Below are positions 1-38,601 of a stretch of 38,601 nt of DNA, piece after piece (position 1 is the stretch's first letter; every line of letters begins with the position of its first letter). The position numbers were made by a program, and so were the translations under genes. The DNA lies in the UHGV virus genome UHGV-0307961; one strand, written 5' to 3'. Under the pieces are notes generated by a model, which did no database searches, had not been told where the DNA came from, and saw only the letters and a list, made by a program, of their open reading frames with translations. The DNA comes from a virus.

Positions 1-76
1 CACTGCGTATCACATGAGAAGGCATGAAAAAAGGCCACTTGACTAGGCATAACGCCGTCAAAGTGGCCCTGGCTAG

Positions 77-151
77 GGGTCGGGGCGACAGGACTCGAAC
101 CTGCGGTCTCCTGCTCCCAAAGTAGGCCCCATGCCTAGTCAAGCGACCCCG
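77..151 (-). tRNA. tRNA-Pro(UGG)-like element in the left bacterial flank. The anticodon arm, T-arm and 3' acceptor look canonical, but the 5' acceptor and D-arm do not fold cleanly. It may be a partial or pseudo tRNA, or a remnant of an earlier integration.
   Basis: The minus-strand reading contains GGTTCGAGTCC (T-loop, plus 91-101 as ggactcgaacc) with T-stem GCAGG/CCTGT. The 3' acceptor is CGCCCCG followed by A and CCC. An anticodon loop TTTGGGA (anticodon TGG) has a stem CCTAC/GCAGG with one A-C mismatch. The 5' strand CGGGGTC pairs 6 of 7, and no good D-stem was found. Confidence 0.4.
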
Positions 152-1313
152 GTACAGTCTGGGTATCGTCCTCAGCCGCCATCATCGCCTCCATCCGGTC
201 GGCGACATCATCCAGCCCGCGATCCCACAAGTGCCCGTACAAGTCCAAGGTCATCGTCGCCGACGCATGCCCGAGCATCCGCTGGACCGCTTTGACGTCC
301 GCGCCACTCGCGATGGCCAGCGATGCCGCCGTGTGCCTCAGGTCATGGATGCGTAGCCCCTGCCATCCCAGCCTGTCGCAGGCCGGACGGAACCTCCGCT
401 GCCGCCATGAATCCTTGTACAGCCTCCTGCCACGAGCCCCACGCACAAGCGGTTCCGACGGGGTTCGCTTCAGATCGAGCATGGCCAGCACGGAGGCCGG
501 GACTGGCACGTCGCGGGCGCGGCCCGTCTTGGAGCGGTGCACCCTCAGCCGCTTGCGCTCCGAATCGACGTCCCCCACATTCAACGCCATCGCCTCACTG
601 ATGCGCAGACCTGTCGTGCCCAGTAGCCAGACGAGGGCCGCCGAATCGTCACGCCCGTGCCCCTTGCCTATCTCCTCGGCGAGCACCCTCAGCTCATCAA
701 TGCTCAGCGGGTGCACGTCCCGGCGCACCTCCCGCGGCGCCCTCACCGCTGACAGGTCTGCACGGTCCCCCACAGCCCCCCGGAGACACTGCAATACCTT
801 GTGTCGCAGTGACGCCGACGCCGGGCCATGTGCGGTGCGCAGCGACGCGATCCACGACTGCACATCGGGGGCACTCACGTCCGATGGGCTCACATCGCCC
901 CATCGTTCTCGCACATACGAGGCCGCGAGCTCTGCCGCCTCGTAACCCTTGGGGCTCAGGCCGCGCTTGCCATCCAGCCACACGCTCACGAGGTCGCCGA
1001 CGGTTCGCCCATCCTCGGGGCGCGGTGGCTTCGTCGTGAGCCGAATGGCGTTGATCCTGTCAGCCTCGGCCTTGGTGCGGCATGCCGTGGTGGGCCAGCC
1101 AGCCACCACGACACGCCACCTTTTCCCGCGGCCGTCCCGGCGAGTGGGATTGCCGTGACGGTCGCGCCACAGGTCCTGGACGGCCACGGTCAGCGCAGCC
1201 GTGGATGAGCGATCCGCAGGGCAGGCCACAGGCCGACGAGTATCCCAATGATGAATGGAAGCGGCTGGGGTCCAGGGACTAGATACCCGAAGGCGAACGC
1301 CACCAACAGCCAC
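135..1313 (-). CDS. int: Tyrosine recombinase / phage integrase
   Basis: C-terminal catalytic region ...RIHDLRHTAASLAIASGADVKAVQRMLGHASATMTLDLYGHL (R..HxxR..Y signature). N-terminal arm-binding-like region WRDRHGNPTRRDGRGKRWRVVVAGW. An alternative GTG start at 1187 would avoid a 123-nt overlap with the upstream SHOCT gene. The ORF terminates 14 nt beyond the att core. Confidence 0.9.
   Translation of the reverse strand: MAVGGVRLRVSSPWTPAASIHHWDTRRPVACPADRSSTAALTVAVQDLWRDRHGNPTRRDGRGKRWRVVVAGWPTTACRTKAEADRINAIRLTTKPPRPEDGRTVGDLVSVWLDGKRGLSPKGYEAAELAASYVRERWGDVSPSDVSAPDVQSWIASLRTAHGPASASLRHKVLQCLRGAVGDRADLSAVRAPREVRRDVHPLSIDELRVLAEEIGKGHGRDDSAALVWLLGTTGLRISEAMALNVGDVDSERKRLRVHRSKTGRARDVPVPASVLAMLDLKRTPSEPLVRGARGRRLYKDSWRQRRFRPACDRLGWQGLRIHDLRHTAASLAIASGADVKAVQRMLGHASATMTLDLYGHLWDRGLDDVADRMEAMMAAEDDTQTVPGSLD
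149..165. repeat. attL core: left copy of a 17-bp perfect direct repeat (ccggtacagtctgggta) bounding the prophage
   Basis: The identical 17-mer recurs at 38498-38514. The integrase ORF reads through this copy. Confidence 0.8.
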
Positions 1314-1495
1314 ACGAGAATGCCGCCGACGACGCGCCCGACGCGCTCTCCGGCATCCATGTCGACATCTTTGCCAGTGCGGATGATCTCCTCGATCTCG
1401 ATCCGTCGCGAGTCGTACTCAGCCTGACCGATCTTGCCGTCGGCGAGCTGCTGGTCGAGATTGGCTAGCATGTCGGCACCGATACGTCGAGCCAT
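1190..1495 (-). CDS. Small membrane protein with a SHOCT-like N-terminal domain and C-terminal TM helices
   Basis: MARRIGADMLANLDQQLADGKIGQAEYDSRRIEIEEI resembles the SHOCT motif and is followed by hydrophobic stretches. An AGGAGG RBS (reverse complement of plus ~1503-1508) precedes the ATG at 1495. Confidence 0.5.
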   Translation of the reverse strand: MARRIGADMLANLDQQLADGKIGQAEYDSRRIEIEEIIRTGKDVDMDAGERVGRVVGGILVWLLVAFAFGYLVPGPQPLPFIIGILVGLWPALRIAHPRLR

Positions 1496-1559
1496 GATGT
1501 CTCCTCCTTGTGTGTGGTTTGAGTATGGCCCTGCTGAGCCGTGCTTGTGCGGTGTGGGG

Positions 1560-1955
1560 TCAGATTGTGAGCGCGGCCTCGATGGCCTGCCGCTCGGCGT
1601 CAGTGAGATGGTCGAGGCGATCACGAAGGACTGCCGGGGTGACCCACAGGTCGGCCGCCGGGTCGGGCATGAGCAGTGCGTCGCGGAGCTGGTGGAGGTC
1701 TGGGATCAGCCAGCGTGCCGTCTCCGCCCTGACCTGCCGCTCGACAGCAGCCGGCTGGTGGCTGGTGTGATGGTGATGGATGTGCACGAGCTCGTGGGCG
1801 AGGGTGCATCGCCGCTCCGTCTGTGACAGGCCGGTGCGGATCCATATCGTCGTGCCGTCGGTGCATCCCCTCCATCCGTGGGGGAGGTCACCCGCCCAGA
1901 CCACGGTGAGGTCTGGGCGGGTGCGCAGCACCGACCACGGATCACAGGGACTCAT
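1560..1955 (-). CDS. ImmA/IrrE-family zinc metallopeptidase (anti-repressor protease). The start is uncertain; ATGs at 1955, 1985 and 2081 are all in frame.
   Basis: HExxH motif LAHELVHIHHHH. The gene lies immediately downstream of, and overlaps, an XRE-family HTH repressor gene on the same strand. This is the classic ImmR/ImmA arrangement. Confidence 0.7.
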   Translation of the reverse strand: MSPCDPWSVLRTRPDLTVVWAGDLPHGWRGCTDGTTIWIRTGLSQTERRCTLAHELVHIHHHHTSHQPAAVERQVRAETARWLIPDLHQLRDALLMPDPAADLWVTPAVLRDRLDHLTDAERQAIEAALTI

Positions 1956-2298
1956 CGTCCGGATGCTCCTGGCGGAACCGCTCATCCTCCGTCGGCTCGC
2001 TGTCCTCGTAGGCAGCCTTAGTGAACCAGTCTCGGCTAGGCGCCGGGACTGGCGGCCCGTAGGAAGCCACCTGAGCCTCATTCAACAGCTGCCCAGGATC
2101 GAACCCGAGCGCCAGGGCCAGCGGCACGAATGTCTCTACCGCTAAGCCGGTGTCGCCCTTGCAGGCTCTGACAACGGTTGTTTTCTTGACGCCACTCTTC
2201 ACGGAGATCTCATCGTAGGTCCCCACCCTCTCTCTCACTGCGCTGAACCGGTCCGCGATGTACCGCGACACCGGCCCTGTCATCTGGCTCCGTCCCAT
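1942..2298 (-). CDS. XRE-family HTH transcriptional repressor (CI/ImmR-like)
   Basis: HTH segment TYDEISVKSGVKKTTVVRACKG. It is divergent from a Cro-like gene across an operator-bearing intergenic region, and the ImmA-like gene follows it. Confidence 0.75.
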   Translation of the reverse strand: MGRSQMTGPVSRYIADRFSAVRERVGTYDEISVKSGVKKTTVVRACKGDTGLAVETFVPLALALGFDPGQLLNEAQVASYGPPVPAPSRDWFTKAAYEDSEPTEDERFRQEHPDDESL

Positions 2299-2375
2299 GC
2301 CGCAAATGGTCCCATTTAGGAACTCGTCCTGTCAAGGGCTTGACATGCGATTCCTAATTAGGAATACTGGCGGTC
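2299..2375. promoter_or_regulatory. Divergent early promoter/operator region between the cI-like and cro-like genes
   Basis: A perfect 16-bp palindrome ATTCCTAATTAGGAAT lies at 2350-2365, between a rightward -35 TTGACA (2340-2345) and a -10-like AATACT (2363-2368). A half-site TTAGGAA is at ~2316-2322. Face-to-face TTGACA elements sit within the inverted repeat tgtcaag-gg-cttgaca (2330-2345). Confidence 0.6.
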
Positions 2376-2618
2376 ATGAGCAACCCACAAGAGCAGCTGG
2401 CAGCTGAAGCCAGGGCAGCCATCGCAAGGGCTGGCCTCCAGAAGAAAGATGTCGCGGCGAGCCTCCGCATCGAGACGCGGACCCTCAGGAACAAGCTCAG
2501 CGGGGAGTCGCCGCTGAGCGTTGATGAGATCGGCATCATCGCCCACCTCACAGGGGCGAACCCGGGCGACATGATCAACGCCGCGTATGGCATCAACGGG
2601 GAGCAGGTCGCAGCATGA
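2376..2618 (+). CDS. Small HTH regulator (Cro-like)
   Basis: 80 aa. HTH segment LQKKDVAASLRIETRTLRNKLSGE. It is the first gene of the rightward early operon, directly after the operator palindrome. Confidence 0.6.
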   Translation: MSNPQEQLAAEARAAIARAGLQKKDVAASLRIETRTLRNKLSGESPLSVDEIGIIAHLTGANPGDMINAAYGINGEQVAA

Positions 2619-2689
2619 CCTCCCACAACGCAGCGACGCCGCACCCGGGCGGGGGTACGGCGTCAGGAACCAACAACGAAGGAGATTCC

Positions 2690-3451
2690 ATGTCCATCAT
2701 CCCATTTGCCTACGAAGGCCACAACGTTCGCGTAGTCGAGCGCGACGGCGAACCGTGGTTCGTCGCCAAGGACGTCTGCGAGCAGCTCGGGCTCGATAAT
2801 GTCGGCCAGGCCATCCTCAGCCTCGAGGACGACGAGAAGGGTTCCATCACTATTGCTGATGGAACCCCCGGGAACCCCAACAGGGCCATCGTCTCGGAGT
2901 CGGGCCTCTACTCGCTGATCCTCCGCTCCCGCAAGCCTGAGGCGAAGGCGTTCAAGCGCTGGGTCACTCATGAGGTGATCCCCTCGATCCGCAAGCACGG
3001 CGGCTACCTCACCCCCGAGAAGGCCGAAGAGATCATCTCCGACCCCGACGTCATCATCGAGCTAGCTCAGGCGGTAAAGCGCGAGAAGGCTGCCCGCCTG
3101 GCCATGGAATCCCTCGTTCACGAGCTCGAACCCAAGGCCGACATGTACGACCGCTTCCTCGATGCCGACGGCACCTACTCGATAGGCAACGTCGCCAAGA
3201 TGGTCGGGCTCAGCCAGAACAAGCTGTTCGACCGGCTGCGGAACTCGGGCATCCTCATCGCCAAGGGGGCGATGCGCAACACCCCTTACCAGCGCTACAT
3301 GCACCACTTCTCCGTCCGCCCTTACGACTACGAGCGCTCCGACGGGACCAGAGGCACCAGCTACACCACGCGAGTGCAACCCTCAGGAATCCAGTTCATC
3401 TGCCGCAAACTCAGCCTCCAACTCATCACAGACGAGGAGGCAGCGGCATGA
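2690..3451 (+). CDS. Phage antirepressor, Bro-N domain plus KilA-C-like C-terminal domain
   Basis: MSIIPFAYEGHNVRVVERDGEPWFVAKDVCEQLGL...SESGLYSLILRSRKPEAKAFKRWVTHEVIPSIRKHGGY is typical of a Bro-N domain. A GAAGGAGA RBS precedes the ATG at 2690. The ORF also opens at 2615, but without an RBS. Confidence 0.7.
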   Translation: MSIIPFAYEGHNVRVVERDGEPWFVAKDVCEQLGLDNVGQAILSLEDDEKGSITIADGTPGNPNRAIVSESGLYSLILRSRKPEAKAFKRWVTHEVIPSIRKHGGYLTPEKAEEIISDPDVIIELAQAVKREKAARLAMESLVHELEPKADMYDRFLDADGTYSIGNVAKMVGLSQNKLFDRLRNSGILIAKGAMRNTPYQRYMHHFSVRPYDYERSDGTRGTSYTTRVQPSGIQFICRKLSLQLITDEEAAA

Positions 3452-3648
3452 CTGACACCTTGCTCACTCCCCGCCAGGCTGCGGCCCAGCTGCACATGAG
3501 CCCTCGCGCTGTCCGCGAGCTGTGCTCATCACGCCAGATCACCCACATCGTGACGACTGGCCCCCAAGGGCAGGCCCGCTACCGCGTCCCGCAGTCGGCA
3601 ATCGCGGCGTTCCTGCGCGAGCACACGGTCACCAGGAGGCTGTCATGA
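3448..3648 (+). CDS. Excisionase-like / MerR-type HTH DNA-binding protein
   Basis: 66 aa. LTPRQAAAQLHMSPRAVRELCSSRQI is an HTH_17/Xis-like motif. Confidence 0.5.
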   Translation: MTDTLLTPRQAAAQLHMSPRAVRELCSSRQITHIVTTGPQGQARYRVPQSAIAAFLREHTVTRRLS

Positions 3649-3848
3649 TCGCCCTCATTGTCGCCGCCGACGGGAGGGCTTTGGTTCTCGTCATGGCGAT
3701 GGTCGCCGTCATCGTTGGCGCGAAGCTGCGCGACGATGCCGACAAGTCCGCCGACTGGTGCACTCACTGCGACGGGGCCACCGATAGCAAGCCCGGCTCC
3801 TGCCCGCACTGCCACGGCACCGGCATCGAACCGGGGGCACGATCATGA
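3645..3848 (+). CDS. Small membrane protein with a C-terminal CxxC...CxxCxGxG zinc-ribbon
   Basis: AGGAGG RBS then ATG at 3645. Hydrophobic N-terminal half. CTHCDG...CPHCHGTG motif. Confidence 0.45.
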   Translation: MIALIVAADGRALVLVMAMVAVIVGAKLRDDADKSADWCTHCDGATDSKPGSCPHCHGTGIEPGARS

Positions 3849-4195
3849 GCATCAACCCTGTGTTTTGTCTGGACTGCTGGCAGATCGACTACGGGGTGCC
3901 TCCCAAGAATGGCGTGGCGTCAGGCAGCCAGATGATGACGAACCATTGGGATCACTCGTTGCACGTGTTTGGCCCGCCGGATGATTATCCGCCACCAATG
4001 GCTGTCGTGCTGAAAAAGCTTGGTTCGGGGATTCCTGTCAATGTCATTGACATGTGGCTATTTGATCTCTCAATCGCCCTTGACGGCATTCAACCCAACA
4101 ATGGCGTGACCCCTAGACCTCTCGACGACAACGACCCGAGCGGGCGAAAAATCGTGCTCGCTGAACTCGGCATTAAAGCAGGAGGAACAGCATGA
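3845..4195 (+). CDS. Hypothetical protein (low-GC island)
   Basis: 116-aa ORF. It sits in a block whose base composition is markedly lower in GC than its surroundings. Confidence 0.4.
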   Translation: MSINPVFCLDCWQIDYGVPPKNGVASGSQMMTNHWDHSLHVFGPPDDYPPPMAVVLKKLGSGIPVNVIDMWLFDLSIALDGIQPNNGVTPRPLDDNDPSGRKIVLAELGIKAGGTA

Positions 4196-4464
4196 GTGCG
4201 AATGAACCGCGCGCCATTGTCTGCCTAGATCAAGCATGGGTGAAGCTCATGTGGGTACTCGAATATCTCGCAGAGATTAGCCCTGGCGACCTCGAAGAAA
4301 TTGACCCCGACGAAGCCGAAGTGCACCAAGCCGCAATCATGGCGTTACGGCGTGACCTTAAAGTCTCGGAGGTGGCCCTATTTGACATATTCAAAACATT
4401 AGTAATCAAAGCCGACTCAGCAAAGGCGAGCGACGATTCCAGCGCGAAGGGAGAAACGGCATGA
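4192..4464 (+). CDS. Hypothetical protein (low-GC island)
   Basis: AGGAGG RBS and an overlapping stop/start (ATGA) with the upstream ORF. Confidence 0.45.
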   Translation: MSANEPRAIVCLDQAWVKLMWVLEYLAEISPGDLEEIDPDEAEVHQAAIMALRRDLKVSEVALFDIFKTLVIKADSAKASDDSSAKGETA

Positions 4465-4700
4465 ATGACACGGCCAGTGTAGAAATGGCGCTCATGCGGG
4501 ATGCATTGTCGCATCTCAACATCGCAGCAGAGGCCCTGTCAGCCATTGAGGAGGACGACGCGAACCTGTACCGGAATCGCGTCAGATTGTCGGCTATTTT
4601 CACCACGAAGGCCGCCCTCGAAATAGAAGAACTCCTCACCGAATACGAGACCATAACCGACCCGATAGAGGCCGGGGAGTATGAGGGGTGCGCGGAATGA
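4461..4700 (+). CDS. Hypothetical protein (low-GC island)
   Basis: AAGGGAGA RBS, coupled to the upstream gene by an ATGA overlap. Confidence 0.45.
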   Translation: MNDTASVEMALMRDALSHLNIAAEALSAIEEDDANLYRNRVRLSAIFTTKAALEIEELLTEYETITDPIEAGEYEGCAE

Positions 4701-4879
4701 ACACCATCGACAAGTGGAGCTACGCCCGCGTGGAGCGGGACTGGCTGGAGCGGATCAGCCAGCCACCACAGGGCCAGGAGCGCCCCTGCCCGGACTGCAA
4801 CGGCTCGGGCGAGGCCAGGCACGCCGGGTTCTGCCGCACCTGTGGCGGTAGCGGAATCCTCATGGAGGCCCGACGATGA
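4697..4879 (+). CDS. Small zinc-finger protein. An alternative start lies at 4688.
   Basis: CPDCNGSGE...CRTCGGSG (CxxCxGxG repeats). Confidence 0.4.
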   Translation: MNTIDKWSYARVERDWLERISQPPQGQERPCPDCNGSGEARHAGFCRTCGGSGILMEARR

Positions 4880-5814
4880 GACGCTCAGGGATGGCAGTAG
4901 CCCTCGGATCATGGCCGGACGGGTCGCCCGAATGGCTGGAGGCTCGCAGGAGCCGCATCGGAGGCTCCGACATTGCCGCCATCATGGGACTGTCGCCATG
5001 GTGCTCTGCCCGGCAGCTGTGGCACCGCAAGCGCGGCACCATCGACGACAAGCCTTCCAGCGACCTTATGGAGGCAGGCCACTACGTCGAGCCAGCAGCG
5101 GCCAGCTGGTACGCCGACCATCACCTCCCCGAGGGGTTGCACCTGCGCAACACGGGCACGTGGGTCCACCGGTGCAGGGATTGGCAGCTGGCCAACCCTG
5201 ACCGGCTCATTGTCGACAATCCGCACTCGGAGCGGCATCCGGTAGGGGTCCTCGAAATCAAGTTCACGCCCAACAATCCGGGCCAGTGGGGCCGCGACGG
5301 CACCGACAATCCACCGCCTCACTACTGGGCACAGGTGCAGTGGTACATGGACGTTTTCGGCGTCGGCTGGGCTGACGTTGCCGTTCTGTCGACGTGGGGG
5401 TTCCGCTGCTTCCACGTCAAGCGCAACTACGAGTGGCTCAGCCTGGCTCGCCATGAGGCCGAGAACTTCATCGCCATGCTCGAGCTCGGCATCGAGCCCG
5501 ACGACACTCGCGAGACGCCAGCAGCCAGGTACGCCATCGAGAGGTTACGCCACCCCGACATCACCGACGAGCAGGTGACCATCGACGACCCCGATGCTGT
5601 CGACCTCATCGCCAAAGCCGCCCAGCTGCACGCCTCCGCCAAGGCCACCGACACCGAGGCGAGGGAGGTCTCCGATCAGGCCAAGGCAATCCTCGCCCAA
5701 GCCATGGGCGACGCCCGCACCGCCATCGCACCAGACGGCACCCCGCTGGCCACCCGTCGAGCCCGCAAGGGTCGCGACGGCCAACCCGGAACCCCATTCA
5801 TCACCCTCAACTAA
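4876..5814 (+). CDS. YqaJ-like viral recombinase-domain exonuclease (lambda Exo/RecE functional analogue)
   Basis: N-terminal hallmark RIGGSDIAAIMGLSPWCS. It is followed by a RecT-family gene. A GGAGG RBS precedes it. Confidence 0.75.
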   Translation: MRRSGMAVALGSWPDGSPEWLEARRSRIGGSDIAAIMGLSPWCSARQLWHRKRGTIDDKPSSDLMEAGHYVEPAAASWYADHHLPEGLHLRNTGTWVHRCRDWQLANPDRLIVDNPHSERHPVGVLEIKFTPNNPGQWGRDGTDNPPPHYWAQVQWYMDVFGVGWADVAVLSTWGFRCFHVKRNYEWLSLARHEAENFIAMLELGIEPDDTRETPAARYAIERLRHPDITDEQVTIDDPDAVDLIAKAAQLHASAKATDTEAREVSDQAKAILAQAMGDARTAIAPDGTPLATRRARKGRDGQPGTPFITLN

Positions 5815-5825
5815 GGAGCATCGCC

Positions 5826-6638
5826 ATGAGCAAAGACATTGAACCGTCAACCAACAGTGTTGTGCCAGCAAGCCTCGACGATCAGATGAGATACGCCGAA
5901 GCCCTCAGCTCAGCCACCATCCTCCCGCCCGCCTTCCAGCGCCAGCCAGCCAACGTCCTCGTGGCCCTCGCCGAGGCCACTGAGCTGGGCGAATCCCCGT
6001 GGACGATCATGCAGGAGATGGCAATCATCAGCGGCAAGCCATCCTTCTCCGCCAAGTTCATGCGCACCCGCATCCGCAAGGCCGGTCACCTGTTGCGCGA
6101 GTCCTTCAACGATGGCGTGGCCCGCTGTGTCATCATCCGCGCCGACGACCCAGAGTTTGAGCACGTGGCCACCTGGGACCGCGCCAAGGCCGAGAAGCAC
6201 GGCCTGTGGGGCAAGGGGCATTGGGCCAAGAATCCCGAGCTCATGCTCGCCAACCGTGCCCTGTCGGAGTGTGTGCGGGAGGCGTGCTACGAGGTGATGG
6301 GCGGTGTCGGCTACACCCCCGACGAGGTGATGGACTTCGCTCCCCCATCTCGCCCCGATGGTGTGACCGTCACCGAGCACCACGACGACCGTCCCGACTG
6401 GGGGATCATCCTCGCCGCCATGCGCGACACCGGGGCAGATCAGCAGCAGGTCCTCGAGGTGGCCTCCCGGGTGCTCGGCAGGCAGGTGACCACCCTCGGT
6501 GGCCTCACCCAGGACGAACTCAACGCCACCGCCGCCGCACTGGTCGAGGCTCACTCTGACGAGCCCGAGACGCAGGAGCCGGGGCAGCTGTTTGATGCCG
6601 AGGTCATCGACGAGAACACCGGCGAGGTGGCCCGATGA
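5826..6638 (+). CDS. recT: RecT-family single-strand annealing protein
   Basis: QMRYAEALSSATILPPAFQRQPANVLVALAEATELGESPWTIMQEMAIISGKPSFSAKFM. AAGGAG RBS. Confidence 0.75.
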   Translation: MSKDIEPSTNSVVPASLDDQMRYAEALSSATILPPAFQRQPANVLVALAEATELGESPWTIMQEMAIISGKPSFSAKFMRTRIRKAGHLLRESFNDGVARCVIIRADDPEFEHVATWDRAKAEKHGLWGKGHWAKNPELMLANRALSECVREACYEVMGGVGYTPDEVMDFAPPSRPDGVTVTEHHDDRPDWGIILAAMRDTGADQQQVLEVASRVLGRQVTTLGGLTQDELNATAAALVEAHSDEPETQEPGQLFDAEVIDENTGEVAR

Positions 6639-6907
6639 ATATCACCCGGCAAGACATTTTCGAGGTCGGATACATGACATACCTCGGTGTGTACGAGCAT
6701 TTCGATGAGGTGGCACGAGAGCTCGACAAGCTCTACTTGCATCCTGGCATGCCCGACGACAAAAAGGAGGCAGTTCTCCAACTGTCCGCCCGGGCCAGCA
6801 GCCTCGACCCAGCCGACCGCCCCAGCGTCGCACGGCTCATCGGAGACCTGGATGCCCTGACTGGCTGGATCATGAGCCTCCCCTTGGACGACGAGGTGCA
6901 GTCATGA
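6635..6907 (+). CDS. Hypothetical protein
   Basis: 90-aa ORF, translationally coupled (ATGA) to recT. Confidence 0.4.
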   Translation: MNITRQDIFEVGYMTYLGVYEHFDEVARELDKLYLHPGMPDDKKEAVLQLSARASSLDPADRPSVARLIGDLDALTGWIMSLPLDDEVQS

Positions 6908-7179
6908 TGGACGACTACATCTGGTCGCACATCAACCCTGACGTGCTCGCCCTCATCGCACTGGATAGGGCCAGGCAGGACCGGGAGTTCTCGGACAAAC
7001 TGCTGGATGACGACTATCGGGGTGGGGCCGATCTTGCCGCTGCGATCGTGCACAACATCGCTGGCCTGGTGCGCTGGCTCGAGGCCATCGACTCACATTA
7101 TGAGGCCGCCGACGGCGAGTCGGGGCTCCTGGCCTCCATGGTTAGTAGGGCGTCCACGAGGGAGCGCTGGCATGACTAG
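6904..7179 (+). CDS. Hypothetical protein
   Basis: 91-aa ORF, coupled to its neighbours. Confidence 0.4.
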   Translation: MMDDYIWSHINPDVLALIALDRARQDREFSDKLLDDDYRGGADLAAAIVHNIAGLVRWLEAIDSHYEAADGESGLLASMVSRASTRERWHD

Positions 7180-7639
7180 CTCTCGGCATCCACTGTCTCT
7201 CGACCCCATACAGGCCGCGAAATCCCTCGAGCGAAACCTGATGTGGACCCCTGATGGGTGTGCCACATCCAAGAGCCGACAGCTGTACATCCGCACTACC
7301 GACGGTGGGTCCGTGGGCCTCTACGCATCCCGCGTGGCGCACGCCTCCACTCATGGGTGGGTCACCTCTCCGGGCAAGCTCCGCCGCACCTGCAGCACCC
7401 CACGGTGTGTCAATCCTGACCATCTTGAGGTCATCGCCTCAGAGTCCGGCGAGGACGACAGGCCACCTGTTGACCTCGACCAGGTCGCCTACCTGCGCGC
7501 CCGTGGGTGGACCTGGCAGCGCATCGGCGAGACCACCGGATGGACCGCGCAGGACGTGGCTGACATCCCCCATATCCGGCGTATTCACGAACCCCTAAAA
7601 AACGACGCACTCGCATACATCGAGAGGCTTGAACAATGA
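7172..7639 (+). CDS. HNH endonuclease
   Basis: C-terminal [14 protein letters not shown] motif. GAGGGAG RBS before the ATG at 7172. Confidence 0.6.
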   Translation: MTSSRHPLSLDPIQAAKSLERNLMWTPDGCATSKSRQLYIRTTDGGSVGLYASRVAHASTHGWVTSPGKLRRTCSTPRCVNPDHLEVIASESGEDDRPPVDLDQVAYLRARGWTWQRIGETTGWTAQDVADIPHIRRIHEPLKNDALAYIERLEQ

Positions 7640-8346
7640 GCGGAGAAACACAGATCTATACGCGCGGGCCGTACAAGCGGAAGGTAACTTCGTGCTCGGT
7701 TCCGGGCTGCGAATCCGGAGGAAGGTTTACTCGCGGATTGTGTAAACGCCATTACGCGCGTCTTTTGAGACACGGCGACACAGGGTCAGCGGAAATGCAG
7801 CACGCTTCTCCGATCACAAATGAGACGTGTTCGGTCGATGGATGTGGAAACCGCGTCCGGTCAAAAGGGCTGTGCTGTGCGCACTACCACCGTCTGCGAA
7901 AGTACGGGACTCCCACTGGGAAGCCACGGCGTGCGTCAGAGGAAGACAGGTTCCTGTCGTACGTCGACATGACATCACACTGCTGGGAATGGACCGGCGG
8001 CCTGATGAGTGGCGGCTACGGAATGTTTCATCTTTCAGACACCACCTGTGAACTAGCCCATCGGTATGCCTACCAACGGTTCGTCGAACCGATCCCGGAA
8101 GGACTGGTCATTGACCATCTGTGCCGAAACCGAAAGTGCGTCAACCCAGACCATCTCGAAGTTGTCACCAATCTAGAAAATCTCCGCAGGGGGATCGGGT
8201 ACAGACTCCAGAATGGTATGGATGACCGCTGTATTCACGGCCACAAATACACAGTGGATAACACTTATATTTCCCCTAAGGGGAAAATACTCTGCCGCAC
8301 TTGCCAGCGCATCGCACAGGCCAAACGAGAAGGGAACGCCTCATGA
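7636..8346 (+). CDS. HNH endonuclease with a zinc-binding CxxC/CxxH N-terminal region. Probable free-standing homing-type HNH.
   Basis: [17 protein letters not shown] plus [10 protein letters not shown]...CKRHY and CSVDGCGN...CCAHY. Its first 21 nt (atgagcggagaaacacagatc) match the first 21 nt of the downstream ssb at 20 of 21 positions. GC is lower than in its neighbours. Confidence 0.6.
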
Positions 8347-8813
8347 GCGGAGAAACACAAATCACGATCGTTGGGAACCTCACCGCTGACGCGAGCCTTG
8401 TTTTCACAAAGTCGGGAACCCCGGTGGCGAATTTCACCGTGGCGAGCACCCCGCGCCGATTCGACAAACAGACCAACGAGTGGCGCGACGGCGATCCAAT
8501 GTTCCTGACCTGCTCGGTGTGGCACCAGTACGCCACCAACGTCGCTGAATCCCTCACCAAGGGGATGCGCGTCATCGTCCAGGGCAACCTCAAGGCCCGC
8601 TCCTACGAGGACCGCGACGGCAACCGTCGCACCTCCTTCGAGATCGACGTGGCCGAGGTGGGCCCGTCGCTGAGGTTCGTCACGGCCCAGGTGGCCCGCA
8701 ACCAGCAGAGCAGCGGACGCCAGCGCGGAACCCAGCCCCAGGGAAACGGCTGGCCCCAGCAGTCCCAGCAGTCGGATCCGTGGGCTGCCCAGTCCGCCGA
8801 CGCGCCTTTCTGA
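8343..8813 (+). CDS. ssb: Single-stranded DNA-binding protein
   Basis: An OB-fold region is followed by a Gly/Gln-rich linker and a C-terminal acidic tail ...DAPF. Confidence 0.85.
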
Positions 8814-8823
8814 GGAGACAGCC

Positions 8824-9054
8824 ATGATGACAAACAAAGGCTCCATGTTCATCGAGGACGGCTCCGTCGCCATCACCGGCGACCAGGCCGAGGCATGCTC
8901 CCAGCTGCTGCGCGACCATGACGCCGCAGACCTCATTGACATGCTCATCGACCCGCGCCAGATCGCCCAGGACACCCCAGGGCAGCCGTATGAGCGACCA
9001 CGGCGCAACCTCCAGGTGGCCACCGCGTTTTTCCGGGCGAGGAGGGTGGCATGA
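8824..9054 (+). CDS. Hypothetical protein
   Basis: 76-aa ORF. Confidence 0.35.
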   Translation: MMTNKGSMFIEDGSVAITGDQAEACSQLLRDHDAADLIDMLIDPRQIAQDTPGQPYERPRRNLQVATAFFRARRVA

Positions 9055-9443
9055 GCGAGACCTACCGCCTCGGATGGCGCGACTGGGCTGACGGGGTATC
9101 CGAGGCGATCAAACACGCCCTCTATGCCCTCAACCACACCAGGGTGGACGCCAAGGACCCCCTCAAACGCGCCATCGAATACACAGTTTCGATGGCGCAT
9201 GCCACGAAACGCGAAACCGTCGGCGACAGGACATACGGGCTCATAGCCCAAATTATCTGGAACATCGATGCCGCTTTGGCGATCCAGATGACCCTCGACG
9301 ACGGGTACCGCGACATTGCCCCAGACGTGGACGATCGTCACGCCATGACCTCCGTCGTTCCGGCACTCCTGCGTCATGCGCTGGCCCTCCTCGATGAGTA
9401 CGCCAGCGCCATGGACAGGCATGACAAGGAGTGCTCGCGGTGA
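9051..9443 (+). CDS. Hypothetical protein
   Basis: 130-aa ORF coupled to its neighbours. Confidence 0.4.
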   Translation: MSETYRLGWRDWADGVSEAIKHALYALNHTRVDAKDPLKRAIEYTVSMAHATKRETVGDRTYGLIAQIIWNIDAALAIQMTLDDGYRDIAPDVDDRHAMTSVVPALLRHALALLDEYASAMDRHDKECSR

Positions 9444-9808
9444 CCAGCAGTTTCACCGTGCAGATTCCAGCGGAGGAGTGGATGACCTCTAATGGCCGCT
9501 ATCACTGGGCCGACCGTGCCCGCAGGACTCGCGTTCTGCGGGCCATGGCGGCAGTCCAGTGCCGCCGCCATCACATCCACGCTGACGGGCCAGTACGCGT
9601 GGTGGCTGAGATCGGCTACCGCGCTGGCCGCGCCGATCCCGCCAACGGATACCCGACCATCAAGGCCCTGATCGACGGCATGACAGATGCCGGCGTATGG
9701 CCAGATGACGACTCCGAGCACATCATCGGCCCCGACATGCGCCGCGCCGACGTGACGCCACCACGGGGCTACCACACCGTCACCATCACCCTAGAGGAGC
9801 TGTCATGA
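9431..9808 (+). CDS. rusA: RusA-like Holliday junction resolvase
   Basis: ...ADPANGYPTIKALIDGMTDAGVWPDDDSEHIIGP matches the D-x-D-N...DD acidic core of RusA. The protein is ~120 aa. Confidence 0.55.
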   Translation: MLAVTSSFTVQIPAEEWMTSNGRYHWADRARRTRVLRAMAAVQCRRHHIHADGPVRVVAEIGYRAGRADPANGYPTIKALIDGMTDAGVWPDDDSEHIIGPDMRRADVTPPRGYHTVTITLEELS

Positions 9809-10362
9809 CGCTCACCTCAGTGAAACTCACCAAGAGATCGTCACAGCTGGCGTCCCGCGACGTGAGGTGGCTACATCACCGCATCGACAGCACATTCGAG
9901 TCACACCGCACCCTGTGGACCCAGCGCACGCCGGAACACATCCTCGTCAGACACGACCGCTACCGCCCCGGCGCTGACATGTCATGGATAGCATCAGCAG
10001 GAGTCATCGACGACAAGCGCGTCAACGACGGCGACCAGGTCACACTTCGCCTCATCGCATGCCCATGCAAGAGCATCCGCACCACCGCCGGAAAGCGTGG
10101 AACTCGCACGCCGATACCCCCGGGCCGAGACCAGATCACATGGGCCTATGACCGCATTTCAGGTGCCATCGACATCGAGAACCTGACCGCGTCACCACTG
10201 CGCACCTTCTTCGGGTATAAGTCAAGCGGCATCGTCACTATTAAACGCGTCCAGTACATCGTCACTGGCCGCATCGCCAATGCCGCCGAGGTCAACCGGA
10301 TGATTGACGATGGAGTAGGGCCAGACAAGGCCTACGGCTGCGGAATGGTCGTGGTGTCATGA
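9805..10362 (+). CDS. RAMP-like protein (Cas6/Cas5-like candidate) with a C-terminal glycine-rich loop. First gene of a coupled operon.
   Basis: The C-terminal DDGVGPDKAYGCGMVVVS fits the RAMP G-rich loop GhGxxxxxGhG. The gene overlaps the next gene (ATGA). Confidence 0.3.
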   Translation: MTLTSVKLTKRSSQLASRDVRWLHHRIDSTFESHRTLWTQRTPEHILVRHDRYRPGADMSWIASAGVIDDKRVNDGDQVTLRLIACPCKSIRTTAGKRGTRTPIPPGRDQITWAYDRISGAIDIENLTASPLRTFFGYKSSGIVTIKRVQYIVTGRIANAAEVNRMIDDGVGPDKAYGCGMVVVS

Positions 10363-11078
10363 GCGATGCCACCAGACTCGTCTACGACCTCGCCGGGAAT
10401 CCGGAGATCGCCGCCGCATCCACCGCGAAACACCTGCAAAATCACCCCGGAAGGTGCGCCATATGCGGACGCCGCGAGCAGGTGACAGCCGACTTCGACA
10501 ATGCGCTGGGAAAGAACTTCTCCGACCGATCTCTGCTCGATGGTGGCACCTCAAGGGTGTGCACGGCATGCCTGTGGTGTTGCTCTGGTAAGCCACCGGC
10601 CACCCTGCGTATGTGGACCATTGTCGCTGCCGAAGGCACGGACTGCCGCACTCACGAAAAGGCATTCCTCCAGAACACGCCTGGACTGTCGCTCATCAAC
10701 CGTGGCAACCCACAGCCGCTCGTCGACATACTGTCCAACCCACCGGGCGGGCCATGGGTGGCGTCAGTGGCACTGTCTGGCCAGAAGCACGTCCTGCCAT
10801 ACGCCCGCGTCAACCATGGCCGTACCTGGGTAGTTCGCGTCGAGGACACCCAGGTGTCCGCAACCTCTGACGAATGGATGGCAGTTCACGAAGCTGCCGT
10901 GGAGCTGAGACGCATGGGCGTACCGGCGGACGCCGTCCGTGAAGGCCGACCGGCATTCATCAAAACCGCAGATCAGCTCACCCTATGGCGCGACATCGAA
11001 TCCCGTCTCGCCGGATGGCACCGTTCCCCCCTACTCGACCTTGCACTATGGACCATTACGAAAGGAACCATGTCATGA
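10359..11078 (+). CDS. Zinc-finger protein, Csf1/Cas8-like large-subunit candidate
   Basis: CAICGRR...(35 aa)...CTACLWCCSG Cys cluster. 239 aa. The position upstream of a small helical protein and two RAMPs matches type IV loci. Confidence 0.3.
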   Translation: MSDATRLVYDLAGNPEIAAASTAKHLQNHPGRCAICGRREQVTADFDNALGKNFSDRSLLDGGTSRVCTACLWCCSGKPPATLRMWTIVAAEGTDCRTHEKAFLQNTPGLSLINRGNPQPLVDILSNPPGGPWVASVALSGQKHVLPYARVNHGRTWVVRVEDTQVSATSDEWMAVHEAAVELRRMGVPADAVREGRPAFIKTADQLTLWRDIESRLAGWHRSPLLDLALWTITKGTMS

Positions 11079-11476
11079 CCACACCCACATCAGAGGAGCT
11101 CGACGCCATCACCGTCGACCTCATCTTCGCGCTGCGCTCCAGTCTCACGGAGGTGTCACTCATCGACTTCTGGGCAGGCCGTGTCACTGCGGCCATCACC
11201 ACAGCTGCAGCCGGATCAGAGGATGCCGGCCAGGCGATTACGACAGCCTTCCGCAAACTCCAGATCGAGTCGCCTTCCACTAAGTGCGCCGACGACATCA
11301 AGCGCATTGGCCAGGCCATCGACTCCGACTATCAGGCGTGGGCATCGCACGTAAATCGCAACATCGTCTACATCGTTGCCCTGGCCATGACCGAGCGCGA
11401 GAAGCGCAAAACCACCAAGAAAACAACAAAGGCCGCCACGCAAACCGCATCTTTGACCGAGGAGATTCCGTTCTGA
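11075..11476 (+). CDS. Small protein predicted to be alpha-helical, Cas11-like small-subunit candidate
   Basis: 133 aa, rich in Ala/Leu/Ile, with a Lys/Thr-rich tail. It overlaps both neighbours (ATGA and TGATG). Confidence 0.25.
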   Translation: MTTPTSEELDAITVDLIFALRSSLTEVSLIDFWAGRVTAAITTAAAGSEDAGQAITTAFRKLQIESPSTKCADDIKRIGQAIDSDYQAWASHVNRNIVYIVALAMTEREKRKTTKKTTKAATQTASLTEEIPF

Positions 11477-12366
11477 TGAGCACCACCGTCGCCACTATGC
11501 ACCCCCAGTACCAGTACGTCGCCACACTCACATCGCCGTTCGCCCATGGCGCTGGATCATCGGGAAACACCCGCCTGCTGCGCACCCACGAAGTGGTGCA
11601 GCCAGACGACACGACAATTCAGGTTCCGTTCCTGTCGGGAGCATCCATCCGTCATGGCATCCGAAACGCCCTGGCGTGGCGGATCGCCTCCACCTGCTGT
11701 GAGCCTGGCACGATGACGAAGGCCCAGGTCGACCTCCTATGGTCCGGCGGAGCCATCTCATCCACCGGGGCTCAGGTGGACCTCGAGCTACAACGGCGCG
11801 TATCCGAACTTCTCCCCGCACTGTCGGTGCTCGGCTATGCCGCACACTCTGATATCCACGAGGGCACCGCACGCGTCTCGGACGCTATCCTCGTGTGCGC
11901 CGAGAACGCTTTCAGGCTACCAAGCGATGTGGCGCAAGCCAGGCCGCGACGAGCTGGCGCATACCGTGGCGAGGAATTCGGAACCAGGCACGACACCGCA
12001 TCCACACAGCAGGCCAGGATGATCGCCCAACCCGACACGCTCGACGGCGGTTCAATTTCGTCAACCCAAATGATCTTTGACACTCAAGTCCTTCTTGCTG
12101 GCTCGCAGCTGTACGGAACCATTTCCTTGACCCCCGCCGCCACCGAAGAACAGAGGGCTTCCATTCTCGCTGGAATCGGATTGTGGGCACATGATGGAGT
12201 GGCATATCTCGGAGCATCAACGAATACCGGATATGGTGCAGCATTGATCGACTGGCGCGGAACCCTGGACGCCGCCGAGGTCGATAGTGCAATAGGAGCC
12301 CTCGACACACACCTGCATGGCCACTCATCCGACATCAGGGAGCTACTCGCCGAGGTTGCACGATGA
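11476..12366 (+). CDS. Cas7 (Csf2)-like RAMP protein
   Basis: QVPFLSGASIRHGIRNALAW resembles the Cas7 IPGSSIKGxLR element. LLWSGG resembles the LFG element. The C-terminal LGASTNTGYGAAL is a G-rich loop. GAGGAG RBS. 296 aa. Confidence 0.45.
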   Translation: MSTTVATMHPQYQYVATLTSPFAHGAGSSGNTRLLRTHEVVQPDDTTIQVPFLSGASIRHGIRNALAWRIASTCCEPGTMTKAQVDLLWSGGAISSTGAQVDLELQRRVSELLPALSVLGYAAHSDIHEGTARVSDAILVCAENAFRLPSDVAQARPRRAGAYRGEEFGTRHDTASTQQARMIAQPDTLDGGSISSTQMIFDTQVLLAGSQLYGTISLTPAATEEQRASILAGIGLWAHDGVAYLGASTNTGYGAALIDWRGTLDAAEVDSAIGALDTHLHGHSSDIRELLAEVAR

Positions 12367-12947
12367 GGGTCACTGCGCACGTCGACTCTCCTGTCGTCGG
12401 CATCGACGCATGGGCGACACCACTCGATGGCCCCCTGTCGTGGGCGTATGCCATGCGCGCCCACGACAGGGGGGAGCAGATCCCCCCACCACCCACCGCG
12501 TCCACCGAAGCGGCAGACTTCCCGCTCCCGTTGGAGCGGTGGGAGCGGGACGGATGGTGGGGGTGGAGGTCGTCACGCGCCCACGTTGACGCCCCAACAC
12601 ACACTGCTGTGGAGGTGCGCCGCAAGCCCGCCACGGCTCCCATGTCCCTGTGGACGAGCGATGCCAAACATCACACCGGCCTCGGCCCTATGAAGGCCCG
12701 CAATGTCACCCGAGCAGCCATCGTGGCACGCACCATCTGGTGGGACGTCGAGGCCACTGACGCAGACGACCTCTCCAACCTGCTGACGTTCATCACCCAT
12801 GTGGGCGCACGTCACAACGCCGGGTGTGGGCACGTGTCCCACTGGGCCATCGACGACATCGACGGCGACTGGACCGACCGCGACTGGCCACCATCAGCCG
12901 CATGCCGCGCCCCCTACTGGCACCCATCGCGCAGGAGGAAATCATGA
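12363..12947 (+). CDS. Cas5 (Csf3)-like RAMP protein
   Basis: G-rich loop HVGARHNAGCGHV. N-terminal PLDGPLSWAYAMRAH. 194 aa. Coupled to both neighbours. Confidence 0.35.
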   Translation: MRVTAHVDSPVVGIDAWATPLDGPLSWAYAMRAHDRGEQIPPPPTASTEAADFPLPLERWERDGWWGWRSSRAHVDAPTHTAVEVRRKPATAPMSLWTSDAKHHTGLGPMKARNVTRAAIVARTIWWDVEATDADDLSNLLTFITHVGARHNAGCGHVSHWAIDDIDGDWTDRDWPPSAACRAPYWHPSRRRKS

Positions 12948-13180
12948 CCGACGACGACATTCTCGAGGCCGTGTGGCAGTGGCTCCCGCCCAGGCCGGAC
13001 AGGAGACGCGCCATCACGGTCGGTATAGCCGCCGCCGACCTCAGCCTTCCGGCACGCGCTGTATCAGATGCCCTGGCAGAACTGCGGTCCAGGGGTCGCA
13101 TCGAGTACTCGCATCGAGGGCAGCCATACCGGTCCATGGAGATAGGGGGTGTGCCATGCTCATCGACTCGCCGAGGCTAA
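12944..13180 (+). CDS. Small winged-helix-like DNA-binding protein
   Basis: AGGAGG RBS then ATG at 12944. ITVGIAAADLSLPARAVSDALAELRSRGRIEY is a wHTH-like segment. Confidence 0.4.
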   Translation: MTDDDILEAVWQWLPPRPDRRRAITVGIAAADLSLPARAVSDALAELRSRGRIEYSHRGQPYRSMEIGGVPCSSTRRG

Positions 13181-13893
13181 CCGATGCGGACAGGCGCACC
13201 TGGTCTGACCTGGAGCGCTACGACCGCGCCCTGGCCGCTGACCCAAGATGGCCATCCAGGGAGAAGCGCGCCCACGACATCATCCGCCGCTTCGCCCAGG
13301 ATGGCGCGTGTTACGCCTCCACCTCCTGGGGCAAGGACTCCACTGTCGTCGCCCATCTCGTCGCCACCAGCGGTGTCACCCTGCCACTGGTGTACGTGCG
13401 CATGCGCCGATGGGAAAGCCCCGAGTGCCTCACCGTCCGCGACGCGTTCCTCGAACGGTGGGGTGACTATGTCGACTACCACGAGTACTGGGTCGATGGC
13501 GGTCCGCGATGGTGGGACGACATCGAGCTACAGGACCGCAAGGGGTCGCACGCAAAGGGGCAGTTCACTGGCCCGGAAGTCGACTTTGGCTCGCGTCACA
13601 TCACCGGCGTGAGAGGCGAGGAGTCCGCCATGCGCGACATGGTCATCGCACGGTGGGGTGAGGCTGGGCCTGGCGCGTGCAGGCCCATCGGCAGGTGGAC
13701 CGCCGTAGATGTGTTCGCCTACCTATGCCGCCACAACCTGCCAGTGCATCCCGCCTACGCCATGAGCTGCGGTGGGCACTACGACCGTCGCTGGTTGCGC
13801 GTCTCCCCCATTGGGGGCATCACACAGGCACACAAGGGCCGCTCGGGATGGGAGCAGACCTACTACCCAGACATCACCGGGAGGAAGGCATGA
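13156..13893 (+). CDS. PAPS-reductase-family (CysH-like) PP-loop protein
   Basis: SWGKDSTVVAHL is a variant PP-loop (canonical SGGKDS). Downstream ITGVRGEESAMR. GGAGATAGGGGG RBS before the ATG at 13156. Confidence 0.6.
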   Translation: MLIDSPRLTDADRRTWSDLERYDRALAADPRWPSREKRAHDIIRRFAQDGACYASTSWGKDSTVVAHLVATSGVTLPLVYVRMRRWESPECLTVRDAFLERWGDYVDYHEYWVDGGPRWWDDIELQDRKGSHAKGQFTGPEVDFGSRHITGVRGEESAMRDMVIARWGEAGPGACRPIGRWTAVDVFAYLCRHNLPVHPAYAMSCGGHYDRRWLRVSPIGGITQAHKGRSGWEQTYYPDITGRKA

Positions 13894-14813
13894 GGATACG
13901 CACGATCAAGCCGGAGTTCTGGCGCTCGGACGACATTGCCGCACTCGATTACTTTGACCGGTTGCTCTTCATCGGCCTGTGGTCCTATGTCGATGACAAC
14001 GGGGTCGGACGTGATGAGGAGAGGATCATCGCGGCAGATCTTTTCGCCCTTGACGACGACCCTCGCGAGAGTGTCGCGAGGGTGTCGCGAGGGTTGCAGC
14101 ATCTTTCTGACGCGGGTCTCGTGGACCGCTACACCGTCGACGAACGTGACTTTCTTCACATCACAAAATGGGAGAGGCACCAGAAGGTCGACCGCCCCGG
14201 AAAGGCGCGATACCCCATGCCGAAAGACGGCGTGACTAGGCAAAACAGAAACCCTCGCGACACTCTCGCGAGAGAGGCGCGAGGGTCTCGCGACACCCTC
14301 GCGCCTGGAACAGGGGAACAGGGGAACAGGGGAACAGGAACCCCCTCACTTCGTTCGGGGGGTGCGGGGGGTGACGTTCCCGACGTCGCCGGTTCCCATG
14401 TCGTCGCTGACGCGCCGACCGCCCCAGCGAAGGCGAAGCCGAAGCACAAGGCGATCGGCACCCGACTGCCCGACGGCTGGTTCCCCAGCCGCACCCCCGG
14501 CAACGAGAACGCCGAGGCAGGACACGACCAGGCATGGCTGCAACGCGAGCTCGACAGGTTCCGCGACTACTGGGCCGCTCAGCCGGGCCAGCGTGGCCGC
14601 AAGGCCGACTGGGACGCGACCTGGCGCAACTGGGTCCGCAAGGCCGACGACATGGGCGAGGCGCGCCCTCGCAGCAGATCGGCGACCGGCCTCTCGGACG
14701 ACGAGTGGCAGGACGCCTACCGACGTGCCGTCGCCCGAGACGCCGCATCTGCAGACGACACCAACTCCAGCAATGCCCCTCAGGCGCTCTCCCTGCTGCC
14801 TAGGAGCGCCTAA
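13890..14813 (+). CDS. Putative replication initiator / replisome-organizer protein, with the origin iterons inside its coding sequence
   Basis: The N-terminal domain IKPEFWRSDDIAALDYFDRLLFIGLWSYVDDNGV...LSDAGLVDRY...ITKWERHQKV resembles a phage replisome-organizer/DnaD-like N-terminal domain. Internal direct and inverted GTGTCGCGAG repeats. GGGAGGAAGG RBS. Confidence 0.45.
   Translation: MRIRTIKPEFWRSDDIAALDYFDRLLFIGLWSYVDDNGVGRDEERIIAADLFALDDDPRESVARVSRGLQHLSDAGLVDRYTVDERDFLHITKWERHQKVDRPGKARYPMPKDGVTRQNRNPRDTLAREARGSRDTLAPGTGEQGNRGTGTPSLRSGGAGGDVPDVAGSHVVADAPTAPAKAKPKHKAIGTRLPDGWFPSRTPGNENAEAGHDQAWLQRELDRFRDYWAAQPGQRGRKADWDATWRNWVRKADDMGEARPRSRSATGLSDDEWQDAYRRAVARDAASADDTNSSNAPQALSLLPRSA
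14062..14338. repeat. Candidate origin of replication iterons inside the initiator gene
   Basis: GTGTCGCGAG(G) occurs as direct copies at 14071-14081 and 14082-14092. Inverted copies CTCGCGACAC are at 14254-14263 and 14287-14296. Palindromic CTCGCGAG cores are present, plus a four-fold tandem GGAACAGG at 14307-14338. Confidence 0.5.
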
Positions 14814-14910
14814 CAGGTGCGGGGCTAGGTATTTGTACCCCCGACACCTGAAAGGCCGTCAGATTCACGCGGTAATTCCACAAACACCCATCACGGAAGG
14901 AACCACGACC

Positions 14911-15177
14911 ATGAACTTCACTTGCCCTGCCTGCCATGACCAGATGCACGGATCACGCACCGAGCACTGCCGCGTCTGCCATCAAACGTTCGCCAGCACG
15001 ACAGCCGGAGACATGCACCGGAAAGGCGACTACGGCGTCACAGCTGGCCCAAACCGCCGCCGCTGCCTCACCGCCGACGAGATGATCGCCAAAGGCATGG
15101 CTCGCAATGCTGACGGCTACTGGACGAGCGGAATAACCATGAGCGCCGAGGCCATCGCAGCACGACAGGCCAGGTGA
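14911..15177 (+). CDS. Small zinc-ribbon protein
   Basis: CPACHD...(11)...CRVCH. GGAAGGAA RBS. Confidence 0.45.
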   Translation: MNFTCPACHDQMHGSRTEHCRVCHQTFASTTAGDMHRKGDYGVTAGPNRRRCLTADEMIAKGMARNADGYWTSGITMSAEAIAARQAR

Positions 15178-15181
15178 TCGC

Positions 15182-15607
15182 ATGAACCACGTCGAGACCG
15201 TCCAGCTCACCTACACCCTCCAGGCCATCTGCCCCGCCCAGAAGATCGACAGATACACACCAGACGCCTGGCAGCCCATCCTCGCCGACATCAGCTACGA
15301 CGACGCCATGGCCGCCATCACAGCCATCGCCCGCAACCACGACTCCAGGCCGCTATTCATCGACCCCCGACAAATCCTCAACCAGGCACGCAAAACAAAA
15401 GCCGACACCTACGAACGAAACCCACCACAAACGCCACCACCAACAGACCCGCAACAATATCTACAATGGGCACGCAGCGGAGGCCGAGAAATAGCACGCA
15501 ACAATGACGATGTACCGGCTATAGAATCCGATATACTATCCCCAGAAAAGTCGCACAAATACCGGGAAGAGATACGAAAAATGCTCACCCAATCGCGGAT
15601 GGCATGA
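15182..15607 (+). CDS. Hypothetical protein
   Basis: 141-aa ORF. Its 3' third is lower in GC. Confidence 0.4.
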   Translation: MNHVETVQLTYTLQAICPAQKIDRYTPDAWQPILADISYDDAMAAITAIARNHDSRPLFIDPRQILNQARKTKADTYERNPPQTPPPTDPQQYLQWARSGGREIARNNDDVPAIESDILSPEKSHKYREEIRKMLTQSRMA

Positions 15608-15621
15608 GAGGAGGCGAACCC

Positions 15622-16200
15622 ATGGCGAAAACGACACCCCCCAAACAAGGTCACTCTTCGACAACCCCCCATGCCAACCGCTGCGGAGCGAAAACACGCA
15701 GCGGAAAACCCTGCAAACAACGCCCCATCAAAGGCGGGAAACGCTGCCGCATGCACGGCGGTTCAGAGCCTCACGCTCGACGCGCCGCCTCTGCGAACGT
15801 CCTCGAAGCCAAGGTCCGGGGGCAACTCACCCGCATGGATGTCACCCCCGCCGACAACCCAACCCAACAACTCGCCCGCATCGTTGGAGAACAGGTCGCG
15901 TTCCTTGACCTCGCCCGCGCCAAACTCGCCGAGGTCACCGACTCATGGACCCGAGCCAACCCCATCACCGGAGCCGAAGAAGTCCGGGCCGCCGTCACCG
16001 TCTACGAGCGCGCCCTCGACCGCGCCCACAAAGGACTCGCAGACATGGTCCGCCTCGGCATCCAAGACCGCATCGCCGCCGCCAACCAACTCACCGCACA
16101 AACCTATGCGGCAGCCCTCGCCCACATGATCCACCTAGCCCGCACCACAGACGACCCACCAGAGCAGATCATCCTCGCAGCCATCGGAGAGGACCAGTGA
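15622..16200 (+). CDS. Possible terminase small subunit, or a DNA-binding protein, with an N-terminal Cys/His cluster
   Basis: [28 protein letters not shown] followed by a helical region. GAGGAGG RBS. It lies two genes upstream of terL. Confidence 0.3.
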
Positions 16201-16976
16201 CCAGACCCCTCGCATGGATCCCCGCCACCGACCCACTCGGTCGCATCCAGCAGATGCCCAACCTCGTCGCCGAACTGCACTCCCTCGACGGCACCCGCAA
16301 CCCTGACGGCGAGTCCACCCGCACCCGCCACGTGCCAGGATCACGCCCACCCCTGGACGTGTCGCGCCTCGACATCCTGCCCTCCCCGGGATGGGAGCCG
16401 CCCATGCTGCGCGCCCTCGCCGGAGAGGCCTCCAGGGTCATCTGGGAGGCCATCGACCCAGACACCCGCGCCGCACACCCCCAACCGTGCGGCCTGACCT
16501 GGGCCACCGAGTGCGCCTGGCTGGCAGGCGTGTGGGCCGACTCACGGGCCTGGCTCGACGACTGCGACATGGCCATGGTCGATGACACCATTAGCGCCAC
16601 ATACGCCCGCCTGGCCCGCGCCGTAGGCCTCAAGCCGCCCCGCGCCATCGCCTGCCCGGCATGCGGGGCTCCCTGCGAGATCGACGGCTCCGTCCTCGCC
16701 TGCACGGCCACCCGCTGGCAGCCCGAGGGCCAACGCCACGAATACCCAGGGCCAGCAGCCATGGAAAAGCGATGGCGATTCGCCCCACCCATGACCGCAG
16801 CCGAGCTGGCCGCAGAACTCCCTGTCCAGCGCAAACGCCTCAACCAATGGCACCGGCGCGGCCACATCAAACCGGCGCCGCACACCACCCCGCCACGGTT
16901 CTACCCGTGGGATGTCATCGCCCGACTCTGGCCCGACATCACGGAAGCCATCGAGGACAGAGACAAAGCCGCGTAG
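16197..16976 (+). CDS. Hypothetical protein with a zinc-ribbon and a C-terminal HTH-like segment. Alternative TerS candidate.
   Basis: [46 protein letters not shown]. The GTG start at 16197 overlaps the upstream stop (GTGA). An alternative ATG start is at 16254. Confidence 0.35.
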
Positions 16977-17035
16977 CGCATGGTATGGTGACGATCAGCG
17001 GGGCCTGTGCGCCCAAAACCGAACAAGGAGGCGCA

Positions 17036-18475
17036 ATGACAGCGCCACTCCTGCGCCTCGACCCCGCCACCGCCGCAGCCATGCGCACCATCCTCACCGG
17101 TAGCGCCCACCACTGGGACACCCCCGGCGACATGGCCCAGGCGCTCGACCCCACCACCGTCCAAACCCCCGCCCTGCGACTCATCGACACCCAGCTCGCC
17201 CAGCTCACAGACACCACCGACGGGCGCCTCATCGTATCCATGCCACCCCAGGAGGGGAAGTCCCAGCGATGCAGCCGCCGCTTCCCCCTGTGGGCACTCA
17301 CCCACAACCCAGACGCCCGTATCGCCATCGCCTCCTACGCCCACTCCGTCGCCCGGCGATGGGGCCGCGTCATCCGAGACGACATCGCCGCCCACCCCAA
17401 GCTCGGGCTCACCGTCCGCCCCGACCTGTCAGCCCAGCACGAATGGCAGCTCGCCGGACACGAGGGGGGCATCTACGCCACCGGCGTCGGTGGAGCCCTC
17501 ACCGGACGCGCCGTCGACCTGCTCATCATCGACGACCCCATCAAGGATCGCGAACAGGCCGACTCCAAGGTGTACCGCGAGCGCGTCTGGGACTGGTGGA
17601 CCGACGTCGCCTCCACCCGACTCGCCCCCGGCGCACCAGTCGTCCTCATCCTCACCCGCTGGCACGAAGATGACCTCGCCGGGCGACTCCTCGCCTCCGA
17701 CGACGCCGACCGCTGGAGCGTCATCAACATTCCAGCCCAGGCCGACAGCAGCGAAGACCCGCTAGGACGCGCACCAGGCCAGTGGCTCCAGTCCGCTCGA
17801 GGCCGCACCGACGCCCAGTGGGAGGCCATCAAGCGACAAGCAGGCTCCCGGACATTCGCCTCCCTCTACCAGGGCCACCCATCACCTCCCGGCGGCACCA
17901 TCTTCAACCGGGACCACTGGATCATAGATGCCCGCCCAGCCTGGCAGGCCGACGACAACCAGCAACGGTGGGTGCCGAGCGGGCAAGTGTTCACCTCCTG
18001 GGACCTCACCTTCAAAGGTGGCGAGCACACCGACTGGGTCGTCGGCCAAGTCTGGCAGCACGACGGGTCCACCCTGCGACTCCTCGACCAATCTCGAGGC
18101 CACTGGAGCTTCACCGAAACCTGCCAGCACATGCAGCGCCTCGCCGCACGATGGCCACAGGCCACCGCCCATCTCGTCGAAGACAAAGCCAACGGTCCCG
18201 CCGTCCTCGACGCCCTCTCCCACACCCTGCCCGGACTCATCCCAGTCCAGCCACAAGGCGGCAAGGAAGCCCGCGCCAACGTCGTCCAGCCCCTCGTCGA
18301 AGCCGGAAATGTCCACCTCCCCGGATACGAGCCCTGGACCGGAGACCTCATCGAAGAACTCGCCGGATTCCCCAACGCCACCCACGACGACCAAGTAGAC
18401 GCCCTCACCCAGGCGATCACGTGGGCCGTCGTCACCCGCCGCAGACAAGGCACCACCCTCACCGCCCTCGGATAG
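17036..18475 (+). CDS. terL: Terminase large subunit
   Basis: Walker A-like PPQEGKS. TRWHEDDL ATPase coupling motif. C-terminal nuclease region with HDDQVDAL. AAGGAGG RBS. Confidence 0.85.
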   Translation: MTAPLLRLDPATAAAMRTILTGSAHHWDTPGDMAQALDPTTVQTPALRLIDTQLAQLTDTTDGRLIVSMPPQEGKSQRCSRRFPLWALTHNPDARIAIASYAHSVARRWGRVIRDDIAAHPKLGLTVRPDLSAQHEWQLAGHEGGIYATGVGGALTGRAVDLLIIDDPIKDREQADSKVYRERVWDWWTDVASTRLAPGAPVVLILTRWHEDDLAGRLLASDDADRWSVINIPAQADSSEDPLGRAPGQWLQSARGRTDAQWEAIKRQAGSRTFASLYQGHPSPPGGTIFNRDHWIIDARPAWQADDNQQRWVPSGQVFTSWDLTFKGGEHTDWVVGQVWQHDGSTLRLLDQSRGHWSFTETCQHMQRLAARWPQATAHLVEDKANGPAVLDALSHTLPGLIPVQPQGGKEARANVVQPLVEAGNVHLPGYEPWTGDLIEELAGFPNATHDDQVDALTQAITWAVVTRRRQGTTLTALG

Positions 18476-18488
18476 GAGCACATGGCCC

Positions 18489-19829
18489 ATGAGCATCCTC
18501 ACAGACGCCATCACCCAATGGGCCAACCGACGTGACGCGTACCGCCTCCTGTACGACTACTATCGCGGCAACCACCAACTGCAGTTCGCCTCACGCGACT
18601 ACCAAACCAAGCAGGCACAAAAGCTCCTCACCGACACGGTCATGTCGCTGCGAGAAAACCTGTGCCCCGCCGCCGTCACCGCATTCACCGACGGTATCGC
18701 CATCGAACAGTGGACCACCACCGCCGACGGCCACGACAACGACGGGGCCGCGAAACTCCACGGACTGTCCAGGCTAGAAGGGTTCATCGACCGGGCTGGC
18801 TTCGTCTACGGCGACGCCTACGCCATCGTCTGGCCCGGCCCCAACGGGCTCACGCCCACCTTCTGTGACCCCACCACCATGATTGCCCAGCCCGACCCAG
18901 ACGACCCCTCCCAGCTGGCATGGGCCGCCCGCATCTGGACCGACCACGACGACTACGGGCGCGTCAACCTGTACCTGCCCGACCGGCTGGAACGCTGGAT
19001 CACCAAGCAGCAAATCACCGGCGATATGCCCGCCCTCGACGACGCATGGACCGGCTGCACCGACAGCGACGGCCCCACCATCGCCCACCAGTTCGGCACC
19101 GTGCCCGTCTGCTGGTGGAAACGAGACCCCGACGACCACATGAGCCACGGCCACTCCATCCTCACCGATGTCATCCCCCTGCAGGACGCCCTCAACAAGA
19201 CCCTCGCCGATCTCATCATCACCACCGAGACCTACGCTCGCCCCTTCTATGCCCTGCTCAACCATGATGTCAACGACGTGCGCAACCCCTACGCCCCCGC
19301 CACTCCCAGACAAGAGCAGCGCATCGACCCAGACAAGCAGCAATTTTGGGCCACCAACGGCCCCGGCCCGCTGCTGCGCTTCGACCCGCCCGACCTCACC
19401 CCGCTGCTCAAAGTCCAAGACGCCTTCGCCTCGAAGATCGCCCGCGTCGTCGGCATCCCCTACCATTATCTCTCCCAAACCTCTGGCGATGTGCCCTCCG
19501 GGGAAGCCCTGCGCATCCTGTCCACCCGCCGCACCGCCACCATCCGGGCATGGCAGCGAGACGCCGAACCCGTCTGGAACGGCCTCCTCCAACTCCTCGG
19601 CGTCGAGCCGGGCATCCAGTGGGCCGAACCCATGCCACTCGACCCCCTCGAGCAGCTCCAGGTCGCCCAGCTTAAGCAGCAGCTCGGCTACGCCCTCGTC
19701 GACATCGTCCACGACCTCGACGAACCAGACCCCGACGGTGTCGTCCAGCGGGCCAGCGACGCTGCAGCACAGTCAGCGCAGGCCGCTGGGCGCGCCCTCA
19801 TGACCGGCACCATCGGCTATGACAGCTAA
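18489..19829 (+). CDS. Portal protein
   Basis: 446 aa, immediately after terL. Its size and position are typical of an SPP1-like portal. Confidence 0.65.
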   Translation: MSILTDAITQWANRRDAYRLLYDYYRGNHQLQFASRDYQTKQAQKLLTDTVMSLRENLCPAAVTAFTDGIAIEQWTTTADGHDNDGAAKLHGLSRLEGFIDRAGFVYGDAYAIVWPGPNGLTPTFCDPTTMIAQPDPDDPSQLAWAARIWTDHDDYGRVNLYLPDRLERWITKQQITGDMPALDDAWTGCTDSDGPTIAHQFGTVPVCWWKRDPDDHMSHGHSILTDVIPLQDALNKTLADLIITTETYARPFYALLNHDVNDVRNPYAPATPRQEQRIDPDKQQFWATNGPGPLLRFDPPDLTPLLKVQDAFASKIARVVGIPYHYLSQTSGDVPSGEALRILSTRRTATIRAWQRDAEPVWNGLLQLLGVEPGIQWAEPMPLDPLEQLQVAQLKQQLGYALVDIVHDLDEPDPDGVVQRASDAAAQSAQAAGRALMTGTIGYDS

Positions 19830-20880
19830 CCAGCACACCCTCACCGAGCTGCTGCGCCAACGCCACCTCATCGACCACATCCAGGACGAGCAAACCCGCC
19901 GCCTCGCCGCCCGCTGGGCCTCCACCTGGGACGCCATTGAATCCGAGCTGCGCACCACCACCCTCGCCCTCGCCCAACTCGATGACGACCAGAAAGCCAC
20001 CGCCGCCATCCGCACCATCAAGGCCCGAGACGCCCTCGCCATCGCCACCGACGGGCTCACCGACTGCCTCGCCGCCTCCAACCACGCGGCAGCCGCCACC
20101 GCCCGCCACCTCATCGAGCAGGCCGCCTCCGACCAAGACGCACTCATCGCCACACAGCTACCACCAGGCCACACCATCAACCTCGCCTCCGTCGACGCCA
20201 GCCAAATCGACGTGATCACCCTGCGAACGCTCCAGCAAATCACCGTGCGCCACTGGTACCTCAACGCTGCCGCCACCGACGCCATGAAGCACGCCCTCAC
20301 CGTCGGCGTCGCCCTCGGTCGCAACCCAAAACAGGTCGCCGCACACATGATCGCAGCCGTCCAAGGACACTTCGAGGGCGGACTCGCCCGAGCCCTCGTC
20401 ATCGCACGCACCGAACAACTCGACGCCTACAGGGCCGCCGCGCAAGCCCACCACGCCGCCAACCGCGACATCCTCCAGGGATGGCAGTGGTACGCCGAGC
20501 TCGACCACCGCACATGCGCCTCCTGCATCTCCCACCACGGCGAAACCCACCCCCTCGACGAGCCAGGGCCCCTCGACCACCACCAAGGCCGCTGCACACG
20601 CCTACCCCTGACCAAAACATGGAACCAGCTCGGGTTCGACGACATCGACGAGCCCGACTCGGCAGTCAATGAGGGGGATGGATACGCCTGGTTCCAATCA
20701 CAACCAGAAACCACACAGCGCGACATCCTCGGCCCCAAACGATTCCAAGCCTGGACCGACGGCCGCTACCCACCCGACGACTGGACCACCCTCAAACGCC
20801 ACTGGTCACCCGACAAGCACGGGGTCATGCGCCAAGACTGGCGCGACTCCTGGCACGTCGGACCAGTCCACGACGACTAG
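19819..20880 (+). CDS. Head morphogenesis / minor capsid protein (phage Mu F-like, SPP1 gp7 family)
   Basis: VIARTEQLDAY...CASCISHHGETHPLDE. It follows the portal gene. Confidence 0.6.
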   Translation: MTANQHTLTELLRQRHLIDHIQDEQTRRLAARWASTWDAIESELRTTTLALAQLDDDQKATAAIRTIKARDALAIATDGLTDCLAASNHAAAATARHLIEQAASDQDALIATQLPPGHTINLASVDASQIDVITLRTLQQITVRHWYLNAAATDAMKHALTVGVALGRNPKQVAAHMIAAVQGHFEGGLARALVIARTEQLDAYRAAAQAHHAANRDILQGWQWYAELDHRTCASCISHHGETHPLDEPGPLDHHQGRCTRLPLTKTWNQLGFDDIDEPDSAVNEGDGYAWFQSQPETTQRDILGPKRFQAWTDGRYPPDDWTTLKRHWSPDKHGVMRQDWRDSWHVGPVHDD

Positions 20881-20897
20881 AAGAAAGGACATCCGAG

Positions 20898-21470
20898 ATG
20901 GATGACACCACCGAAAACACCGCCACCGACGAGACCACCGACGATTCTGCTAAGGTTGGTGACAGCCAAGGCACCACTGTCGACGCAGGCGAGACGCCAC
21001 AGACAGAAGGGCGCGGCTCCAAGAGCGCAGTCCTCGCCGACCTAGCCAAGGAGCGCGACAAGCGCCACCAGCTCGAAGCCCAATTCTCCCAGTTGCGCGA
21101 CGGCCTCGCCGCCGCCCTCGGGATCGACCAGGGCGAGACGCCCACCCCCGAGCAGCTCACAGAGCAGCTCACCCAAGCCCAGGCAGAAACCAAGGCGGCA
21201 CAGCTACAGCTCGCCGTCTACCAGTCCATGCCTGACGGAGTCGACAGGGAAGCCCTCCTCGACTCCAATGCCTTCCGTGAGGCCATCTCCGACGCGACGC
21301 CGGATGACATCGCCACCATCATCACCGAGTTCGTCGACGCCCACCCCCGCTTCAAGACGAAGCCCGCCGGTGCAGGCTCCCGCGACCTCAACACCCCCGC
21401 CACACCATCAGCCCCCCTCGACCCGATCGCAGCCGCCCTCACGGCAGCCGTCGGGCGACGTCACGCCTAA
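20898..21470 (+). CDS. Scaffolding protein
   Basis: Acidic Thr/Asp/Glu-rich N-terminus, a heptad-like central region, and a position just before the major capsid gene. Confidence 0.5.
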   Translation: MDDTTENTATDETTDDSAKVGDSQGTTVDAGETPQTEGRGSKSAVLADLAKERDKRHQLEAQFSQLRDGLAAALGIDQGETPTPEQLTEQLTQAQAETKAAQLQLAVYQSMPDGVDREALLDSNAFREAISDATPDDIATIITEFVDAHPRFKTKPAGAGSRDLNTPATPSAPLDPIAAALTAAVGRRHA

Positions 21471-21479
21471 GGAGACCCC

Positions 21480-22379
21480 ATGGCTGTCACCGCCCCCACC
21501 AAGACCACTGATTTTGCTGGATACCTCCAGCCACACATGGCCCAGGACTTCTTCGCCGAGGCCGCCAAGCGCTCCGTTGTCCAGCAGCTCGCCCGCAAGG
21601 TCCCGCTAGGCATCTCCGGAGAGACCGTCCCGATTGTCACCTCCAAGCCCACCGCCGGATGGGTCGCCGAGGCGGGCGAGAAGCCCGTCACCAAGGGCAC
21701 GGTTGGACTGCTCAAGATGCAGCCCAAGAAGATCGCCGCCATCGCCGTCGTCTCCTCCGAGGTCGTGCGCGCCAACCCCGCCAACTACGTCAATTTGTTC
21801 AAGACCGACATTGCCGAGGCGTTCGCGCTCGCCTTCGATGCCGCCGTCCTGCACGGCGTCAACTCGCCGTTCGATCACAACCTCGACGAGACCAAGAAGG
21901 CCGTCGAGCTCGGTACCGCCGACGCCGCCCACGGAGGCATCTGCGGCGACGCCAACTCTGCTATCCAGCTTATGGTCGCCGACGGCAAGAAGCTCACCGG
22001 CTGGGCCTTCGACACCACCGCAGAGCCCCTCCTCAACGGCTCCTACGACACCACCGGACGGCCCCTCCTCACCGAGCCTGTCTACTCGGATAACGCCCTC
22101 GCATCCGCCCGCCTACTGGGACGCTCCGCGTTCATCGGCGACGGTGTCGCAACCGCCGACAAGAAGACTGTCGTCGGCTACGGCGGCGACTGGTCCAAGA
22201 TCGTCTGGGGACAGGTGGGAGGCATCTCCTACTCCGTCTCCACTGAGGCCACCGTCAAGATCAACGGCGAGCTCATTCCGCTGTGGCAGAACAACCTGGT
22301 CGGCATCCTCGCCGAGGCGGAGTTCGGCTGCCTCATCACCGACCCCGAGCAGTTCGTCAAGCTCACCAACGCCGCATGA
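21480..22379 (+). CDS. Major capsid protein (HK97-fold family inferred)
   Basis: 299 aa, after the scaffold. The GGAGACCCC ATG context suggests high expression. Confidence 0.65.
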   Translation: MAVTAPTKTTDFAGYLQPHMAQDFFAEAAKRSVVQQLARKVPLGISGETVPIVTSKPTAGWVAEAGEKPVTKGTVGLLKMQPKKIAAIAVVSSEVVRANPANYVNLFKTDIAEAFALAFDAAVLHGVNSPFDHNLDETKKAVELGTADAAHGGICGDANSAIQLMVADGKKLTGWAFDTTAEPLLNGSYDTTGRPLLTEPVYSDNALASARLLGRSAFIGDGVATADKKTVVGYGGDWSKIVWGQVGGISYSVSTEATVKINGELIPLWQNNLVGILAEAEFGCLITDPEQFVKLTNAA

Positions 22380-22481
22380 GTGACGCAAAGGTGACCTTCA
22401 CCACGCCAGGCGGCACACAGGTCACCTGCCCCCCAGACCTGGCCGCCAAGCTCGGATGGACACCCAGGAAGGAGCCCGACA

Positions 22482-22892
22482 GTGGACAGAAACCTCGCGA
22501 TCCTGCACGTGAGCGGGCTCCTCGGCGACGCGCTTGACTCCTCCCAGATAGCCGAGTGCGTCGACAGCTCAGCCATCCCAGACGACCATGGACGCCTACC
22601 CAGCGACCCCGACTGGCAGCCCACCTACGACCAGTGGTGGGCTGCCGCCGAGGCCGCCACACTGGCGGCATCCCTGGTAGGCGACCAGCTCACCCACGTC
22701 ACCTCCGAGGGCACCACCATGATCGTCACCCCCAAGGACTGGGCTGCCACCGCCGCCGCATGGCGACGCCGCTCCCGCATCTGGGCCGACACCCACCGGG
22801 GAGGATTCACTCTCATCGAGGTGGGCCAGCCTCACATCTACAGCCCCACCACGGACCTGTATCGCGGCTGGAGGGACACCTCATGGACCTGA
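22482..22892 (+). CDS. Head-tail connector / DNA-packaging adaptor protein (GTG start)
   Basis: GGAAGGAG RBS then GTG. Position after the capsid gene. Confidence 0.45.
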   Translation: MDRNLAILHVSGLLGDALDSSQIAECVDSSAIPDDHGRLPSDPDWQPTYDQWWAAAEAATLAASLVGDQLTHVTSEGTTMIVTPKDWAATAAAWRRRSRIWADTHRGGFTLIEVGQPHIYSPTTDLYRGWRDTSWT

Positions 22893-23287
22893 CACGCGCC
22901 ATCGATACTGCCCGCGACTGGCATGAGCAGCTATACACCGACAAAGCGGTCATCTTTCATACCGTCGACACATCAACCGACGAAGATGGCGTGGAGTACG
23001 ACGATATACACCGAAGCGCCCCCATCGACTGCCTTGTGCAGCGCATCAACGGCGAGGCAAGTCAATCCACCTCCGCTGGCGATTCAGTCCGCATCGCCAC
23101 CCACGTCTGCAAAACCAGCCCCAATGTCTCCATCCAAGTCGGAGACATGCTCGATGTCATCGACAGCTACGACTCCGACAACGAAGATTTCTACAGAATT
23201 GTCGACATGGAACAGCAGGCCTGGGCCATCACCCGAAAGGCATACCTGGTGCGAGCATGGCGTTCACGATTGACACCACACAGCTAA
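22883..23287 (+). CDS. Head-tail joining protein
   Basis: GGAGGG RBS, and an ATG overlapping the upstream stop. Confidence 0.45.
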   Translation: MDLTRAIDTARDWHEQLYTDKAVIFHTVDTSTDEDGVEYDDIHRSAPIDCLVQRINGEASQSTSAGDSVRIATHVCKTSPNVSIQVGDMLDVIDSYDSDNEDFYRIVDMEQQAWAITRKAYLVRAWRSRLTPHS

Positions 23288-23613
23288 CCAGCCTCACCGC
23301 AGACCTCGGCAAAACCGGCTACAAGGCCACCAAGGAGGCAGGCCAGGCAGTCCGCAAATCCGCCCTCGACGTGGAACGCATCGGTAAACAGCGCTGCCCC
23401 GTCGACACCGGGGCCACCCGTGAATCCATCCACACCACCGCCTCGGCGGGCGGCATGTCGGCAGAGATCGGACCCACCACCTACTACGCGCCATTCCTGG
23501 AGTGGGGCACCCGCCACATGGAGGCCCGCCCATTCATGCGCCCCGCCCTCGACGATGTCACCCCCGGCTTCGTGCGAGCCATGAAGCAGATAGGAGGCAC
23601 GCTTCTTGACTGA
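23257..23613 (+). CDS. HK97 gp10-like head-tail component
   Basis: ...YYAPFLEWGTRHMEARPFMRPAL. Confidence 0.55.
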   Translation: MAFTIDTTQLTSLTADLGKTGYKATKEAGQAVRKSALDVERIGKQRCPVDTGATRESIHTTASAGGMSAEIGPTTYYAPFLEWGTRHMEARPFMRPALDDVTPGFVRAMKQIGGTLLD

Positions 23614-23974
23614 CGTCATCACCGACATCGTTGCCCTCGTCCCCGGCAATGGCCTGGACGGGCGCCACTCAGCACCCACTATCTACCCCTACGCGGTCGT
23701 CACCCAGCGTGACTGTCAGCTCGCCACCACTCTCGGAGACAGGCCCCTGTGGCATGTCACCGTCGACGTCATGGCCGTCTCCAATAACCCGGCAGGCACC
23801 CGCCTCTACACCCGCCGCGTCATCGACGCCCTCGACGGACAGCGCATCGACGGATACCGGCTCACCCACGTCACCTCAGGCCCCGTCCTGGCAGACCGAG
23901 GAGACCCCACCAACTGGTGCTGGACATGCACCAACGAGTTTCACATCACCACCCCAAGGAGGCCCCGTGACTGA
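23606..23974 (+). CDS. Tail completion / terminator-like protein
   Basis: 122 aa. Its N-terminus MTDVITDIVA resembles the N-terminus of the 32280 minor tail protein (MADIFTDIVA). Confidence 0.4.
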   Translation: MTDVITDIVALVPGNGLDGRHSAPTIYPYAVVTQRDCQLATTLGDRPLWHVTVDVMAVSNNPAGTRLYTRRVIDALDGQRIDGYRLTHVTSGPVLADRGDPTNWCWTCTNEFHITTPRRPRD

Positions 23975-24155
23975 CACCAAGTGGGTGCGCATCGCAGACA
24001 GCACCTGCCAGCGCACCGTCCCCGCAGACGCCGTCCCAGGCGGTGCGCGCATTCTCGCCAACCATCCCGCCACCGACCCGCAGGGCCGCCCACTCCCAAC
24101 CAAGCCCCGCACCGACAGTACCGCCAAGACCGACACCCCGAAAAAGGAGAAGTGA
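23967..24155 (+). CDS. Small hypothetical protein (GTG start)
   Basis: AAGGAGG RBS directly before the GTG at 23967. It is the C-terminal part of the long Pro/Thr-rich ORF 23631-24155. Confidence 0.35.
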   Translation: MTDTKWVRIADSTCQRTVPADAVPGGARILANHPATDPQGRPLPTKPRTDSTAKTDTPKKEK

Positions 24156-24158
24156 CCC

Positions 24159-24662
24159 ATGACTGTTAGCGTTTACAACCCCGAGGGCATTGAGACCATC
24201 GAGAACTCCAAGGTGATGATCGTGCCGTCCATCGCCAAGCTTGAGGCCGCAACCGTCACCGAGCTGAAGGCGGGCACCGAGATCACCTGCGCCCTGAAGT
24301 CCTTTGAGACCTCCTCGGACGCCTCCGAGTCTGAGGACAAGCGCATCTGCCGCCGCGCCGCTTCCAAGCGTCCCGGTCCTGTCACCTACGGCATCTCCGA
24401 CACCGACATCATCATCACCGACCCCCAGAAGGAGGACAAGGTGATCGCCGGACTCGAGCCGGGCGCCCACACGATCCTTGTCGAGTTTCCCGCCGTCAAG
24501 CCAGGGGCTGACGTCGTCGCAGGCCAGAAGTATTACGCCTGGAAGGCCACCGTCAAGACCAAGACACCCGGCAAGCTCACCACCGACGACGGAGAAATGT
24601 TCACCATGAACATCGGCTGGTCAGTGTCCGACCGCACCCTCAACGGCGCTGTCGCCTCCTGA
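24159..24662 (+). CDS. Major tail protein
   Basis: 167 aa. It lies before the chaperone pair and the TMP, and a strong hairpin terminator follows it. Confidence 0.6.
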   Translation: MTVSVYNPEGIETIENSKVMIVPSIAKLEAATVTELKAGTEITCALKSFETSSDASESEDKRICRRAASKRPGPVTYGISDTDIIITDPQKEDKVIAGLEPGAHTILVEFPAVKPGADVVAGQKYYAWKATVKTKTPGKLTTDDGEMFTMNIGWSVSDRTLNGAVAS

Positions 24663-24668
24663 AATCGT

Positions 24669-24712
24669 GGCCAGGTCTAGGGCTCGCTGGGTGCCAGACC
24701 CTAGACCTGGCC
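24669..24712 (+). terminator. Hairpin with a 14-bp perfect stem (ggccaggtctaggg / ccctagacctggcc) after the major tail gene
   Basis: Inverted repeat 24669-24682 / 24699-24712 with a 16-nt loop. There is no U-tract, as is common in high-GC actinobacteria. Confidence 0.5.
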
Positions 24713-24760
24713 GCCCCCACCATCTGGCACTCATCCGGCACCCATAGGAGAACTCCCCCC

Positions 24761-25306
24761 ATGACTGGAACCCCCGACATGCGCACCCTCATGCAGGCCT
24801 ACGTGGCAGGCACCAACCGTCCCACGAAACATGTGGACATCTGCCTAGACCCAGCCTGTGCACGCGCCTGGAAAGACGCCGACGCCGAGCTGACTGACGC
24901 CAAGGCCGCCGTCGACGATGAAGCAGACGAGACGGGAGGCACCATCGGCGCAGCTTCCGCCGCCAAGAAGCGACTAACCGCCGCCACCAAGGCCGAAAAG
25001 GACGCCCGCAATCGCCTGGCACAATCCAGCATCCGACTCGTCTTCACCGGGCTCACCACCACCGCCTGGAACGGCCTCATCACAGCACTACGCACCATCG
25101 ACAACGACGAGGAGCGCACCATCGCCGAGCAGTCCAGGCTCCCCCAGAAGTGCCTCACCGGCGCAACAACCGTCACCGGCAACGATGCAGGACTCACCAA
25201 GGAGGACCTGGACCGCCTGCTGGACAATCTTCCCCCCGCCGACGTGTCCCGCTGCTGGGCCGCAGCGCTGGAGGCCTGCACCGAAACTATTGACCTCCCT
25301 TTCTGA
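24761..25306 (+). CDS. Tail assembly chaperone (gpG-like)
   Basis: Located between the major tail protein and the TMP. It ends in the slippery heptamer C_CCT_TTC immediately before the TGA. Confidence 0.55.
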   Translation: MTGTPDMRTLMQAYVAGTNRPTKHVDICLDPACARAWKDADAELTDAKAAVDDEADETGGTIGAASAAKKRLTAATKAEKDARNRLAQSSIRLVFTGLTTTAWNGLITALRTIDNDEERTIAEQSRLPQKCLTGATTVTGNDAGLTKEDLDRLLDNLPPADVSRCWAAALEACTETIDLPF

Positions 25307-25689
25307 GTGAGGCGGTAGCCGACCCGCAGATACGCCGCGACATCGACCATGCTCGCGAGTGGTCGATACCCCCAACTGTGTATTGGGGCCGCGACGACGG
25401 GGCACAGTGGACCCCCGAGGACCGCGCCATCCTCGACGCCCTCGACGACTACCAGTCCACGCTGTGTCCCGGATGTGGCCAGCCCATGTCCAGCCATGTC
25501 GGCAAAACCGCAGCCGACTACACCGGAGCCGCCATCACCTGCCCATCGCTGCAGGCGCTAGACCGGGATCAGGTGGCCCAGGCGCGACGCGACGGCCACA
25601 CAGACCAGAAACCCAACCCGGAGAGGGCTCGCCGCTGGATCCACGGCGACCGGAAACACATCACCGAATGGGCAAAGCAATTCCAGTGA
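25297..25689 (+). CDS. Tail assembly chaperone -1 frameshift extension (gpGT-like), fused to 24761-25306 by a programmed -1 shift
   Basis: The -1 frame is open from upstream of the G stop through 25689. The slippery site CCCTTTC (25297-25303) fits X_XXY_YYZ in the zero frame. This is the canonical G/GT arrangement upstream of a TMP. Confidence 0.5.
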   Translation, partial: PFLSEAVADPQIRRDIDHAREWSIPPTVYWGRDDGAQWTPEDRAILDALDDYQSTLCPGCGQPMSSHVGKTAADYTGAAITCPSLQALDRDQVAQARRDGHTDQKPNPERARRWIHGDRKHITEWAKQFQ

Positions 25690-25713
25690 CACACCGCACA
25701 TGAAGGAGATGCT

Positions 25714-28700
25714 GTGGCTGACAAAACCGTGACAGTGAAGCTGAACGCCGACACGCACGGCTTCACCGCCGCCATGGCCCGTGCAGCCACCGCCTCCAAG
25801 CAGCTCGGAAGCCAAGTCAAAGCCCACGGAGCCGCCCTCGACCGGATGGCATCCGCATCCACCAAAGCCGGTTTAGCCGTCACAGCCGGGGTTGGAGGGG
25901 CGGTCAAGGCTGCCGTCGACTGGGAATCCGCCTGGACAGGTGTGCAGAAAACCGTCGACGCCTCACCTGCCCAATACGCACGTCTCGAAGGCCAGCTGCG
26001 CTCCCTCGCCAGCGTGCTGCCCGTGTCGCATCAGGAGATCGCCGGGGTCGCCGAGGCGGCAGGCCAGCTTGGTGTCAAGCAGCAGGACATCGCCAAGTTT
26101 ACCTCGACGATGGTCAAACTGGGCACCGCAACCAACATGACATCAGAAGAGGCTGCCACCTCATTGAGGCAGTTCATGAACGTCATGGGCACCGCCCCCA
26201 AGGACGTGGACCGCCTCGCCGCCACCGTCGTCGACCTGGGCAACAACTCTGCCACCACTGAACGTGACATCGTCGAAATGGGTCAGCGGCTCTCCGGCAC
26301 CGGAAAACAGATGCGCATGTCCGAGTCGCAGGTGATGGCGTTCGGTGCCGCCATGGCGTCGGTGGGCATCAACGCTGAGGCGGGCGGCACCGCCATGTCC
26401 CGCAACTGGATCAAAATTGACAGCGCCGTACGCTCCGGTGGGCAAAGCCTGCAAACCATGGCGCAAGTGTCCGGCATGTCGGCAGCCCAATTCAAAAAGG
26501 CATGGCAGACCGACGCCGCCGGGGCAACAAACGCTCTGATCGAAGGTTTAGGTCGGGCCTCTAAATCCGGTCAGGATGTGTCGAAACTCCTCGACCAGAT
26601 GGGCATCAAAGGCCAGTATCAGACCGACGCGATGAAGCGACTCGCCGGTGCCTCTGCCGGGGCTGGTAACGCCCAAGACCAGCTGGCCAGCTCACTTAAG
26701 ACCGCAGGCGAGGGCTGGTCACAAAACGCGGCGTTGGAGGAGGAGTTTGGCCGCCGCCAGCAGACCACTGCATCGCAGATGCAGCTGGCCGTCAACCGCA
26801 TCAAGGATGCCGCTATCAGTCTCGGGCAGGCCGCCCTGCCAGTCCTCGGGCGAGCGGCCCAAAAGGTCTCCGAGTACGCCAACAAGTTCAACGGCCTCTC
26901 GGATCACACGAAGGACATGATCCTCAAAATCGGCGCGTTCGGTGGCGTATCTCTGATCGCCGCAGGTCAGATCGGCAAGGTAGCCCGCGCCGTCAAGGAT
27001 GTTGGTCTAGCATTCAAGGCCGTGCGCGGCGTCGCCGGAATTGCCGGAGCATTCACTGGCATCGGCGGGGCCGCCACCAAGGCCGCAGGCGCCACCGAAG
27101 GAGCCGGTAAAGCCATGTCTGGCGTCGGCGGGGCCACCGCAGGGTTGTCGGGAAAGCTGTTCGGCGTGGCCGCCGGGCTGGGAGCCCTCGCCATCGCCTG
27201 GGGACATCAGGACAGCGCCAACCATGCCGCCGACATCGACAGGCAGCTCGGCTCGGTGGCCGACTGGGCCAACCAGGCCAGCATCGGCATCGTTGACCTC
27301 GACGCCAAACTCAAGCAGGTCAACGACGGCGGATTCGGGCCGCTGCGTGAAAACCTCAACGGGCTCGGAGACGCCCTCAACCGCGCCACCGGCGAGAACC
27401 TGAGCTTCCTCGAACGCCAAGAGGGGCGGTTCGCCTCCCTGGTTGGGTCCGCCGCAGACCTGTCGCAGCAGTCCAAGGCGCAGCTCGGGAAATTCGACGA
27501 GGCTCTGTCGGGGCTCGCCGGGTCGCACGCCTGGGGAGACCTGCAGCGCAACTGGGAGCAAATCGCCGATGCGGCCAAGGCCAACCACATCAGTGACGAC
27601 AAGCTCATGTCGCTGTTCCCGAAGCTCCAGGAGGGTCTGTCTGCGACAGCCCACCAGCTCGGCGTCACCGGGCTGTCCGCCAAGGATTACGCGGGCTGGC
27701 TGCGTGGCGAGGTGCCGTCGGCAGTCAACCGTGCCGCCGTCGCCAACGAGAAGCTGGCGAAATCGCTGGGGATCGTCCCAGACAAGAAGCGCGTTCAGGT
27801 GGAGACCATCATCAAGGGCGGCACCCACGCCCAGGTGATGCAGCTCAACGCCGAGCTCGCCAAGGTCCCACCCAAGAAGCAGTCCCAAGTCCTCGCCACC
27901 GCGAAAACCAAGGGATTTAAGGCGGCGATGGCCCAGGCCAAGGACTTCGAGAAGCAGGCGAAGGGACTCCAGGAAACCACCAAGCACGGCGTGACGGTGG
28001 AGATCAAGGGCAACACCGACCCCGGCAAGGTCCACGCCCTCCGTGAGCAGCTGGAAGGGCTCTCTAAGGCGGCCGCTCAAAAGGTGTCCATCACCGCCAA
28101 GACTCAAGGGTTGGATGCGGCCAAGAAGCAGCTGCAGCAATTTCAGAACACCGTCTCCACGACGGTGACCAAGCAGGGCATCACCCTCAAGGTCAAGGCC
28201 ACCGCTACCGCAGACCTCGACCGGCTGCGCGCCAAGATGGAGAAGCTGCCCAAGGATAAGCAGATCAAGGTGGCTGCCACTGCCAAGGCCGACGGGTTTA
28301 ACGCAGCCATTTCCCGGGCCAACGCCTTCAAAGCGGAAATGGATGGCATCATCCAGCACACCAAGGCTGGTGTACGTGTCCGCATCAAGGGCGAAACTGA
28401 TTCCAAGGCCGTCGACACCCTCAAAACCGACCTCGAAACGCTCCCCAAAGAGCAGCAGGTCAAGGTAGCTGCCACCGCCGAGTCCAAAGGATTCGACGCC
28501 GCATCCAAGCAGCTGCAAGACCTGCGCACGCAAACCTGGTCGATGTACTCCAGTCCGCCGATTGTGGTCAAAGCGACCATGCAGGACGGTGCCTCCCGTA
28601 GCCTCAAAATCCTGAGCGAAGAAGCAACCAGCGTCAACGGGAAAAAGGTTCTCGTCACCGCGTCGGCTCCCGGAGCCTATGGCGCCACCGTCCAAATCGA

Positions 28701-30336
28701 CGGCCTCAAATACAAGGTCGACAAGCTTGATGGCAAAAACGTCCTCATCCCGCTGGGGTTGAAGAACACCAACGGCACTCTCTCTGGGCTGCAAAAGGTC
28801 GACACAAAGGCCAAGAAGGTCAACGGACGCAAAGCTAATGTCAAGGTTGGCGCACCCGGGTCCGGTAACGCCTTTAATAACCTTCTCAAGGTGTCGGGTG
28901 CGGCCAATCAACTCGGCAAGAAGCGCCCCAAAGTCAAGCCGTCAGCACCAACCGCCGCCAAGACCAGCAGTCAGCTCGCCAAGGTCGGATCGACCGCCGA
29001 CAACGTGGGGCGCAAACGTCCTCGCGTCACCACATCCGCGCCAGGGGCCACCAGGGCGAATGGCCAGATCAAAAACCTAGGAAGCACAGCAAGCCGCGTC
29101 AACGGCAAGCGCGTGAGCGTATCCGCCCACGCCAACACCAGTGGGGCACGCTCGGCCCTCCAGGCCCTCACCAGGCCGCTGTTCACGACAGTGACAGCCA
29201 CTGTGCACACCGTGGGAAGCGCCCTCAAGGGAGTGTTCCACGCCAACGGCGGCCTCTACGAGCGCCATGATGCCCAAATCGCTAAGGCTGGCACCTGGCG
29301 TGTTTGGGCAGAGCCCGAAACAGAAGGTGAAGCCTACATCCCCTTCGCTCGATCCAAGCGGGGCCGCTCCCGCGAAATCGCGACACAAACCGTTCAGCGT
29401 CTCGGCGGGGCTGTGCAATGGTTCGCCAACGGCGGCATCAGCGGTGGCCAGGCACGCACCATCCTCAATATCGAGGCCCGCCCCACAGGTGAGCTCGTCG
29501 ACTACATTCAGGCGGTCCAGGACGCCGCCAACGCCACTAGGGCACGCGAGCGCGCCTCTCGTGCCTGGTGGAACGCACGCCGCCGCCACTCCAAGAACGA
29601 AAAGAAACTCGGCGACGCCCTCAATGCCGCCAAGGACAAGGAGAAAGAGGCCACCGACAAGGCACGCCAAGCCCAGGAGGCACTGGCCCGTGCAGCGGAG
29701 CAGGCGGGCGCGTCCATGGCGAAGGACTACCGGGTCGGCGGGTCCTGGCAGGACTGGGCGGCCTCCATGCGCCAAGGCGTCGAAGAGCTCGACCTGTTCC
29801 GGTGGAGGCTCGCCAGGCTGCGCAACCTCGGCCTGTCCCAGGACAACATCGACACCATCACCGCTATGGGGCCGAGCGGCCTTCAGCTGGCAGGCGACGT
29901 GCTTGCAGGCGGGAAGAAGGCCGTCAACAGCCTCAACTCTGCCTCCAACTCCCTCAAACGCGTCTCTGACCGGCTGGGGCTCGTGTCGGCCACTCGCTTC
30001 GCTGATGGAGGCTTCTCCAGCGGCTCCGGGCTGCGCATCTGGGGCGAGCCGGAAACCGGAGGCGAGGCATACATCCCGCTGTCGCCCTCCAAGCGGTCGC
30101 AGTCTATCCAGCTGTGGCAGGAGACGGGCCGACGCCTCGGCACGCTGCCAGCCCAGGGATCGTCGCGCCCCATCACCCCGCCGGGAGCCAACCAGCCCGG
30201 CTACGGCGCTGGCGGCCTCGACCTGTCCGGGGTACACATCACCCTGTCCGTGCCGGGGCTCGCCAACGCGGTGGACGCCAAGATCATCGCCGCCAACCGC
30301 TCCACGGCACGCAATCTCGTCAGGAGCACACGATGA
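25714..30336 (+). CDS. Tail tape measure protein
   Basis: 1540 aa and Ala/Gly/Lys-rich. Internal ~70-aa tandem repeats (LPKDKQIKVAATAKADGF... / LPKEQQVKVAATAESKGF...). Duplicated C-terminal W(A)EPETxGEAYIP motifs. GAAGGAG RBS with a GTG start. Confidence 0.85.
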   Translation: MADKTVTVKLNADTHGFTAAMARAATASKQLGSQVKAHGAALDRMASASTKAGLAVTAGVGGAVKAAVDWESAWTGVQKTVDASPAQYARLEGQLRSLASVLPVSHQEIAGVAEAAGQLGVKQQDIAKFTSTMVKLGTATNMTSEEAATSLRQFMNVMGTAPKDVDRLAATVVDLGNNSATTERDIVEMGQRLSGTGKQMRMSESQVMAFGAAMASVGINAEAGGTAMSRNWIKIDSAVRSGGQSLQTMAQVSGMSAAQFKKAWQTDAAGATNALIEGLGRASKSGQDVSKLLDQMGIKGQYQTDAMKRLAGASAGAGNAQDQLASSLKTAGEGWSQNAALEEEFGRRQQTTASQMQLAVNRIKDAAISLGQAALPVLGRAAQKVSEYANKFNGLSDHTKDMILKIGAFGGVSLIAAGQIGKVARAVKDVGLAFKAVRGVAGIAGAFTGIGGAATKAAGATEGAGKAMSGVGGATAGLSGKLFGVAAGLGALAIAWGHQDSANHAADIDRQLGSVADWANQASIGIVDLDAKLKQVNDGGFGPLRENLNGLGDALNRATGENLSFLERQEGRFASLVGSAADLSQQSKAQLGKFDEALSGLAGSHAWGDLQRNWEQIADAAKANHISDDKLMSLFPKLQEGLSATAHQLGVTGLSAKDYAGWLRGEVPSAVNRAAVANEKLAKSLGIVPDKKRVQVETIIKGGTHAQVMQLNAELAKVPPKKQSQVLATAKTKGFKAAMAQAKDFEKQAKGLQETTKHGVTVEIKGNTDPGKVHALREQLEGLSKAAAQKVSITAKTQGLDAAKKQLQQFQNTVSTTVTKQGITLKVKATATADLDRLRAKMEKLPKDKQIKVAATAKADGFNAAISRANAFKAEMDGIIQHTKAGVRVRIKGETDSKAVDTLKTDLETLPKEQQVKVAATAESKGFDAASKQLQDLRTQTWSMYSSPPIVVKATMQDGASRSLKILSEEATSVNGKKVLVTASAPGAYGATVQIDGLKYKVDKLDGKNVLIPLGLKNTNGTLSGLQKVDTKAKKVNGRKANVKVGAPGSGNAFNNLLKVSGAANQLGKKRPKVKPSAPTAAKTSSQLAKVGSTADNVGRKRPRVTTSAPGATRANGQIKNLGSTASRVNGKRVSVSAHANTSGARSALQALTRPLFTTVTATVHTVGSALKGVFHANGGLYERHDAQIAKAGTWRVWAEPETEGEAYIPFARSKRGRSREIATQTVQRLGGAVQWFANGGISGGQARTILNIEARPTGELVDYIQAVQDAANATRARERASRAWWNARRRHSKNEKKLGDALNAAKDKEKEATDKARQAQEALARAAEQAGASMAKDYRVGGSWQDWAASMRQGVEELDLFRWRLARLRNLGLSQDNIDTITAMGPSGLQLAGDVLAGGKKAVNSLNSASNSLKRVSDRLGLVSATRFADGGFSSGSGLRIWGEPETGGEAYIPLSPSKRSQSIQLWQETGRRLGTLPAQGSSRPITPPGANQPGYGAGGLDLSGVHITLSVPGLANAVDAKIIAANRSTARNLVRSTR

Positions 30337-31157
30337 GCATGACCATCACCGCCACCTGGGCCGACAATCCACCCCACATGGTCATCAAGGTTAGCGATAC
30401 CCCATCCGGCACCGAGCGGATGAGCGTCAGTCGGATTGTGGGGTCTAGTGAGACCCCCGTGCGTGGCGCGGAAAATGTCATCATCTCCGGAAATCAGGGG
30501 CTCGTCGTCGACTGGGACGCCCCTCTCGGCGCAAACGTCACATACCGGGCACTCGCCATGAAATCCAACGGAGGCCATCTAGAGAACCGGGTAGCGTCCT
30601 TCCAGACAGGCACCATCGACTGTGACACCTGCTGGATATCCAACCCCCTCGACCCGGCAAGTGCCCTCCACGTCGACCTCATGGCAGGCTCCGACGACGA
30701 GGTGAGCTTCGATCAGAGCGTCACCCTCTCCACGCCAGGATGGACCACCAACCTGCCCTCGGCGGTCGTCGGAGTCCGCCAGCTCGGCGGCAAGCGAACC
30801 CTCGTCATACGCCTGCCCGACCTTGACACCGCCCAGCAATTCGAGGACCTGCTGCGCCGATCCATCACCGTGCTCGTCCGCGCCCCAGCCATCCGGCACC
30901 GTACCGGCCTGCTGTACATGACCGTCGCCGAGGCGGTGGAGCGACGCGAGCGCGACTTCGCCGACAACCCCGGCCACACCGAGACAACCTGGACCATCAC
31001 CGGCGACGAGGTCGATCCAGGCGTGCTGCCTGTCATCGTCGCCCCGTGGACCTATCAGGGCCTCGCCGACTATGCGCGAGCCCAGGGCGTCACCATCTAT
31101 GCCGGGCTGCCGTCACTGTGGACAACCTACCTGGACGCACAGCGGGGTATTTTCTGA
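30333..31157 (+). CDS. Distal tail protein (Dit-like) / minor tail protein
   Basis: Directly after the TMP, with an ATGA overlap. Confidence 0.5.
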   Translation: MSMTITATWADNPPHMVIKVSDTPSGTERMSVSRIVGSSETPVRGAENVIISGNQGLVVDWDAPLGANVTYRALAMKSNGGHLENRVASFQTGTIDCDTCWISNPLDPASALHVDLMAGSDDEVSFDQSVTLSTPGWTTNLPSAVVGVRQLGGKRTLVIRLPDLDTAQQFEDLLRRSITVLVRAPAIRHRTGLLYMTVAEAVERRERDFADNPGHTETTWTITGDEVDPGVLPVIVAPWTYQGLADYARAQGVTIYAGLPSLWTTYLDAQRGIF

Positions 31158-32287
31158 TGGGATACCCAGTATCGTCACTGTGGAATGACGCCCTGTCATC
31201 ACCCCACCAGCTCCTCTGGCTGGCAACCGCCGTGCGCGGCGGTAAGGTCCTCGCCTCGGACATCCAGGTCGACTCGCTGACGCTCTCGGCGTCATGGGAT
31301 GGCCAGCAGATCACCCGCGAGGTCAAGGCCACCATCTCCGACCCCGACTCGAGCCTCTTCACCCCGGACCCGCTCTCCCCGCTGGCTCCGTGGGGGCAGC
31401 AGCTCATCGTCAGGGCGATGCTCACAGTCGGCGACGCATGGCGGCAAATCATCCCCATCGGCGTTTTTCGCATCGAGGATTCTGGCCCCGACGGGTCGTC
31501 GGCCATGGTGCTACAGTCCAACGGCCAGTGGTGGACCGGTGGGCAGACTCTCCAGCCCACCGCCCGCGACATGCTACAACAGCTCGCCGACGAGAAATGG
31601 ACCAACTGGGTGCAGCCTCACGCCCAGACGGTCCGCGACGCCTGGGCGCGCATCGTCAAAGGTGTTGACATTCGGCTCGGTCGCTGGTCAGCCACCACCC
31701 CAGTCCCCTCAGACATGGAGTGGGGGTCCACCAAGCTCGATGCCGCCCTCCAGCTGGCAGCCATTGATGGGCGCACCATCTGGTGCGACCGCTCCGGTCT
31801 CCTCCAGCTCATCTCGTCCACTGCTGGCACAGGCACTACCTGGACATACCGGGTGGGTACTGATGTGGCCGTCTCCTGGACCCCCGAAGCCTCCCGCACC
31901 GGCCTCGTCAACGGGGCAGCCGTCAAAGCCGAAACCGACACCGGAAACCGATTCGAAATCTGGGGCGCCGCCTACGACCGCTCCGGGCCGCTGGCATGGG
32001 GAGGACCCTTTGGTCGCATCCCCGACATCTCGACCTCCAAGATGGTGCACTCCACCCAATTCGCCAACACTGCCGCCGCCAAAAAACTCGACGCTTTGCG
32101 CGGCTCCCGCATGGCCAACATCACCATCGAGGCCCCCGCAAACCCCGCCATCGATGTCCTTGACACGGCATCCGTCACGCTACCCGGCGGTGACGCCATG
32201 TCCGGCCTCATCACCAAGGTCGACATCGACAACGGCACGATGAAACTCACCGTCCAGGTTCCATGGCAGAAGGTGTGGCATGGCTGA
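31157..32287 (+). CDS. Minor tail protein (Tal-like or baseplate)
   Basis: 376 aa, coupled to its neighbours (TGATG). Confidence 0.45.
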   Translation: MGYPVSSLWNDALSSPHQLLWLATAVRGGKVLASDIQVDSLTLSASWDGQQITREVKATISDPDSSLFTPDPLSPLAPWGQQLIVRAMLTVGDAWRQIIPIGVFRIEDSGPDGSSAMVLQSNGQWWTGGQTLQPTARDMLQQLADEKWTNWVQPHAQTVRDAWARIVKGVDIRLGRWSATTPVPSDMEWGSTKLDAALQLAAIDGRTIWCDRSGLLQLISSTAGTGTTWTYRVGTDVAVSWTPEASRTGLVNGAAVKAETDTGNRFEIWGAAYDRSGPLAWGGPFGRIPDISTSKMVHSTQFANTAAAKKLDALRGSRMANITIEAPANPAIDVLDTASVTLPGGDAMSGLITKVDIDNGTMKLTVQVPWQKVWHG

Positions 32288-33272
32288 TATTTTCACCGAC
32301 ATTGTTGCTGTACGCCCCGACGAGATGCCACGAACCGGCATCGTGTCAGGAAATCACGCTGGCCCCGGCATCATGTCGGTCATCGTCAACGGCTCACAGC
32401 TCGACGCCGTCAACGAGATGGCGGGATGGTGGCACCAGGATGGCGATATCGTTATCGTCGAGCCGTCGCCTGTCGGCCCCATCCGGGTTGTCCGGTCACT
32501 GGCCTACCGGCCAACCTTCGGAACGCTCGTGAGCCTCAATATGGCCAACGCGAACGACATCCGAGATGTCACAGTGCAGGCCACTCACCCCACCCTCGGA
32601 CGCTGCACCTTCACTGCCCTCCCGGGGTCGGGGCATCTGGCTGCTGGCAGTGCCGTCTCCATCGAGTGGACCATCGACGGGGCCGTCGCCAACGGCACTC
32701 GGGGCTGGACACGCAAGCTACCCCCTGATATCGCGTGGAAAGTCCAGCCCGACAGCCCGATGCAGGCCACCACGGCCCTCCCGGACGTCCTCACTCCACC
32801 AGACGACCCCATCACCGTCACGCTGCAGGCCGTCGACTCCGGCACATGGGATGGCAGCTGGTCCGCCGACGACACCCTCATCCAGGGGTCCATGACCGGC
32901 ACAGGGGCGACACTGGCCTGCTGGCTCTACGACGCCCACATCGACGCGGTATCAAGCTGGCCAGCCACCTCAGCGAGAATCACCATCACTCGCGGCGACA
33001 AGGGCGAAACCCCCGCAACCATCCACCTCGTGGGACACACGGCATCCACGCGCTCCGACACGCCATCCCTCATTGGTGACCCCGTCGACGCTGGCGTGTG
33101 GCTGCCCGGAGAAACCCGCACCATCCCCCTACCCGCCACCATCACCCAGCAGCTCCTCACCGGAGCAGCGCAAGGGGTCGGGGTCACCGCCACAGGGGCC
33201 ACCGACATCGCCTCCCTCGTCGGGGCAGGTAGCGACGTGAACTCAGGACGAATCACGATGACAAGGAGCTGA
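32280..33272 (+). CDS. Minor tail protein
   Basis: 330 aa and Thr/Gly-rich. Confidence 0.45.
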   Translation: MADIFTDIVAVRPDEMPRTGIVSGNHAGPGIMSVIVNGSQLDAVNEMAGWWHQDGDIVIVEPSPVGPIRVVRSLAYRPTFGTLVSLNMANANDIRDVTVQATHPTLGRCTFTALPGSGHLAAGSAVSIEWTIDGAVANGTRGWTRKLPPDIAWKVQPDSPMQATTALPDVLTPPDDPITVTLQAVDSGTWDGSWSADDTLIQGSMTGTGATLACWLYDAHIDAVSSWPATSARITITRGDKGETPATIHLVGHTASTRSDTPSLIGDPVDAGVWLPGETRTIPLPATITQQLLTGAAQGVGVTATGATDIASLVGAGSDVNSGRITMTRS

Positions 33273-33273
33273 C

Positions 33274-33705
33274 ATGGCTGGATCGACCGTCAACCGCCAC
33301 TATCCGTTTCCCACCACCGGCGACCCGGTAGACATCCCTGGCGACGTCAAAAAGCTGGCAACCGCGATAGACACCGACGTAGCCGTCATCAAGCAGACTT
33401 CCGATGACGCTAAGGCCGCCACTGACGGCCTGGGGTTCCGATTATTCGAGGCCGGATCAATGGATATCCGCCCCAGCGGCTCGCATGCGTACACATACCA
33501 GATATCCTTCCGTCGCACCTACTCGTCGCCGCCGTCTGTGGTGGTCTCTCGCGCCGACCCTCTCCCCGGCGGCTCCGCCCCCTGGGCTGTCGCCGCGGGC
33601 AAGGTCACGACCACCGGATTCACTCTCGTCGCCTACACCGTAGACAGCTCAAGGGGCGCTCCCAGCGCGCCCATCACGGCCGCGTGGCAGGTATTTGGGA
33701 GGTGA
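33274..33705 (+). CDS. Minor tail protein
   Basis: 143 aa. Confidence 0.4.
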   Translation: MAGSTVNRHYPFPTTGDPVDIPGDVKKLATAIDTDVAVIKQTSDDAKAATDGLGFRLFEAGSMDIRPSGSHAYTYQISFRRTYSSPPSVVVSRADPLPGGSAPWAVAAGKVTTTGFTLVAYTVDSSRGAPSAPITAAWQVFGR

Positions 33706-33706
33706 C

Positions 33707-34144
33707 ATGCGACACGACGTGCGCCAGCTTCTCGCTCACCTGCGCCATCGTCCGCACTTGGTCGTGCGCATCACAGTCCTGCTGGCGTGGACGCACGTGC
33801 TCATGCTGAGCCTGCACCTGGCCGACCGGGCCGCACCGGCGATCCTGCCGATCCACGGGCTGTCACAGCCAGTCGCCCTGGTCGACGACTGGTGGTGGGT
33901 GAGCGTCCACGGGGCCGCAGCCGTCATCCTCGCCATTGCGGCTGTCCGCCCGTCGCATCTATGGGGGATCGCCGGGGCCAGCCTCAGCGCCGCCGCATGG
34001 GCGGTGTGGTCCGCCCTCGACCTGGCATGGTCGGTCGACACGAGACCGCCCGCCTCGCTCGTCGCCCCCATGCTCGGCCTGCTCGTGTGCACACCGCTGG
34101 CACTGCTGACCGCCGCCGCATGGAGCGAGCACGACCTAACTTAA
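33707..34144 (+). CDS. Integral membrane protein (about 4 TM helices)
   Basis: GGGAGG RBS. Hydrophobic segments include VVRITVLLAWTHVLMLSL, AVILAIAAV, AGASLSAAAWAVWSAL and LLVCTPLALLTAAAW. Confidence 0.45.
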   Translation: MRHDVRQLLAHLRHRPHLVVRITVLLAWTHVLMLSLHLADRAAPAILPIHGLSQPVALVDDWWWVSVHGAAAVILAIAAVRPSHLWGIAGASLSAAAWAVWSALDLAWSVDTRPPASLVAPMLGLLVCTPLALLTAAAWSEHDLT

Positions 34145-34154
34145 GGAGGCCGCC

Positions 34155-34409
34155 ATGGGAGGGCTGGCCTCCACGATCGTCACCGGGATCGCGACAGTCC
34201 TGGCAGCCCTGCTCACGGCACTGCCAGCACTGACGCACAGGTCCCGCAAAATCCAGCGCCACCAGGCCGCCCAGATCGACGCACTTGAGGAGTGGGCCTA
34301 TGAGGCCCGCCGCGCTACACGCCGCTACAACGCGACCCTACCGGGCACCGTAGCCCCGATGTCCCTGCCAGACCTGCCAGATTGGATGACCAATGCCGCC
34401 GACGAATGA
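34155..34409 (+). CDS. Small membrane protein with an N-terminal TM helix
   Basis: LASTIVTGIATVLAALLTALPAL. AAGGAGG RBS. Confidence 0.4.
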   Translation: MGGLASTIVTGIATVLAALLTALPALTHRSRKIQRHQAAQIDALEEWAYEARRATRRYNATLPGTVAPMSLPDLPDWMTNAADE

Positions 34410-35139
34410 ACTCGAAACGGAGCGCCGCCAGCGCCAATCATCGGAGCGTCTCAACGTGTGGCAGGCAGCCATGCTGGCGCTCCTCGTGGTCGTGGTGGCC
34501 GCGCTGACGGGCTGGGCCGGGCACATCCAGGGCCAGCGTGACGCCGCCGGATCGCAGGCTGCCAGCAACGCGGACGCCGCGAAATCGTTGGCCGGGCGCG
34601 TCAAGGCCGCGTGCGCGACCAGCACCGATGAGGGCCGGTCACTGCGACAGGCGGGCCTGTGCGATGAGGCCAGCCGCGTCGAATCGCGGGTCCGTGGCGG
34701 CCCTGCACCCACCGGCCAGGCAGTGCCTGGGCCTGCCGGGCCGGTGGGTGCCTCGGGACAGCCTGGCCGCAGCGTGACCGGGCCTGCCGGAAGACCCGGA
34801 CGTGATGCCACCGGGAAGGCTGGCGCCGCTGGCAGACCTGGGAAGGATGCCACGGGCGCGCCCGGCGAGGACGCTACCGGCCAGGCCGGTGCTGATTCTA
34901 CGGTCCCGGGTCCGAAGGGCGATAAAGGAGACCCAGGCCGACCGGGTCGAGATGCCACGGGAGCCCCGGGCAAGGACGGGGCCGACGGTAAGGCCGGTCG
35001 CAGCCTCGCCTCCCTCGCCTGCGACGGCGGACACCTCGTCGCCACCTTCACCGACGGCACCACATCGACCGTCGCCGGGGCCACCGTATGCACCACACCA
35101 GAGCCCACCCCTATCCCGACCGCCACACCGACACCCTGA
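34393..35139 (+). CDS. Collagen-like repeat protein with an N-terminal TM/signal segment. Probable tail fibre.
   Basis: Gly-X-Y repeats GPAGPVGASGQPGRSVTGPAGRPGRDATGKAGAAGRPGKDATGAPG... Its position before the lysis cassette resembles the collagen-like gp19 of Cutibacterium phages. Confidence 0.55.
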   Translation: MPPTNELETERRQRQSSERLNVWQAAMLALLVVVVAALTGWAGHIQGQRDAAGSQAASNADAAKSLAGRVKAACATSTDEGRSLRQAGLCDEASRVESRVRGGPAPTGQAVPGPAGPVGASGQPGRSVTGPAGRPGRDATGKAGAAGRPGKDATGAPGEDATGQAGADSTVPGPKGDKGDPGRPGRDATGAPGKDGADGKAGRSLASLACDGGHLVATFTDGTTSTVAGATVCTTPEPTPIPTATPTP

Positions 35140-35148
35140 GAGGACACC

Positions 35149-35994
35149 ATGACATTCATCCAGGCCCGCCACCACGGCGGCAACTCCAACAACCCGGTCA
35201 CCCGGCTCGTCATCCACGCCACGTGCCCCGACGTGGGCTACCCGTCGGCATCGAAGGCCGGTAGGGCAGTCTCCACGGCACAGTATTTCGCGTCCACGTC
35301 GCGGTCTGCCTCGGCTCACTACGTGTGTGACGTCGTGACCACGGTGCAGTGCCTCTCCGAGGAAACCATCGGCTACCACGCGCCGCCCAATGCCCATTCC
35401 ATCGGCATCGAGATCTGCTCCGACGGCGGGTCCCGCGCCTCATTTGAGAAGGCGTCTCACGCGTACAGTCGCGAGCAATGGCTCTCGCCTCAAGTGTGGC
35501 CCGCCGTGGAGCGTGCCGCCATTCTCGCCCGCGACATCTGCCGACGCCACCACATCCCGGTTCGCAAACTCACCACCGCACAGGTGAAAGCCGGAATGTC
35601 GGGTATTTGCGGCCACGACAATGTGTCCGACGCTTTCCGCCAGTCCGACCACGACGACCCAGGCCCCTACTTCCCGTGGAATGAATTTATCGCCGCCGTC
35701 CAAGGAAAAACCACCAACAAGAGAGAACTCAGCATGTCCGACGTCAACACCCTGACCAAGCTCATCAAGGCCTCAAACGACCAGCTCCACTACGACATCG
35801 GTGTCGTCCAGACGCAGAACGGCACCCTCAAAAGCAAGATCGACAATTTGTCGTGGGTGAAGAATCCTGTCACCGGCAAGAAGTGGTCCACCAAGGATGC
35901 GCTGTGGTCTGTCTGGTACTACGTGCTGGAATGCCGCAACCGCATCATGGGTATCGAAAACCGCCTGTCTGAGGTCGAGAAGAAGGTGAAGTGA
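35149..35994 (+). CDS. N-acetylmuramoyl-L-alanine amidase endolysin (Amidase_2/PGRP fold) with a C-terminal binding domain
   Basis: LVIHATCP...SAHYVCD...YHAPPNAHSIGIEICS...ICGHDNVSDAF. Confidence 0.7.
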   Translation: MTFIQARHHGGNSNNPVTRLVIHATCPDVGYPSASKAGRAVSTAQYFASTSRSASAHYVCDVVTTVQCLSEETIGYHAPPNAHSIGIEICSDGGSRASFEKASHAYSREQWLSPQVWPAVERAAILARDICRRHHIPVRKLTTAQVKAGMSGICGHDNVSDAFRQSDHDDPGPYFPWNEFIAAVQGKTTNKRELSMSDVNTLTKLIKASNDQLHYDIGVVQTQNGTLKSKIDNLSWVKNPVTGKKWSTKDALWSVWYYVLECRNRIMGIENRLSEVEKKVK

Positions 35995-36369
35995 ATGGAT
36001 AAGCATTTCTGGCGCGGCTGCTTTGAGCGGGCTGTGAAAACGTTTGTGCAAACGTTTGTTGCTACGCTTGGGGTCGGTGCAGGTGTCGTGTACACGGTAG
36101 ATAGTGTTCGCGGCCTGCCGTGGTTGTCTGCGCTGATTACGGCTGGGGTTGCGGCTGTTTTGTCGGTTGCCACGTCGCTGGGCTCGCCGGGATTTGTGGC
36201 CGGTAATCACCCGAGGTTTCCGGACCTGGCAAGCGAGGACCCGGAACTCATCGCGACGGCCCTGGGTGTTCCTGCCGACGATCCCGGCATGATCGAGCCC
36301 GCCGACGACACCGCCTCGGCGGACGACGAGACCGGCTCTGTCGCTGTCGCACGTCATGCAGAGGTGTGA
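35995..36369 (+). CDS. Holin
   Basis: 124 aa with two TM segments (VKTFVQTFVATLGVGAGVVY and WLSALITAGVAAVLSVATSL) and an acidic C-terminal tail. It directly follows the endolysin. Confidence 0.55.
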   Translation: MDKHFWRGCFERAVKTFVQTFVATLGVGAGVVYTVDSVRGLPWLSALITAGVAAVLSVATSLGSPGFVAGNHPRFPDLASEDPELIATALGVPADDPGMIEPADDTASADDETGSVAVARHAEV

Positions 36370-36416
36370 TTACCGCCGAGCTGAAGCTCCCCGCCTGAGA
36401 CACAGACATATAAGCC

Positions 36417-36453
36417 GCCCCCGACCACACAAGGTGGTCGGGGGCTCTTTTTT
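36417..36453 (+). terminator. Rho-independent terminator closing the late operon
   Basis: 12-bp GC stem gcccccgaccac / gtggtcgggggc with loop acaag, followed by tcttttttg. Confidence 0.8.
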
Positions 36454-36454
36454 G

Positions 36455-37423
36455 CTATCTCCTCCACACTCGCACGGTGTCGGTGCCGACGAACGGTGCC
36501 CCCTCGGGGCCTCGGATGAATGGGGCGACCCACTGCAACCGCCTGAGACTGCGGGCCGGGCCGTAGGGCTGGTGTGTCCAGTGTCCTCGCACGACATGGC
36601 GGGTTGTCAGTCGCCTGCCAGTGGGGTCGGTGGTGGTGTGCACCTGCCTCATAGGACGCATGTCGACCACAGTCACCCGGTCACGGGGCCGAGTCTGCCC
36701 CGTCACCGGGCCTCCCCACCTGCCATCCATGGGGCGCGGCTCTGCCACGGTGGGGGTCGCCATGAGCACCCACGCCGCACTCAGCCAGGAGGCCACCCGC
36801 AGCATCGGGCGTGCCCGCTCCAGCGGTAGTCGACCCATGACCCCGCCCGGTTGCACCCGCCGCGCCTCCATGCCCTCAAAATCCATCCGGGCGGGAACGG
36901 CCATGGACTCGACCACGCTCAACGGCGAGTCGGTGCCATGCAGAGGGGCTGGCAGGCGAGATGTGCGCGTCATGAGCACCACTCGCACCGATGCCCCGAC
37001 GGTCGTCCACGCCAACGCGTCGACCGATATCGGCTCGGCGTGCTCTCTCGTCCCTCCCTCCGGTGTGCGCAGCCACAGGGGATGCCCCAGGCCGACTGGG
37101 GGGAGAGGCGTGGCCAGGCCGAGGCACCCGCGCGCCTCAGGCATGTCGATCGTGTCGAGGCTGGGCACGTCGGCGGCGGCATCAGTGGTAGCCGCCACCA
37201 TGTCAGCTGATACCCAGATGCGCTCACCGGAGGCCAGGATCCCCGCATAGTCGCGGCAGGCCACCGCCTCAGCCCCCAGCTCGTCGCGGGGGCCGATAGC
37301 CCCCATCGACTCGGCGCGCATCGCCAGACCGCCCAGCCGCCGTGACTCGTCGGTCAGCGCTGAGGCGGTAGCCCGGCAAATACCAGGCCACGCCAACGCA
37401 CCCCACCGTGGTTTGCGGCTCAT
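36455..37423 (-). CDS. Hypothetical protein (322 aa). A right-arm cargo gene on the lysogenic strand.
   Basis: Long minus-strand ORF coupled to the upstream minus-strand gene. No motif recognised. Confidence 0.45.
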   Translation of the reverse strand: MSRKPRWGALAWPGICRATASALTDESRRLGGLAMRAESMGAIGPRDELGAEAVACRDYAGILASGERIWVSADMVAATTDAAADVPSLDTIDMPEARGCLGLATPLPPVGLGHPLWLRTPEGGTREHAEPISVDALAWTTVGASVRVVLMTRTSRLPAPLHGTDSPLSVVESMAVPARMDFEGMEARRVQPGGVMGRLPLERARPMLRVASWLSAAWVLMATPTVAEPRPMDGRWGGPVTGQTRPRDRVTVVDMRPMRQVHTTTDPTGRRLTTRHVVRGHWTHQPYGPARSLRRLQWVAPFIRGPEGAPFVGTDTVRVWRR

Positions 37424-37426
37424 CGG

Positions 37427-37876
37427 TCAGTCCGTGGTGACTCTGACGCCGACGGACTCCCACTCCAGCGCAGTGAGCGCATGGCCATCAGCCCACCATG
37501 CAGCCACCGCATACTCGAGTGCCATGTCGGCGGCGGGAGACAGCGCTCCGAGCCTGTCGAGCAGGGCCGCTGTGGCCTCGTCGTCGGGCACATCACCCAG
37601 ACGGCGCGCATCGTAGACCGCGCCGAACATCGCACCGACCGAGGTCGACACACCGGGGCCGGCGGTAGTGCCCATCGTTGACCGGGCCAGAAGTTCCAGC
37701 TCCGCCAGACTCCAGCGCGTCCGCGCCAACTCAGCATCAAGCAGGTCCTTGAAGGTTCGCAGCTCCGAGACAGACGCCCGTCCCAGCGACCTCGCCTCAC
37801 CCCTCAGGGCCTCGCGGTGGGTGACCCACGCGGCTAGATCATCCTGGATCGCGGCGTGAATGGTCGTCCGAGCCAT
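37427..37876 (-). CDS. Hypothetical protein (149 aa)
   Basis: A GAAAGGAAC RBS (reverse complement of plus 37882-37890) precedes the ATG at 37876. A hairpin gccggggc-ttgta-gccccggc lies just upstream on the minus strand. Confidence 0.45.
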   Translation of the reverse strand: MARTTIHAAIQDDLAAWVTHREALRGEARSLGRASVSELRTFKDLLDAELARTRWSLAELELLARSTMGTTAGPGVSTSVGAMFGAVYDARRLGDVPDDEATAALLDRLGALSPAADMALEYAVAAWWADGHALTALEWESVGVRVTTD

Positions 37877-37967
37877 AACAGTGTTCCTTTCGGACCGGTT
37901 GGGTCGTCGTCTCCCCGGTCATAGTGGGGCCGGGGCTTGTAGCCCCGGCTCAGGGTTGATATTCGGG

Positions 37968-38282
37968 TCAGTTTCCGGCGAGGTAGGCGACAGCCTCAGC
38001 CACGGTGGACGCGTATCCCTCGCCGCCTACGTTCTGGTCGGACCCGTCGTCGATAACCTCGTACCGGCTCCACTGGAACCCGTCCATGGGGGTGTAGTTC
38101 TCGTCGCGGGCCTCCCCAACCAGCGTGTAGGTCTCCCGGTCGTCGTCCCAGACCTTGAGCAGGTCGGACAGATCGTAGGAGTCAGTCGCGAAGTCGACAT
38201 CAGCGCCACGATCAATCAGCGCCGCGTGCAGGTCAAACAGGTTCTCGTCGGTGGCGGTGTTGGTGTTGGTATTCTCGGTCAT
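37968..38282 (-). CDS. Acidic hypothetical protein (104 aa)
   Basis: GAAAGGA RBS (reverse complement of plus 38286-38292). Asp/Glu-rich. The ORF opens at 38384, but the RBS supports the ATG at 38282. Confidence 0.45.
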   Translation of the reverse strand: MTENTNTNTATDENLFDLHAALIDRGADVDFATDSYDLSDLLKVWDDDRETYTLVGEARDENYTPMDGFQWSRYEVIDDGSDQNVGGEGYASTVAEAVAYLAGN

Positions 38283-38497
38283 GTCAGAGGTCCTTTCTCT
38301 GTCCATACCCCCGGAGGCTGCCACCTCGCGGGGGTCTTTCTTGCTGACACCATTAATAATGGCACCCCATGACACCATGCGCAACCGAGTTATCAGAATC
38401 GCTCAACATGGATGAGCGATATAGTTGCGACTAGGAGTTTCATCGCGTTTCATCGGCTGCAACCATGATGGCCCCGTGCTGGCTCGAGGTACAGCCG

Positions 38498-38514
38498 CCG
38501 GTACAGTCTGGGTA
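38498..38514. repeat. attR core: right copy of the 17-bp direct repeat
   Basis: ccggtacagtctgggta is identical to 149-165. Confidence 0.8.
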
Positions 38515-38601
38515 CAGATCATCCCGACCCCCACATGCTCGACCCCTAGTCAGCGCCGTACCCGGTACGGACACATGGAGGCACTCAGGGGCACTCGATG
38601 C

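Follow-up and report, generated by a model that had tools for sequence, protein, structure and literature searches.

We report here that a 707-bp segment in prophage DNA of Cutibacterium avidum is a free-standing HNH_3 gene inserted in the first codons of the phage ssb gene. The HNH open reading frame (ORF) begins at the original ribosome-binding site, ATG and first seven codons of ssb, and an intact ssb restarts at the right copy of a 21-nt repeat, behind a Shine-Dalgarno (SD) sequence encoded by the last HNH codons. The window analyzed is the whole 38,601-nt (38.6-kb) stretch UHGV-0307961, which we read as C. avidum prophage DNA. The insert is a known kind of mobile element, and the locus is a clean natural example of it with an unusual layout. 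A first-pass annotation had proposed a homing-endonuclease insertion that copied the ssb translation start; this proposal is supported by the empty sites and by the finding of an SSB-like start in only 1 of 120 HNH homologues, with endonuclease activity and homing as predicted properties.

Three ORFs on the plus strand follow each other in this region, at 7172-7639, 7636-8346 (HNH) and 8343-8813 (ssb). Each junction consists of an ATGA, which confirms that the HNH gene overlaps both neighbours by 4 nt, and the ATGA where ssb starts supplies the TGA that ends the HNH gene. Reading of the sequence showed that nucleotides 7636-7656 (ATGAGCGGAGAAACACAGATC) and 8343-8363 (ATGAGCGGAGAAACACAAATC) are identical at 20 of 21 positions, and that MSGETQI is the N-terminus of both the HNH ORF and ssb, as the first-pass annotation had stated. 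According to a repeat search of the window the two copies are spaced by 707 nt, and similarity stops at both ends of the repeat. The left copy (7636..7656, +) is an ssb-type start in frame with the HNH ORF, while the right copy (8343..8363, +) is the working start of ssb. A search of the 38.6-kb window allowing up to 3 mismatches found the 21-mer at these two sites only, where 100 shuffles gave an expectation of 0. The match is therefore not a general ribosome-binding-site or start consensus, an objection that had been anticipated and that the missing third copy does not sustain. The DNA specific to occupied alleles (7657..8342, +; 686 nt, GC 0.554) makes up, together with one repeat copy, the 707-bp insertion. 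With a GC content of 0.550, against a window mean of 0.645 (sd 0.033, 700-nt windows), the HNH ORF is the second-lowest GC stretch of the window, and the lower GC noted earlier is thus correct (55% against 64.5%). More than 60 contigs from independent assemblies share the HNH-ssb arrangement, which is therefore not an assembly artefact.

The first-pass annotation predicted that ssb would directly follow the upstream gene in relatives that lack the insert, and this is what we observed. In four IMG/VR loci (L001-L004) and eight ENA/Logan loci (L218-L221 and L242-L245), ssb lies directly after the gene of the 155-aa homologue, with a single copy of the start, no HNH gene and none of the 686 nt. 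Of these, L221 is the exact empty counterpart, identical to the window over 7575-7635 and 8343-8467, that is, over 61 nt to the left and 125 nt to the right of the insert. Together with the 29 occupied loci (L051-L069, L071, L073, L222-L227 and L236-L237), these loci show that close relatives either have or lack the insert at a single fixed position, for which a precise empty site exists. A duplicated start without an HNH gene was not seen in any HNH-less relative. The HNH gene and ssb are separate ORFs, the HNH gene lies in neither an intron nor an intein, and ssb is full length, its SSB domain being complete.

The product of the HNH ORF (7636..8346, +; 236 aa) matches Pfam HNH_3 (PF13392) with 54.9 bits (cut-off 24.8, E 6.9e-15, profile positions 2-46 of 46) and PHROG HNH families (best 3.4e-45), and is identical to NCBI WP_353956327.1 from C. 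avidum. It has two Cys/His-rich repeats at the N-terminus, then a His-Me finger core, and a further Cys/His-rich region at the C-terminus. Residues D160, H161, N170, H173, E181 and N182 are invariant in an alignment of 20 homologues and are all present in the window protein. The roles of catalytic Asp-His general base, structural Asn and metal-binding Asn were assigned on the assumption that they correspond to those of I-HmuI-type enzymes, I-HmuI being presumably an HNH_3 protein of the same Pfam family. Judged by these residues the catalytic site is intact, and nuclease activity is predicted. A PDB sequence search with the HNH protein gave no match, and megablast against GenBank phages gave none for the region, the relatives of which were reached via their proteins.

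Among the best 120 HNH homologues, only the window's own protein has an SSB-like start. The others begin MPNYTRKAT.CSV and similar, and the SSBs of the group almost all start M[SA]GET. This distribution argues that the copying went from ssb to the HNH gene, the seven HNH start codons being derived from ssb. Annotation pipelines mis-call the HNH ORF, and two NCBI assemblies annotate its last 107 codons only. We had considered that the gene decays, on account of short members (P0241-P0243, 107-113 aa; P0248, 116 aa), and withdrew this idea, since the P0241 DNA is intact (711/711) in L236 and L237 and the third P0241 locus is interrupted by a scaffold gap. Decayed HNH copies were thus not encountered, and the truncation seen in P0241 is an annotation artefact or a scaffold gap.

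The region had also been described as carrying tandem HNH endonucleases. This holds for the second gene (7636-8346) but not for the first (7172..7639, +; 155 aa), an HNH-derived backbone gene without the catalytic residues, whose TGA overlaps the next ATG. Its product has no Pfam or NCBIfam match, but matches PHROG HNH families (PHROG_1872, 1.6e-9; PHROG_826, 4.5e-7) and, by hhalign, an HNH profile (90%, E 1.5e-6, 43 columns). In the alignment RR71-72 stands at DH160-161, and ASESG is found where the HNH protein has TNLEN; the RR pair is invariant in 9 relatives. The HNH-derived part is followed by a C-terminal helical region. On this alignment the 155-aa protein is a catalytically degenerate HNH relative from which the catalytic Asp-His and the metal-binding Asn are gone, and it should therefore not be filed as an active endonuclease. 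The gene occurs in occupied and empty loci alike and in every relative, and lies outside the insert.

Each of the two downstream genes is preceded by a putative SD. An SD-like GAGAGG (7622..7627, +) lies 8 nt before the ATG at 7636. Since an equivalent SD directly precedes the ssb ATG in the empty alleles, the HNH gene appears now to use the original translation-initiation region of ssb. For ssb itself, an SD-like GAAGGGA (8329..8335, +) is located within the last HNH codons, 7 nt before the ATG. An SD inside the HNH C-terminal codons, with stop and start within 4 nt, was also found at 8-9 other HNH-ssb loci and in phage REQ3.

The ssb gene (8343..8813, +; 156 aa) is intact and matches Pfam SSB (PF00436, 7.4e-28, 97.1 bits for a cut-off of 26, residues 6-106) and PHROG_44 (4.2e-45). 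Its 5' end exists in two forms. The type A segment (8343..8443, +) is present in every occupied locus, with 0-1 mismatch over 101 nt in 29/29. It differs from type B at about 26 of 67 nt (8348-8414), and DASLVF replaces the canonical DPELRF loop motif of type B (…SDPELRFTNNG). The type-B allele P0133 was always empty (14 contigs, 4 shown and 10 reported similar). That type A is exclusive to HNH carriers is ruled out by type-A empty alleles (L002 and L218-L221), so the A/B patch is not confined to occupied alleles. Motifs other than DPELR[FWY] were observed in 10/14 HNH-adjacent ssb genes against 4/32 HNH-less ones (Fisher p = 1.6e-4, a statistic that ignores kinship), and the canonical motif is found in 7/19 HNH-adjacent ssb genes. 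Low GC in the first 100 nt of ssb was dropped as a sign of foreign origin, the type-B 5' end being similarly GC-poor by eye.

The HNH gene was compared with its flanks. The 29 occupied loci present 19 flank haplotypes but only two HNH alleles, 0-1 nt or 14 nt from the window, the second being 2% apart; because many loci came from an exact-protein look-up, non-synonymous (but not synonymous) HNH variation is hidden. Flanking genes in the same loci differ by 3-9%. Neighbouring segments all show several haplotypes, against essentially one, plus the second allele, for the HNH gene, and the 90% HNH cluster contains at most 8 aa differences. This pattern points to a recent spread of the HNH element.

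Between empty L001 and occupied L057, about 1270 nt upstream and some 900 nt downstream are identical, and the only differences are the insert, 22 substitutions in a stretch of 250 nt to its left and 24 in the initial 72 nt of ssb. Relative to L001, donor-type sequence flanks the L057 insert on either side, and left and right breakpoints vary between loci; type A also occurs in empty alleles, so that some of this apparent co-conversion tract could be older than the HNH gene, and the divergent patch limits the positions at which crossovers resolve. On the left, breakpoints vary among loci, and that of L053 falls within about 20 nt of the ATG. On the right, the constant 95-100 nt may only reflect the absence of homology in the 39%-divergent patch, forcing crossovers beyond it. 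Mosaicism is high in these C. avidum prophages, which carry genes for a RecT-like/YqaJ recombinase pair, and identical segments are common among them.

A longer form of the insertion is present in L222-L227. The order is a 63-nt type-B ssb remnant, 126 nt of foreign DNA, the HNH gene (MSGETQI) and a type-A ssb, and the remnant ends exactly after DPELRF. The L222 truncation, the recoding of the carrier allele at that point and the excess of non-canonical motifs in HNH-adjacent ssb genes are indirect hints at the predicted site-specific cleavage of HNH-less ssb and immunity of the carrier allele. The HNH allele of these loci already starts with MSGETQI, preceded by foreign DNA and by a remnant of ssb that is longer, so that the 21-nt repeat of the window may have arisen by recombination between two ssb-like starts rather than by fresh copying. 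For the 126-nt piece of L222, a peptide search and an exact-pattern scan of IMG/VR found nothing, and a mycobacteriophage origin was discarded as unconvincing, blastn giving only 46-nt matches at 83%. An Rfam search with the conserved leader that precedes the long-form HNH genes gave no match.

The association with ssb extends to other actinobacterial phages. HNH genes at 51-58% identity abut ssb on different backbones (L075, L228-231, L232-234 and L235), and the top four GTDB HNH matches also abut ssb. In IMG/VR, an HNH_3 ORF ends within 4 nt of the ssb ATG at 8-9 of 50 ssb loci, and most related phages have no HNH gene (41/50 ssb loci). Codons of ssb are captured in frame over 5 codons in L075, 7 in the window and 12 in L029, and terminated ssb remnants of 9, 16 and 21 codons are found in L232, L235 and L222, respectively. 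In Rhodococcus phage REQ3, gp25 (HNH) overlaps gp26 (SSB) by 4 nt, the same architecture as in the window and shared with loci L018-L039. HNH identity to the window protein in annotated pairs of this type is only about 30-45%, and the relic scan detected no ssb-like start or remnant in the REQ3 pair. In the literature we found no description of such a pair as a mobile element; these pairs are annotated and undiscussed. Distant HNH_3 homologues are encoded within the tail and lysis modules of phages Piper2020 and Malisha, which makes the ssb association a property of a sub-clade and not of HNH_3 as a whole.

We consider it probable that the HNH gene belongs to a lineage of free-standing homing endonucleases which targets the 5' region of phage ssb genes and spreads by repair copying, cleavage being deduced from sequence. 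In HNH-less ssb alleles, the conserved 5' part of the coding sequence would be the target, near the GNL..DPELRF codons and no earlier than nt 63. When two related phages are co-resident, the HNH protein would nick or cut the HNH-less ssb allele, and recombinational repair would copy the HNH gene with the adjacent type A ssb 5' segment, which we propose to be immune because of its divergent sequence. The first invasion of a new ssb allele would proceed through an illegitimate left junction and a homologous right junction. What stays behind would be a truncated 5' end of ssb, 5-21 codons long, which may be joined in frame to the HNH gene and serve as its start. The window would represent the most compact form, probably resulting from a crossover between an ssb start and an already ssb-like HNH start.

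A wider reading, which we hold only tentatively, is that an HNH_3 lineage dedicated to the 5' end of ssb moves through actinobacterial phages as a composite cassette. The cassette would consist of the nuclease gene and a recoded, cleavage-immune first ~70-100 nt of ssb that changes the near-universal DPELRF. Each jump would leave behind a truncated ssb 5' end, which could be co-opted as ribosome-binding site and start codons of the nuclease ("start capture"), and the acquired ssb-like 21 nt may provide a portable homology arm on the left that helps the cassette to enter other ssb alleles. In lysogens, it could act as an inter-phage weapon that excludes markers of incoming or co-resident relatives. 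The 7172-7639 gene and the tandem HNH genes in L034 and REQ3 would then be traces left by older invasions of this hotspot.

Repair copying may not be needed if the gene is a passive passenger, inserted once at the ssb start and spread by recombinase-driven mosaicism without cleavage of ssb, being inactive on ssb or having another role. The region adjoins the genes for the YqaJ exonuclease and the RecT-like annealase, long identical blocks are common between otherwise different prophages, and type-A ssb segments exist without the HNH gene. We nevertheless judge this explanation unlikely. Across 19 flank haplotypes the HNH gene is essentially one haplotype (the second 2% apart), while its neighbours show several, and its catalytic residues are fully conserved. 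The same gene position also recurs in unrelated backbones with independent ssb relics, which a one-off passive insertion does not predict.

Linkage could also reflect co-function, the HNH protein working with SSB in replication or recombination as an operon partner. The translationally coupled HNH-ssb adjacency is indeed conserved across many actinobacterial phages, and the HNH gene sits in a recombination/replication module. This becomes quite improbable in view of the variable presence of the gene between near-identical prophages, with a precise empty site, and of the 41/50 ssb loci without it. Its GC is deviant, and the truncated or captured ssb 5' ends upstream of HNH genes in at least 6 lineages are insertion scars.

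The 21-nt direct repeats that flank the insert would fit a transposon-like insertion in which staggered cleavage and fill-in produced a 21-bp target-site duplication. We give this hypothesis very little credence: the 707 bp hold no transposase or recombinase, their single ORF being the HNH_3 nuclease, and terminal inverted repeats were looked for at the insert ends and none was found. In addition, the long form shows no 21-nt duplication but a diverged remnant of 63 nt followed by 126 nt of foreign DNA, and other lineages keep remnants of 5-16 codons, so repeat length is not a fixed property of the element. Finally, although many actinobacterial SSBs begin M[SA]GET, the idea that both genes merely share a favoured initiation sequence is refuted by the lack of any chance expectation or third window copy at 3 mismatches, by the absence of an ssb-like start from every other HNH homologue in the best 120 and by the single copy at empty sites.

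Knowledge of free-standing homing endonucleases comes mainly from T-even phages, in which experiments were needed to find the target sites. The closest parallel to the homing reading of the window is T4 SegG, a free-standing GIY-YIG homing endonuclease encoded between genes 32 and 59, which cleaves gene 32 (PMC2988022). In both cases a free-standing endonuclease gene adjoins the phage ssb gene (gene 32 in T4), and the ssb gene of endonuclease-less relatives is the target of SegG and the presumed target type of the window HNH protein. SegG co-converts flanking markers, a possible further likeness to the window element. Gene 32 expression signals are embedded in segG, which favours its retention (PMC2988022), just as putative ssb expression signals lie inside the window endonuclease ORF, and both cassettes lack a promoter of their own and rely on upstream host signals. 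The nuclease families differ, GIY-YIG for SegG and HNH_3 here, as do the hosts, a virulent T-even E. coli phage for SegG and a temperate actinobacterial prophage for the window. SegG does not carry gene-32 start codons, and a partial duplication of the target 5' end is not described for it. Cleavage is demonstrated for SegG and predicted for the window protein.

By nuclease class (HNH/His-Me finger), the window protein resembles MobE and MobA of T4 and I-HmuI and I-HmuII of Bacillus phages. MobE and MobA are free-standing, and all four enzymes are inherited at high frequency and nick one strand (PMC2988022). They also share with the window an ORF overlap with the upstream gene that is used for expression. 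Their targets are different (nrdB, gene 39 and DNA polymerase), the genes are intron-encoded (I-HmuI) or intergenic, and capture of target start codons is not described for the Mob/I-Hmu enzymes. Gene-splitting insertions are known for mobE in Aeh1 nrdA, mobA in T4 gene 39/60 and seg43 in phage 25 gene 43 (PMC2988022). As in the window, a free-standing endonuclease landed there in an essential coding region by a transposition-like, non-homing event and the host gene stayed functional. In those cases the host protein is made as two polypeptides, whereas window-type insertions fall in the first 5-21 codons and full-length ssb is restored through duplication or replacement of its 5' end. The leftover 5' codons of the window type are dead remnants or the endonuclease's own start, unlike in the gene-splitting cases.

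Prophages of a human skin and gut commensal offer a natural series, with an exact empty site, compact and long forms and resistant-looking empty alleles, and parallel cases exist in unrelated actinobacterial phages. Taken together, the series and the parallels predict the target (the ssb 5' coding region), the immunity determinant (the recoded DPELRF segment) and the route of first invasion. They also illustrate that an element can enter an essential gene without cost when it duplicates a few codons and adopts the start signal of the gene it invades. Should cleavage be confirmed, these proteins would add new sequence-specific nickases or nucleases whose target is defined, and the locus would be a tractable model for mosaicism and allele replacement driven by selfish nucleases in temperate phages.

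The window is a Cutibacterium avidum prophage of siphovirus-like type. Sequence inspection and a repeat search revealed a 21-nt direct repeat, ATGAGCGGAGAAACACAGATC at 7636 and ATGAGCGGAGAAACACAAATC at 8343, whose copies are identical at 20 of 21 positions, lie 707 nt apart and share no similarity outside either end. According to our ORF map, they open two consecutive plus-strand genes, a 236-aa ORF (7636–8346) that matches Pfam HNH_3 above threshold (6.9e-15) and the 156-aa ssb ORF (8343–8813; Pfam SSB, 7.4e-28); a 155-aa plus-strand ORF (7172–7639) precedes them. The like 5' ends, low GC and 4-nt overlaps described in the first-pass annotation were all confirmed: both junctions (155-aa gene/HNH and HNH/ssb) are ATGA overlaps, and the HNH gene, at 55.0% GC, is the second-lowest stretch of the window, whose mean is 64.5% (sd 3.3%, 700-nt windows). 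The pair is the only one in the window, where no third copy of the 21-mer occurs at up to 3 mismatches, which refutes a common start consensus; shuffled sequences are expected to hold 0 such copies, which rules out a chance origin.

The lowest GC (0.534–0.55, 700-nt windows; mean 0.645) lies at 3800–4700, between antirepressor-like genes and the recombination module, and may mark another acquired segment or a regulatory region. The prophage also contains a type IV-like CRISPR-Cas gene set on the plus strand (9805–13893). It comprises a Cas6e-like ORF (9805–10362; Pfam CRISPR_assoc, 2.5e-12, above cut-off), a Csf1-like ORF (10359–11078; NCBIfam, 7.5e-8, below cut-off), a weak Cas7-like match within 11284–12366, a Csf3-like ORF (12363–12947; 2.5e-8, below cut-off) and a PAPS-reductase/CysH-like ORF (12799–13893; 1.2e-8). 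The set is similar to type IV-B modules devoid of an array, and no CRISPR-like array was found within the window. Among the relatives, only L061, L067 and L071 carry Cas6-like and Csf1-like genes.

Homologous loci lacking the HNH gene were then compared. In four IMG/VR prophages found via SSB (L001–L004, 79–92% identity), the homologue of 7576–7635 runs straight into the ssb ATG, and exact-protein look-ups gave further empty sites (L218–L221 and L242–L245). As the annotation had predicted, ssb comes straight after the homologue of the 155-aa gene in all of these loci, and the duplicated start is absent from every HNH-less relative. L221 is identical to the window over 7575–7635 and 8343–8467 and is thus the exact unoccupied allele. 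Among the best 120 HNH homologues, the window protein alone has an SSB-like N-terminus, the others starting with MPNYTRKAT.CSV.GC and the like, and nearly all SSBs in this group of phages open with M[SA]GET.I. It follows that the HNH gene took its seven N-terminal codons from ssb, joined immediately ahead of the YTR that is conserved in the native HNH N-terminus. The HNH gene was inserted at the ssb start and captured its initiation region, and ssb was restored by the duplicated start, in agreement with the initial proposal.

The HNH ORF is preceded by the same sequence as ssb in the empty alleles (GAGAGG, 7622–7627, 8 nt before the ATG). Because the 707-nt insert is 2 mod 3, the HNH frame stops at the TGA within the right-copy ATGA; with an SD-like GAAGGGA (8329–8335) inside the last HNH codons, ahead of the restored start, the ssb coding sequence is kept in full. 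As judged from this layout, the nuclease gene would share a transcript with its neighbours and be translationally coupled to both, the two starts being presumed to be used.

The annotation had described tandem HNH endonucleases, which holds only in part, the 155-aa gene being probably inactive as an enzyme. The latter has no Pfam match even at E = 10, and matches PHROG HNH families (1.6e-9 and 4.5e-7) and our HNH clade profile (hhalign, 90%, E 1.5e-6). In this protein and all nine relatives, Arg-Arg replaces the Asp-His general-base pair and the distal Asn motif is absent. It is present in occupied and empty loci alike, overlapping ssb by ATGA in the empty ones. It is a backbone gene, its HNH-derived product is probably inactive as a nuclease, and it may date from an earlier invasion of this site. 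Two tandem HNH_3 ORFs also lie directly upstream of ssb in L034 (3697–4995), and Rhodococcus phage REQ3 (L239, 10266–12172) has two HNH genes, gp23 and gp25, in the 2 kb preceding its SSB gene. Together with the degenerate 7172–7639, these pairs suggest that the same hotspot was invaded repeatedly.

The window HNH protein was found on 63 contigs and has a 100% identical counterpart from C. avidum at NCBI. Across 29 occupied loci with a complete HNH gene, 19 flank haplotypes carry only two HNH alleles, which differ from the window by 0–1 nt and by 14/711 nt, respectively; the 155-aa gene and ssb of these loci diverge by several percent with many recombination breakpoints. No synonymous HNH variants appeared among the loci from exact-protein look-ups, which can reveal such variants and are blind to non-synonymous ones. 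The whole 90% HNH cluster holds a handful of variants with 1–8 aa differences. The locus is thus polymorphic for presence or absence of a near-clonal HNH sequence amid mosaic backgrounds. The two C. avidum HNH alleles, P0001 and P0244, differ by 8 non-synonymous and 6 synonymous changes, and five of the eight aa differences (T210A, K217E, I218M, L219R and Q224R) fall in the C-terminal Cys-rich residues 210–224 (window 8263–8307), a clustering that may stem from altered DNA recognition or from relaxed constraint. In L236 and L237 (1114–1824 in both; NCBI assemblies GCA_036906055.1 and GCA_031158635.1), the HNH gene matches the window at 711/711 positions, but only its last 107 codons are annotated (WP_373430832.1), with a 380-nt "gap" after the 155-aa gene. 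This gene-calling artefact, for which the atypical start or composition is the probable cause, could make surveys miss the element.

SSB N-termini are of two types, the canonical type B (MSGETPITVVGNL.SDPELRFT.NG) and type A (DASLVF). Type A spans at least 8343–8437 in every occupied locus, while the type-B allele P0133 was empty in all 14 contigs read (four places shown, ten reported as similar). Empty L001 and occupied L057 are identical over ~1270 nt upstream and ~900 nt downstream, and the sole differences form a patch: 22 substitutions in the left 250 nt, the insert itself and, over the initial 72 nt of ssb, 24 further substitutions. Left breakpoints vary by locus, and that of L053 is no further than ~20 nt from the HNH ATG. 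Homing with co-conversion would be expected to leave such a pattern, which falls short of proof. Type-A segments also occur in empty alleles (L002, L218–L221) and the 39%-divergent patch offers no internal homology for crossovers.

Loci with the second HNH allele (L222–L227) show a longer arrangement: the 155-aa gene, a remnant of 21 type-B ssb codons (MSGETPITVVGNLTSDPELRF) ending exactly after DPELRF, 126 nt of unrelated DNA, the HNH gene and type-A ssb. The 126-nt piece has one open frame ending in NGKDIS* at the ATGA overlap, and its source was untraced by peptide, nucleotide and IMG/VR pattern searches. Since the HNH gene here begins ATGAGCGGCGAGACACAGATC (MSGETQI), its ssb-like start predates entry into this type-B phage; it probably came with a piece of its earlier neighbour and the type-A 5' end of ssb. 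Upstream, L222 and empty L002 have the same 60 nt, and L002, L218 and L219 join type-B codon 2 (AGT) to type-A sequence, exactly as expected from a deletion that joined the start of the remnant to that of ssb. In the left copy of the window, GGAGAA agrees with ssb and CAG with the long-form HNH gene, pointing to a single crossover between an ssb-A start and the HNH start that fell between positions 13 and 17. The most economical order would be the long form, its loss to give type-A empty alleles, and compact re-fusion as in the window.

All close HNH homologues examined in usable context lie directly 5' of ssb in different backbones: L075 (IMG/VR, 58% HNH identity), L228–L231 (265-aa gene upstream), L232–L234 (DnaB upstream) and L235 (dUTPase upstream). 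In isolated phage REQ3, gp25 (HNH) and gp26 (SSB) overlap by 4 nt. Of 80 IMG/VR loci whose HNH_3 homologues are more distant, L075 alone carries an SSB ORF within 3 kb; in GTDB, ssb is immediately downstream in 7 of the best 80 matches, including ranks 1–4. Conversely, when 50 IMG/VR ssb loci were inspected, the ssb ATG lay no more than 4 nt from the end of an HNH_3 ORF in 8–9 of them. Insertion scars accompany this clade-wide association. In-frame captures comprise 5 codons in L075 (MAGET, then GQCSVDGC, ssb restarting MTNITIIGNL), 7 in the window and 12 in L029 (MANETVLTIVGN before the junction), and terminated remnants 9 in L232 (VSGETQITI), 16 in L235 (MAQGDTPITIVGNVVA) and 21 in L222, all breaking within 63 nt of the ssb start. 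Departures from DPELR[FWY] are far commoner in HNH-adjacent ssb genes (10/14) than in HNH-less ones (4/32; Fisher p = 1.6e-4, uncorrected for phylogeny), and the HNH-adjacent count is 12/19 with GTDB loci added.

In unrelated phages, long-form HNH cassettes share a conserved leader of ~100 nt before the HNH ATG (L232:2400–2500, L235:2400–2500, L034:4340–4445), absent from the window's compact form. It contains a -10-like box (TAAACT/TATAAT/TAAAAT), an apparently covarying hairpin (GGAGCG…CGCTC vs CCGGTG…CACC) and CTGACCCnCTC…GCAAGGAGGGGCT with a strong SD, and has no Rfam match. Gene callers sometimes read through it, giving the N-terminal extensions of P0011 and P0052. The sewage-metagenome phage contig L232 also encodes IS605-family TnpB (OrfB_IS605/Cas12f1-like_TNB) and Y1 transposase (4307–5714), ~600 nt downstream of its HNH-ssb pair and unrelated to the HNH insertion.

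We propose that the enzyme recognises the conserved ssb 5' coding region of HNH-less phages and would cut at the DPELRF codons, the longest remnant placing the break at nt 63 or further on. Repair off an HNH-carrying genome would then copy the HNH gene and the adjoining recoded, immune ssb segment. On first entry into a new allele, resection may be followed by an illegitimate join on the left, and this would account for remnants of different length. Among documented systems, T4 SegG comes closest: it adjoins gene 32 (T4 ssb), cleaves gene 32 of T2 with co-conversion of flanking markers, and has gene 32 promoters within its ORF (PMC2988022). The same review describes promoterless endonuclease cassettes, overlaps with upstream ORFs, HNH-type Mob enzymes that nick DNA, and transposition-like insertions splitting host genes (PMC2988022).

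Passive spread by the phages' own RecT-like/YqaJ recombination, with no cleavage, is the main alternative and accounts for the mosaic data; we consider it unlikely, as it leaves unexplained both the repeated independent targeting of ssb 5' ends and the strict conservation of catalytic residues. That HNH and SSB form a functional operon is highly improbable, given the presence/absence polymorphism, the deviant GC and the insertion scars. The varying remnant lengths and the lack of both transposase and terminal inverted repeats contradict a transposon that duplicated 21 bp of its target.

Free-standing homing endonucleases are well known, including one aimed at a phage ssb. A limited literature search found no prior account of four features, which appear undescribed: an HNH_3 lineage associated with ssb in actinobacterial phages, start codons taken over in frame from the target, an almost universal SSB motif that is recoded in linkage with the insertion, and compact, long and empty alleles forming a natural series. 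Rather than a new principle, the element provides a well-supported and instructive case whose predicted target can be tested.

Follow-up and report, generated by a model that had tools for sequence, protein, structure and literature searches.

The DNA under study, UHGV-0307961, which we analysed over a window of 38,601 nt (the whole stretch), carries at 9805-13893 what is almost certainly a complete type IV-B-like CRISPR effector module, csf1-cas11-csf2-csf3 with a cysH-like gene. The cassette is extended by a Cas6e-type gene at its 5' end and a small winged-helix (wHTH) gene adjoining cysH. The DNA is that of a temperate siphovirus/prophage infecting the skin bacterium Cutibacterium avidum, and its cassette is one of a coherent clade of array-less IV-B cassettes with Cas6, found on temperate phages of many Actinomycetota. 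Type IV-B is the least understood CRISPR subtype, and this rare and conserved variant may make the function of that subtype testable. Our preferred reading, to which we assign a probability of about 0.55, is a conflict-related ribonucleoprotein (RNP) containing Cas6-processed RNA.

A sequence-only reading of this DNA had placed seven genes between rusA and the replication initiator of a temperate phage early region and had recognised a IV-B architecture from their motifs. The ORF listing indeed returns seven overlapping plus-strand ORFs in this interval, bounded 5' by a RusA-like gene (phrog_34, 1e-16) and 3' by the replication initiator, rep (phrog_2149, 2e-61). At six junctions, those to rusA and rep among them, neighbouring genes share a 4-nt ATGA, and the remaining cassette junctions are one overlap of 1 nt and one of 25 nt. 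The gene content around the cassette also agrees with the proposed setting: integrase, ImmA/HTH, Bro/ANT, RecE, RecT, SSB and RusA lie 5', and rep, terminase, portal and capsid lie 3', placing the cassette in the early recombination/replication operon (recE-recT-ssb-rusA, cassette, rep). Each protein assignment is backed by profile, sequence-to-structure or fold evidence, the Cas profile matches from HMM searches being far beyond chance. The module has no helicase, nuclease or adaptation gene.

The four effector subunits all lie on the plus strand. Csf1 (10359-11078, 239 aa), the Cas8-like large subunit, matches the PADLOC typeIV_Cas8 profile Csf1_0_IV with an E-value of 4.6e-36, and NCBIfam TIGR03114 at 7.5e-8, which is under the family cut-off. 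The zinc finger read from its sequence corresponds to a CxxC...CxxC zinc-finger-like motif (C33/C36 and C68/C71), retained in the clade consensus as CAICG...RVCxACLW. The small subunit, previously described as a helical Cas11-like protein (11075-11476, 133 aa), is covered over its whole length by PADLOC typeIV_Cas11 ('Csf4gr11, possibly Cas11'; 3.2e-45), while a sequence search of the PDB gave no match. The Cas7 backbone subunit Csf2 (11476-12366, 296 aa) matches PADLOC typeIV_Cas7 (1.9e-83) and phrog_22746 (7e-32), and its nearest solved structure is the type IV-B Csf2 of Mycobacterium sp. JS623 (PDB 7JHY; 5.9e-9 with the single sequence, 1.1e-17 with a profile). A profile built from the clade scores higher against IV-B (67.5 bits) than against IV-C Cas7 (45.6 bits), and does not detect the IV-A Csf2 structures. 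Finally, the Cas5 subunit Csf3 (12363-12947, 194 aa) matches PADLOC typeIV_Cas5 Csf3_0_IV (3.3e-26), NCBIfam TIGR03116 (2.5e-8, under the family cut-off) and, weakly, the IV-A Csf3 chain 8RC3_F in the PDB (E 0.03). All the motifs on which the two RAMP assignments had been based are there, SGASIRHGIRN, LLWSGG and LGASTNTGYG in Csf2 and VGARHNAGCGHV in Csf3, with several of their residues invariant in a 28-sequence alignment.

The additional RAMP (9805-10362, plus strand, 185 aa), previously called Cas6-like, can be specified as a Cas6e/CasE-type endoribonuclease-like protein. It matches Pfam PF08798 (CRISPR_assoc, Cas6e family) over the cut-off at 2.5e-12 and the PADLOC Cas6 (2e-15) and Cas6e (2e-14) profiles; its AF2 model (pLDDT 95.5) finds E. 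coli CasE and T. thermophilus Cse3 as best Foldseek matches (TM 0.75-0.80, E 3e-12). His24 aligns to the catalytic His20 of E. coli CasE and, like the G-loop GxGxxKAYGCG, is invariant in alignments of 15 and of 46 sequences. The protein is nevertheless fast-evolving, with 58-59% identity where Csf1 and Cas7 retain 77-86%; an invariant histidine and G-loop on this background point to specific RNA processing over non-specific capping. A recent copy of the host CasE was considered and rejected, since the phage protein is 23% identical to C. avidum CasE and thus no closer than to E. coli CasE (27%).

The cysH-like gene (13156-13893, plus strand, 245 aa) had been assigned to the PAPS-reductase family, in agreement with its matches to Pfam PF01507 (PAPS_reduct, 3.6e-9) and phrog_2302 (1.8e-23), and its product is of the PP-loop ATP pyrophosphatase family. 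Alignment with clade members, JS623 CasCysH and E. coli CysH shows the PP-loop kept (STSWGKDS, as against SWSGGKDS in JS623) and the C-terminal ECGLH cysteine missing, as in JS623 CasCysH and in the published description of IV-B CasCysH. Its small partner (12944-13180, plus strand, 78 aa) gave no match in a direct Pfam search, and single-sequence AF2 modelling yielded a low-confidence (pLDDT 52) three-helix and beta-hairpin layout. By jackhmmer, however, it is related to small genes that neighbour cysH in many loci, to segments extending the CysH C-terminus in four loci (L013, L018, L042, L043) and to the C-terminus of a protein encoded between cas5 and cysH in L027, where a Pfam HTH_IclR match (8e-5) bears out the earlier wHTH assignment. 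Across the clade this wHTH appears either as its own gene, 5' or 3' of cysH, or fused to the CysH C-terminus.

Taken as a group, the Cas6-bearing cassettes number about 50 loci, in prophages from a wide range of Actinomycetota genera and in 31 IMG/VR contigs, and Cas6 is always present. The order Cas6-Csf1-Cas11-Cas7-Cas5-(slot)-CysH is kept in 15 species genomes and the 31 contigs. The loci as a whole span more than ten genera, their proteins being 25-85% identical and sharing invariant catalytic and structural residues; the conserved order and the invariant His24 and G-loop of Cas6 indicate selection for function. The cassette occupies the same place in other phage backbones. When phages with 94-98% identical late genes are compared, it is the most divergent block, to the point that cas6 of the related prophage L026 cannot be aligned to that of the window at the DNA level. 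This divergence, with the fast change of Cas6, is a conflict signature and argues for a role in conflict.

The sequence-only reading had regarded a prophage-borne copy with an extra Cas6 as unusual, and had put forward inter-element competition or host takeover as candidate roles. The variant is rare, but both kinds are already on record and the locus is therefore less unusual than supposed: Pinilla-Redondo et al. (2020) listed Actinobacteria prophage-borne IV-B loci and 12 instances of Cas6-bearing IV-B (PMC7038947). The window locus very probably belongs to this minority, whose members are known from counts only. Beyond that survey, the present analysis adds the coherence of the clade, the Cas6e fold with its invariant histidine, the fixed place in phage replication modules, the wHTH-CysH linkage, the methyltransferases in the slot between cas5 and cysH, and the heavy type I-E targeting of the phage.

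Compared with the JS623 IV-B locus (Zhou et al. 2021, PMC7937560), the window shares csf1, cas11, csf2, csf3 and a neighbouring cysH-like gene, and both are without array, helicase or nuclease. The JS623 locus, in contrast, resides on a megaplasmid (pMYCSM02) rather than a phage, has a divergent instead of a co-directional cysH, and contains neither Cas6 nor the wHTH gene; the Cas7 proteins are about 26-30% identical. Plasmid-borne type IV-A3 likewise combines a type IV effector with a processing enzyme related to Cas6e, and has functional ties to I-E systems in the same cell, namely similar repeats and leaders and spacers acquired in trans (PMC7038947). Its interference is nuclease-independent. 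It carries a CRISPR array and a DinG helicase but no Cas11 or CysH, the reverse of the window on all four points. Two viral cases are a Bathyarchaeia virus of the 'Fuxiviridae' (PMC10848311) and an unannotated cassette of Skermania phage SPI1 (KR011061, orf40-44), both with Csf1-Cas11-Cas7-Cas5 and a CysH-like protein, which shows that IV-B modules recur in viruses. Unlike the window, the Fuxivirus has an archaeal host and a two-repeat mini-array, while SPI1 has no detectable Cas6 (its orf39 gave no match) and a Cas7 26% identical to ours; both fall outside the Cas6-bearing clade.

Mechanistically, gene order and overlaps suggest early lytic expression, in which the early lytic genes and the seven cassette genes would share one transcript and be translationally coupled. 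Cas6 would bind an RNA stem-loop, probably cut it, and remain as the 3' cap. Csf3, about six copies of Csf2, Cas11 and Csf1 would then assemble on this RNA to form a nuclease-free RNP resembling Cascade or Csm, acting through binding to complementary nucleic acid. The CysH-like enzyme and its wHTH partner would provide the output, possibly an ATP-alpha-hydrolysing (adenylylating) reaction, in conflict with the host or with other phages during lytic growth.

For the RNA, host type I-E pre-crRNA would be the single most likely source, though at well under even odds, a tentative choice that we favour because no repeat accompanies the cassette in about 50 loci, the nuclease is of Cas6e type and the phage is under heavy attack by the host I-E system. 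C. avidum carries a I-E system with the repeat GTCTTCCCCGCCTACGCGGGGGTGAGCC (PMC3316620). Host arrays, which the sequence-only reading had proposed to look for, exist, and of 300 unique spacers from arrays with this repeat, 35 have a match in the window (13 perfect, the others with no more than 3 mismatches; reversed-sequence control, 0), NAA preceding 29 of the 35 protospacers. This phage is therefore heavily targeted by host I-E arrays. Any phage infecting a I-E host would be expected to show such targeting, which is circumstantial as to mechanism. If loaded with host RNA, the complex could sequester host guides or form a decoy, nuclease-free effector. Against this reading stands the low identity of the phage Cas6 to C. 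avidum CasE (23%). When the JS623 complex was co-expressed with a I-E Cas6 and array, crRNAs were not enriched and heterogeneous RNA was bound (PMC7937560). Type IV-B is reported to be independent of co-occurring CRISPR systems (PMC7038947, PMC7937560), also against a host-crRNA reading, and Pinilla-Redondo et al. argued that known Acrs are far simpler than an anti-CRISPR of seven genes would be (PMC7038947).

In line with the JS623 result is a rather unlikely alternative, in which no guide is involved: Csf2/Cas11 filaments would form on heterogeneous cellular or phage RNA, Cas6 would just nucleate or cap them, and the real activity would be a CysH-wHTH modification of nucleic acid or another substrate, often with a slot DNA methyltransferase, for instance shielding replicating phage DNA from host restriction or remodelling host RNA. 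The RNA bound by the JS623 Csf complex was heterogeneous and about 55-60 nt long (PMC7937560), the cassette sits inside a replication/recombination module, and CysH is the most strictly linked accessory, joined here by the wHTH that is fused to it in some loci. Moreover, at least 8 loci have a D12-class or N6_N4 DNA methyltransferase in the slot separating cas5 from cysH. Such enzymes are widespread in the early regions of phages, however, so that their place here may mark a recombination hotspot and not a functional connection. To our knowledge no chemistry is known for CasCysH. The invariant catalytic histidine and G-loop of the fast-evolving Cas6 weigh against such a passive role and favour the RNP with processed RNA.

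An intact Cas6 with no array could also mean that the guide is encoded by the phage itself, which we consider unlikely. Cas6 would here process a stem-loop of a phage transcript, unlike a CRISPR repeat, into a single fixed guide, and the nuclease-free RNP would repress or mark one host or phage locus in a IV-A CRISPRi-like manner, controlling replication, the lysis-lysogeny decision or a host defence gene. Type IV-A interference is reported to be nuclease-independent and to suppress gene expression (PMC11519345), and the Bathyarchaeia virus has its mini-array (PMC10848311). As the sequence-only reading had stated, however, the window contains no CRISPR-like repeats; it has no solitary I-E-like repeats either, an Rfam search of it was negative and direct repeats or I-E-like hairpins did not exceed chance. 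Likewise, no array lies within 10 kb in about 50 related loci, the C. avidum I-E repeat is absent from all the IMG/VR contigs, and no examined locus has intergenic space inside or beside the cassette. A strongly conserved hairpin-like element does lie 3' of rep (93-95% identical against about 73% in its flanks; fold z-score -2.9), but it accompanies rep rather than the cassette, its invariant loop is more suggestive of a promoter or a site bound by protein, and no counterpart was found in distant clade members.

Very unlikely, in our view, is a benefit to the lysogen, in which prophage expression would guard it against plasmids and superinfecting phages with host crRNA guides, as IV-A does between plasmids. 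Type IV systems have been implicated in mobile-element competition (PMC7038947), the hypervariability of the cassette is typical of defence islands, and related prophages carry other defence genes at their immunity end, such as GmrSD_C in L026 and L027. The cassette, on the other hand, runs in the same direction as the early lytic genes and is joined to them by start/stop overlaps from rusA through rep, has no promoter-like site of its own, lies away from the usual moron positions beside integrase or lysis genes, and is borne unchanged by free phage-sized contigs (about 38 kb). Lastly, a decaying remnant of a captured CRISPR-Cas system, as the missing array, adaptation genes and nuclease might suggest, is effectively refuted by seven intact, overlapping ORFs and by their clade-wide conservation.

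The window carries a temperate siphovirus. Its integrase gene (135–1229, minus strand, 364-aa product) is followed by an ImmA/HTH immunity region with Bro/ANT, and then by genes for a RecE-like exonuclease, RecT, SSB and RusA. The cassette comes next, ahead of rep and the terminase, portal, MuF and capsid genes, a 1540-aa ORF of tape-measure size, and finally amidase and holin. ORF calling places seven plus-strand genes in the cassette: cas6 of the Cas6e type (9805–10362, 185 aa), csf1 (10359–11078, 239 aa), cas11 (11075–11476, 133 aa), csf2/Cas7 (11476–12366, 296 aa), csf3/Cas5 (12363–12947, 194 aa), a wHTH-family gene (12944–13180, 78 aa) and a cysH-like gene (13156–13893, 245 aa). They are flanked upstream by the RusA-like resolvase gene (9431–9808; phrog_34, 1e-16) and downstream by the replication initiator gene rep (13890–14813; phrog_2149, 2e-61). 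The starts and stops of all seven ORFs overlap, with ATGA overlaps at six junctions when those with rusA and rep are counted in.

From motifs, the sequence-only reading had proposed a type IV-B effector module with an extra Cas6-like RAMP and a CysH-like gene; the motifs that it quoted are present, with several residues invariant among homologues, and HMM searches assign all of these proteins. PADLOC type IV profiles agree with the calls of Csf1/Cas8 (typeIV_Cas8 Csf1_0_IV, 4.6e-36, residues 2–235), Cas11 (typeIV_Cas11, 3.2e-45, full length), Cas7/Csf2 (typeIV_Cas7, 1.9e-83) and Cas5/Csf3 (typeIV_Cas5 Csf3_0_IV, 3.3e-26). The 185-aa protein matches PADLOC Cas6 (2e-15) and, over the gathering score, the Pfam family CRISPR_assoc PF08798 (Cas6e/CasE, 2.5e-12); the 245-aa protein matches Pfam PAPS_reduct (3.6e-9). 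NCBIfam matches to Csf1 (TIGR03114, 7.5e-8), Csf3 and CasE all lie under the curated cut-offs, and these three proteins are divergent members of their families.

In the PDB, Cas7 directly matches Csf2 of the type IV-B complex from Mycobacterium sp. JS623 (chain 7JHY, 6e-9). A profile of 28 Cas7 sequences scores 7JHY at 67.5 bits, above the IV-C Cas7 (11fs) at 45.6 bits, and reaches no IV-A Csf2 in the PDB, a branch placement given by profile scores. Foldseek matched the AlphaFold2 model of Cas6 (46-sequence alignment, pLDDT 95.5) to E. coli CasE and T. thermophilus Cse3 with TM 0.75–0.80, against just 0.42 for the IV-A Cas6 6NJY. The C-terminal glycine-rich loop of Cas6 is invariant in alignments, as is His24, which occupies the position of the catalytic His20 of E. 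coli CasE. In the aligned CysH-like protein, the PP-loop STSWGKDS and the GxRxEES motif (GVRGEES) are kept and the C-terminal ECGLH cysteine is absent, exactly the pattern described by Taylor et al. for the 'CasCysH' of IV-B, where the PP-loop is kept and the C-terminal catalytic Cys lost (PMC8175902). With profile, fold and motif evidence in agreement, the observation of the cassette is confirmed and its interpretation as IV-B is supported.

An identical Cas7 is found on 54 assembly-collection blocks, including ~38-kb phage-sized contigs and a prophage in GCA_036906655.1, where the neighbouring trigger factor gene is 100% Cutibacterium avidum. No DNA-level relative of the cassette was found among isolated phages or plasmids, and the sole protein-level match among phages is Skermania SPI1 (26%). 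The one C. avidum phage described, PhiCA1NRNZ, is reported to be lytic, in a paper that says nothing of an integrase, a prophage or Cas6.

More widely, the cassette belongs to a clade of about 50 loci in phages and prophages of Actinomycetota. Scanning a single genome for each species returned 15 loci, from Cutibacterium porci (Cas7 77%), five Corynebacterium species, Scrofimicrobium, Nocardia, Phytoactinopolyspora, Brevibacterium, Microbispora, Nocardiopsis, Frankia and several MAGs; IMG/VR holds 31 viral contigs with the cassette, and a protein search adds Brooklawnia, Saccharothrix and Collinsella. The order Cas6-Csf1-Cas11-Cas7-Cas5-(slot)-CysH, in which the slot is a variable interval between cas5 and cysH, is found in every complete locus with a Cas7 identity of at least about 37% (phmmer/jackhmmer). 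Cas6 was not detected in the more distant viral IV-B loci (L057, L058, L062 and Skermania phage SPI1) or in the plasmid IV-B loci of JS623 and Actinarchaeum. The Cas7 family as a whole is large, with 1242 representatives found at E<1e-3, of which 102 remain at E<1e-30. The annotated neighbours of clade cassettes are phage genes: on different phage backbones, the cassettes lie in the early region, amid replication, recombination and DNA-methylase genes, upstream of terminase. In the SPI1 record (L001, KR011061; 3831–7464), orf40–orf44 correspond to Csf1-Cas11-Cas7-Cas5-CysH and are all labelled 'hypothetical protein', PHROG lists the function of phrog_22746 (Cas7) and phrog_34599 (Cas5) as unknown, and NCBI labels the clade Cas6 proteins, together with canonical Cas6e, as 'type I-E Cas6/Cse3/CasE'.

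The published subtype definitions place a Cas11-like small subunit in IV-B and IV-C, not in IV-A. The locus combines Csf1, a Cas11-like subunit, a Csf2 nearest to IV-B by score, Csf3 and an adjacent cysH-like gene with neither array nor adaptation genes, and thus seems to agree with the published description of IV-B in every point but one: that description has no Cas6/Csf5, and here, as in every complete clade member, a Cas6e-type gene opens the cassette. Because of this gene, we regard the locus as an IV-B variant and not as canonical IV-B. The defining features of IV-A, IV-C, IV-D and IV-E are missing. Cassette and window have no DinG helicase (Csf4) and no array, with Cas11 present instead (IV-A, IV-E); no Cas10-like HD large subunit was found, the large subunit being the 239-aa Csf1, whose Zn-finger region gives a non-significant match to Cas10IVc (E 0.6); and the window has neither the RecD-family helicase nor the array of IV-D. 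The annotated genes of the window include no cas1, cas2, DinG, RecD, Cas3 or Cas10-HD gene. Cas6 itself, with the CasE fold and the catalytic histidine, is of the I-E source family, and the window contains no Cas3, Cse1, Cse2, Cas7e, Cas5e, Cas1, Cas2 or I-E array. The locus is a genuine IV-B-type effector module, of which the wHTH partner and the niche within a phage replication module lie outside the subtype description. Among known systems, it comes closest to the JS623 IV-B system, to IV-A3 (by its Cas6e and its I-E cross-talk), to the IV-B systems of two viruses, Fuxivirus and Skermania phage SPI1, and to rare IV-B loci already counted by Pinilla-Redondo et al., some of which have a Cas6 (12 loci) or lie in prophages; the find is therefore not categorically new.

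Within the clade, the sequence of Cas6 changes much faster than those of the other cassette proteins, with 58–59% identity where Csf1 and Cas7 have 77–86%, and 23–34% where the other cassette proteins have 40–70%. C. avidum phages with late genes 94–98% identical have cassettes just 68–83% identical. The late genes of the C. avidum prophage L026 share 97.9% identity with those of the window, against 74% for the cassette, in which cas6 is unalignable at the DNA level. In the related phage L025 (compared over window positions 9412–13891), Cas6 and Csf1 are 100% identical and Cas11, Cas7, Cas5 and CysH 78–85%, which sets a recombination breakpoint inside the cassette. These identity patterns show allelic replacement and recombination within the cassette. 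A recent capture of the host CasE was considered and rejected: the CasE taken from the host array loci is just 23% identical to the phage Cas6, and the clade enzymes, a compact subfamily of ~185 aa, score 98–243 bits, against at most 82 bits on the same scale for canonical actinobacterial I-E Cas6e of 205–260 aa.

The 78-aa family is encoded by a separate gene between cas5 and cysH in the window, L010, L025, L028, L029 and other loci, and by a separate gene directly after cysH in L031 and L048; in L053 and L056, longer ORFs located at the end of cysH or downstream of it contain its domain. In four loci the domain forms a C-terminal extension of CysH itself (L013 12250–13230, L018 12182–13162, L042 12101–13141, L043 12099–13139), and in L027 it is the C-terminus of a 264-aa slot protein with a Pfam HTH_IclR match. 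The CysH-wHTH fusions argue that the wHTH protein acts together with the CysH-like enzyme. A single-sequence model of the 78-aa protein reached a pLDDT of 52, too poor for a structure search. The slot holds DNA methyltransferases in at least eight loci of different genera, of the D12 class (D12/Dam, PF02086) in L012, L014, L018, L019 and L031 and of the N6_N4 class (PF01555) in L013, L016 and L030, as well as an XRE-type HTH gene in L014, L015 and L017.

A fixed phage-encoded guide is one of the rival candidates for the RNA that such a complex would carry. The array-less character claimed for the module holds for the 38.6-kb window and, within 10 kb of the cassette, for about 50 related loci. 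Direct-repeat, tandem-repeat and mini-array scans of the window detected neither a CRISPR array or mini-array nor a solitary I-E-like repeat. The I-E-like hairpin CCCCGC-N-GCGGGG has no match there, the looser CCCGC-N-GCGGG one match against 2.4 expected, and the C. avidum repeat none at up to three mismatches; the exact C. avidum repeat is also absent from all IMG/VR contigs. Neither Rfam families nor tRNAs were found in the window (ARAGORN, no complete tRNA). A single intergenic RNA candidate is both conserved and better-folding than shuffles, a hairpin-like element at 14814–14850 (CAGGTGCGGGGCTAGGTATTTGTACCCCCGACACCTG; fold z = -2.9), directly after the rep stop codon. Its conservation in L010, L025 and L026 is 93–95%, against ~70–75% identity in the flanking DNA, and its core with the loop, GGGGCTAGGTATTTGTACCCCC, is invariant. 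Since this hairpin accompanies rep and not the cassette, we do not count it as a Cas6 substrate; it may serve as terminator, as late promoter or regulator site, or as an origin element.

Repeat scans of the window and of the ~50 loci otherwise returned just coding repeats, in putative pentapeptide-repeat genes, and iterons. The 11-bp iterons (TCGCGAGGGTG and variants) form two clusters inside rep, at 14059–14105 and 14251–14297, ~190 bp apart, and probably mark the phage origin of replication. Genes with a 15-nt period lie in the early regions of related loci (L010/L033 3955–4200, L025 3640–3950, L051 4190–4510, L011/L036 14467–14660, L019/L035 14868–15200), and repeat scans found none in the window; read from the repeat period alone, they may encode pentapeptide-repeat proteins, possible DNA mimics.

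The host could offer a different source. C. avidum carries a type I-E system, whose repeat is GTCTTCCCCGCCTACGCGGGGGTGAGCC (GUCUUCCCCGCCUACGCGGGGGUGAGCC as repeat RNA; PMC3316620), and a metagenome scan for this repeat yielded 30 array loci with 300 unique spacers. Thirty-five of the 300 match the window over their full length with at most three mismatches, 13 of them perfectly, against none in a reversed-sequence control. NAA precedes 29 of the 35 protospacers, consistent with an I-E-type PAM. Two perfect matches fall in cas5 (csf3), at 12486–12518 and 12695–12727; other protospacers lie, for example, at 431–463, 3926–3958, 5321–5353, 20970–21002, 29084–29116 and 30644–30676. These matches identify the phage as a major target of host I-E immunity, and C. 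avidum-type spacers also target the related phages L025, L026, L032 and L051.

We therefore consider host I-E pre-crRNA to be the single most likely source of the RNA, with a probability of roughly 25–30%. Three points favour it: the cassette nuclease is a Cas6e-type enzyme, none of the relatives carries a repeat, and I-E arrays are present in the hosts, here C. avidum. Against this stand the JS623 complex, which showed no enrichment of I-E crRNAs, the lack of positive co-occurrence between IV-B and other CRISPR systems, and a phage Cas6 that is not host-like. A host source also leaves CysH unexplained, and a guide-independent modification machine is a rival to it. Further rivals are a defence that would benefit the lysogen and, last, a relic.

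Mechanistically, gene overlaps and common orientation suggest that the cassette would be co-expressed with early lytic genes. By analogy with 7JHY and IV-A complexes, a Cas6-capped Csf RNP would then assemble, perhaps with the RNA-bound Csf2/Cas11 filament that characterises IV-B, and presumably act by binding and not by cleavage. The PP-loop CysH-like enzyme, together with the wHTH protein, would provide the output; the hypervariability of the cassette suggests a role in conflict. A decoy-effector anti-CRISPR, in which the phage Cas6 captures host I-E pre-crRNA and the nuclease-free Csf complex loads the guides, seems to us an unlikely but specific form of the host-RNA reading. Host Cascade would be starved of crRNA, or its protospacers on the phage would be occupied before Cascade-Cas3 attack, and CysH-wHTH, or elsewhere the co-located methyltransferase, might modify the bound site. 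The heavy I-E targeting and the hypervariable cassette are only circumstantial evidence for such an anti-CRISPR or counter-defence role.

IV-B is the CRISPR-Cas subtype least understood in function, which reviews up to 2024 still call unknown, and we found in the literature consulted no functional IV-B study after 2021 and no description of the Cas6-bearing phage clade. The main obstacle has been the RNA carried by the complex and the activity of CasCysH. A Cas6e-type enzyme that, from alignment and model, appears catalytically intact in a phage-borne clade offers a handle on the first, and the wHTH fusions and neighbouring methyltransferases offer one on the second. C. avidum can be cultured, and its well-described I-E system demonstrably targets this phage, so that experiments by deletion, plating and RIP-seq are feasible; a culturable host, an inducible prophage and defined host I-E arrays make a tractable system for this long-standing question. 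Counter-defence using host guides, if true, would be a new class of anti-CRISPR, and the decoy effector in particular a multi-subunit, RNA-guided anti-CRISPR and the first function for type IV-B. If not counter-defence, the cassette is still a well-defined variant to be split out in CRISPR typing and phage annotation.

Several minor features were also observed. The Saccharothrix violaceirubra locus L030 encodes, at 17377–19248 (minus strand), a protein of 623 aa that matches Pfam CRISPR_Cse1 (Cas8e); its gene lies ~6 kb from the IV-B cassette, amid small unannotated genes and not in a canonical I-E operon. At the left end of the window, 78–120 (minus strand) resembles the 3' portion of a tRNA gene (GGGGCGACAGGACTCGAACC...), and the 17-bp direct repeat CCGGTACAGTCTGGGTA has one copy close to each end (149–165 and 38498–38514); these are probably att core or arm sites of the integrase. 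Past the immunity region, the C. avidum prophages L026 (1–298) and L027 (1–875) encode a GmrSD_C-domain protein of the type IV restriction family, at the position where the prophage copy of the window (L004/L063) has its integrase.
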